DNA from: an uncultured delta proteobacterium
Lineage (GTDB): Bacteria > Desulfobacterota > Desulfobacteria > Desulfobacterales > JAHEIW01
Assembly: GCA_963706575.1 (NCBI GenBank)
Contig: CAVPNL010000006.1
Coordinates: forward strand, 576,001-640,000
Direction of reading: 5' to 3'
Length of the DNA stretch: 64,000 nt
The notes under the pieces were generated by a model. It was given only the letters and a program-made list of their open reading frames with translations. It did no database searches and had not been told where the DNA came from. Shown here in pieces: positions 1 through 64,000 of the stretch. The number at the start of each line of letters is the position of its first letter. Positions within the stretch are counted from its first letter, which is position 1. The translations under genes and the position numbers were made by a program.

Positions 1-340
1 TGTTCACGCTACTATTGGGTTCGAACTCCCTGCGGTGAAAGGCCAGGTCTCTACCGTTGATATATTCCATGGAGATGAACGCCAGCGCATCAGATCGATG
101 AAAATCAAAAACGCGGACGATGTTGGGATGGACCAATAGACGGGTATTGCGGCATTCATTTTTTAATAGATTGATGCGGTCCGGATCTGATGCCAGCTGT
201 GGATTTAGAATTTTTATGGCGATCTGGATTTCAAGCTCCAGATCCCAAACGAGCCAGACCTGCCCCATGCCGCCTTCTCCGATCATCTCAAGCAGCGAAA
301 ACCGAGAAAGCAGTATTTGGTCTTTTTCTAAATTCGGCAT
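1..340 (-). CDS. Hanks-type Ser/Thr protein kinase, N-terminal part (runs off the window edge)
   Basis: Manual translation from ATG at 340: MPNLEKDQILLSRFSLLEMIGEGGMGQVWLVWD...IAIKIL...HPNIVRVFDF...ISMEYING. Shows the Gly-loop, VAIK-type Lys and HPNIV motifs. Not in the ORF track. Confidence 0.9.
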   Translation of the reverse strand, partial: MPNLEKDQILLSRFSLLEMIGEGGMGQVWLVWDLELEIQIAIKILNPQLASDPDRINLLKNECRNTRLLVHPNIVRVFDFHRSDALAFISMEYINGRDLAFHRREFEPNSSVN

Positions 341-556
341 ATAAATTCTAAAGGTGAATTTTAGATCGTTCCGTTTTTTGGGGCATTATATGAAAAATCA
401 CGAAAATATGAAAGGCCCAGATCTCTGAGTGAAGCCATTTTCGTGATTTTAGGTGCTGAATCTAATTGCAGCCGTGCACTTTGGGATCATTCCCGGTGCA
501 CGATTTTTCGACAACCCGTATCAAAATGAGTGAAGCCGATTCGCGTTTGATCAGGG

Positions 557-1777
557 TTATGGGTTTTGATCCATATCCTGTTCTTCAGGAGACGGGGTCG
601 GTTCAAAGCCGGTTTCGGCGAAATAAATTTGACGCAGCAGCGCTTTCCAGCGTTTAAACTGCTCTTCAGCAGACCCGGTCAATTCATACTGCTGGCCCTC
701 GAATTCCATTGTTACAGGTTGCATTTCATTCCCAAATGACTCGCTGAGTTCCTCGATTGCAGCGGAATGCATTTGGGCTTCTTTGGATACATTCCAGCCG
801 CTGATAAATACCTGTCCCCCGATAATGACCATCGCCGGCGCCATGGCCCGGCCGATGTTTGAGTTTTGTGAACCGGCCGCTATCGCGCCGGCAATTAACA
901 GGGCGCCGAGCAGCTGTTTGGTCATGGCTTCTCGTTTAATCGTTGCGGCGGCTTCGCGTTCGGTCAGGTTCAGCTGACGCCAATTTTCGTATGACGGCCA
1001 CATTTGATTGTAAAACCCATCATATTGCCGATTGAGGGTGTCCACGTACATATACTCACGCTCTCTGATTTTCAGCAATCGGGCCATCATGGGATCATTG
1101 TCCGCCGGCAGCCGCTTGACGCTGAGGCGTCCCTTTTTATCCTGCGCGAGATAGCCATCAAATGCATCCGGTGCAAACTCCTGGGCAAATTTTAGCTTCG
1201 AAACGGTTCGAATCGTTTTAATTTCGGCAACACCTTGTTTCAATTTGTATTTAGCCAGATCATTGGCAATGGTATTGTAGAGATTTTGATAGGCATCTTT
1301 TTCACCCACCCGATTGCCGGAATAGTCAGACGCTGAAGCCTCGGCGCTGTATTTTCGCTTAAACCACCGGTTACCGGTTGCATCCACCACATCGATCTCT
1401 ATCACCAAATCCTCACCATTTGACTCGAGAATTTTGCCTTTCACCAGAAGGTCGACACTGTTCGTTTCGGCCGGAACCACCTGGATGGCGCCCCAGTGGC
1501 CGCTCTGGTGCAAGGTGTTTTTCAGGTGATAGGGAATAAAGTGGGTTTCAGCCTTGCGGATATCTGAGCTTGTGCCTTCATCCTTGGCATCTTCGGGGGT
1601 CAATTTCTTGCTTTCGAAGACCAGGATGCCGATATCCATTAACTGCTCCTCCGGGATTTCGGTTTTGGCCTGCTCGATGGGGGTCGGGCCGACCGTGTGA
1701 GAACTATAGGTGGCGCAGCCTGAAAAGAAGAGGATGGCCGAAAAAAATAATACGGTTTTGTAAGTGTTGAATTTCAT
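557..1777 (-). CDS. Lipoprotein of unknown function
   Basis: 406 aa ORF, signal peptide with lipobox FSGC, hydrophobic Gly/Ala-rich segment near the C-terminus. Confidence 0.75.
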   Translation of the reverse strand: MKFNTYKTVLFFSAILFFSGCATYSSHTVGPTPIEQAKTEIPEEQLMDIGILVFESKKLTPEDAKDEGTSSDIRKAETHFIPYHLKNTLHQSGHWGAIQVVPAETNSVDLLVKGKILESNGEDLVIEIDVVDATGNRWFKRKYSAEASASDYSGNRVGEKDAYQNLYNTIANDLAKYKLKQGVAEIKTIRTVSKLKFAQEFAPDAFDGYLAQDKKGRLSVKRLPADNDPMMARLLKIREREYMYVDTLNRQYDGFYNQMWPSYENWRQLNLTEREAAATIKREAMTKQLLGALLIAGAIAAGSQNSNIGRAMAPAMVIIGGQVFISGWNVSKEAQMHSAAIEELSESFGNEMQPVTMEFEGQQYELTGSAEEQFKRWKALLRQIYFAETGFEPTPSPEEQDMDQNP

Positions 1778-1791
1778 TTTTTATTAATTTG

Positions 1792-2931
1792 TTATTGGGT
1801 GTTTTTCTTATACTCTTCGTATTCTTTCCACAGTTTTTCTTTCAGTTCCGGATCCGTTTCGTTTTCAGCCGCCTCCCGCAGTTGTCGGGCAACGATATCA
1901 TCGTCTTCCTTGCTGTAACGGCTACCCGGTTCGCGTTTGGAGCCGGCGCCTTCGTCTTTGGACTTGTCGGCCGTGGCGACCGTATCATCGCCATTTCCCT
2001 GTTGGTTCTCGGAGCCTTTTTCATCACGGGATGCATCCTTGTCACCCGTTTTGCCTTGCTGGCCTTCCTTGTCCTGCTCTGACGTCTCATCAGCCGATTC
2101 AGATTCGTCGCTGTCTATTTCGACGCCTTTTTCCTTTAGCCGTCTGGCGGCATCCGCTGCTTCCTGGGCCAGATCACGCATTTTCGCAGTCGATTCGGTT
2201 TCGATGGTCTCCATTTCCTTTAGCAGCAGTGCATCAAATTCACTCAGCGACGCACTCAGCTGGCGGTCCAGTTCCGCGACCTGATCCTGGACTTGCTCTT
2301 CAGGGATTTGTTGATCCGATACCTTCGGTGGTTCGCTGGAATCTTCTTTGCCAGATGAATGCCTGGCGTAGGCGCTTTCCATTTTTGCGACCATCCTGCG
2401 GTTTTCAGCGACCATGGCCTGGACGCGTTCAAGGTAGGCTTCGTAGTTGCGAATTTCTTCAGCAGAGGCATTATCGGATTTCTTGAGTGTTTCAAGTTCG
2501 GCAGCAATCCGTTTTTCCGTGGCCTGGCTGACGCGCAAATCGTCCCGGGCTTTTGCCAGTTTGGCGTCAGCGGTTTGCGGGGTTGTTTTGCGGCTCTGCG
2601 GCATGCGTTGAACGGCTTCCTGCGGTCGGGCTTCGGTTGCACCCGCTGAAGCGGTTTGACGATCCGGTGATCTTTCTTTAGATTCCGACTGTTGGGTAGC
2701 AGCCCCCTGTGGAGAAGCTGTCTGGCTGGTTTGCGATTTTTCCTGTGCTCCCGGTTCGGCCGACTCGGCCGGTATCGATGAAGTCGACGGGCTGGTATCT
2801 TTGGTTTGCGAGATTTCCGGCTGCGGAGGTGCAGGTGTAACCGGGGGGGGTGTGGTTTTGCAGGCTGCAAACCACAGCCCGGTCAAGAAGGTTGCCATTA
2901 ATATCAGGGATTTGATTTTGTATTGCCACAT
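1792..2931 (-). CDS. Lipoprotein with low-complexity and coiled-coil regions
   Basis: 379 aa ORF, lipobox FAAC, Pro/Ser/Gln-rich linker, coiled-coil stretches, C-terminal DDDIVARQLREAAE..DPELKEKLWKEY. Confidence 0.7.
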   Translation of the reverse strand: MWQYKIKSLILMATFLTGLWFAACKTTPPPVTPAPPQPEISQTKDTSPSTSSIPAESAEPGAQEKSQTSQTASPQGAATQQSESKERSPDRQTASAGATEARPQEAVQRMPQSRKTTPQTADAKLAKARDDLRVSQATEKRIAAELETLKKSDNASAEEIRNYEAYLERVQAMVAENRRMVAKMESAYARHSSGKEDSSEPPKVSDQQIPEEQVQDQVAELDRQLSASLSEFDALLLKEMETIETESTAKMRDLAQEAADAARRLKEKGVEIDSDESESADETSEQDKEGQQGKTGDKDASRDEKGSENQQGNGDDTVATADKSKDEGAGSKREPGSRYSKEDDDIVARQLREAAENETDPELKEKLWKEYEEYKKNTQ

Positions 2932-3183
2932 TTTTAATAAGAACGTCGGTTCAGGTTGCCATCAAACATTCCGCACTCTGTAAGGATCTCAATGAAAAAC
3001 TGCCCGAATCCTCAAGTAATTATAGTGCCTAAAATAAGATTTTGCCGATTGGGTGTCAAGCCAATAACATGGGCAGCGGTCATTACGAATATTAGACTGG
3101 CGATGGAAAGGTTTTGTTTACAAAAGGCACAAACCGGTGAAAAAGGTGTATACCCTTAAGTTGTTTAAAGGATTCAGGTAATA

Positions 3184-3210
3184 AAAAGCCCGAGATTAAT
3201 CTCGGGCTTT
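3184..3210 (-). terminator. Intrinsic terminator of the tRNA pair
   Basis: Palindrome AAAGCCCGAGATTAATCTCGGGCTTT with a T-run on the minus strand just 3' of tRNA-Ser(GCT). Confidence 0.8.
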
Positions 3211-3218
3211 ATGGTATG

Positions 3219-3311
3219 TGGCGGAGAGACAGGGATTCGAACCCTGGATGGAAGTTTCCCCCCATACTCGCTTAGCAGGCGAGTGCCTTCAGCCAGCTCG
3301 GCCATCTCTCC
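3219..3311 (-). tRNA. tRNA-Ser(GCT)
   Basis: Minus strand GGAGAGATGGCCGAGCTGG...CTCGC-CTGCTAA-GCGAG, long variable arm, GGTTCGAATCC, ends CCA. Confidence 0.95.
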
Positions 3312-3361
3312 AAAAAAATTTTCTCAAAATTTTTTTATATAAAATTGCGAAGCAATTTTAT

Positions 3362-3449
3362 TGGCGGAGGGAGTAGGATTCGAACCCACGGAGGTGTTAC
3401 CCTCAACGGTTTTCAAGACCGCCGCTTTCGACCACTCAGCCATCCCTCC
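3362..3449 (-). tRNA. tRNA-Ser(TGA)
   Basis: Minus strand GGAGGGATGGCTGAGTGG...GCGGT-CTTGAAA-ACCGT, long variable arm, GGTTCGAATCC, ends CCA. Confidence 0.95.
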
Positions 3450-3658
3450 ATTATTATTATTAACCACTATATTTACCATTCCGGTCGGAGATGGTCAATA
3501 TTTATGTACTTTTTAGAGCGCTGATATTTATCAAGAGCCTTGCACCTTGTGCCGATTTTGTTTGCATTATGTGTTGACAGGCTTGATTTTTTATGGTTTT
3601 CGAGATCGTTAAAAACATGCAAATCAATTTGTTTTATTCGACTGGAAAAGGAGCAAAG

Positions 3659-4138
3659 ATGAAGCAAAAATATACCATTATAAAGGATAGTAAAAATAAA
3701 CAATTAATTATTCGTGAATTTGCCGAACTCGATAAAGAAATCTTATCATTACTGTGCGAGGAAACTTACGAGCAAAAGGCGATTCTTGCTGCCATTAAAA
3801 AAGGTGAGGCGCATTTGATTTCCGCACTAAGAACAAATAATCTCTATCCTCCTGGAATTTATGCAAAAAAAATAGCAGCTGCCGTTATAGATGTGTACGC
3901 CGACAAGGGCAGGGAATCAGAGGAGCTTTTTTTCAATGATTTGGAGTTGCTTGCCCGGGCAAATGAACCTAAAGCCAAGGTAGCTGAAGAGCCGGTTGAA
4001 AAACCGGACGAAGAAATGGATGAGCTGCTGGAGGATGATTTTGAATCTGATTATGAGGATGAAGGTAGCCCTAAAAAGCTGGGCTCCTCCTTAAAAATTG
4101 CGGATGACGAATATGGGGATACCAATGAGGAAAGCTGA
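3659..4138 (+). CDS. Hypothetical protein with acidic C-terminus
   Basis: ATG at 3659 preceded by AAGGAG, within ORF 3593..4138; Asp/Glu-rich tail. Confidence 0.7.
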   Translation: MKQKYTIIKDSKNKQLIIREFAELDKEILSLLCEETYEQKAILAAIKKGEAHLISALRTNNLYPPGIYAKKIAAAVIDVYADKGRESEELFFNDLELLARANEPKAKVAEEPVEKPDEEMDELLEDDFESDYEDEGSPKKLGSSLKIADDEYGDTNEES

Positions 4139-4603
4139 GCCTGATTTTTATGTCGCACCCGGATCCCTCATAAGATACAGATTTCTATATAAATTATTCA
4201 AAAAACAACCAAACTTGCAGGTTTTGCATTCCGGTCAACCGGATTTAATCCCACCTCAATTCAAGACCCGGATAAGCAAGAGTCAATCCCTGACTCAAGG
4301 CTGACCGATTTATCGATAAAATCATTCTTTTTCGTTGACTTATCCTGAAACTTGTCTTAAAAAAAAATCTTATTCAGTTTTTTAAGTCGTGACTATTTTA
4401 TTGATGATTTTCCAAGATCCACCACAACTTATTTATAATTTAGGCGTTTCGGGTTTTGTAAACGCAGCAGGCCTTCTTAGTCGTGCCAACGATGGAAATA
4501 GCCAGCTAAATCGGTCGGTCGAAATCTCTGCGCAAAGCCCTGTTTGTTCCAGCTAGAGGAGGCAACTGAATTTTTTTTTAATCGCATCAAGGAGGAGGTG
4601 CAA

Positions 4604-5545
4604 ATGGAAACGGAAAAGGCATTTTATGAGAGGTTAGAGAGCAAAGGCGTCTCCCGAAGGGACTTCATGAAATACTGTACGTTCCTGACGGCGGCTATGG
4701 GGCTCTCGTCATCGTTTGTGCCAAAGGTGGCCGAAGTCTTTGCGGCACCGGCACAGCGCCCGCCGGTGATATGGCTGCATTTGGCAGAATGCACCGGTTG
4801 TTCCGAGGCTGTTCTCAGGTCCCAGTACCCCTATATCGACGATTTGATTCTTGAGGTTCTTTCTCTGGAATATCATGAGACGGTTATGGCGGCTGCGGGT
4901 CAGCAGGCTGAAGATCAACTTCAGATGGCACTGAAAAAGTACGCGGGCAAGTTCATCTGCGTGGTTGAAGGTGCCATTGCCACCAAATTCGACGGCGGAT
5001 ACGGTAAAATCGGCGGCCGGACATTTTTAGACATTGCCAAAGACGTAATTCCCAAAGCTGCCGGTGTGATCTGCATCGGATCCTGCTCCAGCTTTGGCAA
5101 TATCCAGGCGGCGAAACCCAACCCCGGCGGATACAAGGGGGTTGGTGAGGTGCTGGGAATCAAGACCGTAAACATCGCCGGATGTCCACCCAATCCGGTC
5201 AATTTTGTCGGTACGGTAGTCAGTTATCTGCTGCTCGGCAAACTTCCCGCCCTGGATGATCTGGGTCGTCCGTTGTTTGGTTACGGGAAATCCATCCATG
5301 ATCAGTGTCCGCGACGGTCTCATTTTGAAAACGAGGAATTTGTGGAGCAATTCGGTTCCGAGGAAGCCGCAATGGGCTATTGCCTTTACAAAATGGGCTG
5401 TAGAGGTCCGGAGACATACAACAACTGCCCGGTGGCCAAATTCAATGACGGCACCAGCTGGCCGGTTGAGGCGGGTGCTCCCTGCATCGGCTGCAGCGAG
5501 CCGAAATTTTGGGATAACTTCACGCCGTTTTATGAGGAACTCTAG
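4604..5545 (+). CDS. Periplasmic [NiFe] hydrogenase small subunit (Tat-exported, group 1b-like)
   Basis: GGAGGAGG RBS and ATG 4604; Tat motif SRRDFMK; ECTGCSE, GSC, GCPP, HDQC, CLYKMGC, WP..AGAPCIGC (Pro at the medial cluster position); no C-terminal membrane anchor. Confidence 0.95.
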   Translation: METEKAFYERLESKGVSRRDFMKYCTFLTAAMGLSSSFVPKVAEVFAAPAQRPPVIWLHLAECTGCSEAVLRSQYPYIDDLILEVLSLEYHETVMAAAGQQAEDQLQMALKKYAGKFICVVEGAIATKFDGGYGKIGGRTFLDIAKDVIPKAAGVICIGSCSSFGNIQAAKPNPGGYKGVGEVLGIKTVNIAGCPPNPVNFVGTVVSYLLLGKLPALDDLGRPLFGYGKSIHDQCPRRSHFENEEFVEQFGSEEAAMGYCLYKMGCRGPETYNNCPVAKFNDGTSWPVEAGAPCIGCSEPKFWDNFTPFYEEL

Positions 5546-5583
5546 TCTTAGCATAGCTATCCAGAAAAAAAGGGAGGAACCAT

Positions 5584-7233
5584 ATGGCACAGCGAATAAC
5601 GATAGATCCAATCACCAGAATTGAGGGCCACCTTCGAATCGAAGTCGAAGTGGCCGGCGGCAAGGTGGTCAATGCCTGGAGTTCAGGTCAGATGTTCCGG
5701 GGTATTGAGCTCATCCTGCAGGGTAGAGATCCGCGGGATGCCCACCATTTTGTGCAGCGCTCCTGCGGCGTCTGAACGTACACACATGCTCTGTCCTCGG
5801 TGAGGGCAGTCGATAATGCCGTAAAGGTTAAAATACCGAAAAATGCACGCATCATTCGAAACCTTCTGATGGGCGCTCAGTTCCAGCATGATCATATTGT
5901 ACACTTTTATCATCTGCATGCTTTGGACTGGGTGGATATTGTCAGCGCCCTTTCGGCCGATCCCAAGAAAACCGCCGCGCTGGCTGACAATGTCAGCAAT
6001 GCGCCCTGGGGAGGGGCCGCTTATTTTAAAGGTGTTCAAGAACGGATTAAAACTTTTGTCGATAGTGGTCAGCTGGGACCCTTTTCCAATGCGTATTGGG
6101 GTCATCCTGCATACAAACTGCCGCCCGAAGCCAACCTGATGGCCACCGCACACTATGTTGAGGCCATTCGTCTTCAGGCTCGAACCGCACGACTGCATGC
6201 CATTTTCGGCGGCAAGAATCCGCACCCGCAGTCACTGGTGGTCGGTGGTGTGACCTGCGTCAGAGATCTGAGGCCGGATCGCATCGCTGAATTTTTGTAC
6301 ATCACCAAAGAAACCCAGGAATTTATTAAAAATGTCTATATTCCGGATCTGCTGGCGGTTGCTTCCTTTTACAAGGACTGGGGCGCCATCGGTGGCACCA
6401 GCAACTTTCTGGCATGGGGTGAATTCCCCGAATCCGACAACGAGCCCGACAGCCTCTTTATGCCCAGAGGCGTCATCATGCAACGCAATCTCGCTGGCGT
6501 AAAGATGGCCAATCAGGCACGGGTTTCTGAAGATGTTACCCGGGGATGGTATAAGGACGGCCCGGCCAGGCATCCTTACGAGGGTGAAACCAAACCGTTG
6601 CAGGAAAACCCCCAATACAAACCGGGGGACGGCAAATATACCTGGTTTAAGGCCCCGCGTTATGACGGCGAGCCCTGCGAGGTCGGCCCGCTGACACGCG
6701 TTCTGGTCGCCTATGCCAATGGGCACAAAGAAATTAAGCCTGTTGTTGACAATGTGCTTAAAACGCTGGGCGTAGATGCCAACGCGCTGTTCTCGACCCT
6801 TGGGCGCACGGCCGCCAGAGGAATTGAAACCCTGGTCATCGGTGAACGGGTACAGACCTGGCTCATGGAACTGGTCGAAAACATCAAAAGCGGCGATACC
6901 AAAACTTATGAACCCTATGAAATGCCCGACAGCGGGATGGGGGTTGGCTTAAACGACGTTCCCAGGGGCTCCCTGGGGCACTGGGTCCAAATTGAAAATA
7001 AGAAAATTAAAAACTACCAGTACGTCGTGCCGTCAACCTGGAACCTGTGCCCGCGGGATGCCAAAGGCAAAATGGGTCCGGTGGAAGAAGCCCTTATCGG
7101 CACACCGGTAGCGGATCCCAAAAAACCGCTTGAGGTCCTGCGAACGGTTCATTCATTTGATCCCTGTATTGCCTGTGGGGTCCACGTCATCGATCCGGAC
7201 TCCAACGAGGTTTACAAGATCAAAGCGATTTAA
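5584..7233 (+). CDS. [NiFe] hydrogenase large subunit with in-frame TGA (putative Sec64) in the N-terminal RSCGV(U) motif
   Basis: ORFs 5584..5775 and 5800..7233 share one frame; read-through gives 549 aa (DPITRIEGH...QRSCGV*TYTHAL...PRG.LGH...[11 protein letters not shown] plus a 15-aa cleavable tail). Confidence 0.92.
5791..5809 (+). promoter_or_regulatory. Putative bacterial SECIS element
   Basis: CTGTCCTC-GGT-GAGGGCAG: 8-bp stem with one G-U pair and a G-starting apical loop, beginning 16 nt after the TGA at 5773-5775. Confidence 0.7.
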
Positions 7234-7257
7234 TGAGCCGCCAGGCCATGTTGCTTG

Positions 7258-7292
7258 AAACGGCCTCCCGAATCTGCGGGAGGCCGTTTTTT
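7258..7292 (+). terminator. Intrinsic terminator after the hydrogenase structural genes
   Basis: AAACGGCCTCCCG-AATCTG-CGGGAGGCCGTTTTTT. Confidence 0.85.
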
Positions 7293-7424
7293 ATGGTGTT
7301 GACGGTTCGTCCTGTTCTAGTGTAATACGCATACTCAGGATAAAAATATTCAATCGGCATTTGCAGGGGCGGGCTTTACGCCCGCTCTTTCATTAGCGGC
7401 TTAAATTCTAAAAATAGGTTAAAA

Positions 7425-7946
7425 TTGTCTGATAACAGTTCTTTTGACGATATCTATTCTACGGAAATTATGATTCTGGGGGTGGGCTGCATCCTTTTTT
7501 CGGATGAGGGCTTCGGTGTGCGTGTAATCGAAACCATTCAGGAGCGCTACAAATTTCCGGATAATGTTCTGGTGGTCGATGGCGGTGTTCTGGGTGTCAA
7601 TCTGCTGGGTGTCATTTCCAAACCGGACCACCTGATTGTGGTAGATGCCATTCGCAATAAAGGCAAGCCCGGGGATCTGTATCGTCTGTCAGGAGAAGCA
7701 ATCCCGGAGCGCATTCGGGCTAAAAATTCACTGCATCAAGTTGATTTTTTAGAAGCGCTGACCTTATGTCAGGCCCTTGATAAGGTGCCAGAAACGGTTA
7801 TTCTGGGTATAGAACCCGAAGATATAGAGACGCTGAGTACTGAATTGACACCCACCACTCAGTCGAAAGTCGATGCCGTTATCGAGATGGTGCTGGGTGA
7901 GATAAAGCGTTTGGGCGGGTCCTATCAGGAAAAAACGAGTGCATGA
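7425..7946 (+). CDS. Hydrogenase maturation endopeptidase (HyaD/HybD/HupD family)
   Basis: ILGVGCILFSDEGFGV, VVDGG, IVVDA and SLHQ motifs; start uncertain (TTG 7425 or ATG 7470). Confidence 0.92.
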   Translation: MSDNSSFDDIYSTEIMILGVGCILFSDEGFGVRVIETIQERYKFPDNVLVVDGGVLGVNLLGVISKPDHLIVVDAIRNKGKPGDLYRLSGEAIPERIRAKNSLHQVDFLEALTLCQALDKVPETVILGIEPEDIETLSTELTPTTQSKVDAVIEMVLGEIKRLGGSYQEKTSA

Positions 7947-8016
7947 AAACCCGGGCAAGGCCTTTGCCAATCAATGCTAGCATTCAACAAACGTTGCTTC
8001 TGAGAGTTGCCTGCAC

Positions 8017-10989
8017 ATGCCGACTCGACCTTCAAAACCGTCATCTTTCCGTTCAGCCTTGGAATGGATTCTATCGAAACCATGGATGAGCATCGCATTT
8101 TTTGTAGTGATATCTCTCTTGTTTGCTCTACAAATTCCCAAGCTTTCTTTTCGAACCTCTATTTATGACTTGCTGATCGAAAATCTTCCCGAAACCATCC
8201 GTTATCAAAAGGCAAAAAAAGTTTTTGGATCCGATGATATTATTCAAGTCGTGGTTAAGGCGGATTCTATTTTTGACACCGCCACTTTCAAAAAAATCGG
8301 GGTTCTTTCTGAAGCTTTCGGCAAAATCCAGGGCGTCAGAAGGGTCATCAGTCTGCCCGGTATCCGGCAAAAAGTCGATCCGGGTGGAAACTGGGCCATC
8401 GATCGTTTCGCCAAAGTGATATCGCCGGTCGACCTGTTTAAAAAAAATCTGATATCAGCGGACCAAAAAATGAGTGCCATTACACTGTTTCTGGAAAGTG
8501 AAGCAGTACATGAAAGCGTTATCGAGAAGATCAATGACATCATTGACAAAGATTCCGGCACCCTTTCTCTTTACCAGATCGGCATGCCGCTGGTTTCACA
8601 GGCGCTAGCTAAATACACCATTAAAGACTTTCAAACCCTTCCCATTTTTACACTGATCCTAATTACCCTGACCCTTTTTGTTCTGTTTCGCAGGCCAAGC
8701 CACGTCCTGCTGGTGTTGATGGTTGTGGCCACAGTGCTAATATGGACATTTGGGCTCATGGCGTTGGTGCAAGTGCCTTTGTCTGTTTTAACCATGATTG
8801 TTCCGGTGTTCCTGATCGCTGTTGGAACGGCTTATTGCCTGCATGTTATGTCTGAATACATTTCCAATGCAGGACTTGCCGGAACTAAAAGGGAAGCAGT
8901 TATTGCAACCTTTGCGAATTCAGCATTGCCTTGCACGCTGGCGGTTGTGACCACCCTGTTCGGAGTCGGGTCGCTTTTTGTCAACCGCATCCGTGCGATC
9001 CATGAATTTGCGCTGTTTACTTGTTTCGGGCTGGGCAGTTTGCTGCTTGTGATTCTTTTGCTTCTGCCTGCCGTGCTGGTTTTGATCCCTCTGCCGCCTC
9101 AAAAGGAGCAACGTGTTTCCGGCTTTGGCCGATTGCTGGATCGCATCCTTGATATGATTATCGACATCGGTTTGAAGCACCAAAAAGCTGCTTTCCTTTC
9201 GATCGGGATTTTGTCTCTGCTGGCAGCGGCTGGCATATTCTTCATCCAGGTCGAGACCAATCCCTTCGAATATTTCAAAAAAGATATACCGATCAGACAA
9301 AATTTCGACGACAGCTATCAGAAACTTTCAGGTAGTTTTGCTATCAGTGTGGTAATGGAAAGCCGGCTGGATTACTATTTTGAGAATCCGCAGCATATCT
9401 CTGAAATTAAGCGCTTTCAGGAATATCTGGAAACCCTTGACGGTGTGGATAAAACCGTTTCTTTTGCCGATTATGTGATGCTTGTCCACTACGCCTTAAG
9501 CAAATACGATTCAAAATATTACGTGATCCCCCAAGAAGCTTATGAAACACGCATGGCGATTAATAACTATAAGGGTCTGCTGGGGGAAGATATGTATTCT
9601 CCGTTTATGACGCCGGAGCTCAACAAGGCCAACATCCTTGTGCTGACGCATATCTCGAGTTCGAAAGATCTGCTCAAAATCAAAGATCAAATCCTTTTCC
9701 ACGCGCAACAACACCTACCCGAACACCTCGCGGTTGAAGTTACCGGATTTGCTGTGGCAATTTCTGCCAGCAGTCATTTGCTTGTTGCAGGCCAGACGAA
9801 AAGTATTTTGCTGGGTCTAATCCTCATTTTCAGCATTATGTTTTTAATGTTTCTGTCGGGGAAAGTCGGCCTGATCGCCTTAGTCCCCAACTGTTTTCCG
9901 ATTATCATGAACTTTGGAATTATGGGGTGGATGGGCATTCCTCTTTCAACGTCCACCAGCCTGATCGCCAGTATTGCCATCGGGCTGGCGGTTGATGACA
10001 CCATCCATTATCTACACCGCTATAACACTGAATTTAAGAAAGATTTGGATAAAGACCGGGCACTGCGTGCTGCCGTAAAAAGTGTCGGAAAGCCGATCAT
10101 TTTTACCACGCTGGCCATCAGTATCGGCTTTTTTGTTTTAATGCTTTCTCATTTCCAACCGACGGCGATTTTTGGTTTTCTGATGGTTATCACCCTGCTG
10201 GCTGCGCTTATTGGTGATCTGATCCTTTTGCCGGCACTCATGCTTCACGTTGAACTGGTAACGGCATGGGATCTTCTCAAATTAATGCCGACGATGGGAG
10301 GCATTTCAACCGGTGTTGCCCATGAGTTGAACCAGCCCCTGAACGCCATCAAAATGGGCAGTGACTTTTTAAAGATGATGATTGCTCAGAAGGCAAAAAT
10401 TGAGCAAGCGCATCTGATTCAGGTGGCCAATGAAATCGGCAATCAGGTTGATCGGGCATCGGACATCGTCAACCGGCTGCAGGCATTTGGACAACGGTCT
10501 GATTTTGCCCGACAAACTGTAAATATCAATGATCCAATCAAGGATGTCATGGACATTGTCGGGCATCAGTTGAGCTTAGACAATATCGAGATTAAACTGG
10601 ATTTAGAAGAGAACCTGCCCGCTATCATCGGCCATCCAAACCGATTGGGACAAGTGGTCTACAATCTTGTCTCCAATGCCCATGAAGCCATCAACGAAAA
10701 GAAGAAAATTGGCGCAGATGCCGGTCAGGCTGTGATTCGGATCAGATCCTTTTCAGAAGGCGACCGGGTGATACTGGCAGTATCGGATACCGGAATCGGC
10801 ATTTCAGCCGTCGACATCGGACGGGTTTACGAACCGTTTTTCTCAACGAAGCCAAGCGGTCAGGGAAAAGGACTGGGGCTGAGCATCAGCAATCAGATCG
10901 TGAGGGATTTCAATGGCCGCATCGATATTGAAAGCAAGGAACACCAGGGGGCGACCTTTAAAGTGACCTTTCCCCGCGCCAGGTCCTGA
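8017..10989 (+). CDS. MMPL/RND-family membrane protein fused to a histidine kinase (HisKA + HATPase)
   Basis: Two MMPL-type halves (IAVGTAYCLH; IAIGLAVDDTIHY), then H-box GVAHELNQPL, N-box QVVYNLVSNA, DTGIGI, FFSTK, GKGLGL. Confidence 0.88.
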   Translation: MPTRPSKPSSFRSALEWILSKPWMSIAFFVVISLLFALQIPKLSFRTSIYDLLIENLPETIRYQKAKKVFGSDDIIQVVVKADSIFDTATFKKIGVLSEAFGKIQGVRRVISLPGIRQKVDPGGNWAIDRFAKVISPVDLFKKNLISADQKMSAITLFLESEAVHESVIEKINDIIDKDSGTLSLYQIGMPLVSQALAKYTIKDFQTLPIFTLILITLTLFVLFRRPSHVLLVLMVVATVLIWTFGLMALVQVPLSVLTMIVPVFLIAVGTAYCLHVMSEYISNAGLAGTKREAVIATFANSALPCTLAVVTTLFGVGSLFVNRIRAIHEFALFTCFGLGSLLLVILLLLPAVLVLIPLPPQKEQRVSGFGRLLDRILDMIIDIGLKHQKAAFLSIGILSLLAAAGIFFIQVETNPFEYFKKDIPIRQNFDDSYQKLSGSFAISVVMESRLDYYFENPQHISEIKRFQEYLETLDGVDKTVSFADYVMLVHYALSKYDSKYYVIPQEAYETRMAINNYKGLLGEDMYSPFMTPELNKANILVLTHISSSKDLLKIKDQILFHAQQHLPEHLAVEVTGFAVAISASSHLLVAGQTKSILLGLILIFSIMFLMFLSGKVGLIALVPNCFPIIMNFGIMGWMGIPLSTSTSLIASIAIGLAVDDTIHYLHRYNTEFKKDLDKDRALRAAVKSVGKPIIFTTLAISIGFFVLMLSHFQPTAIFGFLMVITLLAALIGDLILLPALMLHVELVTAWDLLKLMPTMGGISTGVAHELNQPLNAIKMGSDFLKMMIAQKAKIEQAHLIQVANEIGNQVDRASDIVNRLQAFGQRSDFARQTVNINDPIKDVMDIVGHQLSLDNIEIKLDLEENLPAIIGHPNRLGQVVYNLVSNAHEAINEKKKIGADAGQAVIRIRSFSEGDRVILAVSDTGIGISAVDIGRVYEPFFSTKPSGQGKGLGLSISNQIVRDFNGRIDIESKEHQGATFKVTFPRARS

Positions 10990-11194
10990 AAACAAAAGAT
11001 GCTTGCGCGCCCGCTTGATTGTTGTTCGACATTATCGCTTCCCTTGCGTTTTCAAGTATGCTATTTTGTGGTATTTTCTAAAAAATCCCCATCACCTTTC
11101 AACCGGCGTTCTGGTGGTCGGAGCGGGCAACGAACTCCTGAAAATCGTTTATTGGCGATCAGCTATGAGTTAAGGTATAAAGGAGACAACGCCA

Positions 11195-12133
11195 ATGTCA
11201 TTAAAATTATTATGGATTCAATGCGGCGGTTGTGGCGGCGACACCTGGTCGTTTTTCAATGCGGAATCTCCCAACGTTACTGAACTGTTTCGTTCACTTG
11301 ATGTTGAACTGCTGTGGCATCCTTCGATTTCAATCCGCAGCCCCGATTATCTAAAAACCATCAGTGAGGAATTGCTGTCAGGCGCCCTGGAGCTAGATGT
11401 CCTGTGCGTCGAAGGGTCCATCCTTCGGGGACCCGGTGGAACCGGCCGCTATGACGAGATCCACGGAAAACCTAAAAAAGATCTTGTGGCTTCATTAGCA
11501 AATCATGCCAGGTATATTTTAGCCATCGGCACCTGTGCCAGCTACGGCGGCATCGGGGCCAATACCGAAATAGAAGCAACCGGGATGCAATTTCTCAGAG
11601 AAGAAAAAGGGGGATTTCTGGGTGAAGATTTCACCTCCCGAAGCGGGATGCCGGTTATTAATTTGCCCGGGTGCCCCTGCCATTGCGATATTGTTGCCGG
11701 GACGCTGGTCGCGATTGGTTCCGGAGCGCAGCTCGAGCTGGATGAATACAACACCCCCGTGGAATGGTACGGAATGATGGTACACCAGGGATGCACCCGT
11801 AACGAGTACCATGAGTACCGTGTGGAAGAGCGGAAATTTGGCGAAAAAGGATGCATGTTTTTTCATTTGGGCTGTCACGGTCCCCTGGTTCGCGGGCCGT
11901 GTAACAAGATGCTGTGGAACAACCGTTCATCAAAGACAAGGGTAGGTGTTCCCTGTTTTGGCTGTACGCGGCCCGACTTTCCGCAACAGTATCCGTTTTT
12001 TCAAACCAGAAATATCGAGGGGATCCCCATAGAGTTGCCCGAAGGGATCAGCCGGGCGCATTACATGGCCTATAAAGGTATGGCCGCGGCAGCCGCGCCC
12101 AAACGGTTAAAAACGAGAAAGACGGGTATCTAA
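11195..12133 (+). CDS. Cytoplasmic sensory [NiFe] hydrogenase small subunit (HupU/HoxB-like)
   Basis: No Tat signal; CGGCGGD, GTCAS, PGCPCH, HQGC, GCMFFHLGC, PCFGC; C-terminal GIPIELPEG...AAAPKRL extension resembling HupU/HoxB. Confidence 0.88.
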   Translation: MSLKLLWIQCGGCGGDTWSFFNAESPNVTELFRSLDVELLWHPSISIRSPDYLKTISEELLSGALELDVLCVEGSILRGPGGTGRYDEIHGKPKKDLVASLANHARYILAIGTCASYGGIGANTEIEATGMQFLREEKGGFLGEDFTSRSGMPVINLPGCPCHCDIVAGTLVAIGSGAQLELDEYNTPVEWYGMMVHQGCTRNEYHEYRVEERKFGEKGCMFFHLGCHGPLVRGPCNKMLWNNRSSKTRVGVPCFGCTRPDFPQQYPFFQTRNIEGIPIELPEGISRAHYMAYKGMAAAAAPKRLKTRKTGI

Positions 12134-12184
12134 CCTGACAGGGTCTTGATCACTACTGTTGAAATATTTGCATCGGTCATCCAA

Positions 12185-13696
12185 ATGAAACCAAAAAAAA
12201 TAAATATTTTACCCGTAAATCGAGTCGAAGGCGATCTTGAAGTCCGGATCGAAATTGAAAAAAACAGGGTATCCGACGCCTGGAGTGCCGGTATTATGTA
12301 CCGAGGCTTTGAGAATTTGCTCATCGGCCGCGCTGTTTTGGATGGCCTGGTTCTGACTCCCCGCATATGCGGCATCTGTAGTACCTCTCATTTGAAAGCC
12401 GCAGCCAAAGCATTGGATATGTTTTTCAGGGTAAAAATACCGGATAATGCTGTACGCATTCGAAATATTACCTTGATTGCTGAAAAGATCCAAAATGATA
12501 TCCGCCACGCATTTATGCTGTTCATGACGGATTTTACAAATCCGGCCTATCAAAAGCATCCTTTATTTGATGATGCCGCGCGGCGTTATCAACCATTGAC
12601 CGGTGAGACCACGGTCGCAACCGTCCGGGAAACCAAAAGAATTCTTGAAATTATCGCCATTTTAGGCGGTCAATGGCCGCATTCATCTTTTATGGTGCCG
12701 GGTGGTGTGGTGTGTGTGCCCAGTACCAATGATCTGGCGCAATGTTTGTTTTTGATACGGAATTTTCGAAAGTGGTTCGAAAACAGCGTTCTGGGATGTC
12801 TCATTGAACGCTGGATGGAAGTCAAATCCAAGGCCGATTTGGATGTCTGGCTGGAGGAAGCCGAATCTCACACACACGGCGAGCTCGGGTTTTATATCCG
12901 GTTTGCGAAAGAAGCCGGTTTGAAAAAGATTGGCAGGGGCTGTGGAAATTTTATTAGTTTTGGCTCACTGGATTTACCAAATGACACCGGCGTTAAACGG
13001 GCAGGGAAAAACCGGCAGTTTCTGCCGTCGGGGTTTTTTCATCAGCTTGAGCTTAAAGCGTTTGATCAGAAAAAAATATCGGAAGATGTCTCACATTCAT
13101 GGTTTGATGCCGGCGAGGGCGGCAAACATCCATTTGACGGTGAAACCCGACCCTATGCCAGCGGTAAAGAGAGTGGAAAATATTCCTGGGCCAAAGCGCC
13201 GCGCTATGATGCCATGCCGGCTGAAACCGGCCCCCTCGCGGAAATGGTTGTTGCTTCCAATCCGTTGATTATTGATTTCATCAGGCAGGATGGCCCGAGC
13301 GTGTTCCTAAGAGAGCTAGCGCGTTTGATAAGGCCGGCTTATTTGATACCGCTTATGGAGCAATGGCTTGAAGAAACGATCCGCTGTCATGAAGAATTTT
13401 ATCAGGATCATCGCAAAAAGGAAAATGGAGAGGGTTACGGCTTGGTGGAAGCCCCCCGGGGCGCATTGGGCCACTGGGTGAAGATTAAGGACGCCAAAAT
13501 TCAAAAATATCAAATTATTACTCCGACTGCCTGGAATGCCTCACCGCGTGATGCGAACGGTTTTAGAGGACCCTGTGAAGAAGCCATTGTTGGAACTGAA
13601 ATCAAGGATCTGGACAATCCGATAGAAGTCGATCATATCATCCGGTCTTTTGATCCGTGTCTGGTATGCACGGTTCACACCATTGATGCAACATAG
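12185..13696 (+). CDS. Sensory [NiFe] hydrogenase large subunit (HupV/HoxC-like)
   Basis: VNRVEGDL, L1 TPRICGICSTSH, L2 SFDPCLVCTVH followed by only 5 residues; ATG 12185 in frame with ORF 12146. Confidence 0.9.
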   Translation: MKPKKINILPVNRVEGDLEVRIEIEKNRVSDAWSAGIMYRGFENLLIGRAVLDGLVLTPRICGICSTSHLKAAAKALDMFFRVKIPDNAVRIRNITLIAEKIQNDIRHAFMLFMTDFTNPAYQKHPLFDDAARRYQPLTGETTVATVRETKRILEIIAILGGQWPHSSFMVPGGVVCVPSTNDLAQCLFLIRNFRKWFENSVLGCLIERWMEVKSKADLDVWLEEAESHTHGELGFYIRFAKEAGLKKIGRGCGNFISFGSLDLPNDTGVKRAGKNRQFLPSGFFHQLELKAFDQKKISEDVSHSWFDAGEGGKHPFDGETRPYASGKESGKYSWAKAPRYDAMPAETGPLAEMVVASNPLIIDFIRQDGPSVFLRELARLIRPAYLIPLMEQWLEETIRCHEEFYQDHRKKENGEGYGLVEAPRGALGHWVKIKDAKIQKYQIITPTAWNASPRDANGFRGPCEEAIVGTEIKDLDNPIEVDHIIRSFDPCLVCTVHTIDAT

Positions 13697-13761
13697 TAAA
13701 AACGTCCTGCTTTCTCTGGCAGTTTATTTTAGGTTTCAGGTTTCAGTCTCCGGGTTCAAAA

Positions 13762-13815
13762 GTAGGGCCGGCCACCGTGCCAGCCTCAAGCGGCGGCCTC
13801 GGTAGGTCGCCCTAC
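13762..13815. repeat. GTAG-type REP-like inverted repeat element, copy 1
   Basis: GTAGGGCCGGCCACCGTGCC...GGTCGCCCTAC; similar copy at 20586-20640. Confidence 0.7.
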
Positions 13816-13982
13816 TCGGAAGAATATTAGGCATAAGGCAGAAGGAAGAAGTCAGAAAACAAAAAACAGAAAGTAGCCTGCCTTTTATCGTCTGTCATCT
13901 GTTTGCTGTGCTTTGTCCGCTGTATCTTCCCGACATCTGGAATGATGCCTGACGGATTGTTTATTAACCCCCCAGCGCGTGA

Positions 13983-16073
13983 GTGAATACCATGGAAACT
14001 TTATCTCAGCCCTCCCGGGCGGCTCCAAGTGCCGACAGCACCTACTGGGCATTGGTCGAGGAAAACGCGATCTTAAGAGAAGAAATACAGGTTGCCCGTA
14101 AAGCTGCAGAGCTGACCGCCAACCTTGTTGTCAAACAATTCGAGGAGACCGAAAAGGTTCTTCACCGTTTCCAGGTCGCCAATGCGCAAAGAAAAGCCGT
14201 ACTTGATTCCGCAACCCGAATTTCGATAATTGCCACCAACAAAGATGGTGTCATTACGGTTTTTAACACGGGTGCGGAACACATGTTGGGTTACAGTGCC
14301 CAGGAAATCATCGGCCAACAGACACCGGAACTTTTTCACTTACAAGCTGAATTGGAGAACGTCCGCGATCGCTTGAGCTTTAAATACGGCCGTCGGGTGA
14401 CCGGACTCGATGTTTTTTTTGAATATGTGGCGCAAAAACGATTGGCCCCCAGTGAATGGACGTATGTTAGAAAAGATAGCACTCAATTTCCGGTCAGGAT
14501 GACAATTAACGTCCTGCGAGAACCGTATGGAGACATCAGCGGCCTACTGTTCATCGCCATGGATATTGCTGAAATAAAGCGTTCGGAAAAAGCGCTGAAA
14601 GAAAGTGAGCGCAAATACCGGCTGTTGGTCAGGAACCTGCCAAACTGTGTCTACAAGGGTTACATAGATGGCACCATTGATTTTTTTGATAATAAAATTG
14701 AGCAAATTACAGGGTACAGCAAAGAAGAGTTTTTATCCAGAAAGGTAAACTGGTTTAATCTCGTTGACCCGGATGATCTGGAGCACACCAAGGAGCAGTT
14801 CAAACAGGCCTTACTCACTGACAGCTCTTACATCAGGGAATATCGCGTTAAGTCAAAAACCGGTGATACGATCTGGATTCAGGACGGTGGGCAAATCATT
14901 TATGGGGAAAACGGGGAGGTTGAATTTATCACCGGCGCATTTCTGGATATCACCGAACGCAAGCTCGCCGAAAAAGCGCTGCATGAATCCGAGGAAAAAT
15001 ATCGATCCCTGTTTAACAGCGGCCCTATCCCGATCTTTGTTTTGGAGCGCGAAACTTTAGAAATTTTAGATGCCAACCCGATGGCTGAGGATACCTATGG
15101 CTATTCCAATGGTGAATTAACCGGTATGCCTTTTTCAGCTCTCGGTCCGGTCGACGAGATCTATGAAAGCATCTCTGCTTTTGACAATATGGATTGGCCC
15201 AGAGCCTGCGTTGTGAGTTCGAGGGTTCGCCATTATCAGAAAGGGAATACCCCGTTTTACGTCAGGGTTACGGCCTGTCCGACGCGCTACAAAGATAGAG
15301 ATGCAATCATCCTTGCAACCACAGACATCACCGAAATGTTGGAAAAAGAGGCGCAACTGCTGCAGGCCAGTAAAATGACGACGCTGGGTGAAATGTCGGC
15401 CGGGATTGCCCATGAATTGAATCAGCCGTTAAATGCGATTAATATGGGAAGCGAATATCTCAAAATGATGATCGAAAACCGAAAAAAGATACCCGAGGAA
15501 AACCTGGTTGAAGTCTCCGATCAAATCAGTGAACAGGTGGACAGGGCTTCTGAAATCATTGTTCGCCTCAGGGAATTTGGGCACAAATCCGACTTTGCCA
15601 AAGAAAAGGTCAACATCAACAAATCGGTACGGGTTGCTTACGGTATTATCAATCAACAGATTCGCCTTCAAAATATTGACCTTATCCTGGATCTTGAGAA
15701 GAATTTGCCGCCGATTATGGCGCGCAATACCCGCATTGAACAAGTCATCTTTAACTTGCTCACCAATGCCATGGATGCGTTAACTCAGAGAAAAAAAGCG
15801 AGATCGGAGGGGGCTAAACCAGCCATTACCATTCGTTCGTTTCTTGAAAATGATCGGGTGAAGCTGGCCGTTTCAGACAATGGCAGCGGCATACCGAAGG
15901 CTGTTTTAGAAAAGGTATTTGAGCCGTTTTTTACCACCAAGGAAGTGGGCAGCGGCATGGGGCTCGGGCTTTCGATCACTTACGGGATTGTCAAAGATTA
16001 TAACGGCGAAATAGATATTCAAAGTGAAGAAGGAAAGGGTACGACGGTTAGGTTAACTTTCCCTTGCGCCTGA
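13983..16073 (+). CDS. Cytoplasmic triple-PAS histidine kinase (HoxJ/HupT-like role)
   Basis: Three PAS/PAC repeats, H-box AGIAHELNQPL, N-box, DNGSGI, FFTTK, GMGLGL; no TM segments; directly downstream of the sensory hydrogenase. Confidence 0.92.
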   Translation: MNTMETLSQPSRAAPSADSTYWALVEENAILREEIQVARKAAELTANLVVKQFEETEKVLHRFQVANAQRKAVLDSATRISIIATNKDGVITVFNTGAEHMLGYSAQEIIGQQTPELFHLQAELENVRDRLSFKYGRRVTGLDVFFEYVAQKRLAPSEWTYVRKDSTQFPVRMTINVLREPYGDISGLLFIAMDIAEIKRSEKALKESERKYRLLVRNLPNCVYKGYIDGTIDFFDNKIEQITGYSKEEFLSRKVNWFNLVDPDDLEHTKEQFKQALLTDSSYIREYRVKSKTGDTIWIQDGGQIIYGENGEVEFITGAFLDITERKLAEKALHESEEKYRSLFNSGPIPIFVLERETLEILDANPMAEDTYGYSNGELTGMPFSALGPVDEIYESISAFDNMDWPRACVVSSRVRHYQKGNTPFYVRVTACPTRYKDRDAIILATTDITEMLEKEAQLLQASKMTTLGEMSAGIAHELNQPLNAINMGSEYLKMMIENRKKIPEENLVEVSDQISEQVDRASEIIVRLREFGHKSDFAKEKVNINKSVRVAYGIINQQIRLQNIDLILDLEKNLPPIMARNTRIEQVIFNLLTNAMDALTQRKKARSEGAKPAITIRSFLENDRVKLAVSDNGSGIPKAVLEKVFEPFFTTKEVGSGMGLGLSITYGIVKDYNGEIDIQSEEGKGTTVRLTFPCA

Positions 16074-16095
16074 TGCGCATTGAAAGGAAGGATAC

Positions 16096-16461
16096 GTGGA
16101 GAAAATCCTGGTTATCGATGACGAAAAGGCGACCCTGTCTATGTTTCGTCTTTTTTTGGATGCATATGGCTACAGCGTTTATACGGCGGAAAACGGCACT
16201 GAAGGACTTGAAATTTTTCGCAAAGAAAAACCGGCGATCGTACTGACCGACGTAAAAATGCCAGGTATAGATGGACTGGCCGTGCTGAAGCAGATAAAAC
16301 AGATCGCTCCCCATACAGCGGTAATTGTCATCACCGGTCATGGTGATACCGATCTGGCCGAGCAGGCGGTGGAACTGGATGCTGTTGATTTTATTAGTAA
16401 ACCGATCAAAAAAGAAGCCCTGGACGCGGCGCTTGAAAAAGCAAGAAAGAAGTTGGGATGA
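16096..16461 (+). CDS. Single-domain response regulator (receiver only)
   Basis: ILVIDD, LTDVKMPGIDG, ITGHG, KP motifs; 121 aa; RBS GGAAGGA. Confidence 0.92.
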   Translation: MEKILVIDDEKATLSMFRLFLDAYGYSVYTAENGTEGLEIFRKEKPAIVLTDVKMPGIDGLAVLKQIKQIAPHTAVIVITGHGDTDLAEQAVELDAVDFISKPIKKEALDAALEKARKKLG

Positions 16462-16664
16462 GTTAGGCCCTTTGGAAGTTCGCAAGCATATTGCCTCCAA
16501 ATCAGTTTCAATGAACAGCCGGGTAAATTTGCAAAATTTTCCGCGGACCGCCCATTCACATTTAATGTTGACTTTTTTGCAAAAATTCAAGAAAGTCTGT
16601 ATCTTTATGATCGAAAATCTCATAACACGAGCGCGCCGCAGCGAAAAGGATCAGGAGTAATACC

Positions 16665-16907
16665 ATGTGTCTGGCAATCCCATCGAAGATTACCAAGATC
16701 GAAAATAATATGGCTACCATTGATGTTGAAGGCGTTCAAAGAGAAGCCAGTCTGCTGCTACTCGAAGATGCCCGGGTCGGTGATTACGTTATCGTGCACG
16801 CCGGTTTTGCCATCTCAAAACTCGATGAAGCGGCGGCTCAGGAAACACTGGACCTCTTGCGTGAGGCCATCGCCGCGGTAGAGAAAAGAGAACCCAACCA
16901 GAATTAG
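16665..16907 (+). CDS. hypC: Hydrogenase maturation chaperone HypC
   Basis: MCLAIP N-terminus, VGDYVIVHAGFAI. Confidence 0.97.
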   Translation: MCLAIPSKITKIENNMATIDVEGVQREASLLLLEDARVGDYVIVHAGFAISKLDEAAAQETLDLLREAIAAVEKREPNQN

Positions 16908-17000
16908 GAAAAAATCGAGCGCCAAGGGTGTAATTGCATTCGTAGAGACCCCCCAGTTTGTTCGCCACCCCCGCCAAGACAACACACCATTGATGCTGTT

Positions 17001-19280
17001 ATGCCGAATAACCATGCAGCCAAAAAAATTGAAGTCAACGGCATTGTCCAGGGAGTCGGTTTTCGACCCTTTGTTTACAATCTTGCCAATCAGTATGGCT
17101 TAAAAGGCGAGGTGGCCAATACCGCTGCCGGGGTATCGATTCATATCGAAGGACCGCCGGAGTGCATCCGGGGCTTTGAAACAGACCTGACCGCAAAATG
17201 CCCGCCGCTGGCCCATGTGGTCGAAATAGCCGGTCGATCCGAACCGATAAAGCCCTATGCGGATTTCAGGATTGCGAAAAGCAGGGGCCAGGCCCAAATG
17301 TCCACCCTGATCTCACCGGATGTTTCAATTTGTGATGACTGCCTGCGGGAGCTTTTCGATCCCGCTGATCGGCGCTATCTGTATCCGTTTATTAATTGCA
17401 CCAACTGCGGACCGCGCTACACCATCATTGATGACATCCCCTATGACCGGCCCAAAACCTCCATGCGGCATTTTAAGATGTGCGCGGCCTGCCAGTCGGA
17501 ATACGATGACCCCACCAACCGGCGCTTTCATGCCCAGCCGAATGCCTGTGCCGAATGCGGACCGCATGTCCGCCTTTATTCAAATCGCCGGCAACCGATT
17601 GATACTGATAATCCCGTTAAAAATGCGGCCGATCTCATCCGCCGGGGGCAGATTGTTGCTGTCAAAGGGCTTGGCGGATATCACCTGGTGGCTGATGCCG
17701 AAAACAGCGAAGCGGTCATCCGGCTTCGCAACCGTAAGATGCGCGAAGAAAAGCCCTTTGCCATCATGTCCGCCGATCTGGAACGTATTCGAAAATATGC
17801 CCGGGTGCGGCCCGCGGAAGAGAATTTACTGACCTCTATGCAGCGCCCGATTGTATTGCTGCATAAAAAGACAGGCGGCTCCATTTCAGAAGCGGTGGCA
17901 CCCCGCAATAAATACTGGGGTGTAATGTTGCCTTATACGCCGCTGCACTACCTGCTTTTAAATCATGGGTTTGCCGCTCTCGTCATGACCAGCGCGAATC
18001 TGACTGACGAACCCATCGCCATTGATAATGAAGATGCCTTTGAACGCCTCGCCGATATTGCCGATTATTTTTTAGTTCACAACCGCGACATCTATTTGCG
18101 CAGTGATGATTCCATTGTCAGACATAGCGCAGATCATACACGCTATATTCGACGCTCACGGGGGTTTGTGCCGATCCCGCTGTTTTTAAAACGTGCGGTT
18201 CCACCGATTCTTGCCTGCGGCGCCGAGTTGAAAAATACGATCTGCATTACCAAAGATGACAAGGCCTTTTTGAGCCAGCATATCGGGGATCTTGAAAACA
18301 AAATCACGCTGGATTTTTTTCAGCTGACGGTGGACCATTTGCAGCGCATTCTCGAGATTCGGCCTGAAATAATCGCCTGTGATATGCATCCGGACTATCT
18401 GAGCACGCGCTTCGCCAGAGAACAGACAAAAACCCGCCTTATCGAAGTCCAGCACCACCATGCCCACATCGTTAGCTGTATGGCCGAACACCAGCTGGAA
18501 GGCGCGGTCATCGGTCTGTCATTTGACGGCACCGGCTACGGCAGCGACGGCGCCATCTGGGGGGGTGAAGTGCTGGTGGCCGAGGCCAAACAATTTGAAA
18601 GAGTCGCGCATCTGGCATATGTGCCCATGCCGGGCAGCGCCGCTGCCATAAAGGAGCCCTGGCGGATGGCGATCAGTTATCTGTATGATGCCTTCGGCGA
18701 CGCTTTTGGGGATCTGGGTCTTCCGGTCTTAAAACAAAATGATTCGCAAAAATTAAAAATCATGGTGGAAATGATTCAAAAGGGCATCAATTGCCCGCCG
18801 ACCTCGAGCCTGGGGCGCCTGTTTGATGGTGTGGCCGCCATCATCGGTATCCGCAACCAGGTGAATTTCGAAGGACAGGCGGCCATGGAATTGGAAATGC
18901 TGGCAGCGGGTGATACGGATTCAATTTATGACTTTGAATGGCTAACGGGAGATGGCATCCGGATTTTACCGGCACCCATTATTCGCGGCGTTGTACAGGA
19001 TGTTCAAAACGGGCTGTCAATTGCGCAAATCGGCATTAGATTTCACAAAACCCTGATAGCCCTTTTCAGCGAGATATGCGTGGCCGTTGGCCGGGACCAC
19101 GATTTGAATCGAGTCGTGTTAAGCGGGGGATGTTTTCAAAATTCCATCCTGTTAAGCGGCATGATCCATAAGCTGGCATCCCGTGATTTTGAGGTATTCG
19201 CTCACCGGCGGGTTCCCACCAATGACGGGGGCATATCACTTGGGCAAGCCCTCATTGCTGCAGCTATTGCGGAGCAATAG
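17001..19280 (+). CDS. hypF: Carbamoyltransferase HypF
   Basis: GIVQGVGFRP acylphosphatase domain, Zn-finger CxxC pairs, KGLGGYHL, QHHHAH, NDGGISLGQ. Confidence 0.97.
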   Translation: MPNNHAAKKIEVNGIVQGVGFRPFVYNLANQYGLKGEVANTAAGVSIHIEGPPECIRGFETDLTAKCPPLAHVVEIAGRSEPIKPYADFRIAKSRGQAQMSTLISPDVSICDDCLRELFDPADRRYLYPFINCTNCGPRYTIIDDIPYDRPKTSMRHFKMCAACQSEYDDPTNRRFHAQPNACAECGPHVRLYSNRRQPIDTDNPVKNAADLIRRGQIVAVKGLGGYHLVADAENSEAVIRLRNRKMREEKPFAIMSADLERIRKYARVRPAEENLLTSMQRPIVLLHKKTGGSISEAVAPRNKYWGVMLPYTPLHYLLLNHGFAALVMTSANLTDEPIAIDNEDAFERLADIADYFLVHNRDIYLRSDDSIVRHSADHTRYIRRSRGFVPIPLFLKRAVPPILACGAELKNTICITKDDKAFLSQHIGDLENKITLDFFQLTVDHLQRILEIRPEIIACDMHPDYLSTRFAREQTKTRLIEVQHHHAHIVSCMAEHQLEGAVIGLSFDGTGYGSDGAIWGGEVLVAEAKQFERVAHLAYVPMPGSAAAIKEPWRMAISYLYDAFGDAFGDLGLPVLKQNDSQKLKIMVEMIQKGINCPPTSSLGRLFDGVAAIIGIRNQVNFEGQAAMELEMLAAGDTDSIYDFEWLTGDGIRILPAPIIRGVVQDVQNGLSIAQIGIRFHKTLIALFSEICVAVGRDHDLNRVVLSGGCFQNSILLSGMIHKLASRDFEVFAHRRVPTNDGGISLGQALIAAAIAEQ

Positions 19281-19392
19281 CAGCAGGAGCCCGCAGGGCT
19301 GCTCTTGAAGCGCAGCGCTCCTATAGGCCTGCAAGGCCGCTCTTAAAGCGAAACGTTTTTACTGAGCGCTCAAATTTCCGGAGGAAATTTTT

Positions 19393-20484
19393 ATGACCCT
19401 AAAACACATCGATGAGTACCGAGATTCGGAGATATCTAAACAATTAATCGAAAAGATCAAATCCACCAGCAAAAAGGATCTCCGTTTGATGGAAGTTTGC
19501 GGTACGCATACGGTTTCCATTTTTAGAAGCGGGATCCGTTCGGTGTTGCCGCAGACCATTTCACTGCTTTCCGGACCGGGCTGCCCGGTGTGCGTGACCG
19601 ACCAGGCCGAGGTTGACGCCTTTATTGAGCTTGCGCGCATCGATGATGTGATTATTGCGACTTTTGGCGACTTAATGCGCGTGCCCGGCACCAAGTCTTC
19701 TCTGCAAAAGGAAAGTGCCGCAGGCCGGGATATCCGGGTGGTTTACTCAACTTTTGACGCCCTTGAAATCGCCAAGAAAAATCCCGCTAAAAAGGTCGTA
19801 TTTCTCGGTATCGGGTTTGAGACCACCGCTCCCACCATAGCGGCCGCCATTTTATCGGCCGCCCAGATGGACCTAAACAATTTTTCGGTGATTTCCGCTC
19901 ATAAATTGGTCCCCCCGGCGTTGCAGGCGCTGATGGCGTCGGAGGACGTCAGGATTGACGGCTTTATCTTGCCCGGCCATGTTTCAGTAATCATTGGATT
20001 GAACGCTTACCGGCCTTTTTTTGATCAACATCAAATCCCCTGTGTCGTTGCGGGGTTTGAGCCCATCGACATTTTGCAGGCCATATCCATGCTGGTTGAA
20101 ATGCTGGAATCCGGCAGCCCGGCCCTGGACAATGCCTATCCAAGAGCAGTGACACCCGAGGGGAATACCAAGGCGCAGCAAATCCTGGATGAGATTTTTG
20201 AACCGGCCGATGCCTGCTGGCGGGGCATCGGTGTGATTCCGCAAAGCGGCTTAAAGATTCGTGAAAAATATGCCGCCCATGACGCCCAAAAATTATTTGA
20301 TGTTCAGGTACCGGATGCCAAAACGCCGCAAGGCTGTGCCTGCGGTGAAATTCTCATCGGCACCAAAACACCACCGCAGTGCGCGCTATACAAAAAAGCC
20401 TGCACACCGATGGACCCGGTGGGGCCCTGCATGGTCTCAACCGAGGGAACGTGTGCGGCGTATTATAAGTATCACAGCGATTGA
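19393..20484 (+). CDS. hypD: Hydrogenase maturation protein HypD
   Basis: MEVCGTHT, GPGCPVC, GFETT, PGHVS, CMVSTEGTC. Confidence 0.97.
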   Translation: MTLKHIDEYRDSEISKQLIEKIKSTSKKDLRLMEVCGTHTVSIFRSGIRSVLPQTISLLSGPGCPVCVTDQAEVDAFIELARIDDVIIATFGDLMRVPGTKSSLQKESAAGRDIRVVYSTFDALEIAKKNPAKKVVFLGIGFETTAPTIAAAILSAAQMDLNNFSVISAHKLVPPALQALMASEDVRIDGFILPGHVSVIIGLNAYRPFFDQHQIPCVVAGFEPIDILQAISMLVEMLESGSPALDNAYPRAVTPEGNTKAQQILDEIFEPADACWRGIGVIPQSGLKIREKYAAHDAQKLFDVQVPDAKTPQGCACGEILIGTKTPPQCALYKKACTPMDPVGPCMVSTEGTCAAYYKYHSD

Positions 20485-20585
20485 ACAAAAAAGTAATGAG
20501 TGCTGAGGACTGGGCATTTAGGGCAACGCGTATAGGCATGGCGTATGGGGCATGGGGCATGGAGCAAGGCGCATAGGGTTCAGAA

Positions 20586-20683
20586 GTAGGGCCGGCCTCC
20601 GTGCCGGCCGAGAAACGGCGGCCACAGAGGGCCGCCCTACTTTCCCTCTCCCTTTGACGGGAGAGGGTCCAGGGTGAGGGTGA
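20586..20683. repeat. GTAG-type REP-like element (copy 2) and adjacent CCCTCTCCC/GGGAGAGGG hairpin repeat
   Basis: GTAGGGCCGGCCTCCGTGCC...GCCGCCCTAC followed by TCCCTCTCCCTTTGACGGGAGAGGG...GGGTGAGGGTGA. Confidence 0.7.
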
Positions 20684-20735
20684 ACTAAAAAAAAGAAAAC
20701 CACAGACAACGGACCACGAACGACGGGCAATTGAT

Positions 20736-21752
20736 ATGACAACAGATAAAATTTTACTGGATCACGGCAGCGGCGGCAAGATCTCCCATAGCCTCACCAA
20801 AGACATGATGCTGCCGGTATTTGATAACGACATACTGGCGGCGCTCAATGATGGGGCCATCTTTGAGCTGGCGGGCAGGCGGCTTGCTTTTTCAACCGAT
20901 TCATACACGGTGGATCCCATTTTTTTCCCGGGCGGAAATATCGGTGACCTGGCGATCAACGGAACGGTTAATGATATTGCCATGTGCGGGGCCATTCCGC
21001 TATATTTGAGCGTCGGACTCATTATTGAAGAAGGCCTGTCCATGACGGATCTTGAAACCATTATCAACGATATGGGCCGGGCTGCCGAAGCTGCGGGAGT
21101 TACTGTCGTTACCGGGGATACCAAGGTGGTCCCCAGAGGAACTGCCGACCGGATTTTTATCAATACCTCAGGGATCGGTTTGATTCCGCAAGACGTGCAT
21201 GTGGCCAGCGACAATGCCAGAGCCGGCGATAAAATTATTTTAAGTGGAACCATTGCCGATCACGGGATTACGATATTAACCCAGCGTGAAGGGCTTTCCT
21301 TTGAGACATCGCTGCAGAGCGATTCGGCACCCTTGAACCACATGATCAAAAAGATGTTTGCGGCCACTGCTGCCGGAGACATTCATGTTTTACGGGATCC
21401 GACCCGCGGTGGTGTCGGCACGGCGCTAAATGAGATCGCTGAAAAATCTGAAATCGGTATCGAGATCATTGAAGATAAAATTCCGCTAAAGGACGAGGTG
21501 GCGGGAGCCTGTGAATTGCTGGGGTTTGATCCCCTTTATCTGGCGAATGAAGGCAAGCTCCTGGCATTTGTGTCGCCCGATTGTACCGCTGCGGTTTTGA
21601 AAGCAATCCAATCCGACCCTTACGGCAAGGATGCCGCGGTTATCGGCCAGGTGGTAGATGATTCTCCCGGCAAGGTCTTTTTGAAAACACGCATCGGCGG
21701 CAAACGGATTGTGGATATGTTGGCGGGCGAGCAGCTCCCTCGAATCTGCTAA
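20736..21752 (+). CDS. hypE: Carbamoyl dehydratase HypE
   Basis: HGSGG, TDSYTVDPIFFPGG, RDPTRGG, C-terminal LPRIC. Confidence 0.97.
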   Translation: MTTDKILLDHGSGGKISHSLTKDMMLPVFDNDILAALNDGAIFELAGRRLAFSTDSYTVDPIFFPGGNIGDLAINGTVNDIAMCGAIPLYLSVGLIIEEGLSMTDLETIINDMGRAAEAAGVTVVTGDTKVVPRGTADRIFINTSGIGLIPQDVHVASDNARAGDKIILSGTIADHGITILTQREGLSFETSLQSDSAPLNHMIKKMFAATAAGDIHVLRDPTRGGVGTALNEIAEKSEIGIEIIEDKIPLKDEVAGACELLGFDPLYLANEGKLLAFVSPDCTAAVLKAIQSDPYGKDAAVIGQVVDDSPGKVFLKTRIGGKRIVDMLAGEQLPRIC

Positions 21753-21804
21753 AAGCAGCATAGCGCAAAGGGCATAGCGCATAGCGTCATGCGGTGTGAA
21801 CGCG

Positions 21805-22818
21805 ATGAATAAATTTTTATCCATTATTTTGGTGTTGGTGACTTTAGTACTTCCGACCTCCTCTGATGCTAACCGTGAGCACCTGATTGCGGGTCGGACG
21901 ATGGGCACGACCTATCACATTCAGGTGGTCACCGATGCCGCGGAAAAGGTTAATGGCCTCAAAGAAAAAATTGATCGTCGGTTGGATGCGATCAATCAGG
22001 TTTTTTCCACCTATATCAAGGACAGCGAAATCAGCCGCTTTAATGCATTCGGGGTGGCCGGAGAAAAATTTGCGGTTTCCGATGATTTTATGCAGGTCAT
22101 GCGGGCTGCCGGCAGGATTTACCGGCTTTCTGAAGGCGCCTGGGACGGCAGCGTGCACTCACTGGTTGATTTATGGGGCTTTGGGCCGACGCAACGGCAA
22201 CCCCAAAAGCCTCCGGCAGCTGAAATTAAAGCCCTGATGCAAACTATCGGATTTGACCGCATTCGAGTCGCGGAGCCGAATTTTCTGGTGAAGAATCTGG
22301 CCTCGGTTACCCTTGATCTAAATTCCATTGCCAAAGGTTTTGCGGTGGATCAGGTTTCCAAGCTGGCAGCCGCCGCCGGGTTTACAAATTATCTGGTTGA
22401 AATCGGCGGTGAGGTTTACGCCGCCGGTGTTCGTACCGACGGTCAAAATTGGCGGGTGGGCATCAATCGGCCGCAGAAAGATGCGGCTTTCAACGAGGTG
22501 TATAAAGCGGTATCGATTGCCAACCAGGCCTTTGCCACCAGCGGTGATTACAGGAATTTTTTCGAGATCGACGGTGTGCGCTACTCCCACGTGATTGACC
22601 CGCGCAGCGGCTACCCGGTTTCAAACGGCGTGGTCAGTGTTTCCGTTATTGCCGACAACTGCACCCTGGCGGACGGCCTGGCAACCGCCGTCATGGTCAT
22701 GGGAACTGAAAAAGGCATTCAACTGGTGAACCGGTTAGACAACGTCGAATGCTTCATCGTCGTTGAAAAATCAGACGGCCGCCTCCTCGATTTTTACTCC
22801 CCAGGGTTTGCCCGCTAG
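21805..22818 (+). CDS. apbE: FAD:protein FMN transferase (ApbE family)
   Basis: GRTMGTTY, LDLNSIAKGFAVD, VEIGGE, ATSGDYRN, HVIDP, ADGLATA; N-terminal signal peptide. Confidence 0.93.
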   Translation: MNKFLSIILVLVTLVLPTSSDANREHLIAGRTMGTTYHIQVVTDAAEKVNGLKEKIDRRLDAINQVFSTYIKDSEISRFNAFGVAGEKFAVSDDFMQVMRAAGRIYRLSEGAWDGSVHSLVDLWGFGPTQRQPQKPPAAEIKALMQTIGFDRIRVAEPNFLVKNLASVTLDLNSIAKGFAVDQVSKLAAAAGFTNYLVEIGGEVYAAGVRTDGQNWRVGINRPQKDAAFNEVYKAVSIANQAFATSGDYRNFFEIDGVRYSHVIDPRSGYPVSNGVVSVSVIADNCTLADGLATAVMVMGTEKGIQLVNRLDNVECFIVVEKSDGRLLDFYSPGFAR

Positions 22819-22937
22819 AATTAATTCCATTTTTTCGATTTGACATCATTCACTATTCGGAATATTACTGTATCTCAATTTTCTTCTCTTCCCTACATAT
22901 CGTCCTTGAGTTGCCATGACCGTATAGCTGTTGAACA

Positions 22938-25900
22938 TTGCGAAAGGGTATGACGATGCGCTTCTCTTTTAAGCAGATGTTGGAATGGACACTTCGCAAA
23001 CCTTTAGTTGTTATTTCGATCATCCTGGCAATTACGCTTTTTTTCGCATGGCAGATCCGCCATCTTTCCTTTAAAACCTCCATCTATGATCTTCAGATTG
23101 AAAATCTTCCTGAAACGGCCCGCTATGAGGATTTTAAAAAGCTGTTCGGCTCGGATGAGATTATCCGGGTGGTCGTCAAGGCTGAAAATGTTTTTGATTC
23201 GCTGACCTTTCGCAAAATCGAGCAGCTGGCTGAAAAGGCTGCTCAAATCGACGGCATCAGGCGGGTGATCAGTCTCCCGGGCATAAAGAAATCCGTGGAC
23301 GTAGCCGGCAGTTGGGATATGGAAAAATTTTCTGCCGTCGTCACCGGGGCCGATTTATTCCAGGACAACCTCTTTTCAGCCGACGGCAAGACCACAGCGC
23401 TCACCCTGGTGTTAAAAAATGAGGCCAATCCTGATGATGTGATTCAGCGTGTGCGAAAGTTGATCGCCGATACATCCAAAGATCTGACCCTGTATCAGAT
23501 CGGCATGCCACTGGTTTCAGAGGCGCTGGCCGAATTTACCGCCAAAGATTTCTCACGGTTACCGCCGATAACCCTTGTGCTGATTACGATTATCCTATTT
23601 TGCCTGTTCCGCAAGCTGCGCTATATCCTGATCCCGCTGACCTGTGTGGGGCTGGCGTTGATATGGACATTCGGTCTCATGGCGTTGCTGCGTGTCCCGC
23701 TTTCCATGTTAACGATGATAGTCCCGGTTTTTCTGATCGCAGTCGGGACGGCCTATTGTCTCCATATTGTTTCTGAGTACATTGCCTGCTCAAATCGAGC
23801 CGATTCACCTGCGGATGTGACCGCCCTCACGTTTTCCTATATCGCTTTTCCCACCGTTCTGGCTGTTTTGACGACCATTATTGGTCTGGGCTCTCTGCTG
23901 GTCAACCGCATTACCATGATTCGAGAGTTTGCCCTTTTTTCAAGCTTCGGCATGATCAGCATTTTGACGATCGTTCTTACGTTTCTTCCGGCGGTGTTAT
24001 CGCTTGTTCCTATTTCTTCCAAAAAGCAAAACGGCGACATTGGCTCACCACCGCTCTTCCAGCGATATATCGACAAAATCGTAGAGCTCAACTTAAAGCA
24101 TCAAAAGATTACCTTACCGGTTATCGGCGTTCTGGTTGTGATTTGTCTGATCGGCATCTTCCGCATCCGGGTCGAAACAAATCCTGTCGGATATTTCAAG
24201 GAGGACACACAGGTTAAACGCAACTTTAACGACATTTATCAACATCTATCAGGGAGCTTTCCGATCAATGTTGTGATGGGAAATCCGGAAGCCAACTATT
24301 TCGAAGATCCTGCCCATCTGGCGGAGATCGTTCGCCTGCAAGCTTTCCTGGAAAAGTTGCCCGGCGTGGATAAAACGGTCTCCTTTGCCGATTATTTGAA
24401 ACTGGTCAATTATGCCCTCAATCAATTTGAGCAACAGCATTATGTTCTGCCGCAGGAGGGATTTGAAGTCAGGATGGCCATTAATAATTTTACCACCATG
24501 CTCGGCCAGGACATGCTGACGCGCTTTATGAGTCCCGATTTTTCAAAGACAAACATCCTGCTGCTGACCCACATATCCAGCTCAAAAGATTTTGTTGGGG
24601 TCCGCGACGAAATATTGGCCCACGTCAAAGCGGAATTTTCAAAGGATCTGGTCTGGGATGTCACCGGCCTGGGGATGGCGATTTCCGCCAGCAGCGAGCT
24701 TTTAACCGCAGGTCAGATCAAAAGCCTTGCGATTACGGTGGCGTTGGTCTTTGGAATCATGTTTGCCTTGTTTTTGTCGGTCAAAGTGGGGCTGATTGCG
24801 ATCGTTCCCAATATTTTTCCAATCATTATTAATTTCGGAATCATGGGCTGGTTCGGCATAGAGCTTTCCATGGTAACCAGCCTTATTGCCAGTATCGCTA
24901 TCGGACTGGCCGTGGATGATACCATTCATTACCTGGTGCGCTATAACCGGGAATTTAAGACGGACTTAGATGAAAAACGGGCGATCCGAGCCACACTGAC
25001 CCATGTTGGCAAACCGATTACTTTTACCACGATTACCATTTGTGTGGGGTTTTCCGTCCTGCTGTTTTCCAGTTTCAAGCCAACCGCCATTTTTGGTGTC
25101 ATGATGGTGATCACATCGTTGTCGGCGCTGATTGGCGATTTGATTGTGCTGCCATCCCTGATACAGCATGTCGAAGTGGTGACCCTGTGGGATTTGTTGC
25201 GCTTAAAGCTTGGCAAGGAGCCTCCCGAGGGCATACCGCTTTTTAAAGGCTTGTCGCACACTCAGGTTCATTACATCATTATGGCCGGATCACTTATCGA
25301 AATTGAAGCCGGCAAGATTCTGTTTCATAAAGGGGAGCCCAGCGATTCGATGTATGCCATCGTGTCCGGGACTCTTGATGTTCTGGATCCTGACAGTGAT
25401 GACGCATCCGATCGAGAGCTCGGTGGCCATAAACTCATCAATCAAATAAAAACCGGTGATGTTTTAGGTGAGATGGGCTTTCTGCGATCGGTGCCGCGGT
25501 CGGCAACCGTCATCGCAACCCAACCGGTTGAACTTTTAAAAATAAATTGGAAAATGATCAAACGCCTGCAGTGGCTGTATCCACCGACGGCCCAAAGATT
25601 TTTATTTAATCTGATGACCCTTATCTGTGACCGACTCGAAAACCTTACCGAACGCTTTTCTGAAATTAAAATTTTTGATGATTCCACCGGTTTGTATAAC
25701 AGAGAAAATTTCCTGAAAATTTTAGACTCCGAAATGAAGCGGTCACGGCGCTACCATACGGATTTGGCGCTCGGTTTCATGAAGTTTGAATTTGATGGCG
25801 CCAATCCGGATCTTAGCGATTTGGCAAAAGAGCGGATTCTTCGCGAGTTGGGTCAATCGTTTTCAAAGGCGATCCGCGACTGCGATACCCTGAGTCGATT

Positions 25901-26126
25901 CGACAATCAAACCTTTGCCCTGCTGATGCCGCATTCATCGACCGCTGATGCACAACTTCTTTGTAATCGGCTAAAAGGTCTTTTTGAAGAAAAATGCGAT
26001 GAGGCCCGGGGGATGCCGGTGAAACTAACCTTTGGGTTGGCCGATTTTGTAAGGGAGAAGGATGAAGGCGGGTCCGACTTGCTTGCCAGGGCCACGTCAC
26101 TTTTAAAAAATGCAGAAGAAGTATGA
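22938..26126 (+). CDS. MMPL/RND-family membrane protein fused to a cNMP-binding domain and a degenerate GGDEF domain
   Basis: Paralogue of 8017..10989 over the membrane part; then GEMGFLRSVPRSATV (cNMP), D.STGLYNR, and RDCD-x5-DNQTF in place of GGDEF; true start probably ATG 22950 or 22956. Confidence 0.88.
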   Translation: MRKGMTMRFSFKQMLEWTLRKPLVVISIILAITLFFAWQIRHLSFKTSIYDLQIENLPETARYEDFKKLFGSDEIIRVVVKAENVFDSLTFRKIEQLAEKAAQIDGIRRVISLPGIKKSVDVAGSWDMEKFSAVVTGADLFQDNLFSADGKTTALTLVLKNEANPDDVIQRVRKLIADTSKDLTLYQIGMPLVSEALAEFTAKDFSRLPPITLVLITIILFCLFRKLRYILIPLTCVGLALIWTFGLMALLRVPLSMLTMIVPVFLIAVGTAYCLHIVSEYIACSNRADSPADVTALTFSYIAFPTVLAVLTTIIGLGSLLVNRITMIREFALFSSFGMISILTIVLTFLPAVLSLVPISSKKQNGDIGSPPLFQRYIDKIVELNLKHQKITLPVIGVLVVICLIGIFRIRVETNPVGYFKEDTQVKRNFNDIYQHLSGSFPINVVMGNPEANYFEDPAHLAEIVRLQAFLEKLPGVDKTVSFADYLKLVNYALNQFEQQHYVLPQEGFEVRMAINNFTTMLGQDMLTRFMSPDFSKTNILLLTHISSSKDFVGVRDEILAHVKAEFSKDLVWDVTGLGMAISASSELLTAGQIKSLAITVALVFGIMFALFLSVKVGLIAIVPNIFPIIINFGIMGWFGIELSMVTSLIASIAIGLAVDDTIHYLVRYNREFKTDLDEKRAIRATLTHVGKPITFTTITICVGFSVLLFSSFKPTAIFGVMMVITSLSALIGDLIVLPSLIQHVEVVTLWDLLRLKLGKEPPEGIPLFKGLSHTQVHYIIMAGSLIEIEAGKILFHKGEPSDSMYAIVSGTLDVLDPDSDDASDRELGGHKLINQIKTGDVLGEMGFLRSVPRSATVIATQPVELLKINWKMIKRLQWLYPPTAQRFLFNLMTLICDRLENLTERFSEIKIFDDSTGLYNRENFLKILDSEMKRSRRYHTDLALGFMKFEFDGANPDLSDLAKERILRELGQSFSKAIRDCDTLSRFDNQTFALLMPHSSTADAQLLCNRLKGLFEEKCDEARGMPVKLTFGLADFVREKDEGGSDLLARATSLLKNAEEV

Positions 26127-26169
26127 CCCCCGGGTCTGATAAAGGGCTGGCGTTCCTTGGCGGCTCTAT

Positions 26170-27549
26170 CTACAGGAATTTCAAAACCACCAGTGTGATA
26201 TCATCTTCCTGGTGGGCTTCTCCCCGAAAAGCCGTAACCGCATCGATGATTGCCAGGCGGATGCCTTCAGCGCCTAAATCGGCGTAGCGGCGAATAACTT
26301 CTTTTAGCCGGCCCCGCCCGAACATTTCCCCGTTTTTATTGTGGGCTTCCAGCACGCCGTCTGTGGTCAAAACCAGGATCTGTCCGGGCCTGACCGTTTT
26401 GGTACAATCCTGGTACTGCCAGCTTTCTTCAACTCCCAGCGGGAGGCCTTGACCCTCGAGTTTCTCAAAATGGTCCTCATCAGGGGAATACAGCAGTGCC
26501 GGATCATGGCCTGCTCGGACCCAGGTGATCCGGCCGGTCTGCGCTTCCACGACCATGAAGAAAAGGGTCATGAATTGATTGGTTTCGATGGTATCGGCTG
26601 AGACCAGCCGATTGACGTCGGTGATTATATCGGCCACCGAGCCTGTCTGGGTCACCCGGCCCCTGAGGTAAGCTCTAACGCCGGCCATGAGCAAAGCCGA
26701 TGAGATGCCGTGACCGCTGACGTCGCCCACCACAATTGCGTAAGTATCGGGCCCCAGGCGAGGTAATTCAATATAATCAAAGTAGTCCCCGCCGGTTTCA
26801 TCGCAGTACAGGCTGCTGCCGGCCATGTCGAAGCGTTCTTCCCTGGGTGGACGCTGCGGCAAAAGGCTTTGTTGCACCTCCTGGGCGACGTTCAAAGCGG
26901 CGATGATCTGCTCCAGGTGTTTGCTGTATTTGGCTACCTTTTTCATAGCCGCCTGAAGCTCGACAACGGTTTTTTCAAGTTGCTGACTTTTTTCGAGCAG
27001 GTCTTTGTTAAGCTGATTAATTTCCTCGAAAGCACCGGCGTTTTGCAAGGCGATGATCATGGTGTTCGTCAGGGTGATCAGAAGCTTTTTCTCATCTTCG
27101 GTGTATGGATCGTCTATGATTTTGGATCCCAGGCACATCATGCCGGCACTGCTTTTGTCAATATTGAAGGGCACCGCACATGCGACCTCATCAGGCAATC
27201 TTCCCGGGTCTTTGCTCTTAATCTCTTCTACTGTCGGGTTTGTGATTTCTCTGAGAAGTAGAATTTCTTTGGCACGATCTTCCAATTGCGCAAGATCGAT
27301 GTTGTGAAAGCCGTTCGACACGAAGTGAACGGTTTCTTTGGAATTCAAATTGATGATCAGGATGAAGCCTTCGACAACGCCGAAGTTGCCCATGGTCATC
27401 AGAAGAAAATTTTGCAGGATGCTTGCGGTGTCGAGTGTGCCGAATAAATCTTTACTGATGTCAAACAGCGTGCCGAGATAATAGCTTCGCAGCTCCAGTT
27501 CATCCCGACTGGTTTCGATGCCTTTAGAATCCTGGCTGCCGCTTTCCAT
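26170..27549 (-). CDS. GAF-like + PP2C (SpoIIE/RsbU-type) phosphatase
   Basis: GGDYFD, GDVSGHG, RAGH, TTDGVLEA, EDDITL. Confidence 0.93.
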   Translation of the reverse strand: MESGSQDSKGIETSRDELELRSYYLGTLFDISKDLFGTLDTASILQNFLLMTMGNFGVVEGFILIINLNSKETVHFVSNGFHNIDLAQLEDRAKEILLLREITNPTVEEIKSKDPGRLPDEVACAVPFNIDKSSAGMMCLGSKIIDDPYTEDEKKLLITLTNTMIIALQNAGAFEEINQLNKDLLEKSQQLEKTVVELQAAMKKVAKYSKHLEQIIAALNVAQEVQQSLLPQRPPREERFDMAGSSLYCDETGGDYFDYIELPRLGPDTYAIVVGDVSGHGISSALLMAGVRAYLRGRVTQTGSVADIITDVNRLVSADTIETNQFMTLFFMVVEAQTGRITWVRAGHDPALLYSPDEDHFEKLEGQGLPLGVEESWQYQDCTKTVRPGQILVLTTDGVLEAHNKNGEMFGRGRLKEVIRRYADLGAEGIRLAIIDAVTAFRGEAHQEDDITLVVLKFL

Positions 27550-27780
27550 GATGCTTTATTCTTTTGATAAAGGTTCAGCGTTTGAAAGATTGTTCATTGA
27601 TCAGGGAACATAAAAAGCGCTTTTAAGTCAAGAGAAAAATGAGCGGCACGATATCCGACAAAACAACTTATTCTGCTCTTGTCTTGACAATTCCTGGACA
27701 AAAAAATAGGTAATTTCATACATGAATATTTTAAATAAAATGCCGTCGGATCAAAATTTTCAATGCCCGAGGATACCACC

Positions 27781-29175
27781 ATGAGCAAAAAACCAACCAA
27801 TGCGGAATTGGAAAAAAAAGTCAAAGTGCTCGAAAAAACTGAAGGCGCGTTGCGCGAAAGTGAGGAGCTATACCGAAATCTGTTTCAAAATGCGCCCATC
27901 GGGATCGGCATTGCCGACAGGCACGGCAATCTGATTGACTTCAACGAAGCCATTTTAAAACCGGGTGAATATGTTGCTGAAGATATTTTCAAAATAAAAA
28001 ACATTAAAAAAATATATTATCATCAGAAAGCGCGCGATGATGTTTTAGCCAAACTGAAGAAGCAGGGTTTTGTTGATCGCGCCGAAGTTCAATTCAGACG
28101 CAAGGACGGTCGGCCCTATGATTGTTTGCTAAGCCTCAGAAACATCACCTATAAAGAAAAACCCTGCATTCAGGCAATCGTCCAGGATGTCACCCGGCTT
28201 AAAGAAATTGAGAAAATGCTCTGGGGCAGCCGCGAGAGGTTCGAGTCTCTGGTGGAAACCACCAGCGACTGGATCTGGGAAGTTGATCGGACCGGCGCTT
28301 ATATTTTCAGCAATCAAAAAGTCAAAGACATATTGGGCTATGATCGTCATGAAGTCATCGGCAAAAGGCCTTTTGATTTTATGCCGCCGAATGAGGCCCA
28401 AAAAGTCGCTAAAAGCTTCCGTAAATTCGCTAAATCCCGCCAGGCCTTTTCCGGGATGGAAAATATTAATCTCCACAAGGATGGTCATGAAGTCGTGCTC
28501 GAAACGAGCGGGGTGCCGGTTTTTGATGAGAACGGCGAATATCTGGGATATCGGGGCATCGACCGCGATATCACCAAGCGCAAACTGGCGGAACAGGTAT
28601 TGGAACAAATTAATGCCGAACTGGAAAGCCGGGTTGAGACGCGCACAGCAGATTTGATCAAAGCAAACCGACAGCTCAAACAAGAGGTGGCTGAGCGCAA
28701 GCAGGCTGAACAGGCATTGAAAAAAAAAGAAAAGGAATTAAAGAACAAAACAGCGCAATTGCAGGAGCTCAATTCAGCGTTGAAGGTCCTGTTGACGAAA
28801 AAAGATGAAGATAGAGTCGATCTTGAAGAAAAGATGGTCAGTAACGTGCGCGAACTGGTCTTTCCCTACCTGGCAAAATTAAACAACGGTAAATTGCCGG
28901 ACAGGGAAAAAGCGTTTGTCAATATCATCGAATCCAACCTCAAAGATATTCTGTCCCCTTTTGCGCGCAGCCTGACCAGCAAATATCTGGGAATGACGCC
29001 CACCGAAATTAAGGTGGCCAACCTCATTAAACAGGGCAAAACCACAAAAGACATCGCCGAATTAAGCAACCTGTCCCCCAGAACCATTGAATTCCATAGA
29101 GACAATATCCGAACGAAGCTGGGAATCAAAAACAAAAAGGCAAATCTCAGAACCCATTTGCTGTCTCTTGATTAA
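27781..29175 (+). CDS. PAS-PAS LuxR-family transcriptional regulator
   Basis: Two PAS domains, coiled coil, C-terminal [21 protein letters not shown]...[13 protein letters not shown]. Confidence 0.9.
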
Positions 29176-29231
29176 ATGCGATCCGCTCGTGTGCCGAAAA
29201 GGGGTGGTGCGCAATTTAGCAACCGTCGCCT

Positions 29232-30698
29232 TCAATCAGACATATGCGATTTTTTGCGCTGAATCGTCAGCATCGTGATATCATCTTCCTGGGGGGCTAT
29301 GCCGATATGCGCAAAAAGATGAGTTGCGATCCGTTGCATGAGATCCAATGCATTATCCGCCGGTTGAGATAACAGGGCGTTTAGACGCTTTTTAGTAAAG
29401 CGCTCTCCATCCGGTGTGCGTGCATCGATAACTCCATCCGTATACGCAAACAAAATGTCGCCCGGCTGCAGCTGAATTTCTTTGGTTGCGAATTTTGCCT
29501 GGGGCAGGGCACCCACTGCCGGTCCGGTGGGCAGTAAGCGTTCGCGGATACCCTGTTGATCAATAACAGATACCGCTTCATGCCCGCCATTCATATATAC
29601 CAGTCTTCCGTTTTCCGGATCCAAAACACCGAAAAAAAGCGTGGCAAACATACACATATCATTGTCCTGGGCGATGTACTCATTGGTGAGAGCCACTGCG
29701 ATAAGCGGATTGGATTGCTCCACGACGCTCGTTTCCGGCTGCATCATCAGATGACCCGCTTCTTTCTGGCTGGCAGCAGTGAATGATTCGCACAAGTGTT
29801 TGCACAAATGGGTTTGTCCGGAAAAGATCCGGATCAAGCTGCGGAATAGCGCCATAAAAAGCGCTGATCCCACGCCTTTGTCACACACATCCCCGATAAC
29901 CAGCCCGATGTAGCCGCCCGGCAACTTGAATGCATCATAAAAGTCTCCGGAAACCCGTGTGGCCGGGAAGAAAAATTCCTCGATTTGCCAATCGGACAAT
30001 TGCGGTAATTTTTTGGGCAAAAAGCTCATTTGAATTTGACGGCATTTTTCTATCTCCTGATCGAGCGTCCGGGAATAGGCTTCAATCTTTTGGTTGGCTT
30101 TTCCCAGAGAATGAAGCGAATGGTTTAGATTGGTAAAGAGACAGGCGTTTTCTAAAACCATGGCGACTTGGGTGGCGGTGATTCGCATGAGCTCGACGAT
30201 TTCCTGTGAAAAATGGTAAGGAGCAGAATGCTTTAGGGTCAGAATCCCCAGAAGCACCTCACCGCTGATGATCGGCAGCGCCAGGGCCGACCGGGCGCGA
30301 TAGGGCTGATCCGGAAAGGTTAACCAGCGATCATCTTTGCGGGTGTCATGAACCAGGCCGATCTTACGGTGCCGCTTCACCCAGCCGGCAAGGCCTTTTT
30401 TAAATGCCGAATCGATTAGCACGGACGCCGGCTCGGCAGAGATATTGCCGCGTGACAGGATACTGTCGGTTACACCGCCGTCACTGTCGAGCAAAATCAG
30501 GCTGCCATGGTCTGCGCCGGTCAGCGCGATGGATATCTCAATCGTTTTGCGCAACATGGCTTTGATGACATCGGGTTCATCGGGGGAGCGCGCCATTGAA
30601 ATGAAGCGTTCAAACAGCTCAGACTGGGCCTGGAAGGCCGCGCCCAAAGCATCTGCGCTGAGGATGCTGCTGAGTTTTTCTTCTGCCATACTCTCCAT
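29232..30698 (-). CDS. GAF + PP2C (SpoIIE/RsbU-type) phosphatase
   Basis: GAF (GLAGWV...ALPII), SGDFYD, GDVCDKG, YTDGV, EDDITM; ATG 30698 with GGAGGG RBS. Confidence 0.92.
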   Translation of the reverse strand: MESMAEEKLSSILSADALGAAFQAQSELFERFISMARSPDEPDVIKAMLRKTIEISIALTGADHGSLILLDSDGGVTDSILSRGNISAEPASVLIDSAFKKGLAGWVKRHRKIGLVHDTRKDDRWLTFPDQPYRARSALALPIISGEVLLGILTLKHSAPYHFSQEIVELMRITATQVAMVLENACLFTNLNHSLHSLGKANQKIEAYSRTLDQEIEKCRQIQMSFLPKKLPQLSDWQIEEFFFPATRVSGDFYDAFKLPGGYIGLVIGDVCDKGVGSALFMALFRSLIRIFSGQTHLCKHLCESFTAASQKEAGHLMMQPETSVVEQSNPLIAVALTNEYIAQDNDMCMFATLFFGVLDPENGRLVYMNGGHEAVSVIDQQGIRERLLPTGPAVGALPQAKFATKEIQLQPGDILFAYTDGVIDARTPDGERFTKKRLNALLSQPADNALDLMQRIATHLFAHIGIAPQEDDITMLTIQRKKSHMSD

Positions 30699-30895
30699 GG
30701 AGGTGCCCTCCCGCATTAAAATGTTAGGAGTCAAAAAGAAATTTGAGGCGTTACTTGTTTTGGAGCCATGTGAGATGCGATATCAGATCCGGTTTGATTT
30801 CACGCATGAAACCTTTTTCAGGTGGAGAATAAGATTAGAGATAGCTGACAAATATACCACACTGTAACACACAATAGCTGATTCAAAAAAGATTG

Positions 30896-30913
30896 CTTTG
30901 ACTTAAGTCAAAG
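30896..30913. promoter_or_regulatory. Perfect 18-bp palindrome, candidate CRP/FNR-family operator
   Basis: CTTTGACTTAAGTCAAAG (TTGAC-N4-GTCAA) between divergent genes. Confidence 0.5.
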
Positions 30914-31050
30914 AATTAAAGTTGGCGATCCGCCGTTCTATAAATTGACAGGACAGTTTAATTCGGTTATACGATTTCACTAAAACTTTATCTACATATG
31001 CTTGTGATACGCTGAGCGGCAGCGGTAATTGCGAATTCTAAAAGGGATCG

Positions 31051-32760
31051 GTGACTGTGAAACCGGCGGATCTGATTTACAGTGTCGAAGAAAACCCGCC
31101 TTTAGGGACGACCCTCCTTCTGGCCATCCAGCACCTGATTATTGCGGTGGTCTATCTGGTATATCCGGTCATCGTCGTTACCGAGGCCGGCGGCAGCCTG
31201 AGCCAGGCGACCTTTGCCGTTCAATTTTCCATGCTCGCCATCGGCATCGGGACCATTCTCCAGGTTCGAAACTCCGGGCCGGCCGGCAGCGGCTTTCTTA
31301 TCCCCCACGTTACCACCGCGGCTTATTTAATGCCTTCCATCATGGCCGCCAGAAGCGGCGGGCTGGCCCTGGTGCTCGGGATGACAACCATAGCCGGCCT
31401 ATTCGTCGCATTAATTTCCCGCTTTATGAACAAGTTGCGCGTGCTGTTTCCGCCGGAAGTCTCGGGCGTGGTTGTGGCCATGATCGGTTTTTCGCTGGCG
31501 AAAGCCGCTTTTTCGCGCTTTGTGGGTATGGGAACTGCAGAAAGCGTGGTAAATCCCTCGGAGCTTTTGGTGGGCATTGTGACCCTGGCCACCATGGTTG
31601 CGCTGGTTGTATGGTCTAATGGAAACCTGCGCCTGTATTCGGCAGCGATCGGGCTGGCCGTCGGCTACGGGCTTTCCCTGCTGCTCGGCGTCTTCAACGC
31701 CGGCGCACTGGCCGAAATGGCCGAAGCGCCGCTAGTTGCCCTGCCGTCCTGGGAACATCCGGGCTTTAAATTTGATTTATATTTGATTCCGCCTTTTCTG
31801 ATCGGCGCCCTGGCATCTGTCTTTAAAGCTTCCGGCGTGGTCATCAACTGCCAGAAGATCAACGATCCTGAGTGGAAGCGGGCGGATATGAACTCTGTCG
31901 GCAAAGGGCTGCTGGCCGATGGCATCGGCTGCATTTCCGCCGGCTTGCTCGGCGGGGCGGGCACGTCTATGTCGGCCGCCAATGTCGGGCTTTCCATGGC
32001 CACCGGGGCCACCTCCCGACGGGTGGGTTACGTTATCGGCCTGTTTTTTATTTTGCTGGTGTTCTTGCCAAAATTTTCGGTCGTCCTGACATTGATGCCG
32101 CTGCCGGTCATGGGCGCCGGTCTGCTGTATGTGGCCAGTTTTTTGATTGCTTCCGGGATCCAGCTGATCATGACCCGCATGATGGACTCGCGCCGAACCT
32201 TTATCGTGGGGCTTTCCTTTCTGGCCGGAATCAGCATCGAGGTTCTGCCGGGGCTGTATCAGAACCTGTCCTCCTGGGCCAGCCCCTTATTCAGCAGCTC
32301 TTTGACGATGGCCACCATCACGGCCTTCACGTTGAACCTGATCTTCAGGATCGGCGTATCGCAAAAAGCGTCCAGGGAATTGACGCGCGAAATGGATGTG
32401 GGCGCCGAAATATACCGCTTTTTGGAAAACCAGGGCGCCAGATGGGGCGCGCGGCCCCAGGTTATTCATGAAGCCAAACACATTATGCGTGAGTTGGTCG
32501 AAGCCCTTTTTATGCACGACAAAACCAAGGGCCCGGTTCAGATCGAGGCCCTGTTCGACGAATACAACCTCAACCTGCATGCCACCTACAACGGCAAGCC
32601 CATGGAGTTTCCCCAAAGCCCCCCCACCGAAGACGAGCTGATGCTCGATCCCAATTCTTTGGCCATAATGTCGGGCTTTATGATTCAATTCATGGCCGAA
32701 AAAGTCACCGCATCCGTCAACGCCAATATCTGCAAAGTCAGCATCCACATCACACATTAA
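31051..32760 (+). CDS. NCS2 (xanthine/uracil) permease with an extra C-terminal soluble domain
   Basis: LAIQH, FPPEVSGVVVAMIG, GLLADG, NVGLSMATG (NCS2 signature-like), FLPK; ~130 aa C-terminal extension. Confidence 0.88.
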   Translation: MTVKPADLIYSVEENPPLGTTLLLAIQHLIIAVVYLVYPVIVVTEAGGSLSQATFAVQFSMLAIGIGTILQVRNSGPAGSGFLIPHVTTAAYLMPSIMAARSGGLALVLGMTTIAGLFVALISRFMNKLRVLFPPEVSGVVVAMIGFSLAKAAFSRFVGMGTAESVVNPSELLVGIVTLATMVALVVWSNGNLRLYSAAIGLAVGYGLSLLLGVFNAGALAEMAEAPLVALPSWEHPGFKFDLYLIPPFLIGALASVFKASGVVINCQKINDPEWKRADMNSVGKGLLADGIGCISAGLLGGAGTSMSAANVGLSMATGATSRRVGYVIGLFFILLVFLPKFSVVLTLMPLPVMGAGLLYVASFLIASGIQLIMTRMMDSRRTFIVGLSFLAGISIEVLPGLYQNLSSWASPLFSSSLTMATITAFTLNLIFRIGVSQKASRELTREMDVGAEIYRFLENQGARWGARPQVIHEAKHIMRELVEALFMHDKTKGPVQIEALFDEYNLNLHATYNGKPMEFPQSPPTEDELMLDPNSLAIMSGFMIQFMAEKVTASVNANICKVSIHITH

Positions 32761-32946
32761 AAATTGTTTGGAGTATCCCCTGACTTCTGGATGAATATTC
32801 AGCTGAAATGGGATCTTTATTTTGCAAAGCGGTCTGAAGCCGACAATCTAAAGGTCATCAAACCCTTATCTGTTCAATCTTGACCCATTTGTCTGATCCT
32901 TTGCCCTTTTTCCCTTGCTGTTGTTATTTCAATAAAATTAGATAAA

Positions 32947-32988
32947 CCTCTGAAAAAGTCTTGACATTTTCAGAGGATACTGTAAATT
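32947..32988 (+). promoter_or_regulatory. Sigma70-type promoter overlapped by an inverted repeat
   Basis: TTGACA (32961) and TAAATT (32983); CCTCTGAAAA/TTTTCAGAGG arms flank the -35. Confidence 0.55.
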
Positions 32989-32994
32989 TGTCAC

Positions 32995-34212
32995 ATGAAC
33001 CGCAGGTTGTTAACGAGGCTTCTGAAGCATCATTCACCGGAGAAAATGATATTATTACCGGGCCCCAGACAGGTGGGCAAAACCACTTTAGCCCAGATGG
33101 CGCTGGAGTCTTGGCCCGATAGGGGTGTGTATTTCAACTGGGATGTCGCAAACCACCGAGCGCGGATTTTGAGCAAAGAAGATCTGCTGGCAGATTATCG
33201 CAGGCCTTCGAAAAGGCCAATGATTGTATTTGATGAGCTGCATAAAATGCGCCGTTTCAAATCCTGGCTGAAGGGATTTTATGACGAGTTCAGAAATGAA
33301 GCAGCCATCTGGGTTACCGGAAGCGGACGACTAGATTTGTATCAAAAGGGCGGTGACAGCCTTTTGGGCCGGTATTTTCTCTATCGTATGCATCCGTTTT
33401 CCATAGGTGAACTGCACGGTCTAGAAAATGAGGATTTGTTACCCGATCCGGAGGAAAGCTGGAAAATTTTTATAAATGGTGATCTGGGGAGCGTCGATAT
33501 TGGACCCTTGCTCAACTTCGGAGGATTTCCGGAGCCTTATTTAAAGCAGGATAAAAGGTTTCACACAAGATGGATTCGATCCAGGCGTGAGTTGATCACC
33601 CATGAAGATGTCCGGGATTTAACGCGAATCGAAGACGTTGATCGCCTGGAGCACCTTGTCCGATTGTTAAACCCGCGGATTGCATCACCTTTGTCCATCA
33701 ATTCTTTTAGAGAAGATCTGGGTGTTGCTTTTGAAACGGTTCGAGGTTGGATTCATACACTCGAGCGCCTCTACTACATATATGGTGTTCCGCCTTACAG
33801 CCACCGCCTGCAGCGCGCCATCAAACGCGAACAGAAATATTATTTTTGGGATTGGTCTGAGGTCAATGAGGCGTCGGCGCGGTTTGAAAATTTTATTATG
33901 TCTCATCTCCTGAAGGCCTGCCATACTTGGTCTGATTTTGGTTTAGGAGAATTTAAACTCTGGTATGTCAGAGATAGAGAAAAACGCGAGGTCGATGCCC
34001 TAATTACGCGTGACAACAAACCGTGGCTGATAGTTGAGGTGAAACTGAATGAATTAAGTGTGTCAAAATCCTTGCAGCGCTTCGCAGAGCTTCTCAACTG
34101 CAACAAAATCGTTCAGGTTGTCAGCACTGATAATGTTTACCGCCAGGTAAAAATCGGGCCGCAAACCTGTCATCTTGTGTCTGCCGGCATCTTTCTCAGA
34201 TGGCTGGCGTAG
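32995..34212 (+). CDS. AAA_14/DUF4143-type ATP-binding protein
   Basis: GPRQVGKT, VFDELHK, VTGS, FGGFPE, FENF, REVD...VEVK (PD-(D/E)XK-like tail). Confidence 0.88.
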   Translation: MNRRLLTRLLKHHSPEKMILLPGPRQVGKTTLAQMALESWPDRGVYFNWDVANHRARILSKEDLLADYRRPSKRPMIVFDELHKMRRFKSWLKGFYDEFRNEAAIWVTGSGRLDLYQKGGDSLLGRYFLYRMHPFSIGELHGLENEDLLPDPEESWKIFINGDLGSVDIGPLLNFGGFPEPYLKQDKRFHTRWIRSRRELITHEDVRDLTRIEDVDRLEHLVRLLNPRIASPLSINSFREDLGVAFETVRGWIHTLERLYYIYGVPPYSHRLQRAIKREQKYYFWDWSEVNEASARFENFIMSHLLKACHTWSDFGLGEFKLWYVRDREKREVDALITRDNKPWLIVEVKLNELSVSKSLQRFAELLNCNKIVQVVSTDNVYRQVKIGPQTCHLVSAGIFLRWLA

Positions 34213-34275
34213 ATATTTGTTTTTCAAAATACGTCCACTTATTTCCTCATGACCTGTCTGTCTCCGCCATGAATC

Positions 34276-34476
34276 GCTTGTCGCGCCGCAGCTTAAGCGA
34301 AGGAGGATCCTTCTGGGACCATGACGTGCCTGTCCTGCGTAGCTTTTAGCTTTATTAGCGAAACAGGATCGCTTTCCGTCATGAGCTGGCAAAGCAGGCG
34401 GATCAACCCACCGATTCTTTTTTCCTTATACCTTTTACCTTGAACCTTGTACCTGTATTTTATTTATATATTTATG
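34276..34476. repeat. Intergenic element duplicated upstream of both M20 genes, copy 1
   Basis: Shares GCTT.TCGCGCCG.AGCTT.AGCGAAGG.GGATCCT, CTGGCAAAGCAG and CCTTGTACCTGTATTTT..TTATATATTTATG with 36062-36275. Confidence 0.75.
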
Positions 34477-34583
34477 TCCCCCTTTTTGTTTTCAATTTTG
34501 GAAGTTGAAAATTTCATTTGGCATGTGATAGTAGATGATGGGTCTGGTATGTCGAACTCAACGGTCGATGAAAGGAGGCCCAT

Positions 34584-35911
34584 ATGGCATCCACAGGCGA
34601 CATCTCTTCTATCTATCAGCGTCCGGCGGAACTGTTGCAACGGCTGATTCGATTTGATACCACCAATCCGCCCGGCAACGAAGCCGACTGTATCGCCTTT
34701 ATCGATGAACTGCTGACAGGGGCGGGGATTAAAACCACCATTCTGGCCGCGCACCCGAACGCCCCAATCTGATCGCGCGATTATCCGGCCAGGGGAACGC
34801 ACCGCCGCTTTTGCTATACGGCCACGTGGATGTCGTCACGACCAAAAATCAAAAGTGGCAGCATCCGCCTTTTGAGGGCAAGATTTCAGATGGTTTCATC
34901 TGGGGCCGTGGCGCCCTGGATATGAAAGGCGGAATCGCGATGATGCTGTCCGCTTTTATTCGGGCAAAGGAAGAAGGTTTGGGCTTGCCCGGAGATGTCG
35001 TCCTGGCCATCGTTAGTGACGAGGAAGCGCTTGGAGGTTTTGGCGCCAGATTCCTGGTCGAAAACCATCCGGATTTGTTTGAAGGCATCCGATACGCCAT
35101 CGGAGAATTCGGGGGGTTTTCGATATATGTTGGAAAAAAGAAATTTTATCCGATTTCGATCGCCGAAAAGCAGGTTTGCTGGATAAAGGCTACGCTTCGG
35201 GGGCCGGCCGGCCACGGTTCTTTGCCTGCCCGCGGCGGCGCTATGGCAAAACTGTCCCGGCTTCTTCAAAAATTGGATAAGAAACGGCTGCCGGTGCATA
35301 TCACTTCAACTGCTCGGCTGATGTTCAAAACCATGGCCTCGGCCCTGGGTGGGCTGAACGGGATTATCCTCGGTCAATTGCTAAATCCATCCCTGACAAA
35401 CATCGTACTGAATGTGTTTGGTGAACGCGGTCATGTTTTCGATCCCTTGTTGCACAACACGGTAAATGCCACAGTGCTGCACGGAAGCGAAAAAATCAAT
35501 GTGGTCCCCGGCGAGGTTTCTGTGGAACTGGATGGCCGCTTGCTTCCGGGTTTTGAGCCAGACGATATGATTGCTGAGCTGCGCCGGATAATCGGCCAGG
35601 ATGTGGAACTCGAGGTGCTTCATTTCGATCCGGGGCCGGCCGAGCCGGATATGGGACTGTTTGACAAACTTGCCGATATATTGTGTGAGTTTGATCCTGA
35701 AGGCAAGCCGTTACCGCTATTATTAAGTGGAACTTCCGATGCACGGTTTTTCACGCGCCTGGGAATACAAACATACGGTTATTTACCGACGCCACTGCCA
35801 AAAGATTTTAATTTCTCAAAAACCATCCATGCCGCCGACGAACGCATTCCCATCGAGGCGGTTGATTTTGGCGCTAACGCTGTCTATGAAGTTCTCAAAC
35901 GTTTTGAATAG
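34584..35911 (+). CDS. M20 family metallopeptidase (ArgE/DapE/ACY1-like), frameshifted near 34750
   Basis: N-part LIRFDTTNPPGNE (34584..) continues in another frame as APERPNLIARLSGQGNAPPLLLYGHVDVV, then GRGALDMKG, DEE, SDARF, HAADE; the single-base indel is probably a sequencing error. Confidence 0.85.
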
Positions 35912-36061
35912 AAAATCTGAAAACCGGTGATAATCATTTCTTCCTTACTTTTTCCATGTGCCTTATACCTTGAGCCTTGTACCGGATTTTAATTTATATA
36001 TTTATGAACGTCCCTCTCTATGAAGCGCCTGCCGGGGCGGAGCTCGTACGAGCGAAGACTG

Positions 36062-36275
36062 GCTTATCGCGCCGTAGCTTTAGCGAAGGGGGATCCTCCT
36101 GGAGACCATGAAATGTCGTTCTGCGCCATGACCTGGCAAAGCAGCTGAATCAGCTTACCAATTCTTTTTTCCCTTATATCTTCTACCGCGCCTGCCCAGT
36201 TAAATAATTCCTATAATTGGAGCGTAGCGGATTTAAACGGGGCGCCTTGTACCTGTATTTTTTTATATATTTATG
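36062..36275. repeat. Intergenic element duplicated upstream of both M20 genes, copy 2
   Basis: See 34276-34476; a third partial copy of the 3' motif lies at 35975-36006. Confidence 0.75.
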
Positions 36276-36423
36276 GGATTTCTCGCTTTACTCATATTGC
36301 CTTTATTTTTCCAATGTTTTTTCTATGATTTTTTATGAACTTTTAGTATTGTTCAGTTGTATTTATTTGGTAAAACTGTAACCTAATTATATTTCTTGTA
36401 AAATAATCAGCGAGAGAGCCTTA

Positions 36424-37884
36424 ATGAAGAAAACCGTTTTCATGATAGTATCAGCAGTATTACTTCTGGTATTTTTCATGGTTACAAAAACAGTTTCTTT
36501 CAAGCCAAAGCAGGTGGATGCTGAGCAGGCAGAGGCCACCAGAGTAGATGTGCAGAAGGCTGTTCAAAACTTATCACGCGCTGTGAAGTTCAGGACCATT
36601 TCAGATTCCAATCAAGCTAAGATTAATCCTCTTGAGTTTGAATCTTTTCATCAGTTTCTTGAAGAGGCATTTCCCCGACTTCACGACGCCTTGATTAAAG
36701 AGGTTATCGATGATTACGGGCTGCTTTACACATGGAAAGGAAAAGATTCCAATGTTAAGCCCATCTTGTTAATGGCTCATATGGATGTGGTGCCTATTGC
36801 ACAGGACACGCTGAATGATTGGCATTACCCTCCATTTGAAGGCCGTGTAGCGGAAGGCTTTGTATGGGGGAGGGGTACCCTAGACGATAAACTAAGCCTC
36901 CTGGGAATCATGGAAGCAGTTGAAGCACTTTTGACCGAAAATTATACTCCACGACGCACTATTTATTTGGCTTTTGGCCATGATGAAGAAGTTGGGGGTC
37001 AAAGGGGCGCACTTCAGATTGCACGAATTCTCATATCGAGAGGGGGGAAATGCGAGTATATACTTGATGAATCCGGTGCTGTTGCCACAGGGATTTTACC
37101 CTGGATTTCTTCACCAGTGGCTTTGATTGGAATAGCTGAGAAGGGTTATTTAACGCTGAAGCTTTCAGTAGAACACGAGGGAGGTCATTCTTCCATGCCT
37201 TCTCTTAATAATGCAATCGGTATTTTAGCCACCGCGATTCATAATCTTGATAAGAATCCGTTTCCGTCGCGACTCGATGGTACGATGGGGCAGTTTTTTG
37301 AATACGTGGGACCAGAATTGCCACCCACGATGAAATTTTTTATCGCAAATAAATGGCTTTTCGGGGGACTGATAAAAAGCCAGCTCAAAGGAGCCCCTTC
37401 CAGTTATGCATTGATACATACCACAACCGCTACTACGGTTGTGCGTGCCGGTCAATTAGAAAACATGTTGCCGCAAAGAGCGGAAGCCGTTGTCAACCTC
37501 AGGCTTTTGCCAGGTGATACCATAGATTATGCGATCGAGTATGTTAAGAGAGCTGTCGGAGATCAGCGTGTCAAGGTCAGCATTGCCGGTAATAGCGCAT
37601 GTGAAGCATCTAAAATTTCAGATGTCAGATCTGAAGGTTTTAAGATTCTTGAGCGTACGATTCGTCAGGTTTTTCCAGATTCCTTAGTGGCACCATTTCT
37701 GGTTCCGGCATCCACAGACGCCCGTCATTATAGCGGAATCAGTGACAGTATTTTACGTTTCCTTCCAATCAGAATGGATAAAGATGATTTCAAAAGAATC
37801 CACGGTACAAATGAAAGGATAGGTGTGGATAACTATAAGAGTGCCGTCGAATTCTATATCCAGCTAATTCGGAATTCAAATTGA
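36424..37884 (+). CDS. M20 family peptidase (carboxypeptidase S/PM20D1-like), N-terminally anchored
   Basis: N-terminal hydrophobic helix, AHMDVVP, GRGTLDDK, HDEE, AEKG, GGHSS, TDARHY, HGTNE. Confidence 0.9.
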   Translation: MKKTVFMIVSAVLLLVFFMVTKTVSFKPKQVDAEQAEATRVDVQKAVQNLSRAVKFRTISDSNQAKINPLEFESFHQFLEEAFPRLHDALIKEVIDDYGLLYTWKGKDSNVKPILLMAHMDVVPIAQDTLNDWHYPPFEGRVAEGFVWGRGTLDDKLSLLGIMEAVEALLTENYTPRRTIYLAFGHDEEVGGQRGALQIARILISRGGKCEYILDESGAVATGILPWISSPVALIGIAEKGYLTLKLSVEHEGGHSSMPSLNNAIGILATAIHNLDKNPFPSRLDGTMGQFFEYVGPELPPTMKFFIANKWLFGGLIKSQLKGAPSSYALIHTTTATTVVRAGQLENMLPQRAEAVVNLRLLPGDTIDYAIEYVKRAVGDQRVKVSIAGNSACEASKISDVRSEGFKILERTIRQVFPDSLVAPFLVPASTDARHYSGISDSILRFLPIRMDKDDFKRIHGTNERIGVDNYKSAVEFYIQLIRNSN

Positions 37885-38044
37885 TATCTGAAAATGAGCG
37901 GATTGAAGCCATTGGAATGGAAATGATCCTTGTTGTTAATCATCATTTTTTTGGTTCAAAATGCATTGTATTATTTAGATAGGCCAAATCATCTCCGCAT
38001 TGATTATTGCTGCTGATAAAGCTTTCAGCTATCATTAAAATACG

Positions 38045-39418
38045 ATGAGATTGTTATTAATTAATCCTTTTGATAAAGATACATGCGCATTTGCCGGGCA
38101 ATTTCCACCGCTGGGGCTCGGTTATATTGCTGCTGCAACCCCTCCTGAATGCCAAATCGAATTTATAGATGAGAATGTCGAGGAATTTGTTCCTCAAAAA
38201 GCAGACCTTGTCGCCTTATCTGTTATGACGATACAGGCGAATCGGAGTTATGAAATCTGCAACATTTATAAAAAAATGGGCATACCGGTCGTTGTCGGCG
38301 GTATACATGCATCCATGTTGCCGGAAGAAGCCCTGAACTATGCTTCATCTGTTGTGATCGGTGAAGCCGAAAGATTGTGGCCTACCGTAATTAATGATTT
38401 CATGAATGGCCGATTAAAACCAATATATAAAAATGATTCCTTCCCATCCCTCAAGAATATGGTAATTCCTAAAAGGGATATTTACAGCAAAAAATACAAA
38501 TACGACACGATCCAGACCTCCAGAGGTTGTCCTTTCAATTGTGAATTTTGTTCCGTCTCTGTTTTTAACGGCAGAAAATTTAGATTGAGACCGGTCGATG
38601 AGGTGGTTGAAGAACTCAAGTCAATCAAAAAGAAACTCATTTTTTTTGTCGATGATAACATTATTGGTGTTGGCAGGCAAAACGAAGAAAGGGCTATGGA
38701 ATTATTTGAAGCCATCATCAGGAGCGGGGTCAAAAAATACTGGATTTCTCAAGCCTCGGTCAATGTTGCCAAAAATGAAGAGTTGTTGAAACTGATGAAA
38801 AAAAGCGGATGCCAGGGGCTTCTGATGGGCTTTGAATCCCTTGAAACGGCAAAATTAAAGGAATACGGTAAGTCACAGAATGTAGTACAAAACATGAGTC
38901 CTGAAAAGCTTTATAGAGATGTCATCGATAAGCTTCATCAGCATGGATTGTCAGTCAATGGCTATTTTTGTTATGGTTATGAAGATACAAAAGAATCGAT
39001 ACTTGATTCCCTTGAGTTCATCTTGAAGGCCAAGCTGGATGTGGTCAACACCCCTATAATCGTTCCCACCCCTGGAACGCCCTTGTATGAGAAATTATAT
39101 GACCAGATTGAATATAAAGATTTTCCCAAAGACTGGAAAAAGTATCTGGGGTTGCTGGTTTATCAACCAAAAGCGAAGTCTAGAAAAGATTTTTATAAAG
39201 CCTATATTGCTTCAGCGGAAAAGCTTGCTTCTGTAAAAGAGATTCTCAGGAGATGCCTTACCACTTTTTTGCACTCCAAAAGCCCGTTTCATGCCTTTAT
39301 TTTTCTTTTAATTAATTGGAATTATCGAAAATTGAGAAAAGATCATCTATCATTCATGTTGAAAGAGGACAAGGATTTTAAATTAGCGCATGAGGAATTG
39401 CGAGCTGGATTTCATTGA
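38045..39418 (+). CDS. B12-binding radical SAM protein
   Basis: PPLGL, GGIHAS, GEAE, SRGCPFNCEFC, DDN, GFES, PGTPLY. Confidence 0.92.
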   Translation: MRLLLINPFDKDTCAFAGQFPPLGLGYIAAATPPECQIEFIDENVEEFVPQKADLVALSVMTIQANRSYEICNIYKKMGIPVVVGGIHASMLPEEALNYASSVVIGEAERLWPTVINDFMNGRLKPIYKNDSFPSLKNMVIPKRDIYSKKYKYDTIQTSRGCPFNCEFCSVSVFNGRKFRLRPVDEVVEELKSIKKKLIFFVDDNIIGVGRQNEERAMELFEAIIRSGVKKYWISQASVNVAKNEELLKLMKKSGCQGLLMGFESLETAKLKEYGKSQNVVQNMSPEKLYRDVIDKLHQHGLSVNGYFCYGYEDTKESILDSLEFILKAKLDVVNTPIIVPTPGTPLYEKLYDQIEYKDFPKDWKKYLGLLVYQPKAKSRKDFYKAYIASAEKLASVKEILRRCLTTFLHSKSPFHAFIFLLINWNYRKLRKDHLSFMLKEDKDFKLAHEELRAGFH

Positions 39419-39563
39419 TGGTTTAGTGACGAATTTATACTTGCGTTCAACGAATTGTTCACCGCTACGAGCTGCCAATATTTGTGAATAATGATGCATC
39501 AATCGAATTGCCGCAAACCAAAAACGAATAGACATTTCGCCATTTAGACGGGGTATCGATACA

Positions 39564-40937
39564 ATGAAGGTGCTTTTAATTCTTCCCGACACCAAGGGAA
39601 GCTTTGATGTCTACCAACAATCTTTTTTTACCAAAACCCTGAAATTTTTATACGCAGGCTTTAACGCCGGCAATAATGTTTACATACCACCACTCGGTCC
39701 TCTTACGATTGCAGCTTGGACGCCGGAGCACTTTGACATTCAAATCACCGATGAGAAAGTGGATGGTGAGGTCGATTTCGAGACCGATACGGATCTCGTT
39801 GGTATCAGTATCTCCGCTCACTCAGCCTGCCGGGGCTATCAGTTGGCCGATCAATTCCGCAAAAGGGGCAGAAAAGTCGTTCTCGGCGGTTTTCATGTTT
39901 CATCTGAACCGCAGGAGGCTCTCGAGCATGCCGATGCGGTTGTCGTCGGAGAGGCCGAATCTGTATGGAACGAGGTTTTAGAAGATGCAAGATCAAATGG
40001 TCTAAAAAAGATATATAGGGGAGATGATTTTCTATCGCTTAACAGTGCACCTTTCCCGAGGTGGGATCTAATCGACACGGATCGTTATATGCTCAGGCAT
40101 ACCATCCAGGCCACCAGGGGATGTCCTTTCACCTGTGAATTCTGCAGCGTTGCGTCTTTTTTTAGAGGGTCGTTCAGGGCTAAGCCCGTCGAGCAGGTTC
40201 TCCAGGAGCTAGGACCTCTTAAAAAGGGAGATTTTATATGTTTTGTGGACGATAATATCGTGGGTTCACCTCGTTATGCTGCCGATCTCTTCAGGGCGCT
40301 TCGACCGCTAAAAATAAAATGGATCAGCCAGTCTTCGATCACCATAGCGAATGACGAGGAGCTACTAAAACTGGCGGCGGAGAGCGGGTGTGTCTGCCTG
40401 CTGATCGGCATCGAAACTGTGGAACCTTCAAACGGGGTTTACATGCAAGACAAGTTCATACCCCACAAGATCGAAAAGCAAATCGGACGGATTCACGAGG
40501 CAGGCATAGGGATCAATGGGACTTTCATGCTCGGCCTGGATGGGGATACGCCCGGGACATTTGACAGGACCGCCGATTTTTGTATCAAAAACGCGATTGA
40601 ACTGCCAACCTTCAATGTCTACAGCCCGATACCCGGGACACCGATGTTTAAGCGCATGAAAGCTGAGGGCAGATTAGCGCATGACGGTTACCGCGAGTAT
40701 GAAGATCTGCTTTTTCGGCGAAAGTTATTTCATGTCCTCAAAGGGATGTCGCAAAAAGAGTTCTACGAGGGATTCGACAGGATGTGCCGTAAGGTGTTTT
40801 CCTACAGGAATATCCTGAGCCGCAATCTAAGGTACCGGAACAGCTTTAAAGAATATCTTTATGCCAATTTTGTCTGGCGCCAGTGCGATTTCCAGCTCGG
40901 GCGCCGCAGTATAGCTGATATGCACCTTCAAAATTAA
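39564..40937 (+). CDS. B12-binding radical SAM protein
   Basis: PPLG, GGFHVS, GEAE, TRGCPFTCEFC, DDN, GIET, PGTPMF. Confidence 0.92.
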   Translation: MKVLLILPDTKGSFDVYQQSFFTKTLKFLYAGFNAGNNVYIPPLGPLTIAAWTPEHFDIQITDEKVDGEVDFETDTDLVGISISAHSACRGYQLADQFRKRGRKVVLGGFHVSSEPQEALEHADAVVVGEAESVWNEVLEDARSNGLKKIYRGDDFLSLNSAPFPRWDLIDTDRYMLRHTIQATRGCPFTCEFCSVASFFRGSFRAKPVEQVLQELGPLKKGDFICFVDDNIVGSPRYAADLFRALRPLKIKWISQSSITIANDEELLKLAAESGCVCLLIGIETVEPSNGVYMQDKFIPHKIEKQIGRIHEAGIGINGTFMLGLDGDTPGTFDRTADFCIKNAIELPTFNVYSPIPGTPMFKRMKAEGRLAHDGYREYEDLLFRRKLFHVLKGMSQKEFYEGFDRMCRKVFSYRNILSRNLRYRNSFKEYLYANFVWRQCDFQLGRRSIADMHLQN

Positions 40938-41005
40938 GGCCTCCGGTAAAAGATATGGTTCCTGGTCTGGCATGCTATATTTTTTATTACGGGGTATGGT
41001 TTTAC

Positions 41006-42610
41006 TTAACAGGTTCTGAAATTTCCTACCGCGGTTTTCCGCAATAATGCGATCAGCAGAAAGATCAGAGAGACTCCGATGCTCAACCATACCAGCCAAT
41101 CTCCATGTCGTGTGTAAATTGTATTAGAATTCAAGGGGATGACTTCTCCTGTTAGCATGCCCCGAACGAAGATGTCCTGACCTTCCTCAGACCTGACGCG
41201 ATCAACGACCCGGCCATAGGGGTCAATGAAGCAGGAGATCCCGGTGTTGTTGCATCGCACCATAAAAACCCGGTTTTCAATCGCGCGAAATATATTTATA
41301 GAGAGAAACTGGTTAGGGCCGGCGGATTTTCCGAACCAGGCCTCGTTGCCGATATTGACCATAAATTGGGCACCCTCTTTAATATATTGCCGGAACAGGT
41401 CGGGGAAGATGGTTTCCCAGCAGATCAAAACTCCGAAGGAGGCATTATTTATGTTAAATAAGGTGAACTCCTTGCCGGCAACATGGGAACTCTTTTTGTC
41501 CGGCACAATAAATTGAGGCCAGGGGATAATCCCCTCATAGGGGACGTACTCCGAAAAAGGGAAAAGATAAATTTTTAAATACTGGCCGAGTATTTTGCCA
41601 TCCGGCGAAAAGAAAAGCGCCGTGTTTCCGGTTTTTTGCGCCTTTAAAAGATCTTTATCGAATTTCGGAAATTCAGAACTGCCAATGATAAAATAGGTTT
41701 TTAGCTCTTTCACCAGAGAGATTGTCTGGTTCATAAGATCGAGTTTCTTCAAGATAAACCCCGGTGTGGCCGCCTCCGGCCAGATGATTAGATCCGGGTT
41801 GTCCCTGGCGGCTTTTCTGCTCAGGTCGCCATATGTTTGCATAATGACCCCGGCATATTTGGGGTCCCACTTTTTGCTCTGCTCGATATTTCCTTGCAGC
41901 ACCGATACCTTGATACTTTTTTGGGTGTTGCGCTCAGAAGATAGGGTATTTCCATACAACAGTGCCAGGGTCATCAAGACGGCAGCGCCTAATGTGATTA
42001 CGTATATGCCCCGCCTCGATGGGAAATTACCATCTGTAATTTGTTGCCATCCCAGCCGATTAAGAATTCCCAAAATTAATAAAGCCACCGCTGAATTCAC
42101 CAGGACGACCAAAAAGCTGACTCCATATGCTCCGGTTATTGCGGAAATTTGAATCAGAGAGATATTCTGATACTGGGTGTGCCCCAAAAAGGCCCAGGGC
42201 AGTGCCAGAAAAAATAATTTCCCTCTTATATACTCTAAAGCAATCCACAGAAAAGGCGCTGCCAAAAATGCAACGGTCATTTGAGCTCGGCGAATAAGAA
42301 AGGTCAACGCTAAACCAAAAATCCCAAAATACAGCGCCAAACCAAAAACCAGGATAGAATGGTGGAGAATCTCATATCCGTCCGTTTCAAGCATCCAATC
42401 GAAGACCCCGGCGAAAAAAACGAGCCCACAGATGAATGATAGAAGAAAACCCTGCATAGAACCTCTGCCTGATATAACCACGAGCAGAGGTGCCAGTCCT
42501 ATCCATGCGAACCACCATGCATTATAGTTTGGGAAGGCCAAAAAAAGTAAAACCCCGGACAGTACCGGGGCAAGAATTAAGTATAACAAGCTAAAGATCT
42601 TTGTCTTCAA
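41006..42610 (-). CDS. lnt: Apolipoprotein N-acyltransferase
   Basis: Multi-TM N-terminus, QGNI, WPEAA, K..LFPFSEY, ICWE, N.AWFG, RAIEN, N.G.S. Confidence 0.92.
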   Translation of the reverse strand: MKTKIFSLLYLILAPVLSGVLLFLAFPNYNAWWFAWIGLAPLLVVISGRGSMQGFLLSFICGLVFFAGVFDWMLETDGYEILHHSILVFGLALYFGIFGLALTFLIRRAQMTVAFLAAPFLWIALEYIRGKLFFLALPWAFLGHTQYQNISLIQISAITGAYGVSFLVVLVNSAVALLILGILNRLGWQQITDGNFPSRRGIYVITLGAAVLMTLALLYGNTLSSERNTQKSIKVSVLQGNIEQSKKWDPKYAGVIMQTYGDLSRKAARDNPDLIIWPEAATPGFILKKLDLMNQTISLVKELKTYFIIGSSEFPKFDKDLLKAQKTGNTALFFSPDGKILGQYLKIYLFPFSEYVPYEGIIPWPQFIVPDKKSSHVAGKEFTLFNINNASFGVLICWETIFPDLFRQYIKEGAQFMVNIGNEAWFGKSAGPNQFLSINIFRAIENRVFMVRCNNTGISCFIDPYGRVVDRVRSEEGQDIFVRGMLTGEVIPLNSNTIYTRHGDWLVWLSIGVSLIFLLIALLRKTAVGNFRTC

Positions 42611-42678
42611 TACCGTTTTCGCTCCAATGTCTATTTTGGGGATTCAGAAGGTGGCCCGCGTGTCGGTGGTTAACGATG

Positions 42679-45189
42679 TTACTCAACGCCAACCACGATT
42701 AAAGTTAAGTCGTCATGCTGCGGCGCCCCGCCGACGAATTCATTCACCTTTTCTAAAATTTCCTTCAAGAGCGCATCCGCATCCATGGATTTCGATTTTT
42801 GAACCACCTCCTGGAGCCGCTCGAATCCATACATTTCCTCCTTTTCGTTCATGGCCTCTACGATGCCGTCCGTGTAGAATAGCACTCTGTCACCGGATGA
42901 TAGCTGAATTTTGGTTTCCTCATAGTTGGCTTCGTCTAGAATACCAAGGGGAAACGTATCTCCTTCAGTCTCGACCAGGTTGGCCTCACCGGTTTTTGCG
43001 GAAAGGTGGATGGGTTGTGTCTGTCCGGCGCTGCACAGTGTCACCGTTCGATCCCTGGAATCCAAAACCGCAAAAAGCAGCGCCACGAACATCCCGCTTT
43101 TGACATCTTTTTTAAGTCTGCGGTTGGCGCGCATCATGCTCTCGCTGACGCCAATTCTTCTTCCGACAGCATGCGGAACACACTGCGGGATGCGGACATG
43201 ACCAGGGCGCCGGAAACGCTCTTTGCCGGTCACGTCACCGATGACAAATCCCGCTTTCTCTTCACCCATGTCAATAAAATCGTAGAAATCACCACCGACC
43301 TCTCTGGCGGAAACAGAATAAGAAGCGATATTAAAACCCTGGATTTCGGGAGACTCAGCCGGAAGCATGCTCATCTGCAGGTCCCGGGCAATGTTCAGCT
43401 CCTCTTCCATGCGCTGCTTTTCCAGGTTTTCCTCGAAAAGTCTTGCATTTTCGATGGCTACGGCGCCCTGGTGTGCCAGGGTGCGCAGAAGTTCGATGTC
43501 TTCGCGGTTGAAGGGCTTGCCGGACTTCTTTTCACCGAGGTTCAAGGAGCCGATCACTTTATCCTGATAAACCAACGGAACCATCAGGCTGGCATGCAGG
43601 GCTTCAAAATTGGCGGCACATGGCTCGGAAACCTCCTTGAACTTGGGGTCTTCGATTACATCGTACTTGGTCAGCTCCTTTTTCTCCGCTTCTATAATTT
43701 CAATCAGAGGGTCATCACGCTTGAAGACCTTTTTTTCTACTTCTTCTTTTCTCTCTCCGTCTGCTAATGAGATCTGATACTCAGCTCCGGTCGAACTCAA
43801 TAACATGACCGAGCTGGTGCTGATAAACATGTCTTCAATGAAAGTTTGACTAAGGTGTTTTAGGATTTGGGGTAATTCCAAAAGAGAGGTCATGGCCCCA
43901 CCGACCCTCTCAACGATGGCGCCATAGTCGTATTCTTTTCTGAAAAAGATTCGATCCACAAGCGCTTGAATACGGTCCCGCAAAGGATTAAACACCAGAA
44001 TGACGCCTATGGTAAAAAGGATCGGAAATGCTTTGGACTGGGCCACCTGGTATTGCCCCAGAAAGAAGTTCAGGCCCACGCTAACCAAAGCATACATGCC
44101 GACAACGATGCCCGTGACGACGATATAGCCGACGGTCCGTTTTATGATCTCATCGGCATCAAAGAGGTTGTGCCGCACAATAGAATAGGCAATGGACGCC
44201 GGAAAGAAGATAACGAAGACTGCCAAAAAGTTCCACGGGAGATTATACTTTAAGAAAAAACCAAGGGTCATAACAAAAACCGGCGGCCCGAAGGCAACTG
44301 TCACCCCCCAAAAAATCACCCGTGCTCGCTGGCGGGCCTGCAGTGAAGCCGCTTTAAATCGGGTGTGAAAGATAAGGATGATCATAAAAAGCACGCATAA
44401 GAGCGTGAAAATGCGATTGATGGAGCCAAGCGTTCGATAGGTGGGGAACCACGCGTATAAATCTGAGCTCAACATCTTCTGAAAGATGGACCAATAGATT
44501 TCGTTCGCAACGATTAAAAGAAAAAATGGCACGTAAAGCAGATATTCAATGGCAGGTAGCCGATCTAAAAAACGTTTTCTTTCCGGAAATATCAGAAACA
44601 GGTGCAGCCAGGTTGCCGGATAAAGAATATTTACCACGTCGAATAGCCGGGTAGAAAAATAGGAAGATTGCTGCTCAAAGCCGGATATCATCATGGAACC
44701 CAGGCTGAAGCACAGCATCAGAAAAACCCAACTGCTGGGTGTGTTTGGTTTCAGCACATAGACGACGAAACCCAGTATGTAAAGCATGAAGCCAATCAAA
44801 AATGAAACCAGAAAGACGATAATAAAATCACCGATTCCAAATTTATCCACCTTGATTTCGACTTCACGTTTTTGGCCGTCTGTATCGATCGAATAGCGAA
44901 CGGGTGTGCCGGGTTGTTTTTCTTTAATGATATTTACGAACTGATTGCCTTCTTGAACCTGCTGACCGTCTATAGCAACGATTCGATCGCGAAATTTAAG
45001 CCCGGCTTCGGGACCCGGCCAGTCGGTTTGTCCGGAAACCGAAACATATAAATCCTTATAGACAAGAAATCCCGCAAAAGGTCTGTTTAACCAGGATATG
45101 GCACCGGCAAGAGAGATTACAATGATAACGATCATGAGGGCGAGCAAAGCAAAAAAGACTATATTATGAATTTGAATTCGGCGCTTCAT
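42679..45189 (-). CDS. Membrane PDZ + multi-TM + GAF + PP2C phosphatase (with compensating indels at ~43150-43226)
   Basis: GPEAGLKFRDRIVAIDG (PDZ-like), TM bundle, GAF (LGEKKSGKPF), GGDFYD, GDVTGK, YTDGIVEA, HDDLT. Confidence 0.88.
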   Translation of the reverse strand: MKRRIQIHNIVFFALLALMIVIIVISLAGAISWLNRPFAGFLVYKDLYVSVSGQTDWPGPEAGLKFRDRIVAIDGQQVQEGNQFVNIIKEKQPGTPVRYSIDTDGQKREVEIKVDKFGIGDFIIVFLVSFLIGFMLYILGFVVYVLKPNTPSSWVFLMLCFSLGSMMISGFEQQSSYFSTRLFDVVNILYPATWLHLFLIFPERKRFLDRLPAIEYLLYVPFFLLIVANEIYWSIFQKMLSSDLYAWFPTYRTLGSINRIFTLLCVLFMIILIFHTRFKAASLQARQRARVIFWGVTVAFGPPVFVMTLGFFLKYNLPWNFLAVFVIFFPASIAYSIVRHNLFDADEIIKRTVGYIVVTGIVVGMYALVSVGLNFFLGQYQVAQSKAFPILFTIGVILVFNPLRDRIQALVDRIFFRKEYDYGAIVERVGGAMTSLLELPQILKHLSQTFIEDMFISTSSVMLLSSTGAEYQISLADGERKEEVEKKVFKRDDPLIEIIEAEKKELTKYDVIEDPKFKEVSEPCAANFEALHASLMVPLVYQDKVIGSLNLGEKKSGKPFNREDIELLRTLAHQGAVAIENARLFEENLEKQRMEEELNIARDLQMSMLPAESPEIQGFNIASYSVSAREVGGDFYDFIDMGEEKAGFVIGDVTGKERFRRPGHVRIPQCVPHAVGRRIGVSESMMRANRRLKKDVKSGMFVALLFAVLDSRDRTVTLCSAGQTQPIHLSAKTGEANLVETEGDTFPLGILDEANYEETKIQLSSGDRVLFYTDGIVEAMNEKEEMYGFERLQEVVQKSKSMDADALLKEILEKVNEFVGGAPQHDDLTLIVVGVE

Positions 45190-45759
45190 AATTTCTTCTT
45201 TCGGTTTAATTGGCTGCCGTTATCATGTTTGATAAGTTTTTTGATAACAACCATAACACACTCTGTAAACTAAAAACAACACATCGAAATATCACCTGCT
45301 TGACTTACCTGCAGCCCATAATGAAACCTGCTGTTTTACATGACCAGGAAAAATGGTGGACGTGCTAATAAAGGACGCCTGATCCTATAAAACGCTTTTG
45401 ATAAAAGCTTTAAAAGCGAATCAATGACGGCCCCTTGAAATAAGGATATGGTTTGCAAATTTGATGGGGATTGGATTAAAGGATATGAATAAAGTTTCAT
45501 TCGTGTCGCCATATTTCTTATCGGTAATACTAACTAGAGAAACGGGCAAGAGAAGGGCACAATTCGATTCCAGTATAAAATCTCCTTTAACCAATTATTA
45601 GAAGTTTTGATTAAGACGCGATTACCATGGGTTTCCCACAGGGCAGTTCATTACTAAAAACGCGCAATGCATCACCACGCTTACAAAATTTAATTAGCCT
45701 GTGCTATAAAAACGTCTGACGAGTTATGATCTGAAATTTTTACAATGCTCTGTTCAGAA

Positions 45760-46240
45760 TCAACCTGCCCCAACTCTTATGGCGTTTTTACTAATGGGTA
45801 CATGCATTATCGGAATCAGTCTCCGGTACTGACGAAATTGAATCTTGCAATCGAAAGAGACGGTATCGCCGTCGTTCTTAAACTTCAAATTTTTTACCTT
45901 GGTGATAATTGATTCGCAGGGCAGAATCAAAGACGGCCCCCGGGTTGGAGGCATGGATGATATCTTCCTCGCTTCTTGGGCAAGCGCGGTATACCAAGTG
46001 TCCATCTGATCCTGCTAACGGATCAGTATCGACATCGCAGCCATCGATTTTTTTAACCCTCAAGGTTGCGTATGTTGTAGCACCTACAATCAACCACCCC
46101 CACTGCCCACATCTCAGGTCCAATGATCTTTTCGCTCACCAGGAGGCGCTGGTTCCCTCGCAAAAACCTGAGCAGCCGGAGTTAATCAAAATTATAGCTG
46201 CCATTAAACCTGCTACAAGAAGTACTTTTTTGAAACTCAT
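45760..46240 (-). CDS. Small secreted protein, broken by indels; 3' end uncertain
   Basis: AGGAG RBS and ATG 46240 (MSFKKVLLVAGLMAAIIL, signal-like); continuation split across frames (ATLRVKKIDGCDVD; IITKVKNLKF). Confidence 0.5.
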
Positions 46241-46309
46241 CGCTATTCTCCTTTCTTTGCTACTTTCAGTATAATTTGATAACAATATTTTTTTCAATTT
46301 TCTGTCTAT

Positions 46310-48095
46310 CTAAAAAGCTCCATTGAAATTAACGATGCTCTTTTGCCCAACACTGACATCTCTTGCAATAAAGCTTCCCTCCAGGAAACAGCCTTCTTCG
46401 ATCAGGAGGGTGCCGTTTTTGGCGAAGATATTGGCTTTGACGGTATTGCCCTCCCCGATATGTGCCGCCTTGGGTTTGTCGTTCAAACCACCTTTCTTTC
46501 CATTTTCGCCATTGACGAAAACCTTTATCTGATCGGCACTTACACCCGAACCAGCGGTCGGTCCGATAGATGCTTTCGTGCCAGGATACAGGCGATCCTC
46601 AATTCGGATTATTGTAGCACATTGCAAACTACAGCGGGAGTCGGAACCCATGGTCAGATTCCAGAAATCGTATTCACCACCCGTCAGTCGCAGAGTTGCG
46701 TTGACCCGAGGATAACGTCGTCGTATGCTCCAGAAACCAAATTCACTTCTTGAGAGGTATCCACGGATACCTCTGTCATTCTTATCGGCTTTGAACTCAT
46801 TGTCTTTGGCAACAAACCTTCGACCTGCTCCATACAGGAGTCGGGAGGAGCGTAATGTGACATCTCCGTCTTCCAAACGAATCGTTCCATCAGATTGTTT
46901 CCGGTCAGGGTTGCAAAATACCTCGTATACTGAGCAGTGGATCGAATCTTTACACTATCTCCCTTTACTGCGTTGCCGTAGCCATCCACGTGTTTACATC
47001 TACCGACACCTCAAATTCCGGATCAAGCCAGGGGCCGTCGCAGGCGGTATTTGCACCGACGTCTCCGCTTTGAATCCGCACTTTGTTGCGCAACCAGACA
47101 CTGCAGAGGCCGAAGATCGAAAACTGGTGGGGCGGTTCGCCGAACAGGATGTATCTAGTCAACAGGCCGCCGCATTCCGTCTGCCAGCCCTCTGCGGCAT
47201 TTTCAATGTAGGCTTCTTTGTACTCATCCTTGTAATTGGCAATGGCAACATATGCATCACCCGCGGCGGGTTCGGGCAAACAGGCTCCACCGGCAGGCAA
47301 GCGTCACCCAACCTCCCAGACCTGTGTTACCACTCGTTATGGGGCTCAGGCTCGTCCACGCATCTGCCAGACTTTCTTTCTCAAGAACCTCGGATTTTCT
47401 GAATACTTTGATCTCAACATTACTCCGGGCGGTCAATTCAGGAGTGCTGAGGTCCTCCACCCTGATCTTCATCCGGCCGCCGCGAGCCGGCGCCACAAAG
47501 ATTCTCAGTTTCTTGGACTTGAGGGTTCCGTGCGAAGCCTTGTTGTCCATGATACCCAGCAGGCGGCCCGATCCGGCCTCTTCCACAGTCCAGCCATAAC
47601 GAGAAAACGGGAGTTCGGCTTCGATCGTGTACCAGCCGGACAATCTTTTCATCACGGGGAAAAGCTCCCGGAGGTCGGGACTGTCACCGATCGCTGCCAG
47701 CCGGGGGGCAGGACTTCGGCGGGAACGGTTTCCCACTGGCCCCACCTGGAAGGCGGCGGCATGTCGGAAGCCTGTATTTCCTGAAACGGCGGTGTGTGCC
47801 TGACACCCTGAGGATCCCTGGCGATAAGATATCTTTCGATCTCCAATTGACTGAATCCGGAATCCATATTCAACGGCCATTTTTTTTCGTTTTTAACAAC
47901 CCCGATGATGGGAATCGGCTGGCTCGCTGAGAACTTGTGGCTTTCCTCAAGGGTGTACAGGTTCAGACTGAGGCCTGAATCGCCCCAACCGGCGTCGGAC
48001 CAGAGGAGGCTCATCCCCAGGCTACGACGGCAACGAACCACAAGACCTCCCGCCCTTTTCTTCTGCAGACTTGGTTTCATCGATATGCTCCCCAT
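46310..48095 (-). CDS. Putative secreted protein with C-terminal beta-solenoid-like region, fragmented by frameshifts
   Basis: Overlapping minus-strand fragments 47652..48095, 47257..47880, 46965..47300 and 46310..46876 tile one gene; ATG 48095 abuts the upstream stop codon. Confidence 0.55.
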
Positions 48096-51000
48096 CTACC
48101 TTACGATATTGTGGATTCTCAACAGAGACTTATAATAATCACTCAAGTGATCCTGCCTGCTCCAGTTGTTGGAGTACCGGTACATCAGAGCGTCTAGGAT
48201 AGTTCGTATGGGATGGCCCGGCAAGTGCGTGGGCCATCTCATGGGTTATGGTGTGCATCAATACATGGCTTAGATCATACTCATAATTGATCCCAAGTCA
48301 GATCAGTTGCCAGCGGCAGTTCAACCAGCCCATCACCATCAATGTCAAAGGGGCTCAGATCGCCATCGAAAGTTGTAATGCGTTTATCGCCGTCCCATTC
48401 TCCGTCCGGACCGTCGCCCATCACACCATCTATGGGATCCAATTGGTCCGTCTGGTCTTCCACCACGCTGAGGGGGTTTAAATATCCATCTGGCAGATCC
48501 CAGCTGTTTCCCCAGGTTGTCCCATCAATGTAAGGATTGTCGTTAAAATAATTGTAAAGGGGTTTCTCGCAGCGTAACGGCAAGGCCGTACATGCTGGCC
48601 TGGTTGGCTGTGGTCTGGCACCAGGCATAACCCTTGGTGGCCCATCGCCAGTACCGGGTTCCCAACGGATTCTGCTGGCTTGGCGGGCTCGCAGAGACAA
48701 AGCGGATGTGGCCGTCCGGCGATCCGAATACACCCGTGGGATCATGACGTATTATCAGTACGTTGATGTGAGGCACGGGTTTGCGGATCCTGTAACTGTA
48801 TGTGCCCGGAGATACTTGACCATATTCAAAATCCAAACCGAGCTCTTCGCCGTTAGCGCTCCAGTAGCTGATGGGCATCCACACCCCATCGCCATTCAAC
48901 TCAAACTCCCACTCGTGCCTCGGCCAGGCGGTTGACCAATTGGTGCCCGCACCATTGACCACATTTCCGCTGATGCTGGTGATATTTCCCTGCCGGTAGT
49001 AGACAAAGAATGATCCGTCCTCGGTGGCATCATGTCCCCAGGCGGTAGTATCGTGCACAGTCAATGCCGGCGTTTTCAAAGGCCAGCCCGTAGGTGAAAT
49101 TGTAATCACCGTCGAAACCCACACCACGGACGAAGAGATCCTTGCGGAAGGGGTGCAACCTCATATGCGGCGTTTCGCCTGCCAGTATTCGGGTGATCCC
49201 CCGGTACTCCTCAAAATGCGTGAAGCCATCGCCCAGGGGCGCCGAGTAGCCCGCTCCTTCGAAAGTGATCGCGTCGGTGTCGGCATTGGGATCCAGGCCG
49301 GTCAGATCACCATGTACATTCCAGGCGCTGCTGATGCCGTTTTTGTCCGAATTCACAGGGACCCACAGCTGACCCAGGTAGTTTCCGGAGACCGGGTCTG
49401 TTACCAGCACCTTGGTTCTGCCGCCGTAATCCCAGGAGTGGAGGTAAACTTCATAGTTGCCTCCGCCGGAATCTGCTACAATGATGCTGCCCTGGTTGAA
49501 GCAATCTATTGTATTACAGTCGGGCGAGCTCATAGTCGTGAGTCCGAAGTCGGGTCCATGATAATCGTACCAGGCCGGGTAATCACCCCCGCCGACCATA
49601 TCGGCCGGATCGGGATCGTTCTCGGCCCTGCCCGGATAGTTGGACGTCATCCGCAAGCTGAAAACCGCCTGTGCCGGCGCCGGACTCGAGTCGGTCCACG
49701 TCGCCTGTACCCTGAATGTCTTCCCAAATTCGGGCAATCCGTCTCCGGATCCGGTATCGGTCGCGATTAACGAAAACGCTATGGTTTGGGCCACGGTTGG
49801 ATTCGTGCCACCCTGATACTCCTGTAGATTATTCAGTCCATCATCGTCATCATCGTTCTCGGCAACAGCGTCTGTTGGCGATCCGGCAAAGTACTCCTCC
49901 TCCCACCAGTTGGGCAGACCGTCACCATCGATGTCAGGATTCAGGCAGTCGGGCCAGAGATAACCTTCATTCTCATGGCCAGTGGGATAGTTTGTGTTGG
50001 CATAGTTCGGAGGTGTTGCCGGCAGATTGCTGTCGCATGGTTCTTCTGCGCACAGGGGATCACTGCCACAGGCGATTTCATCGTCGTTGAGGTAGACCGT
50101 CGCCGTCCACATCCAGTGGGTCGTCAGCGCAGTTCGCTTCCCTGGTCTGAGAGGTCTTCATCCACGTTGTTGGCGCCGGGCACCCGCGTAATTACAATGT
50201 CTTCACTGCCCGTTTTGGCGTATATGTCGGTGGCTGTGATGCGCACCGTAATCGATACCGGATCTACCGTCACCTCCGGCATTTGAATCGGGCCGGCCGT
50301 CCAGTTGATAGTTCCGCTTGCCGCACCATTTTGAGGGTCTCCCACAACGGCCCACGCGACGGATGCAACTTCGGTATCGTCGTTGGCAAGGCCGCTCAAA
50401 ATAATCGATTGCAGCGTGGTGGTATAGGTGCCCTCGGTTGTCGGGCCAATGATCGAAACTGTTGGAGTCTGCACTGTCTTTGACGACCGTAATGGTGTCG
50501 GTAGCAGTGTAAGTGCTACTAGTCGTAATCGGGCGGTAGATCAACTGTTCCTTCGGCTGTCACCAGGATCACGTTTCCGCCATCTGTCAAGGCTGACATT
50601 TGCACTCCAGGAACCTCCTAGGCCGGATAGTTGATCCTCCATTGGTAACGGTTATGCTATCTGCATTAATTGATGTTCCGCTTATCGTGATGGAACCGTC
50701 GTTGGTGAAATGCGGACTGGTTGCCGGACTGGTGATTCTGACATACACCGGGTTATCAGGATTGGCGCCTTCCAGGTATTCCTGCAGGTTGCTCACCCCG
50801 TCGCCATCGTAGTCGTCGTCGGCGCCGCAGGTTGCGCAATCCGTCGATCCACCGAAGTAAAACTCCTCCCACGGATCCGGCAGGCCGTCATCGTCGGCAT
50901 CTCTGAAGCTCGATGTTTCAATTGCGCCCATATCCCAGGAGTCTCCCTTTGGCCGGCTGGAGCCGGTGAGATCTATCCCCGGTTCGGTGACGGTGGTACC

Positions 51001-54000
51001 GTCGATGCACAAAGAAGTGCGCTGTAAGGAGTAATCTTCAAAGGGGGCATCACACCCGGAAGGATTAGCCACGCAGAACAATGGATCCACGGAAAGGTTC
51101 GTGGGCGGCAGGTCGATCTGATTTACGGTTCCGATATCATTTTCGATCAGATTGGTGGGTTCGAAATCTCCCTCCAGCGACACATCTGTAGACGGATCGA
51201 CACCCGTGCCATTTCCGTAGAGGATATTGTATTTGACCATCGGCAGGGCACCATCTTCGATCACGATGCCGGCATCAGCATTGGCAGTAATCGTGTTGCT
51301 TGCGATGGTAACGTCCGAAACCAATGCCACCCGAATCCCTTCGGGATTGCCGTAGATGAGGTTACCGCTGATGTTCGCCACGGCAGAGTCATCCAGGTAC
51401 ACACCGGTGCAGCCGTTGCTGTAAATGCGGCTGGTTTTAACAGCACCTGAACCGTTCATTATGTTCACGCCGCCATAGCCGCCCGTCGTTTGACCAGAGT
51501 TATTTCCTGTGATCGTGCAGCCGATTACCTCATTGCCGAATCCGGCAAAGAGGGCGATGCCGTTGCGGCCGTTATTCTGCACCGTTGTTCCGATAATCTG
51601 GTTGTCATCCGGTGTCTCGGCGCAGCCGTCCACGAGGATTCCGTCTCCAGAGTTGAGCTCTACTGTGCCATTGCGGACGATATTATTTGAGCTGCCGGCG
51701 GCAATTTCGATGCCGGTATCACAAGAACTGATCACTGTGTCGCCCAGATCGATATCCAGCATGTAGTTTCCACGTATATCGATGCCGGTACGGCAGTCCT
51801 GGATGAATGTTTGACCGGTGAAGCGAATGCAGGCCGCATCGGTAGCAAAACCTACTCCGACATCATATCTTCGAATTATAACGTTCTGAAGAATGATTTC
51901 TTCGGAACCTTCATCCAGCCACAGGCCGTAAGCTTCAGTTTTTGTCCATCGAGTGGAATGATATCAACTATAAGCTCGTTTTCTTTACCGGATATCTGGC
52001 CGAAATTCTGAAGCGTCCATCGGGCCTTCAATTGTATTGTTACTTCCATCCAGATTGAAGTTCACGTTATTACCGGAGACGCTTCCGCCCTGCAGGACAT
52101 TGTATGAACTGTCAGAGCCCATATAGACACCGGTATCAGATCCGGAAACCTGACACCATTCAGCTGGTTGCCCGACCCCGCTACAATGGCAATGCCATTA
52201 TTGGTATTATTGCTGACTAACCGTTCCGATGATTTGATTGTCGTCCGGCGCTTCAGGGTTCGGGATCATCGGCGCATCATTCAAATCGGATGCCGTCAGT
52301 ATTTTCCTGAACAGTTCCGTTCAAAACGGTATTGCTGGAACTGCCGGCCGTAAACAGAATACCGGCATCGCAGCCACTGATATGTTGATCCCGTTAGGTC
52401 GACATTGACCATGTAGTTTTCAAGAAATTCAATGCCGGCGCGGCAATTCTGGATGGCGGCACCTGAAACGGTTATACTGGCGCCATCCGTGGCAAAGCCG
52501 ATGCCCACATCAGTATCCTGAATCGAACCCCCACTGACCGTAAAGTCTTCCACGCCCATTTCGATTTTCAGGCCGTAAGCACCGGGACCGCTGATTGCAG
52601 GATTTACCAGTTGGTTGCCGGTTCCGCCGGAAACTTTCACGGCTTCCAGGGCAATATTCTGAATTGATTCCATTGCTGATAGTGTTATCAGAGCTTTCTG
52701 CTGCAAACTCCACGCCAGTCTGGCAATCCGAAATCATCGAATTCGCCAAATCGACTTTAAGCTGGTAAGCTTCCACCAATTGAAGGCCTGTCTGGCATGC
52801 GGAAATATTAACGCTATTGAAGGTGGCACAGCCGCCGTCCGAGTTAAACACCACGGCTTCATTGAAATTAACGATATTCAAGCCGTTGATGGTCACATCG
52901 GAGGATAGAGGTGAAAAAACGAATCCCTGCGTCCAGGACGATGCACCGACACCGTCCATGGTGACACCGGCGGCTTCAATGACCACATTCTGGCTGGTTA
53001 CCAGCGGCGTATCCGGCTCGGGATCTCCGATGCTGTATGCTCCTGCCGTAGATACGAATTGTGTAAGCCCCTTGTTCGAGCATATTGAGTCTGTCGAACG
53101 CTGCATGGATTGACTTTAACGGATAAGCCTCTGTTCCGAGATTCAAGTCACTGCCATCATTTTTATCTACATAAATTCCAGCAGCAAAAATCGGCATGCG
53201 GTCTGGGTAGTTTGAATCATCAACCGAGTCTGGAAGTCTCCGGCCTGCTACCTCCATCAGGTCGGACCAGATATCACCGTCATTGTCTGTATCAGGTCAT
53301 GGATTGGGTCCGTCATTCTCCTCCTGCGGTATGTCCCGCCAAACCCACCCTGGTTATCCAAATCCTCTTCCCGTCTGGGGTGCCATCGTCATCTGTATCG
53401 GGACCTTGGGGCTCAGGTAGTCGACCCCAAAGACGTGATTTCCCACCAATCGTGAGCGTATCTTGTCGTCGTCCTGATCACAGGCATCACCTCTATCCAT
53501 CGCCGTGTCAAAATCTTCTTGATCTATGCTACAAAAGCCATTCGTCGCTCCGCAAGAATCATTAGAGATCATCGTCTGCAGCCGAACAGGTCATATTGAT
53601 CTTGTCAACGGGGGTGCATGTACCAGCGCGAGGGACCGTTTGGTACTGTCAGGGCAGTTGTCACATTGATCAGCGATGCCGTCTGCGTCGGTGTCAAATC
53701 CTGCAATCACAGCAATGAAGGCATCTAAATCACTTCGTTTCTTCGTCCGCAAATCCGTAAGTAGAGCCTGCAATATAAATATTACTGTTTAAATCTAAAG
53801 AAATGCCGTAGCTTGCGTCGTCGTTTGTTCCGCCGAAGTATGTTGAATAAGCGACCTCATAACTTCCATTGTCCGGCACGAGTTTCGTTACAAAAGCATC
53901 ATATGCGCCGGCATAACTGGAATCTTCGATTAAAGGAAGATCCGGAGAGCCAGTTTCTCCCGTAATCAGAATATTGCCAACAGGATCAACAGCGATACCG

Positions 54001-55852
54001 TAAGCCTCATCATCTCCACTGCCTCCCAGATATGTTGAGTAATTTAGTAATGACCCGTCCGCATTGAGTTTGCTAACAAAGGTATCCCATCCACCGTTGT
54101 TAGAATTCTGGAATGCTAGTAATGATGTCGGAAAATCGCCTGATAAAGTTTGTCCAGCAATGTAAGCATTTCCATAACTGTCAGTGGCAATAGCATTACC
54201 AATATCTTCTCCGCTCCCGCCAAGGTAAGTGGAGTACTCGAGGTCTGAGGCGTGGGGTTTAGTTTTGCCACAAAGGCGTCTAAAGGCCCGCCGAGGACGG
54301 TATCAAGGGCACCCGTGGTGACACTGAAATTGGTAGAAGCGGTTTGCCCGGTCACGTAGGCGCATCCGTCTTGATCGATAGCGATGCCGCGGATTAAATC
54401 TTCACCGCTGCCCCCGAGAAATGTCGAATAATCTAGGTCGGTTCCAGTCGTATTAAACTTGGTCACGAAAGCATCGACATTGCCCGCGGAATTCGAGTAG
54501 GCGCCAGGGGTAACCGGAAAATTTGATGACTGCGTTTCTCCGGCCACATATGCATACCCATTAGCATCGACGGCGATGGCATGACCTATTTCAGGGCCGC
54601 CTCCTCCCAGATAGGTGGAATAGATCAAGCCTGTTCCTTCTGAATCGATCTTGGCGACAAATAGATCGGAGTTTCCTCCGATTTTTGCGTCATAAGGTTT
54701 TGCCGGCGCTGTGGGAAATTTCTTCGAGCCGGTTTCCCCGGTCACGTAAGCATTTCCTTGGCTGTCAACCGCTATCGCATAAATGGCGTCGTCCAATTCA
54801 CCGCCTAAATAGGTTGACCATGCAATTTCGCCATCGGAATTTAACTTTGTAATGAACCCGTCGTAGTTACCCGCATTTGATTCATAAACACCTTCCGGTG
54901 TTGGGAGAAAGTTGGTCGACAATGTAAATCCCCCAACATATGCATTGCCTGATCCATCAACGGCCACCGCAAAAGCGCTATCTTCGTCTTCACCGCCCAG
55001 ATATGTCGAAAAGCTGAGACAAGGGTCGATGATGAGCGGCAGGGCGGGGTCATGACCGGCCACGTTAAAACCGTACGTCTCTTCTTCGAGCTTGTAGGCC
55101 ACCCGGACGAATTGTTTCTTGCCGTTTTTTTCCTGATAGGCGCGCGGTTCGCTGAAGCGAATCGCGCCGCGCGGCAATTCAATTTCGAGCTCACCGTTGC
55201 CATTAATTCGCAGGGTATCGGCGCCTTCGATTTTGAGCCTTATCATGCTGATATCGGCGCCCGGCTGAAGGGTAAAGATCTTTTCGACATTGTCCCCGTA
55301 GGCCTTGAGGGACAAATCGATTCCCGTATAAATTTCTCCCAGGCTGACCGTATTGTAGGTCGAGATTCCCGTTTTCCAATTGTTTCGATCATTACCGGTA
55401 AAGTAATTGATTTTTGCCCGGGCCCGGTCGGCTCCCTGGAGGTCTACTTTAGATACGCCAATGAGCTGCTCCCGAATGGACAGGATCTGCATGCGTTTCT
55501 TGACCATTGAATGCCGCCCGACCTTTTCTTTGGAATCCGGGATAGAAAAGGTGTAGACCAAATCGCCGCCCGCCGTGACGTAGAATTTCCCACTAAAGGT
55601 CTGGGCATAGAAGCGAACCTGTTTGCCTATTTGCCCCTCATTGGAAATGAATGGTATCTGCAGCTTAAGCGCTTCTTGAGCAATCGATGCTTTGTCAACG
55701 GGGCTTGCTTTATCACATGTAGTTGATTGAAGGGCTGCGAACGAATTTGTGGCTAAAATTAGGGATAGGCATAGGAAAGAAATAAACAGAGTTTTTGGCA
55801 GGTGGGTATTAAGTGATTTAAATAAAGAAAAGGAATGGTTTGCCGAGCTCAT
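48096..55852 (-). CDS. Giant multidomain surface/secreted protein (SBBP beta-propeller repeats, TSP3-like Ca-binding repeats, parallel beta-helices, C-terminal HExxH), fragmented by many frameshifts
   Basis: STYLGG..D.A..IAVD repeats; DTDADGIADQCDNCP; DADDDGLPDPWEE/DGDGVSNLQEY repeats; NxxxGI beta-helix repeats; HEMAHALAGPSH; stop at 48096-48098; ATG 55852 with purine-rich RBS. Confidence 0.7.
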
Positions 55853-56754
55853 TTGCCCCCCTCTCCTGAAATGATCTCTTCTCAATTAGCCCATTCAATG
55901 AAGGCGTGAACGCGTTCTGAATGGATCAAAAAATTTAAAAACCGAATCAGCTGTGTCGTTTTAATATTTCAAGGACGCTAATAAAAATCGAAGTGTAATT
56001 TAATCCTTATTGCTAAGCCCGTCTTCAATCGATCGACGGGATGTTGTTTTCCGGCACATCTAAATAATGAGGGCAAATAAATTAATGAATAAAATTAATA
56101 AGGATGCAACGGTATAAAGGATGATGCGGTATATATAATACCGAACTAGGAAAATGAGCTATTAAAATCGCCTCTTTTTGTTTAGCAATTTCCCCTCATC
56201 CTGTTATTGCCGATTAAGGATGAGGCAGATTCATCCAAAGGTTTGCTTAAATCGGGAACCTACAATAGTTCCCTTCAGGGGTTCTTCTTTGCCTTATAAA
56301 AAAGGATGCTTTTGAATCGCTGATTCTGATTCAGCATTAAAGCAAAAAAATATAGTGTCGGCGGGCACTTTCTATCGGCTGGACAAGTGTTGATTATTAT
56401 TATCAGAAACAGGATTCAATACAAGCCCAGAATTTTACGGGCAAAATACCTGGTAAAAACCCGTATTCTTTCAATGCGCTAATTAATACTAAAACCGATG
56501 TATCTAATTGTTATTTATAAAATTAATTTTAATTCGTTTAACGTTGAAAGCGCGACAATAGCGCATCAGGAATAGGGTGGAGTTAGCTTTATACAACTTC
56601 CGAGCTTTTAGTTAAAACCAACTTCGATTCAGCGGGGATCGTATATTACGAAAGATTCGATTTCTGCCTTTCGAACACAGGCATTGGTGCTATTCAAGTT
56701 AAATTTTCTAAAGTACATTATGCTGACCATGTGGTAAAAAAGGATACGGCAGAA

Positions 56755-57105
56755 TCAGGACATCACCTCCAGGGCATTTTCCACGGTTTCATGGATATCG
56801 GCAAACCGGGTGATCCCCACCATGCCAAATATTTTTTTAAAGTGACTCGAAACACCGGTAATCGCGATGTGCTGGTTGTTGCGTTTGCTCTGCGCCAGAA
56901 TCTGAATCAGGGCTGCAATTCCGCCGCTGTTGATGTAGGCCTCTTCGTCGATTTTCAGCAGGATCTTGTCCACGCCTTGAGTGCTGGCGTTCTGGTAGGC
57001 TTCGCTCAGGAACGGCTCGGAAAAAGACGTCAGGTCACCATGAATGTTAAACAGGGTGATCTCCCCGTGCTGTTCAAGATTGATTTCGTTGCTGTGCTGC
57101 TGCAT
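56755..57105 (-). CDS. STAS anti-anti-sigma factor (RsbV/SpoIIAA-like)
   Basis: IHGDLT, YINSGGIA with the phospho-acceptor Ser, FKKIFGMVG. Confidence 0.9.
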   Translation of the reverse strand: MQQHSNEINLEQHGEITLFNIHGDLTSFSEPFLSEAYQNASTQGVDKILLKIDEEAYINSGGIAALIQILAQSKRNNQHIAITGVSSHFKKIFGMVGITRFADIHETVENALEVMS

Positions 57106-57125
57106 GCGGTCCCCTTAAGGGGTAA

Positions 57126-57587
57126 TTACGAATTCATCTTGATGGCCATCTTGACCACGTGGCCGCCGTTGGCCCCTTCATTGAATTCGACCTGATCGGC
57201 AAGCTGTTTGATCAAAAACAAACCAAATCCAATCGGTGATTCCAAATCCTCGATGATCTTTTCGATGTCGGGTTTGGGCGGGTGCTCCTTGATGCCGTTG
57301 CCCTCGTCCGTCACTATGACATTGAGGGTATCGTCCTGGCAATTCAGCGAAACGGTCACCCGCGCATCCGGGCGCCCCTTGTTGCCGTGCTCCATGGCAT
57401 TGATGGCCGCCTCGGACACCATCGTCTTTAAGTCTTCGATGCGCTCGGCCGACAGACCCATCATCTTGGCATAAGAGGCCGAACACGCCATGGCTACCCG
57501 CTCGTAGCCCAATTGATTTAACAGGCTGACTTCTATGTTTCTATCGCTCAAATCCTTAACTTTCTCCTCTAAATCCGGTCTAGGCAA
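57126..57587 (-). CDS. Anti-sigma factor Ser kinase (RsbW/SpoIIAB-like)
   Basis: SEAAINAMEHGN, VTDEGNG, GFGLFLIKQLADQV; start uncertain. Confidence 0.9.
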   Translation of the reverse strand: MPRPDLEEKVKDLSDRNIEVSLLNQLGYERVAMACSASYAKMMGLSAERIEDLKTMVSEAAINAMEHGNKGRPDARVTVSLNCQDDTLNVIVTDEGNGIKEHPPKPDIEKIIEDLESPIGFGLFLIKQLADQVEFNEGANGGHVVKMAIKMNS

Positions 57588-57959
57588 TTCGTTTCGGGTA
57601 TTCAGCGTGTCGTCTAAAATCGATCGACAGCAAAGATATAATAAAGAAGTGCATGAAGCGTGTCAATAAAATTGTTGCCCTAACCTTTTTCTTGTATTCC
57701 GGCAAGATGCTGTTCTCACTATTTATATTGAAATATAGGTCCAGGGCTCCCGGCGCATAAAAAAGGGGAACGGGGTTGATTTGTTGCGTTCCGGGGACAG
57801 GCTATGCGCGGTAATGACATGCGCGCGGACCGGCCTCTGCTTGCCGCGCCGCAGTCAAGCTTTAAGCGTGACGAAAGGGGCTGCCGGCCAGGAGAAGGCG
57901 GCTATAGTGGAACGCTTGTAATACCGATCGCGGCAAGATGCCGCTCCCACCTGACACCT

Positions 57960-58033
57960 GCCTGTCCGCCGAAGCCTTACGGGCGAAGGCGGAACACCTG
58001 CTTGTCCTCCGTAGCCTATTAGGCGAAGGAGGG
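57960..58033. repeat. Two tandem REP-like hairpins
   Basis: CCTGTCCGCCGAAGCCTTACGGGCGAAGGCGG and TGTCCTCCGTAGCCTATTAGGCGAAGGAGGG; related to the GCCG.AGCTT.AGCGAAGG motif at 34.3 and 36.07 kb. Confidence 0.6.
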
Positions 58034-58053
58034 AAACCTTTAATGAGCGCGCT

Positions 58054-59364
58054 CTATTCTTTAAGCGCGAATATTTCTACTTCTTCCGTCAAATTCTTAA
58101 GGGCGAATTGGCCCAGCTTCTCGAAGGAAAACTGATCTTTGACGCGCTCCATTGTTGATTTTGAAGCCAGCACCGCCCCGCCAGTGGCCTTGCCGCAGAT
58201 CCGGGCGGCAATATTGATGGTGTTGCCGTGAGAAGTGTAGGCCCAGCGCGAGCCGGTGTAGCTTTCGAATTTGGCCGCGCCCACAAATGCCTGCCCCGAG
58301 CAAATCCCGATGTTAATTAAGAGGGGAACCTGGGGCGCGGAGTCGAGGCCGCAATCATCGTTAATCAGGCAGGCCTTTTCCCGGATGGTCTGGGCGGCCC
58401 GCATCGCTTCAAGGGCGTGGACGGTATCGTCTTCGGTCAAAAAAAGAACCATCAGGCCATCGCCCGCGGTTTCAACCACATCTCCGTTGTTTTCAAAAAT
58501 GGCATCCATAAAGACCGAAAAATATTTTTCGACCAGGGCGTTGACTTCAGTGGCGCCGACGTTTTCCGTGATTTTGGTATATCCTTCGATGTCCAGAAAC
58601 AGAACCGTGACATCGCGCTCTTTGGCCTCCTGGATGTCGGCGCTGGGAGATGTTTCGATCATGCGGGTAACCGTATTGGGCACAAATTTACACAGATCAG
58701 CCTTGATGCCTTCTAAAATTTCAACCTTGCGCATGGCGGCCTTGAGCTCTTTGAGCGCTTTTTTAAGCTCAACGTTTTTGGCCTCAAGGTTACGGTTGAG
58801 TTTTTTAATCTCTTCAAACGAGCGCGCGTTTTTAAGCGCCACGATCAGGTTGTTCACCAGGGTGTCGAGCAGTTCCGCATCGTTTTCATTATACGGTTCA
58901 CCGATCAGCTTGGCCCCCAGCCCGAAGATTCCCGGCGAATCCGCCCCGACCGAAAAGCCCTGGATAAAATCCAGTGACGGCGGTAAAAAATCCTGCAGCA
59001 GCGGCTTTGCGGATTTATCAATTGATTCCGCAAAGGCATTATTTTTCAGGAGCTGCTCGATGCCGCTTTTTAAGACGGCCACCTCGTCGTCTTCAAGGCC
59101 GACCTCGACAAAGTGCCGGATGCCTCTGTCGGGCGAGTTGATGCCCAGAATGAATCCCTGGGTGACCCCGAAGTTGCCCATGGCCATGAGCAGAAAGCTT
59201 CTTAGAATTTTTTCGGATTCAACACTGCTGAAAATATCTTTGCTGACGTCATAAAGGGTCTTTAAGTAAAAGACGCGCCGGTCCAATTCGGTTTGAACGT
59301 GCTCTGCCTGCTGTAAAGCATCCTGGAGCCGTTTTACCTCTGCCTGATGATCGATTTTATCCAT
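58054..59364 (-). CDS. Class III adenylate/guanylate cyclase with N-terminal GAF-like domain
   Basis: LFLDIEGYT, VETAGDG, INIGI, GNTINIAARI. Confidence 0.9.
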   Translation of the reverse strand: MDKIDHQAEVKRLQDALQQAEHVQTELDRRVFYLKTLYDVSKDIFSSVESEKILRSFLLMAMGNFGVTQGFILGINSPDRGIRHFVEVGLEDDEVAVLKSGIEQLLKNNAFAESIDKSAKPLLQDFLPPSLDFIQGFSVGADSPGIFGLGAKLIGEPYNENDAELLDTLVNNLIVALKNARSFEEIKKLNRNLEAKNVELKKALKELKAAMRKVEILEGIKADLCKFVPNTVTRMIETSPSADIQEAKERDVTVLFLDIEGYTKITENVGATEVNALVEKYFSVFMDAIFENNGDVVETAGDGLMVLFLTEDDTVHALEAMRAAQTIREKACLINDDCGLDSAPQVPLLINIGICSGQAFVGAAKFESYTGSRWAYTSHGNTINIAARICGKATGGAVLASKSTMERVKDQFSFEKLGQFALKNLTEEVEIFALKE

Positions 59365-59369
59365 AAGCC

Positions 59370-59834
59370 TTAAAAAGTTACCGAGCGGACGAGGTTCATG
59401 AAGTGAAGTTTGATTTCCTTGCGGGATTCCTTAAGACGTTCAAGCAGTTTCTGGGCAAGGTTGTTCATCATGACGCAGACCAGGCCGGGGTCTTCCTGCT
59501 TTAGTTTTTCTAAATCTTCGCGTTTGAAGACCAGCAAATTGCTGTCCCGGGCCGCGCGGGCGGAGAGGCTGTAACGAAAAGGGGAGACCAGGGCGCTGAT
59601 GCCAAAGCAACCGTTTTTGGCTCTGACCATGGCGATGGGAATTTCGATTTTCTCGTCCACAAGGGTCAGAAGCTCGATGGCACCCTCCTTGATGAGGTAG
59701 AAATGCCGGGCTTCCTCATCCTCGCGAAAAAGCCACTTCCCTTCTTGAATCTTTTGCTCCCGGGAAATTGCAAGAACGCGTTGAAGCTGAGTTTCGGAAA
59801 GGCGATCAAATAGGTAACACGAAGAAAGCGGCAT
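59370..59834 (-). CDS. Stand-alone cyclic-nucleotide-binding-fold protein
   Basis: LFDRLS...LFREDEEA..FYLIKEG...GCFGISAL; ATG 59834 with GGGAGA RBS. Confidence 0.85.
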   Translation of the reverse strand: MPLSSCYLFDRLSETQLQRVLAISREQKIQEGKWLFREDEEARHFYLIKEGAIELLTLVDEKIEIPIAMVRAKNGCFGISALVSPFRYSLSARAARDSNLLVFKREDLEKLKQEDPGLVCVMMNNLAQKLLERLKESRKEIKLHFMNLVRSVTF

Positions 59835-59965
59835 TGTTATTCTCCCAAGTAAGCTTCTGCCGGGCTTGGCGCAATGATCTCCCTGACTAGCAGCCACGGC
59901 GATCTGGAATCTAGCGGTTCAACCCCGGTCCCCGGAATGGCCGCCAAGATGCTACCGATTGCGGC

Positions 59966-60313
59966 TTAAGCCATCTGTTGCAGCGCATCTTCTAAAGAAT
60001 CGTAAATCTGGGCAAACTTGGTGATGCCCACCATATGGAAGATCTTCTTAAAATGTTCAGAGATGCCGGTGATTCCAATCACCTGATCGTTTTTGCGGGT
60101 CTGGGCCAGAACCTGGATGAGTACGGCAATACCGCCGCTGTTAATATACGCATTGCTGTCGAATTTCAGCAGGATTTTGCCGGCTCCCTGGCTGCTCGCA
60201 TTCCGGTAGGCATCATTAAGGAAGGGTTCAGAAAAGGCGGTAACATCGCCCTGGATGTCCATAATCGTGACCGCATCGCGGGTTTCAAGCTTTATTTCGT
60301 TAACTTCCTGCAT
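59966..60313 (-). CDS. STAS anti-anti-sigma factor (RsbV/SpoIIAA-like)
   Basis: IQGDVT, YINSGGIA; paralogue of 56755..57105. Confidence 0.9.
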   Translation of the reverse strand: MQEVNEIKLETRDAVTIMDIQGDVTAFSEPFLNDAYRNASSQGAGKILLKFDSNAYINSGGIAVLIQVLAQTRKNDQVIGITGISEHFKKIFHMVGITKFAQIYDSLEDALQQMA

Positions 60314-60327
60314 CTTCCGACCTTATG

Positions 60328-60759
60328 TTAAAGTTTGATGGTCATTCGTACAAAATTAGCGCCATCGGCGGTTTTATCGATTTCGACTTGATCGGCCAGC
60401 TGCCGGATTAAAAACGTGCCGAATCCGACCGGCGGGTCCTCTTCGTTGACGATGCGCTCAATATTCGGATCGGGAAGAAACCCCTTAAATCCTTCTCCCT
60501 GGTCCATCACGGTAACCTGGATGGCGTTATCCTTAACCATCATCGAAACCTTGACCCGGGCATCCGGCCGTTCTTTGTTGCCGTGTTGCATGGCATTGAT
60601 GGCCGCCTCGGCGACAATGGTTTTTAAGTCCTCGATGCGCTCAGGGGCAAGGCCAAGCATTTTGGCATAGCTCTCCGCAGACGCCATGGCAATGCGTTCG
60701 TAACCCACCTGACTGGGCAAATTGATTTCAATGTGTTGCTTGTTTGATGGGGGGGGCAT
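60328..60759 (-). CDS. Anti-sigma factor Ser kinase (RsbW/SpoIIAB-like)
   Basis: AEAAINAMQHGN, VMDQGEG, GFGTFLIRQLADQV; paralogue of 57126..57587. Confidence 0.9.
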   Translation of the reverse strand: MPPPSNKQHIEINLPSQVGYERIAMASAESYAKMLGLAPERIEDLKTIVAEAAINAMQHGNKERPDARVKVSMMVKDNAIQVTVMDQGEGFKGFLPDPNIERIVNEEDPPVGFGTFLIRQLADQVEIDKTADGANFVRMTIKL

Positions 60760-60885
60760 TATTCTGAGATTCTCTTATCCAATCTGTTGTCGTGAACAAA
60801 AGGGACCAAGAATTACTTCATAAGGTTCATCAAGGCGATGTCATCTTAAGAGAGCGATCAAGATCTGTCAATATAAAAATCGGGT

Positions 60886-61992
60886 TCAATTGAATTGCGA
60901 AATCCTTTCTATCCAGCGCTTAAATAAAACATCCTGAATCGAATAAAGTTTGTTTTTTGAAACCAGCTCTTTCTTGAAAAGCAATTCTAATGCTTTTGAC
61001 ATCTGCGAAGCAGATCTGAACCCCAACCTGGCCAGATTATCCGCAGAGTAAATATTCTTCCCGCCGGCTGCCGCAATTAATTTCAACGCTTTTCTCTGGT
61101 TCAGTGTCAGAGATTCCCATATATTGATGAATTCCGCTTCCCTGTTTTTCAGAATCTTTGATTCTACCCGATCAATATCTTCAATCGAAATATCCGGGGC
61201 ATCCCATAAATTAAAAAAGAACTCCTGGATGTACATGGGGTGGTTTTCACAGCGGGATACCACATTTTCGATATATCTTTTGTTAATGTTGCGCTTGTCC
61301 TTTTTATAAAGCCTTTTGATCCATTTGACATAGTCTTCCGTATTGATTTTTTTTAAGGAATAACTGGTTGCCAATTTATAAAAAGCCCGTTTCGAATCTG
61401 CGAACATTTCGGCCAGCAGATGTTTCTGACTCCCGGCAAAAATGTATGAAATATGGTTGTGCCGCTGGATAGATTTCCGCAGATGTTTTTCAAAGGCCGC
61501 CTCACCGTATTTTGAAATTTCCTGAAACTCGTCAAAAGCAACGGCAAGCTTTTTCTTTTGCGAAAGAGATTGGAGTAAGGCAAAAATCTCGTCTATCGCC
61601 GGTCTTTTATCAACGGGTGCAAAGACCGGAATCGCCACAGGAGCGCCGGTGTAAATATCGATGCTAAAATTCATTGTTAAACTGCTGATTCCTTCTTTAA
61701 TTATTTTCATCAGCTTATCCATTTTAGATTCTATCTGGCTTATCCCTTTGAGCAGTGCTGTAATAAAATCTTCGATGCTGGTGGTTCCGTACAAATCGAT
61801 ATAAATGGTTACCATACCGTTGATATCCTTAAAGACCCGATTAATGAGGGATGTCTTCCCGAAACGGCGATGAGAATAAAGCAAGACGTTTTGAGAATTT
61901 TCAATAAATTTGATTAAATCAGTTTGCTCTTTCTCCCGGTTACAAAATGCAGGATCTTCCACGATGCCGGAAAAGGAAAATGGATTTTTCAT
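60886..61992 (-). CDS. AAA-type ATP-binding protein (archaeal ATPase-like)
   Basis: NPF...FCNRE, SHRRFGKTS, FDEFQE, FAGSQ, HPMYIQ. Confidence 0.85.
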   Translation of the reverse strand: MKNPFSFSGIVEDPAFCNREKEQTDLIKFIENSQNVLLYSHRRFGKTSLINRVFKDINGMVTIYIDLYGTTSIEDFITALLKGISQIESKMDKLMKIIKEGISSLTMNFSIDIYTGAPVAIPVFAPVDKRPAIDEIFALLQSLSQKKKLAVAFDEFQEISKYGEAAFEKHLRKSIQRHNHISYIFAGSQKHLLAEMFADSKRAFYKLATSYSLKKINTEDYVKWIKRLYKKDKRNINKRYIENVVSRCENHPMYIQEFFFNLWDAPDISIEDIDRVESKILKNREAEFINIWESLTLNQRKALKLIAAAGGKNIYSADNLARLGFRSASQMSKALELLFKKELVSKNKLYSIQDVLFKRWIERISQFN

Positions 61993-62182
61993 TGAACCCC
62001 TTTATAAAAATATATTATTGGCGACTCACTTTTAATGTAAAATTATTTCATAATTTGTGAAAAATCAAGACATATATTTATTTTTCTGAATTCAAAGTAA
62101 ACTTGAATATCCGGGAAATATATTTTATCTATCAAAATTAATAGAAGCAATTAACCTTTTTGCTGAAACAGATGCGGGATTT

Positions 62183-63124
62183 ATGGACTCGCCGCCGACC
62201 TCACAAGACATATACAGCCTGCTTGCCATCGGTTCTGCCGAAGAGGTTCTGAGCGAAGTGCTGGAGATTCTAAAGCGGATATCTTCCGATTTCAGCACCG
62301 GGCCGATCCGTGATATTTTTGAAGCGGTGGGGCGCCTCTACAGCGGGAATTTTGCGGGCTACCGAGCCTGCAACACCGGATACCACGATCTGCGTCACGC
62401 CATCGAAGCCTTCCTTGCCATGAGCCGGTTGATCCACGGTGCCGTGCTGGACAACCAATCCTTTAGCGAAAGGCAAATTATCACCGCCTTGATCGCCGCC
62501 ATCCTGCATGATGTCGGCTATATTCAGGAAGAATCCGACACCCGGGGCACCGGCGCCAAACATAAGGCCGATCATGAGCAGCGCAGTATGGACTTTTTAA
62601 GCCGCCACGGTTTCCAATTCGGACTGTCCGAAGAAGAGATCGCTGCCGGCCGTATGATCATTCTGTGCACCGATATGGATTCCGATATCACCACGATCGC
62701 CTTTCCTTCCCCACAGGTAGAACTGCTGGGGAAGCTGCTGGGCACCGCCGATCTCATGGCGCAGCTGGCCGAGCAAACCTATTTGGAAAAGCTGCTGTAT
62801 CTGTATTATGAGTGCAGGGAAGCCGGGGTGGGTGATTATGAGAGCGAGGTGGATATTCTGAGAAAAGCCGTCGATTTTTACGACGTTTTCGAAGCGCGCC
62901 TGAGAACAACACTTGACGGTGTTGATCGATTCATGCAGCTGCATTTTGCATCCAGGTGGGGCATTCATCAGGATCTGTACCATGAGACCATCAACGAGCA
63001 GAAGGATTTTCTTTTAAAGATATTAAAAAAACCGAATAGCGATCCACGCGATTACCTGAAACATGGCGACATAGTCAAAAAAATCCACGAAACCTACCAC
63101 AAAAACACACCCAAACAGCGTTAA
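62183..63124 (+). CDS. HD-domain metal-dependent phosphohydrolase
   Basis: GYHDLRH, AILHDVGY, HEQRS, TADL. Confidence 0.85.
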   Translation: MDSPPTSQDIYSLLAIGSAEEVLSEVLEILKRISSDFSTGPIRDIFEAVGRLYSGNFAGYRACNTGYHDLRHAIEAFLAMSRLIHGAVLDNQSFSERQIITALIAAILHDVGYIQEESDTRGTGAKHKADHEQRSMDFLSRHGFQFGLSEEEIAAGRMIILCTDMDSDITTIAFPSPQVELLGKLLGTADLMAQLAEQTYLEKLLYLYYECREAGVGDYESEVDILRKAVDFYDVFEARLRTTLDGVDRFMQLHFASRWGIHQDLYHETINEQKDFLLKILKKPNSDPRDYLKHGDIVKKIHETYHKNTPKQR

Positions 63125-63323
63125 TCCTCATCCTTAAACCCTTGCTTATATTATAATGCAGGGCCTTCTTGACAACTCGAATCTGTTTTTCTATATTGGG
63201 CGCTTCAAAGATCTGATTCTCCTCTTCTTACTTCACCGGCGTCAGTCAAGGGCGTTATTTTCGTTGCATTGTTAGTGCGTCAAATCGAATTTTGCTGTTA
63301 AAAGGGTTTAGGAGCGGGATTGA

Positions 63324-64000
63324 ATGGATCCCTTTAAAGACGCAAAGACCGACAGCCAGATCTCCTCTTCGCCTGAAGCGGCCGAGGCCGAAAATGAACG
63401 GCGTCTGTTTCACCTCAAAACGCTCTACGATGTCAGTCGCGAACTATTGGGCGTTGTCGAAATCAAAACCATTTTAAAAAACTTTTTGCTCATGACCCTG
63501 GGGAATTTCGGGGTTGTCGAGGGCATCCTTTTAACGCATGACCCCCATTCAAGGGAAAAAAGCCAGCTGGTCACCATCGGAATTCAGGATGATGATAATG
63601 CGTCCATATCAAAGGGCGCTATAGACTTTCTGGCAAATCACAACCCGGGAAACGCTATCCTTGCAGAAGAAGAGCGCCGGCGACTTAAATTTTTGCCCCG
63701 GGCGGTTGAATGTGTCGCCTGCTTTTCGGTTGACCGAGGATTATGTCGGCCTCCTGGGGCTCGGTTCAAAAATTGTCGGTGATCCCTATAACAATGAGGA
63801 CAGGGATCTTCTGGAAACCCTGGTAAACAACCTGATCGTTTCTCTCAAAAATGCCAGATCGACCGAAGCCCTGAAAAATGCCTATGAAGAACTTGCCGTT
63901 TTAAACCGCGCCAAAGATAAATTGATCGACCACCTCTCCCATGAATTGCAAACGCCCCTCGCCGTTTTAAAAACATCGATGACCCTGCTGCGAAGAAAAC
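63324..64000 (+). CDS. GAF-like + histidine kinase (partial; frameshift near 63735)
   Basis: After GTTGACC the alternative frame reads EDYVGLLGLGSKIVGDPYNNEDRDLLETLVNN...LIDHLSHELQTPLAV (HisKA H-box) to the window end. Confidence 0.85.

Follow-up and report, generated by a model that had tools for sequence, protein, structure and literature searches.

The closest described systems are the periplasmic [NiFe] hydrogenases of Desulfovibrio (D. vulgaris Miyazaki F, PDB IDs 1H2A and 4U9H; D. gigas, 2FRV; D. fructosovorans, 1YQW), which we take to be HydDB group 1b, and the canonical [NiFeSe] hydrogenases HysAB of sulfate reducers (group 1a; Desulfomicrobium baculatum, 1CC1; D. vulgaris Hildenborough, 2WPN). 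Work on the [NiFeSe] enzymes credits their high activity and O2 resilience to selenium at one terminal nickel ligand. Selenium at the N-terminal ligand motif has also been noted in print. Baltazar et al. 2011 (Eur J Inorg Chem), as cited by Takano et al. 2026 (Front Microbiol, PMC13582414), reported an N-terminal CXXU motif in two sequences of Group 1 and one of Group 3. The available passages of Takano et al. describe Group 4 [NiFeSe] hydrogenases with N-terminal CXXU, UXXC, or UXXU motifs, read the second N-terminal ligand of the CXXU motif as a bridge between nickel and iron, and state that UGA may be read as cysteine when tRNA(ReC) is present. In the available passages of Evans et al. 2021 (PNAS, PMC8020662), which likewise cite Baltazar et al. 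for such Group 1 sequences, natural bridging substitutions are called "purported examples", and each ligand of Escherichia coli Hyd-1 was swapped for selenocysteine. The C79U variant was the best of the four Sec variants: it oxidised H2 at 13% of the native level, its KM for H2 was lower, and it responded to O2 as the native enzyme does. These passages conclude that the terminal nickel-ligand position is special for Sec. Our literature search returned no study of a natural enzyme with a Group 1 N-terminal CXXU motif and no account of the distribution of the motif in Group 1; the excerpts seen of the D. autotrophicum HRM2 genome paper and of a 2016 gas-cavity paper mention HysAB and do not mention N-terminal Sec. 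The variant has thus been noted in print, the natural enzyme has never been characterised, and its breadth in the Desulfobacterales is undescribed as far as these searches show. An earlier note on this DNA, made from the sequence alone, knew of no characterised example, and this holds; the variant itself, however, is not unknown, given the sequences of Baltazar et al. and the "purported examples" of Evans et al.

The window, that is, the whole 64,000-nucleotide stretch of DNA analysed here, contains adjacent genes for the small subunit, the large subunit, and a maturation protease of a hydrogenase (Table 1). The large-subunit frame opens with an ATG, which a GGGAGG ribosome-binding site precedes by 8 bases, and closes with a TAA. 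The read-through protein matches PF00374 over profile positions 1–508 of 508 (E 1.5e-221) and scores 579.9 bits on NF033181, slightly below the cut-off of 600. It aligns over its full length with the solved Desulfovibrio chains (E 4e-218 to 2e-203); the alignment to the Desulfovibrio vulgaris Miyazaki F large subunit (1h2a_L, E 4e-218) extends from query residue 5 to 547. The frame has exactly one internal stop, a TGA in the motif QRSCGV*TYTH. Cys-61 and codon 64 align to residues 81 and 84 of 1h2a_L, residue 84 being a cysteine of the RxCGxC motif, and Cys-528 and Cys-531 align to residues 546 and 549 of the DPCxxC motif. The nickel ligands therefore comprise three cysteines (61, 528, and 531) and a UGA at 64 instead of four cysteines, and the motif geometry is otherwise unbroken in the alignment to the solved chains. 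The C-terminal motif is intact (DPCIACGVH) and is followed by 15 more residues. The earlier note had placed the single TGA at the second cysteine of the N-terminal motif with DPCIAC intact, and both the frame and the 1h2a_L alignment agree. It is unlikely that a TGA would by chance fall on one of four ligand codons among 549.

Table 1. Features of the hydrogenase locus, in window positions.
Feature	Coordinates	Strand	Remarks
[NiFe] hydrogenase small subunit, HynA-like	4544..5545	+	PF01058, PF14720, TIGR00391
[NiFe] hydrogenase large subunit	5584..7233	+	549 codons, read through one UGA (predicted Sec64)
UGA codon 64, second ligand position of RxCGxC	5773..5775	+	read as selenocysteine
SECIS-like hairpin	5791..5809	+	8-bp stem 5791-5798/5802-5809, loop GGU 5799-5801
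C-terminal extension, 15 residues after His534	7186..7230	+	presumed removed by maturation protease
HyaD/HybD-family hydrogenase maturation endopeptidase	7425..7946	+	PF01750; TIGR00140

The mature crystallised chains stop at the histidine that aligns to His-534 (residue 533, the last of 4u9h_L). The 15 residues beyond it thus correspond to the usual cleavable tail, and the neighbouring protease (160.6 bits on TIGR00140, over the cut-off) presumably removes it. A cleavable tail and an adjacent protease had both been pointed out in the earlier note, whose account of the flanking genes proved accurate wherever it was checked. The true start of the protease may lie a few codons 3' of the TTG. The longest open reading frame of the small subunit begins at the TTG at 4544, and the ATG at 4604 (METEKAF...), which precedes the twin-arginine signal SRRDFMK, is the probable start. 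The small subunit also carries a GCPPNP motif, and its translation contains no C-terminal membrane anchor. It scores 402.6 bits on TIGR00391, over the cut-off. On NF045520, the model for NiFeSe small subunits, it reaches 254.9 bits where 470 are required. The same pattern is seen for the other two proteins, with 423.2 bits for the large subunit on the NCBIfam HysA model NF045518 (cut-off 780) and 102.4 bits for the protease on the NCBIfam NiFeSe protease model (cut-off 190), and the alignment of the large subunit to the canonical [NiFeSe] chains is good over residues 177–546 alone (E about 1e-94 to 1e-100). By these sequence measures the large subunit is no canonical [NiFeSe] HysA and is a periplasmic-type [NiFe] hydrogenase that is otherwise standard, as the earlier note had also judged. 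The maturation genes hypF, hypD, and hypE sit 10–14 kb downstream of the hydrogenase. At gathering thresholds the only Rfam matches in the window are two tRNA-Ser genes, and none falls on the hairpin described below.

We consider it likely, with a probability of roughly 0.87, that the gene encodes a SECIS-directed, SelB-decoded Sec-64 that bridges nickel and iron in a Tat-exported, periplasmic H2-uptake hydrogenase of the HynAB type. The large subunit would be the catalytic subunit of a soluble enzyme similar to Desulfovibrio HynAB. SelB and Sec-tRNA(Sec) would decode UGA codon 64 as selenocysteine, directed by the hairpin that lies 15 nt downstream, and the selenolate of Sec-64 would replace the second N-terminal cysteine as the Ni–Fe bridge. 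The mature site would be Ni(mu-Se-Sec64)(mu-S-Cys531)Fe, with Cys-61 and Cys-528 as terminal ligands. A bridging role for the second N-terminal ligand presumably agrees with the Desulfovibrio structures. The position proposed in the earlier note is supported, in that Sec-64 should bridge the two metals by homology to the solved Desulfovibrio enzymes and by the motif reading given in the available passage of Takano et al. Selenium incorporation, bridging by Sec-64, and a functional effect of the substitution are what we infer from the comparisons below.

The conservation of the codon was followed in two samples, consisting of 25 genomes with the same family code as the source genome and 301 genomes drawn evenly from the order. 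An orthologue with one TGA is present in 18 of the 25 same-family genomes (source genome included) at 86–100% identity. In the order sample, 189 genomes have a large-subunit match at E ≤ 1e-100 and 82 have the TGA form, which spans 32 family codes. Loci were then collected from 192 places, made up of the family, order, and wider-search loci together with 120 regions from the matches listed, mostly of at least 70% identity; 51 and 37 further matches lie outside this set. A large subunit was obtained from 191 of these places (101 CxxU, 3 UxxU, 86 CxxC, and one without its N terminus). The earlier note had proposed looking for homologues with TGA versus TGY at this codon, and among the 190 readable genes the equivalent of codon 64 is TGA in 104 and TGC or TGT in 86. 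The C-terminal motif is CxxC in all 188 homologues in which it could be read. A separate scan of named records covered 77 loci, with 63 CxxU and 13 CxxC motifs. Desulfosarcina cetonica JCM 12296, the sole named isolate among these 77 relatives, is Cys-type, and no cultured carrier of the TGA form was found among the 77 named relatives whose motif was inspected.

The SECIS-like hairpin begins 15 nt after the UGA, and 75 of the 104 Sec-type genes share its 19-mer exactly. A further twelve show C-G changed to U-G in the basal pair of the stem, and five have the loop GGC. The bacterial SECIS rule, as given in the available text of Takano et al. 2026 (PMC13582414), places a G first or second in the apical loop, and the loop GGU, with G first, fits this rule. 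The third positions of the hairpin codons (+6 to +11) are nearly invariant in 97 Sec-type genes, with entropies of 0.00–0.14 bits, compared with 1.42–1.95 bits at the same codons in 53 Cys-type genes of at least 70% identity, which mostly encode the same hairpin residues (Leu, Ser, Ser, Val, Arg, and Ala). Flanking codons are equally variable in the two sets, and the codon directly before the UGA is also constrained (0.29 bits in Sec-type versus 1.74 bits in Cys-type genes). The minimum free energy of the hairpin is −11.1 ± 0.9 kcal/mol in Sec-type genes versus −7.3 ± 3.2 kcal/mol in Cys-type genes, and pairing is kept in 99.4% of cells over 84 distinct sequences. Covariation is thin, with five of the eight pairs invariant and a single double change (U.G to G.U) in 2 of the 84 distinct sequences, and it was dropped as proof of the hairpin; the case for the hairpin rests instead on the invariance of synonymous sites. 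The 68-nt fold as a whole is no more stable than its shuffles (z −0.32), and the local hairpin alone stands out. In a distant Sec clade (53–55% identity; family codes f126 and f101) a different, 6-bp hairpin occupies this position, and two members differ by a swap of A-U for U-A. Near-copies of the main hairpin also exist in some Cys-type genes: one (L176) matches it at 18 of 19 nt, and another (L206) is identical to its Sec-type neighbor (L203), so the hairpin alone is not diagnostic. Judged from its synonymous sites, the recoding signal is under clear selection in the TGA genes.

The source genome carries selA (604.8 bits), selB (376.5 bits), two selD genes, each with a TGA inside, and one tRNA-Sec (75.2 bits). 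ARAGORN finds one tRNA with a UCA anticodon, which it calls tRNA-SeC and whose acceptor stem has 8 bp and whose variable arm is long; the search covered a 92%-complete assembly and can overlook unusual tRNAs. The Sec machinery whose presence the earlier note proposed to confirm is thus in place, with one canonical tRNA-Sec. Presence of selA was rejected as a discriminator. Nearly every genome of the order sample has it (287 of 301 at E ≤ 1e-60, and 77 of the 82 Sec-type genomes), so that it neither supports nor refutes the Sec reading; at the same threshold no match was found in 14 genomes overall, including 5 Sec-type genomes of 61–97% completeness. The source assembly (5.67 Mb, 25 contigs, 6% contamination) contains three other matches to nickel-hydrogenase large subunits, namely one cytoplasmic, sensor-like enzyme that is also in the window and two distant cytoplasmic-type proteins on another contig (C5). 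Because neither a Cys-type group 1 paralogue nor a HysA was found in this 92%-complete assembly, the Sec enzyme is the sole candidate that it yielded for a periplasmic [NiFe] hydrogenase. Taken together, the hairpin, the Sec machinery, and the conservation across many genomes uphold the selenocysteine assignment of the earlier note, and the TGA is almost certainly a genuine selenocysteine codon at the metal-bridging position.

A FastTree phylogeny of 187 large subunits requires at least 15 changes of the CxxU state, 12 of which are forced by well-supported branches. The source gene falls in a clade of 117 rows (91 CxxU, 25 CxxC, and 1 UxxU), and both Sec and Cys forms occur within nine family codes. 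Outside the order, CxxU is found in family codes f120, f126, and f159, and UxxU in f101, f126, and f157. By its place in this tree the source gene is part of a large, old clade and no one-off. The description "independently evolved" in the earlier note holds relative to the canonical C-terminal Sec enzymes. Cys-type genes nested among Sec clades do not retain more of the hairpin than others (mean 12.7 versus 12.1 of 19 positions), and some non-nested Cys-type genes retain 17–18 of the 19. Gain and loss of Sec are indistinguishable because the nested genes retain no more of the hairpin. No other protein column tracks the Sec or Cys state significantly over 11 independent contrasts (best p 0.125), which gives no sign of second-sphere co-adaptation. 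The columns that discriminate best (463 S/A, 67 T/V, 355, 532 G/A, and 43) were rejected for the same lack of significance.

These switches bear on the possibility that the UGA is recoded wholly or partly as cysteine, by a SelB-dependent tRNA of the tRNA(ReC) type or by near-cognate reading under selenium limitation, which would give an ordinary four-cysteine [NiFe] enzyme at least some of the time. The frequent alternation of Sec and Cys forms on the tree (at least 12 switches), with no second-sphere residue that follows the state, suggests that cysteine is tolerated at this position, and the same caveat is raised for N-terminal Sec motifs in the available passages of Takano et al. 2026 (PMC13582414). 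However, the one UCA-anticodon tRNA of the source genome has the usual Sec architecture, and selA and two selD genes are present. A TGC or TGT codon would also be a cheaper way of encoding cysteine if that were the product, yet 104 genes keep TGA. Recoding as cysteine is therefore improbable, and selenocysteine at codon 64 is the preferred reading.

It is very improbable that translation simply ends at the UGA, leaving a 63-residue fragment with or without a separate 477-residue fragment initiated at the GTG at position 5800, and so a split or dead enzyme. Split large subunits occur in some methanogen hydrogenases. Many database calls of 470–477 amino acids begin after the TGA, and these are the closest database proteins to the large subunit (88–95% identical), with full-length matches (546–551 amino acids) being 76–83% identical. 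The GTG, however, sits in the hairpin loop, is the valine codon of the conserved frame, and has no visible ribosome-binding site before it. Conservation in frame extends to the 63 codons before the UGA, which hold the essential Arg-58 and Cys-61. A truncated protein would be short of two ligands, and the constraint on the hairpin is restricted to TGA genes. That the closest database proteins start after the TGA confirms that gene callers truncate the TGA-type gene, a fate that the earlier note had foreseen in predicting that the gene would be split. For the same reason surveys of sediment sulfate reducers may log damaged or partial hydrogenases of 470–477 residues and under-count selenoproteins.

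The idea that the TGA came from a faulty read, a misassembly, or a mutation that recently inactivated the gene and left a pseudogene is effectively refuted: the assembly is a contaminated draft in 25 contigs, and one relative (L077) has a second TGA in place of a conserved tryptophan that looks like error or damage, but the TGA recurs in 104 genes from independent assemblies, at identities as low as 53% and with the frame unbroken before and after it, and contigs from other metagenome runs also cover the gene. Near-identical DNA is found in contigs from estuary and marine-sediment metagenome runs. A contig from an RNA library (X15, 147 nt) covers positions 5668–5813 across the TGA codon with a single difference whose position is unreported, which lends weak support to transcription across the codon; this cover was taken from Logan contigs, which are blind to expression level and strand, and stretches left uncovered in the RNA runs are uninformative.

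With selenocysteine read at codon 64, an active enzyme with altered kinetics is expected, by analogy with the engineered Hyd-1 C79U, which had a lower KM for H2, and one probably lacking the marked O2 tolerance associated with the canonical terminal position. A broader proposal can be put forward only tentatively, the odds being somewhat against it: that in much of the Desulfobacterales, dominant sulfate reducers of marine and estuarine sediments, periplasmic H2 uptake is usually catalysed by the selenolate-bridged site, that this site originated at least twice, each time with its own SECIS hairpin, and that it confers a catalytic property beyond that of a sulfur bridge. If this were true, the property might be, for example, a higher affinity for H2 where sediments hold very little of it. 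Natural [NiFeSe] hydrogenases would then comprise a second class, whose selenium sits at a position deemed unimportant from work on model enzymes. Nature appears to keep selenium at this other, bridging position in about a hundred genomes, and its role there is testable with the natural enzyme and with natural Sec/Cys pairs, which are 78–80% identical to each other's clade.

When the locus is compared with Desulfovibrio HynAB, both nickel-binding motifs are in register, the C-terminal tail and protease are shared, and the small subunit is likewise predicted to be Tat-exported and has no anchor. In contrast to those enzymes, where the second N-terminal ligand is cysteine, it is here encoded by UGA and predicted to be Sec, and the host belongs to the Desulfobacterales and not to the Desulfovibrionales. 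The enzyme resembles canonical HysAB in having a UGA-encoded nickel ligand, read as Sec, in a periplasmic group 1 hydrogenase of sulfate reducers. The Sec of HysAB, however, replaces the first cysteine of the C-terminal motif and is a terminal nickel ligand according to the published passages available, whereas the C-terminal motif here is CxxC. The Group 1 CXXU sequences of Baltazar et al. 2011 share the N-terminal motif and the same predicted bridging role; as the citing papers present them in the parts available, they were two exceptions in Group 1, in contrast to the broad distribution found here. The Group 4 enzymes, as described in the available passages of PMC13582414, are alike in their N-terminal Sec, a downstream SECIS with a loop G, a Sec/Cys mosaic, SECIS-like hairpins in Cys relatives, and a UXXU motif served by one hairpin. 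Those enzymes are described there as membrane-bound, energy-converting, cytoplasm-facing, and rare (about 0.2% of Group 4), whereas the enzyme here is of the periplasmic uptake type and its Sec form is common in its order. In Hyd-1 C79U, also a group 1 enzyme, Sec occupies the corresponding ligand position. By the available account in PMC8020662, it is an artificial variant of an O2-tolerant group 1d enzyme, made by a UAG/EF-Tu route with no co-evolution with selenium, unlike the natural, SECIS-type gene described here. What the present analysis adds is the breadth of the TGA form, seen in a Sec/Cys mosaic for which no fewer than 12 switches are needed and in a further clade whose hairpin differs.

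The valine codon directly 5' of the UGA in the hydrogenase large-subunit gene (5770–5772) is GTC nearly throughout the Sec-type genes, those carrying CxxU or UxxU at the N-terminal RxCGxC ligand motif. The entropy at this codon is 0.29 bits in the Sec-type genes versus 1.74 bits in the Cys-type (CxxC) genes, and the low value in the former suggests a context requirement for recoding. In three relatives (L079, L201, and L202, from genomes G570, G391, and G470, respectively), the two ligand codons of the N-terminal motif are both TGA, giving UxxU, and just one hairpin lies downstream. The large-subunit gene L077 (genome G540) contains an additional in-frame TGA at residue 172, in place of the conserved tryptophan of AYWGHP; this second TGA is a one-off, either an error, damage, or a UGA decoded as tryptophan.

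Hairpins resembling those of the Sec-type genes are also found in some Cys-type genes. In the comparison of L206 (family f126) with its relatives L203 and L204, which share its family code, the hairpin of L206 is identical to that of the Sec-type L203, and the hairpin of L176 (family f46) is nearly identical to that of Sec-type relatives, matching at 18 of 19 nucleotides. Either reversion left these hairpins behind, or the structures were there beforehand.

Features of the window and of the source genome (G000; C3 and C5 are its contigs)
Feature	Location	Strand	Remarks
Two tRNA-Ser genes	3219–3449	(-)	Anticodons GCU and UGA; upstream of hydrogenase operon
MMPL-domain histidine kinase	8017–10989		Flanks cytoplasmic hydrogenase pair
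Cytoplasmic hydrogenase small subunit	11195–12133		Without Tat signal
Cytoplasmic hydrogenase large subunit	12146–13696		RICGICSTSH and DPCLVCTVH; C-terminal tail just 5 residues
PAS histidine kinase	13983–16073		Flanks cytoplasmic hydrogenase pair
Response regulator	16096–16461		Flanks cytoplasmic hydrogenase pair
hypF	17001–19280		Maturation gene
hypD	19393–20484		Maturation gene
hypE-like	20736–21752		Maturation gene
ApbE flavin transferase gene	21796–22818		After hypF, hypD and hypE-like genes
selD gene 1	C5:349796–350719		In-frame TGA
selD gene 2	C3:438965–439886		In-frame TGA; seen as two adjacent matches

Elsewhere in the source genome, ARAGORN called a tRNA-Pyl with anticodon CUA (contig C15:118432–118505), and on the basis of this call the organism may also use pyrrolysine. 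Within the window, an inverted repeat of high GC content with a T-run behind it, read from the sequence by eye, lies directly past the large-subunit stop codon (7260–7295) and resembles an intrinsic terminator, which would separate the large-subunit and protease genes. The cytoplasmic pair, the second hydrogenase of the window, together with its flanking kinases and response regulator (8017–16461), has the appearance of a regulatory hydrogenase system that senses H2, next to the uptake enzyme.

Follow-up and report, generated by a model that had tools for sequence, protein, structure and literature searches.

An RND/MMPL-type membrane protein fused to a histidine kinase, often near hydrogenase genes: a possible transceptor-like sensor in Desulfobacterales

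Results

The window (the whole stretch of DNA analysed, 64,000 nucleotides) holds on its forward strand a single uninterrupted frame, 8017-10989, in which an MMPL-type membrane protein is joined to a complete HisKA/HATPase, with the junction HVELVTAWDLLKL-MPTMGGISTGVAHELNQPL inside it (Table 1). This architecture, proposed in the first-pass annotation, was borne out by the open reading frame, by Pfam and by the homologs described below. Pfam assigned two MMPL domains (E = 3.8e-33), HisKA (residues 765-825), HATPase_c (873-988) and also a sterol-sensing match. The gene stands between hydrogenase and protease genes (4604-7946) and a sensor-type hydrogenase (11195-13696), and its placement inside a hydrogenase cluster is thus correct for the window. 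Scans around the fusion for promoters, terminators and sigma-54 sites gave no motif or nothing exceeding chance. The in-frame TGA of the upstream large subunit was considered as possibly new and set aside, since CXXU group 1 sequences have already been reported: those with an N-terminal CXXU were noted by Baltazar et al. in 2011, according to an excerpt of PMC13582414.

Table 1. Features of the fusion gene and its surroundings in the window
Feature	Position	Strand	Basis or remark
Periplasmic group 1b-type hydrogenase and maturation protease, upstream context	4604-7946	+	Pfam, NCBIfam
Group 1b-type small subunit	4604-5545	+	
Group 1b-type large subunit, in-frame TGA at 5773-5775	5584-7233	+	
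Hydrogenase maturation protease	7425-7946	+	
RND/MMPL-histidine kinase fusion gene, 990 aa	8017-10989	+	ORF, Pfam, NCBIfam, homologs
12-helix RND module, aa 1-744, with two periplasmic porter domains	8017-10248	+	Pfam, NCBIfam, AlphaFold2, Foldseek
TM4 core LIAVGTAYCLHV	8812-8847	+	Ala272 (MmpL3-type pumps: Asp); Tyr273 kept
TM10 core AIGLAVDDTIHYL	9976-10014	+	Asp660/Asp661 kept; candidate proton-relay site
Conserved junction VELVTAWDLLKL, aa 745-756	10249-10284	+	Common to cNMP-tailed forms, absent in stand-alone RNDs
DHp/HisKA domain	10285-10491	+	Phospho-acceptor His769 = 10321-10323
HATPase_c domain; N, G1, F and G2 boxes present	10633-10980	+	Pfam, residue conservation
Sensor-type [NiFe] hydrogenase small subunit, cytoplasmic (Tat signal absent)	11195-12133	+	Pfam, NCBIfam
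Sensor-type hydrogenase large subunit, group 2b/2c-like judged by context	12146-13696	+	
PAS-domain histidine kinase	13983-16073	+	Nearest in-genome paralog of the fused kinase: 51% over aa 756-988
Single-domain receiver, candidate common target of both kinases	16096-16461	+	Pfam, synteny
hypF, hypD, hypE, apbE; between both RND paralogs	17001-22818	+	
Paralog: RND module (56% identity), cNMP-binding domain, degenerate GGDEF with RxxD site	22938-26126	+	Pfam, comparison

The top NCBIfam model for residues 26-742 was HAE3 (TIGR00921), whose score of 216.5 bits lies below its cut-off of 351.9; the HpnN model (TIGR03480) scored 90.7, below its cut-off of 751.85. The AlphaFold2 model, obtained from a 34-sequence alignment (mean pLDDT, 79.4), has 12 membrane-length helices, the final one ending at about residue 744, followed by a DHp hairpin and an ATP-binding domain, with a poorly resolved segment (747-762, pLDDT < 50) at the junction. 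Given where the last helix ends and the topology of RND proteins, the kinase is presumably cytoplasmic. Foldseek returned MmpL5, MmpL4, HpnN, NCR1/NPC1L1 and MmpL3 as top matches (11 to 16% identity), and no solved structure matching both the RND and the kinase halves was found. As modelled, with 12 transmembrane (TM) helices in two repeats and two periplasmic domains, the protein is an MMPL-like member of the RND superfamily.

Both parts were present on the same chain in all 120 homologs listed (the best 120 of 1489 matches; 52 to 92% identity); these homologs come from several independent sources, and the fusion is therefore not an assembly artefact. The profiles behind this count were built from these and related sequences, but precomputed Pfam lists give MMPL and HATPase_c for the same rows. 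In a search for longer fused forms, an MMPL domain was absent from all 120 matches listed (1734 to 4950 aa). Among public sequencing runs, the best holder contained 0.23 of the stretch's words. Contigs from four public runs represent relatives. The stretch is not covered from end to end by any of them, and no listed piece formally crosses the junction; no indel row falls within the fusion ORF, and one contig skips 10334-11024. Source names of the fused homologs point to Desulfobacterales and Desulfobacteraceae. Of 61 related genomes searched, 12 carry the fusion; in a sample of 201 genomes from across the phylum, 2 do (own genome counted), and the fusion is thus lineage-restricted. dN/dS against three orthologs was 0.12 to 0.13 for the RND part and 0.12 to 0.22 for the kinase part, values that indicate purifying selection on both; 2 of 36 fusion loci are damaged, one lying in three pieces (L022) and one stopping near residue 845 (L017). 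The gene is real and conserved in sulfate-reducer-type bacteria.

Linkage to hydrogenase genes was assessed in 129 loci, of which 79 came from the best 80 of at least 590 matches and 50 were regions of related genomes; five duplicates were removed, two loci with both forms (L020 and L038) were counted twice, and three truncated or untailed rows were excluded. Hydrogenase or hyp genes were present in 23 of 36 kinase-form loci (18 of 28 among loci of at least 12 kb), in 47 of 66 cNMP-form loci (34 of 44) and in 0 of 21 distant RND control loci (0 of 13), counts that show a pattern and do not amount to a statistical test, since the loci are related and the controls were hand-chosen by the analyst (6 of 21 from one genome), so that independence is overstated. 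The stretches within 10 kb of hydrogenase or hyp genes make up no more than 1.8% of the own genome. Linkage of the fusion is thus common, not universal. The synteny with hydrogenase genes that the first-pass annotation had suggested checking was seen in those 23 loci, but the stronger candidate statement, that the fusion is always part of a hydrogenase cluster, was rejected on the other 13, which have no hydrogenase gene in the fetched DNA. In the five genomes of this kind that were checked, [NiFe] large subunits were encoded elsewhere (5/5), and six related hydrogenase-less loci adjoin acyl-CoA ligase, ketosynthase and radical SAM genes. Gene order varies by lineage: the RND gene may separate large subunit and protease genes, follow hypE-apbE or precede the sensor hydrogenase; the cNMP form often lies between the large subunit and protease genes. 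Of the 36 kinase-form loci, 14 contain a sensor-type hydrogenase in the fetched DNA; none of the 66 cNMP-form rows does. A LolA-like partner gene was absent from all 36 kinase-form and all 66 cNMP-form loci, compared with 9 of 21 distant RND loci that had one; counting outer-membrane partners as well, the figure was 0 of 102 near-family locus rows. The own genome has one LolA-like gene elsewhere.

In the 118 homologs longer than 900 aa, His769 was conserved in 117, Glu770 in 116, and Asn887, Asp924, Gly926, Gly928, Phe941, Gly952 and Gly954 in all. With H, N, G1, F and G2 boxes intact, as in class I histidine kinases, the fusion looks like a working sensor kinase, judging by its catalytic residues. 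Related to the fused kinase is the PAS kinase encoded 3 kb downstream of the fusion, after the cytoplasmic sensor hydrogenase: all 34 distinct fused kinase domains formed one group (SH-aLRT 89, unstarred), which sits in a starred 58-row group with 24 neighbouring sister kinases, and the branches of the fused kinases were longer than those of the sister kinases. By its place in this tree, the fused kinase is a member of the subfamily of the H2-sensor PAS kinase. A partner kinase of the same subfamily was present in 23 of 36 fusion loci. A conserved receiver (at least 52% identity) occurred in 24, no other locus reaching even 45%; 8 of the 12 fusion loci that lack it are contigs or cuts of at most 14 kb. 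This receiver is single-domain in 20 of 24 cases and REC-STAS in 4, the phospho-acceptor Asp motif being present in all 24 and a DNA-binding domain in none, so that it is not a transcription switch of the HoxJ/HoxA type for hydrogenase genes; no NtrC-type regulator was found in the fusion loci. In hydrogenase-less fusion loci the receiver was still present in 10 of 13, and the sister kinase was often an sCache-HAMP-PAS protein. The most constant partners of the fusion are therefore the sister kinase and the receiver rather than the hydrogenase. For the earlier suggestion that the fusion feeds a hydrogenase regulatory circuit, kinase paralogy and the shared receiver speak in favor, but control of transcription through this receiver finds no place.

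The VTxWD junction was the best-conserved region (mean column conservation of 0.92, versus 0.79 for TM8-12), and Trp751 and His769 lay 18 residues apart in every one of the 152 kinase-form rows (near-duplicates included). The 150 best cluster representatives (clusters at 50% identity) comprised 86 with a cNMP tail, 3 with a kinase tail, 52 with a short tail and 9 with another ending; the junction motif was found in tailed forms only and was missing from complete short-tailed ones. Two of the three kinase-tail representatives are fragments, and three of the nine others are fused to a LolA-like domain. Pro758, present in 114 of 118 homologs longer than 900 aa, interrupts the helix through which the signal usually reaches DHp and counts against coupling, and the turn preceding His769 was more variable in fused than in sister kinases.

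The same VTxWD junction is found in the paralog at 22938-26126. In the cNMP forms the phosphate-binding motif is retained, as is the RxxD site for the most part, whereas the GGDEF motif has been lost. A cNMP domain and an RxxD-bearing dead GGDEF are second-messenger receptors; binding of cNMP and c-di-GMP probably switches the paralog. Since these tails are receptors and not outputs, information in the ancestor probably flowed from tail to pump. In the RND tree, kinase forms were nested in a group of otherwise cNMP forms whose outer branches are also cNMP forms, which makes the cNMP form the likely parent. The RND halves of the kinase forms did not form one clade, and at least two changes were forced (AU test against a single clade, P = 0.010, for 37 of 143 rows on an LG+G4 quick tree, the tested group having been named after the first tree had been seen). 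One fusion event followed by vertical descent of the whole gene was therefore rejected: the kinase domains are one group and the RND parts are not, a difference that requires swapped tails or gene conversion between paralogs. The simplest account would be that the kinase core was captured once and that paralogs later exchanged RND halves or tails.

Asp660, Asp661, Tyr273 and Thr313 were kept in 93 of 93 near members, so that a protonation site can exist, and Thr312/Thr313 and Thr697 were nearly invariant in the same set; Ala272-Tyr273 lies on TM4 and Asp660-Asp661 on TM10, positions which we take to correspond to the Asp/Tyr motif of MmpL3. MmpL3 has Asp/Tyr pairs on TM4 and TM10 (excerpt of PMC10171966), and AcrB has two Asp on TM4, with Lys940 and Thr978 (excerpt of PMC8277102). 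The fusion does not have the MmpL3-type pairs on both helices; one Asp-Tyr pair could remain, and by analogy its pattern may resemble the AcrB set placed on the other repeat. The idea that loss of the TM4 Asp turned a dead pump into a sensor was rejected, as Asp at position 272 was found in 0 of 138 distant relatives and 0 of 20 untailed rows. Because stand-alone and distant relatives also lack it, the fusion can be called neither transport-dead nor transport-competent.

Discussion

We favor, with a probability of roughly 0.6, a transceptor-like membrane sensor in which the conformation of the RND module would control a kinase that converges with the H2-sensor kinase on one receiver. As the sequences show, the cytoplasmic cNMP tail of an ancestral RND protein was replaced, at VTxWD after TM12, by a kinase core donated by the subfamily that serves the H2-sensor hydrogenase. 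The junction, a coupler of tail and pump in the parent, may then transmit the conformation of the RND module to the DHp helix, 18 residues on, and set the balance of autokinase and phosphatase. Fused and sister kinase would act on one shared single-domain or REC-STAS receiver, the sister being the PAS kinase of the H2 sensor or, in other lineages, an sCache-HAMP-PAS kinase. Membrane input would in this way be integrated with H2 or periplasmic-solute input, and the output would be post-translational rather than direct transcription.

The intact kinase, the conserved junction and spacing, the restriction of the junction to tailed forms, the co-location of sister kinase, receiver and hydrogenase, and the missing LolA-like partner all argue for this reading, as does the precedent of CbrA, an SLC5 transporter-kinase fusion (excerpt of PMC13022988). 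The receptor-type tails of the parent, the poorly resolved junction of the model, Pro758, the variable turn and the 13 of 36 hydrogenase-less loci argue against it. If the sensor reading holds, its input is most likely RND occupancy or cycling with a hydrophobic ligand or lipid, at somewhat short of even odds; the protonation state or proton motive force (pmf) at the TM10 Asp pair is a clearly weaker candidate, and contact with a periplasmic protein, e.g., a hydrogenase, a weaker one still.

Instead, the RND part might move lipid or hydrophobic cargo for the hydrogenase system, with the kinase core as a switching tail whose dimer, nucleotide or phosphorylation state is set via the shared receiver or sister kinase, a reading that we consider unlikely. 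It would explain why parent tails are ligand receptors, why cNMP and kinase forms have the same junction and why the TM10 Asp pair and the Thr pairs are kept, and it suits the frequent position of the cNMP form amid hydrogenase large subunit and protease genes; MmpL3, moreover, is controlled via phosphorylation of its cytoplasmic C-terminal domain (excerpt of PMC10171966). The fully conserved ATP-binding and phospho-acceptor residues, however, exceed the needs of a passive tail, and no near-family locus row has a LolA-like or outer-membrane partner.

Doubtful to a slightly greater degree is a proposal that covers both paralogs, namely that hydrogenase-linked RNDs are cargo-less, proton-responsive devices, one gated on its cytoplasmic side by cNMP and c-di-GMP, the other reporting TM10 protonation (pmf from periplasmic H2 oxidation) to a kinase that shares the receiver of the H2 sensor. 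Were it true, H2 supply would be weighed in the cell against the energy that it in fact yields, and RND pumps would serve bacteria generally as an exchangeable platform for sensors.

An RND part that merely anchors or oligomerises a constitutive kinase or phosphatase tuning the receiver, any transport being independent, is about as improbable. Invariant length and sequence of the junction are hard to explain for an anchor, as is strong purifying selection over the whole 744-residue RND module, even though Pro758 and the degenerate turn before His769, the low-confidence junction in the AlphaFold2 model and the longer branches of the fused kinases would be expected of such a tether. An artefact or a recent accidental read-through of two genes, to which one locus in pieces and one truncated locus among 36 might point, is practically negligible given that every one of the 120 homologs listed (the best 120 of 1489 matches) is fused, that the fused kinases form a single group and that dN/dS is 0.12 to 0.22.

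The fusion suggests an unstudied route by which membrane state is fed into hydrogen-related signalling. Fusions of a transporter to a kinase are rare, and a kinase input with an RND fold would constitute a further class of sensor, new to the field; no description of an RND/MMPL-kinase fusion was found in the literature searched, and the term "RND" is absent from two transceptor papers searched for it (PMC11109136 and PMC13022988). Autophosphorylation would read out RND conformation directly, which is hard to measure in pumps of the MmpL/HpnN type. As the same pump and junction occur with a second-messenger or a kinase tail in one operon, the direction of coupling is testable. For the putative group 2b/2c-like H2 sensors of Desulfobacterales, which are abundant sulfate reducers of sediments, the fusion provides a point of access.

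Among known systems, HupUV-HupT-HupR and HoxBC-HoxJ-HoxA, which we take to be the protein names of group 2b, resemble the locus, as does group 2c, in that a cytoplasmic sensor hydrogenase is followed by a PAS kinase, of which the fused kinase is a paralog. The fusion loci differ from them by a second, membrane-bound kinase input and by the lack of an NtrC-type regulator, and 22 of 36 show no sensor hydrogenase in the fetched DNA; the fused kinase itself has no PAS domain, although its core is homologous to the neighbouring PAS kinase, and is thus not a member of the HoxJ/HupT kinases. The HydDB table gives group 2b as kinase-linked and group 2c as putative H2 sensors, undetermined (excerpt of PMC5037454).

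HpnN (HAE3) and MmpL3/4/5 (HAE2) share with the fusion a 12-helix RND fold, two periplasmic domains and an acidic TM10 (excerpts of PMC8277102 and PMC10171966). The fusion, in contrast, falls below the HAE3 and HpnN cut-offs, has no TM4 Asp and two TM10 Asp, and combines a kinase tail and hydrogenase linkage with the lack of a LolA-like partner. Patched, NPC1 and Dispatched are likewise RND-derived, act in signalling or lipid handling and recall the sterol-sensing Pfam match of the fusion, but they are eukaryotic and without a fused kinase, and the likeness is at the level of the fold (11 to 14% identity).

Ks-Amt5 is reportedly an ammonium transporter-kinase fusion, i.e., a transporter fold turned kinase input; unlike the fusion described here, it is said to have an Amt fold and a known ligand. 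CbrA and CrbS (SLC5-STAC kinases, "transceptors") differ from the fusion, which has an RND fold and, by Pfam and Foldseek, no SLC5, STAC or PAS domain and is thus not a member; its kinase starts about 25 residues past the last helix, and its receiver is single-domain or REC-STAS and not a transcription factor. What it has in common with them is a secondary-transporter fold and HisKA/HATPase on one chain, with a conserved coupling element between transporter and kinase (excerpt of PMC13022988).

cNMP-form RND paralog and its neighbors

Besides the RND-histidine kinase fusion, the region encodes an RND paralog with a cNMP-binding domain and a GGDEF-like tail (the cNMP form), in which the GGDEF domain is catalytically dead and the RxxD site is present, and which is predicted to be an RND protein under dual second-messenger control. 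Of 66 loci with the cNMP form, 47 placed it in a hydrogenase or hyp cluster; this form is worth studying on its own account. Comparison of loci from related genomes showed that apbE often adjoins the cNMP-form gene; in the same comparison, apbE was found at no locus beside a kinase-form (fusion) RND or a distant RND. Signalling genes were abundant in the region occupied by the two SpoIIE-type phosphatases and the PAS-LuxR protein. At five fetched loci (L063, L064, L065, L049, and L067), one to three genes resembling adenylate/guanylate cyclases came after the cNMP-form gene, and several of these loci also encoded an anti-sigma-like ATPase, a STAS protein, and a cNMP-binding protein standing alone.

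Features of the window discussed in this part
Feature	Position	Strand	Remark
181-aa protein	3593-4138	+	
Periplasmic hydrogenase large subunit	5584-7233	+	start at 5584
In-frame TGA of large-subunit gene	5773-5775	+	
Hairpin 3' of the TGA	5791-5809	+	19 bases
PAS kinase of sensor hydrogenase	13983-16073	+	
apbE (flavin transferase)	21796-22818	+	
RND + cNMP-binding + GGDEF with RxxD site	22938-26126	+	
Two SpoIIE-type phosphatases + PAS-LuxR protein	26170-30734		directly after cNMP-form gene

Other settings of the fusion gene

In a related group of loci (L005, L006, L013, L014, L017, and L077), the fusion gene occurred with metallophosphoesterase, acyl-CoA ligase, sCache kinase, and receiver genes, extended in several of them by CoA-ligase, radical SAM, and ketosynthase genes; this may represent a lipid-related context for the fusion, without a hydrogenase. 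At L007, L011, and L012, a tandem pair of hydrogenase maturation protease genes lay immediately 5' of the fusion gene.

Proteins encoded near the hydrogenases and the in-frame TGA

The 181-aa protein had no match in Pfam or NCBIfam; 5 further loci also encode it upstream of the small subunit of the hydrogenase. In the PAS kinase, the N-terminal segment of ~70 residues ahead of the first PAS domain had no Pfam match and is possibly a docking site for the sensor hydrogenase.

In the large-subunit gene of the periplasmic hydrogenase, an in-frame TGA takes the place of the second Cys codon in the N-terminal RxCGxC motif (the metal-bridging position), as it did in 32 of 41 such sequences from the fetched loci, and the genome encodes tRNA-Sec. 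All 32 TGA-type large subunits carried the hairpin with at most 1 mismatch; 7 of the 9 Cys-type sequences had at least 4 mismatches. The folding energy of the hairpin was by itself unremarkable (z = -0.43). Both Cys positions of the motif were TGA in four loci (L037, L045, L070, and L076). Annotation pipelines cut the TGA-containing gene short. Across the phylum, the TGA pattern was found in 5 of 201 genomes; CXXU in group 1 hydrogenases had been noted earlier, according to PMC13582414.
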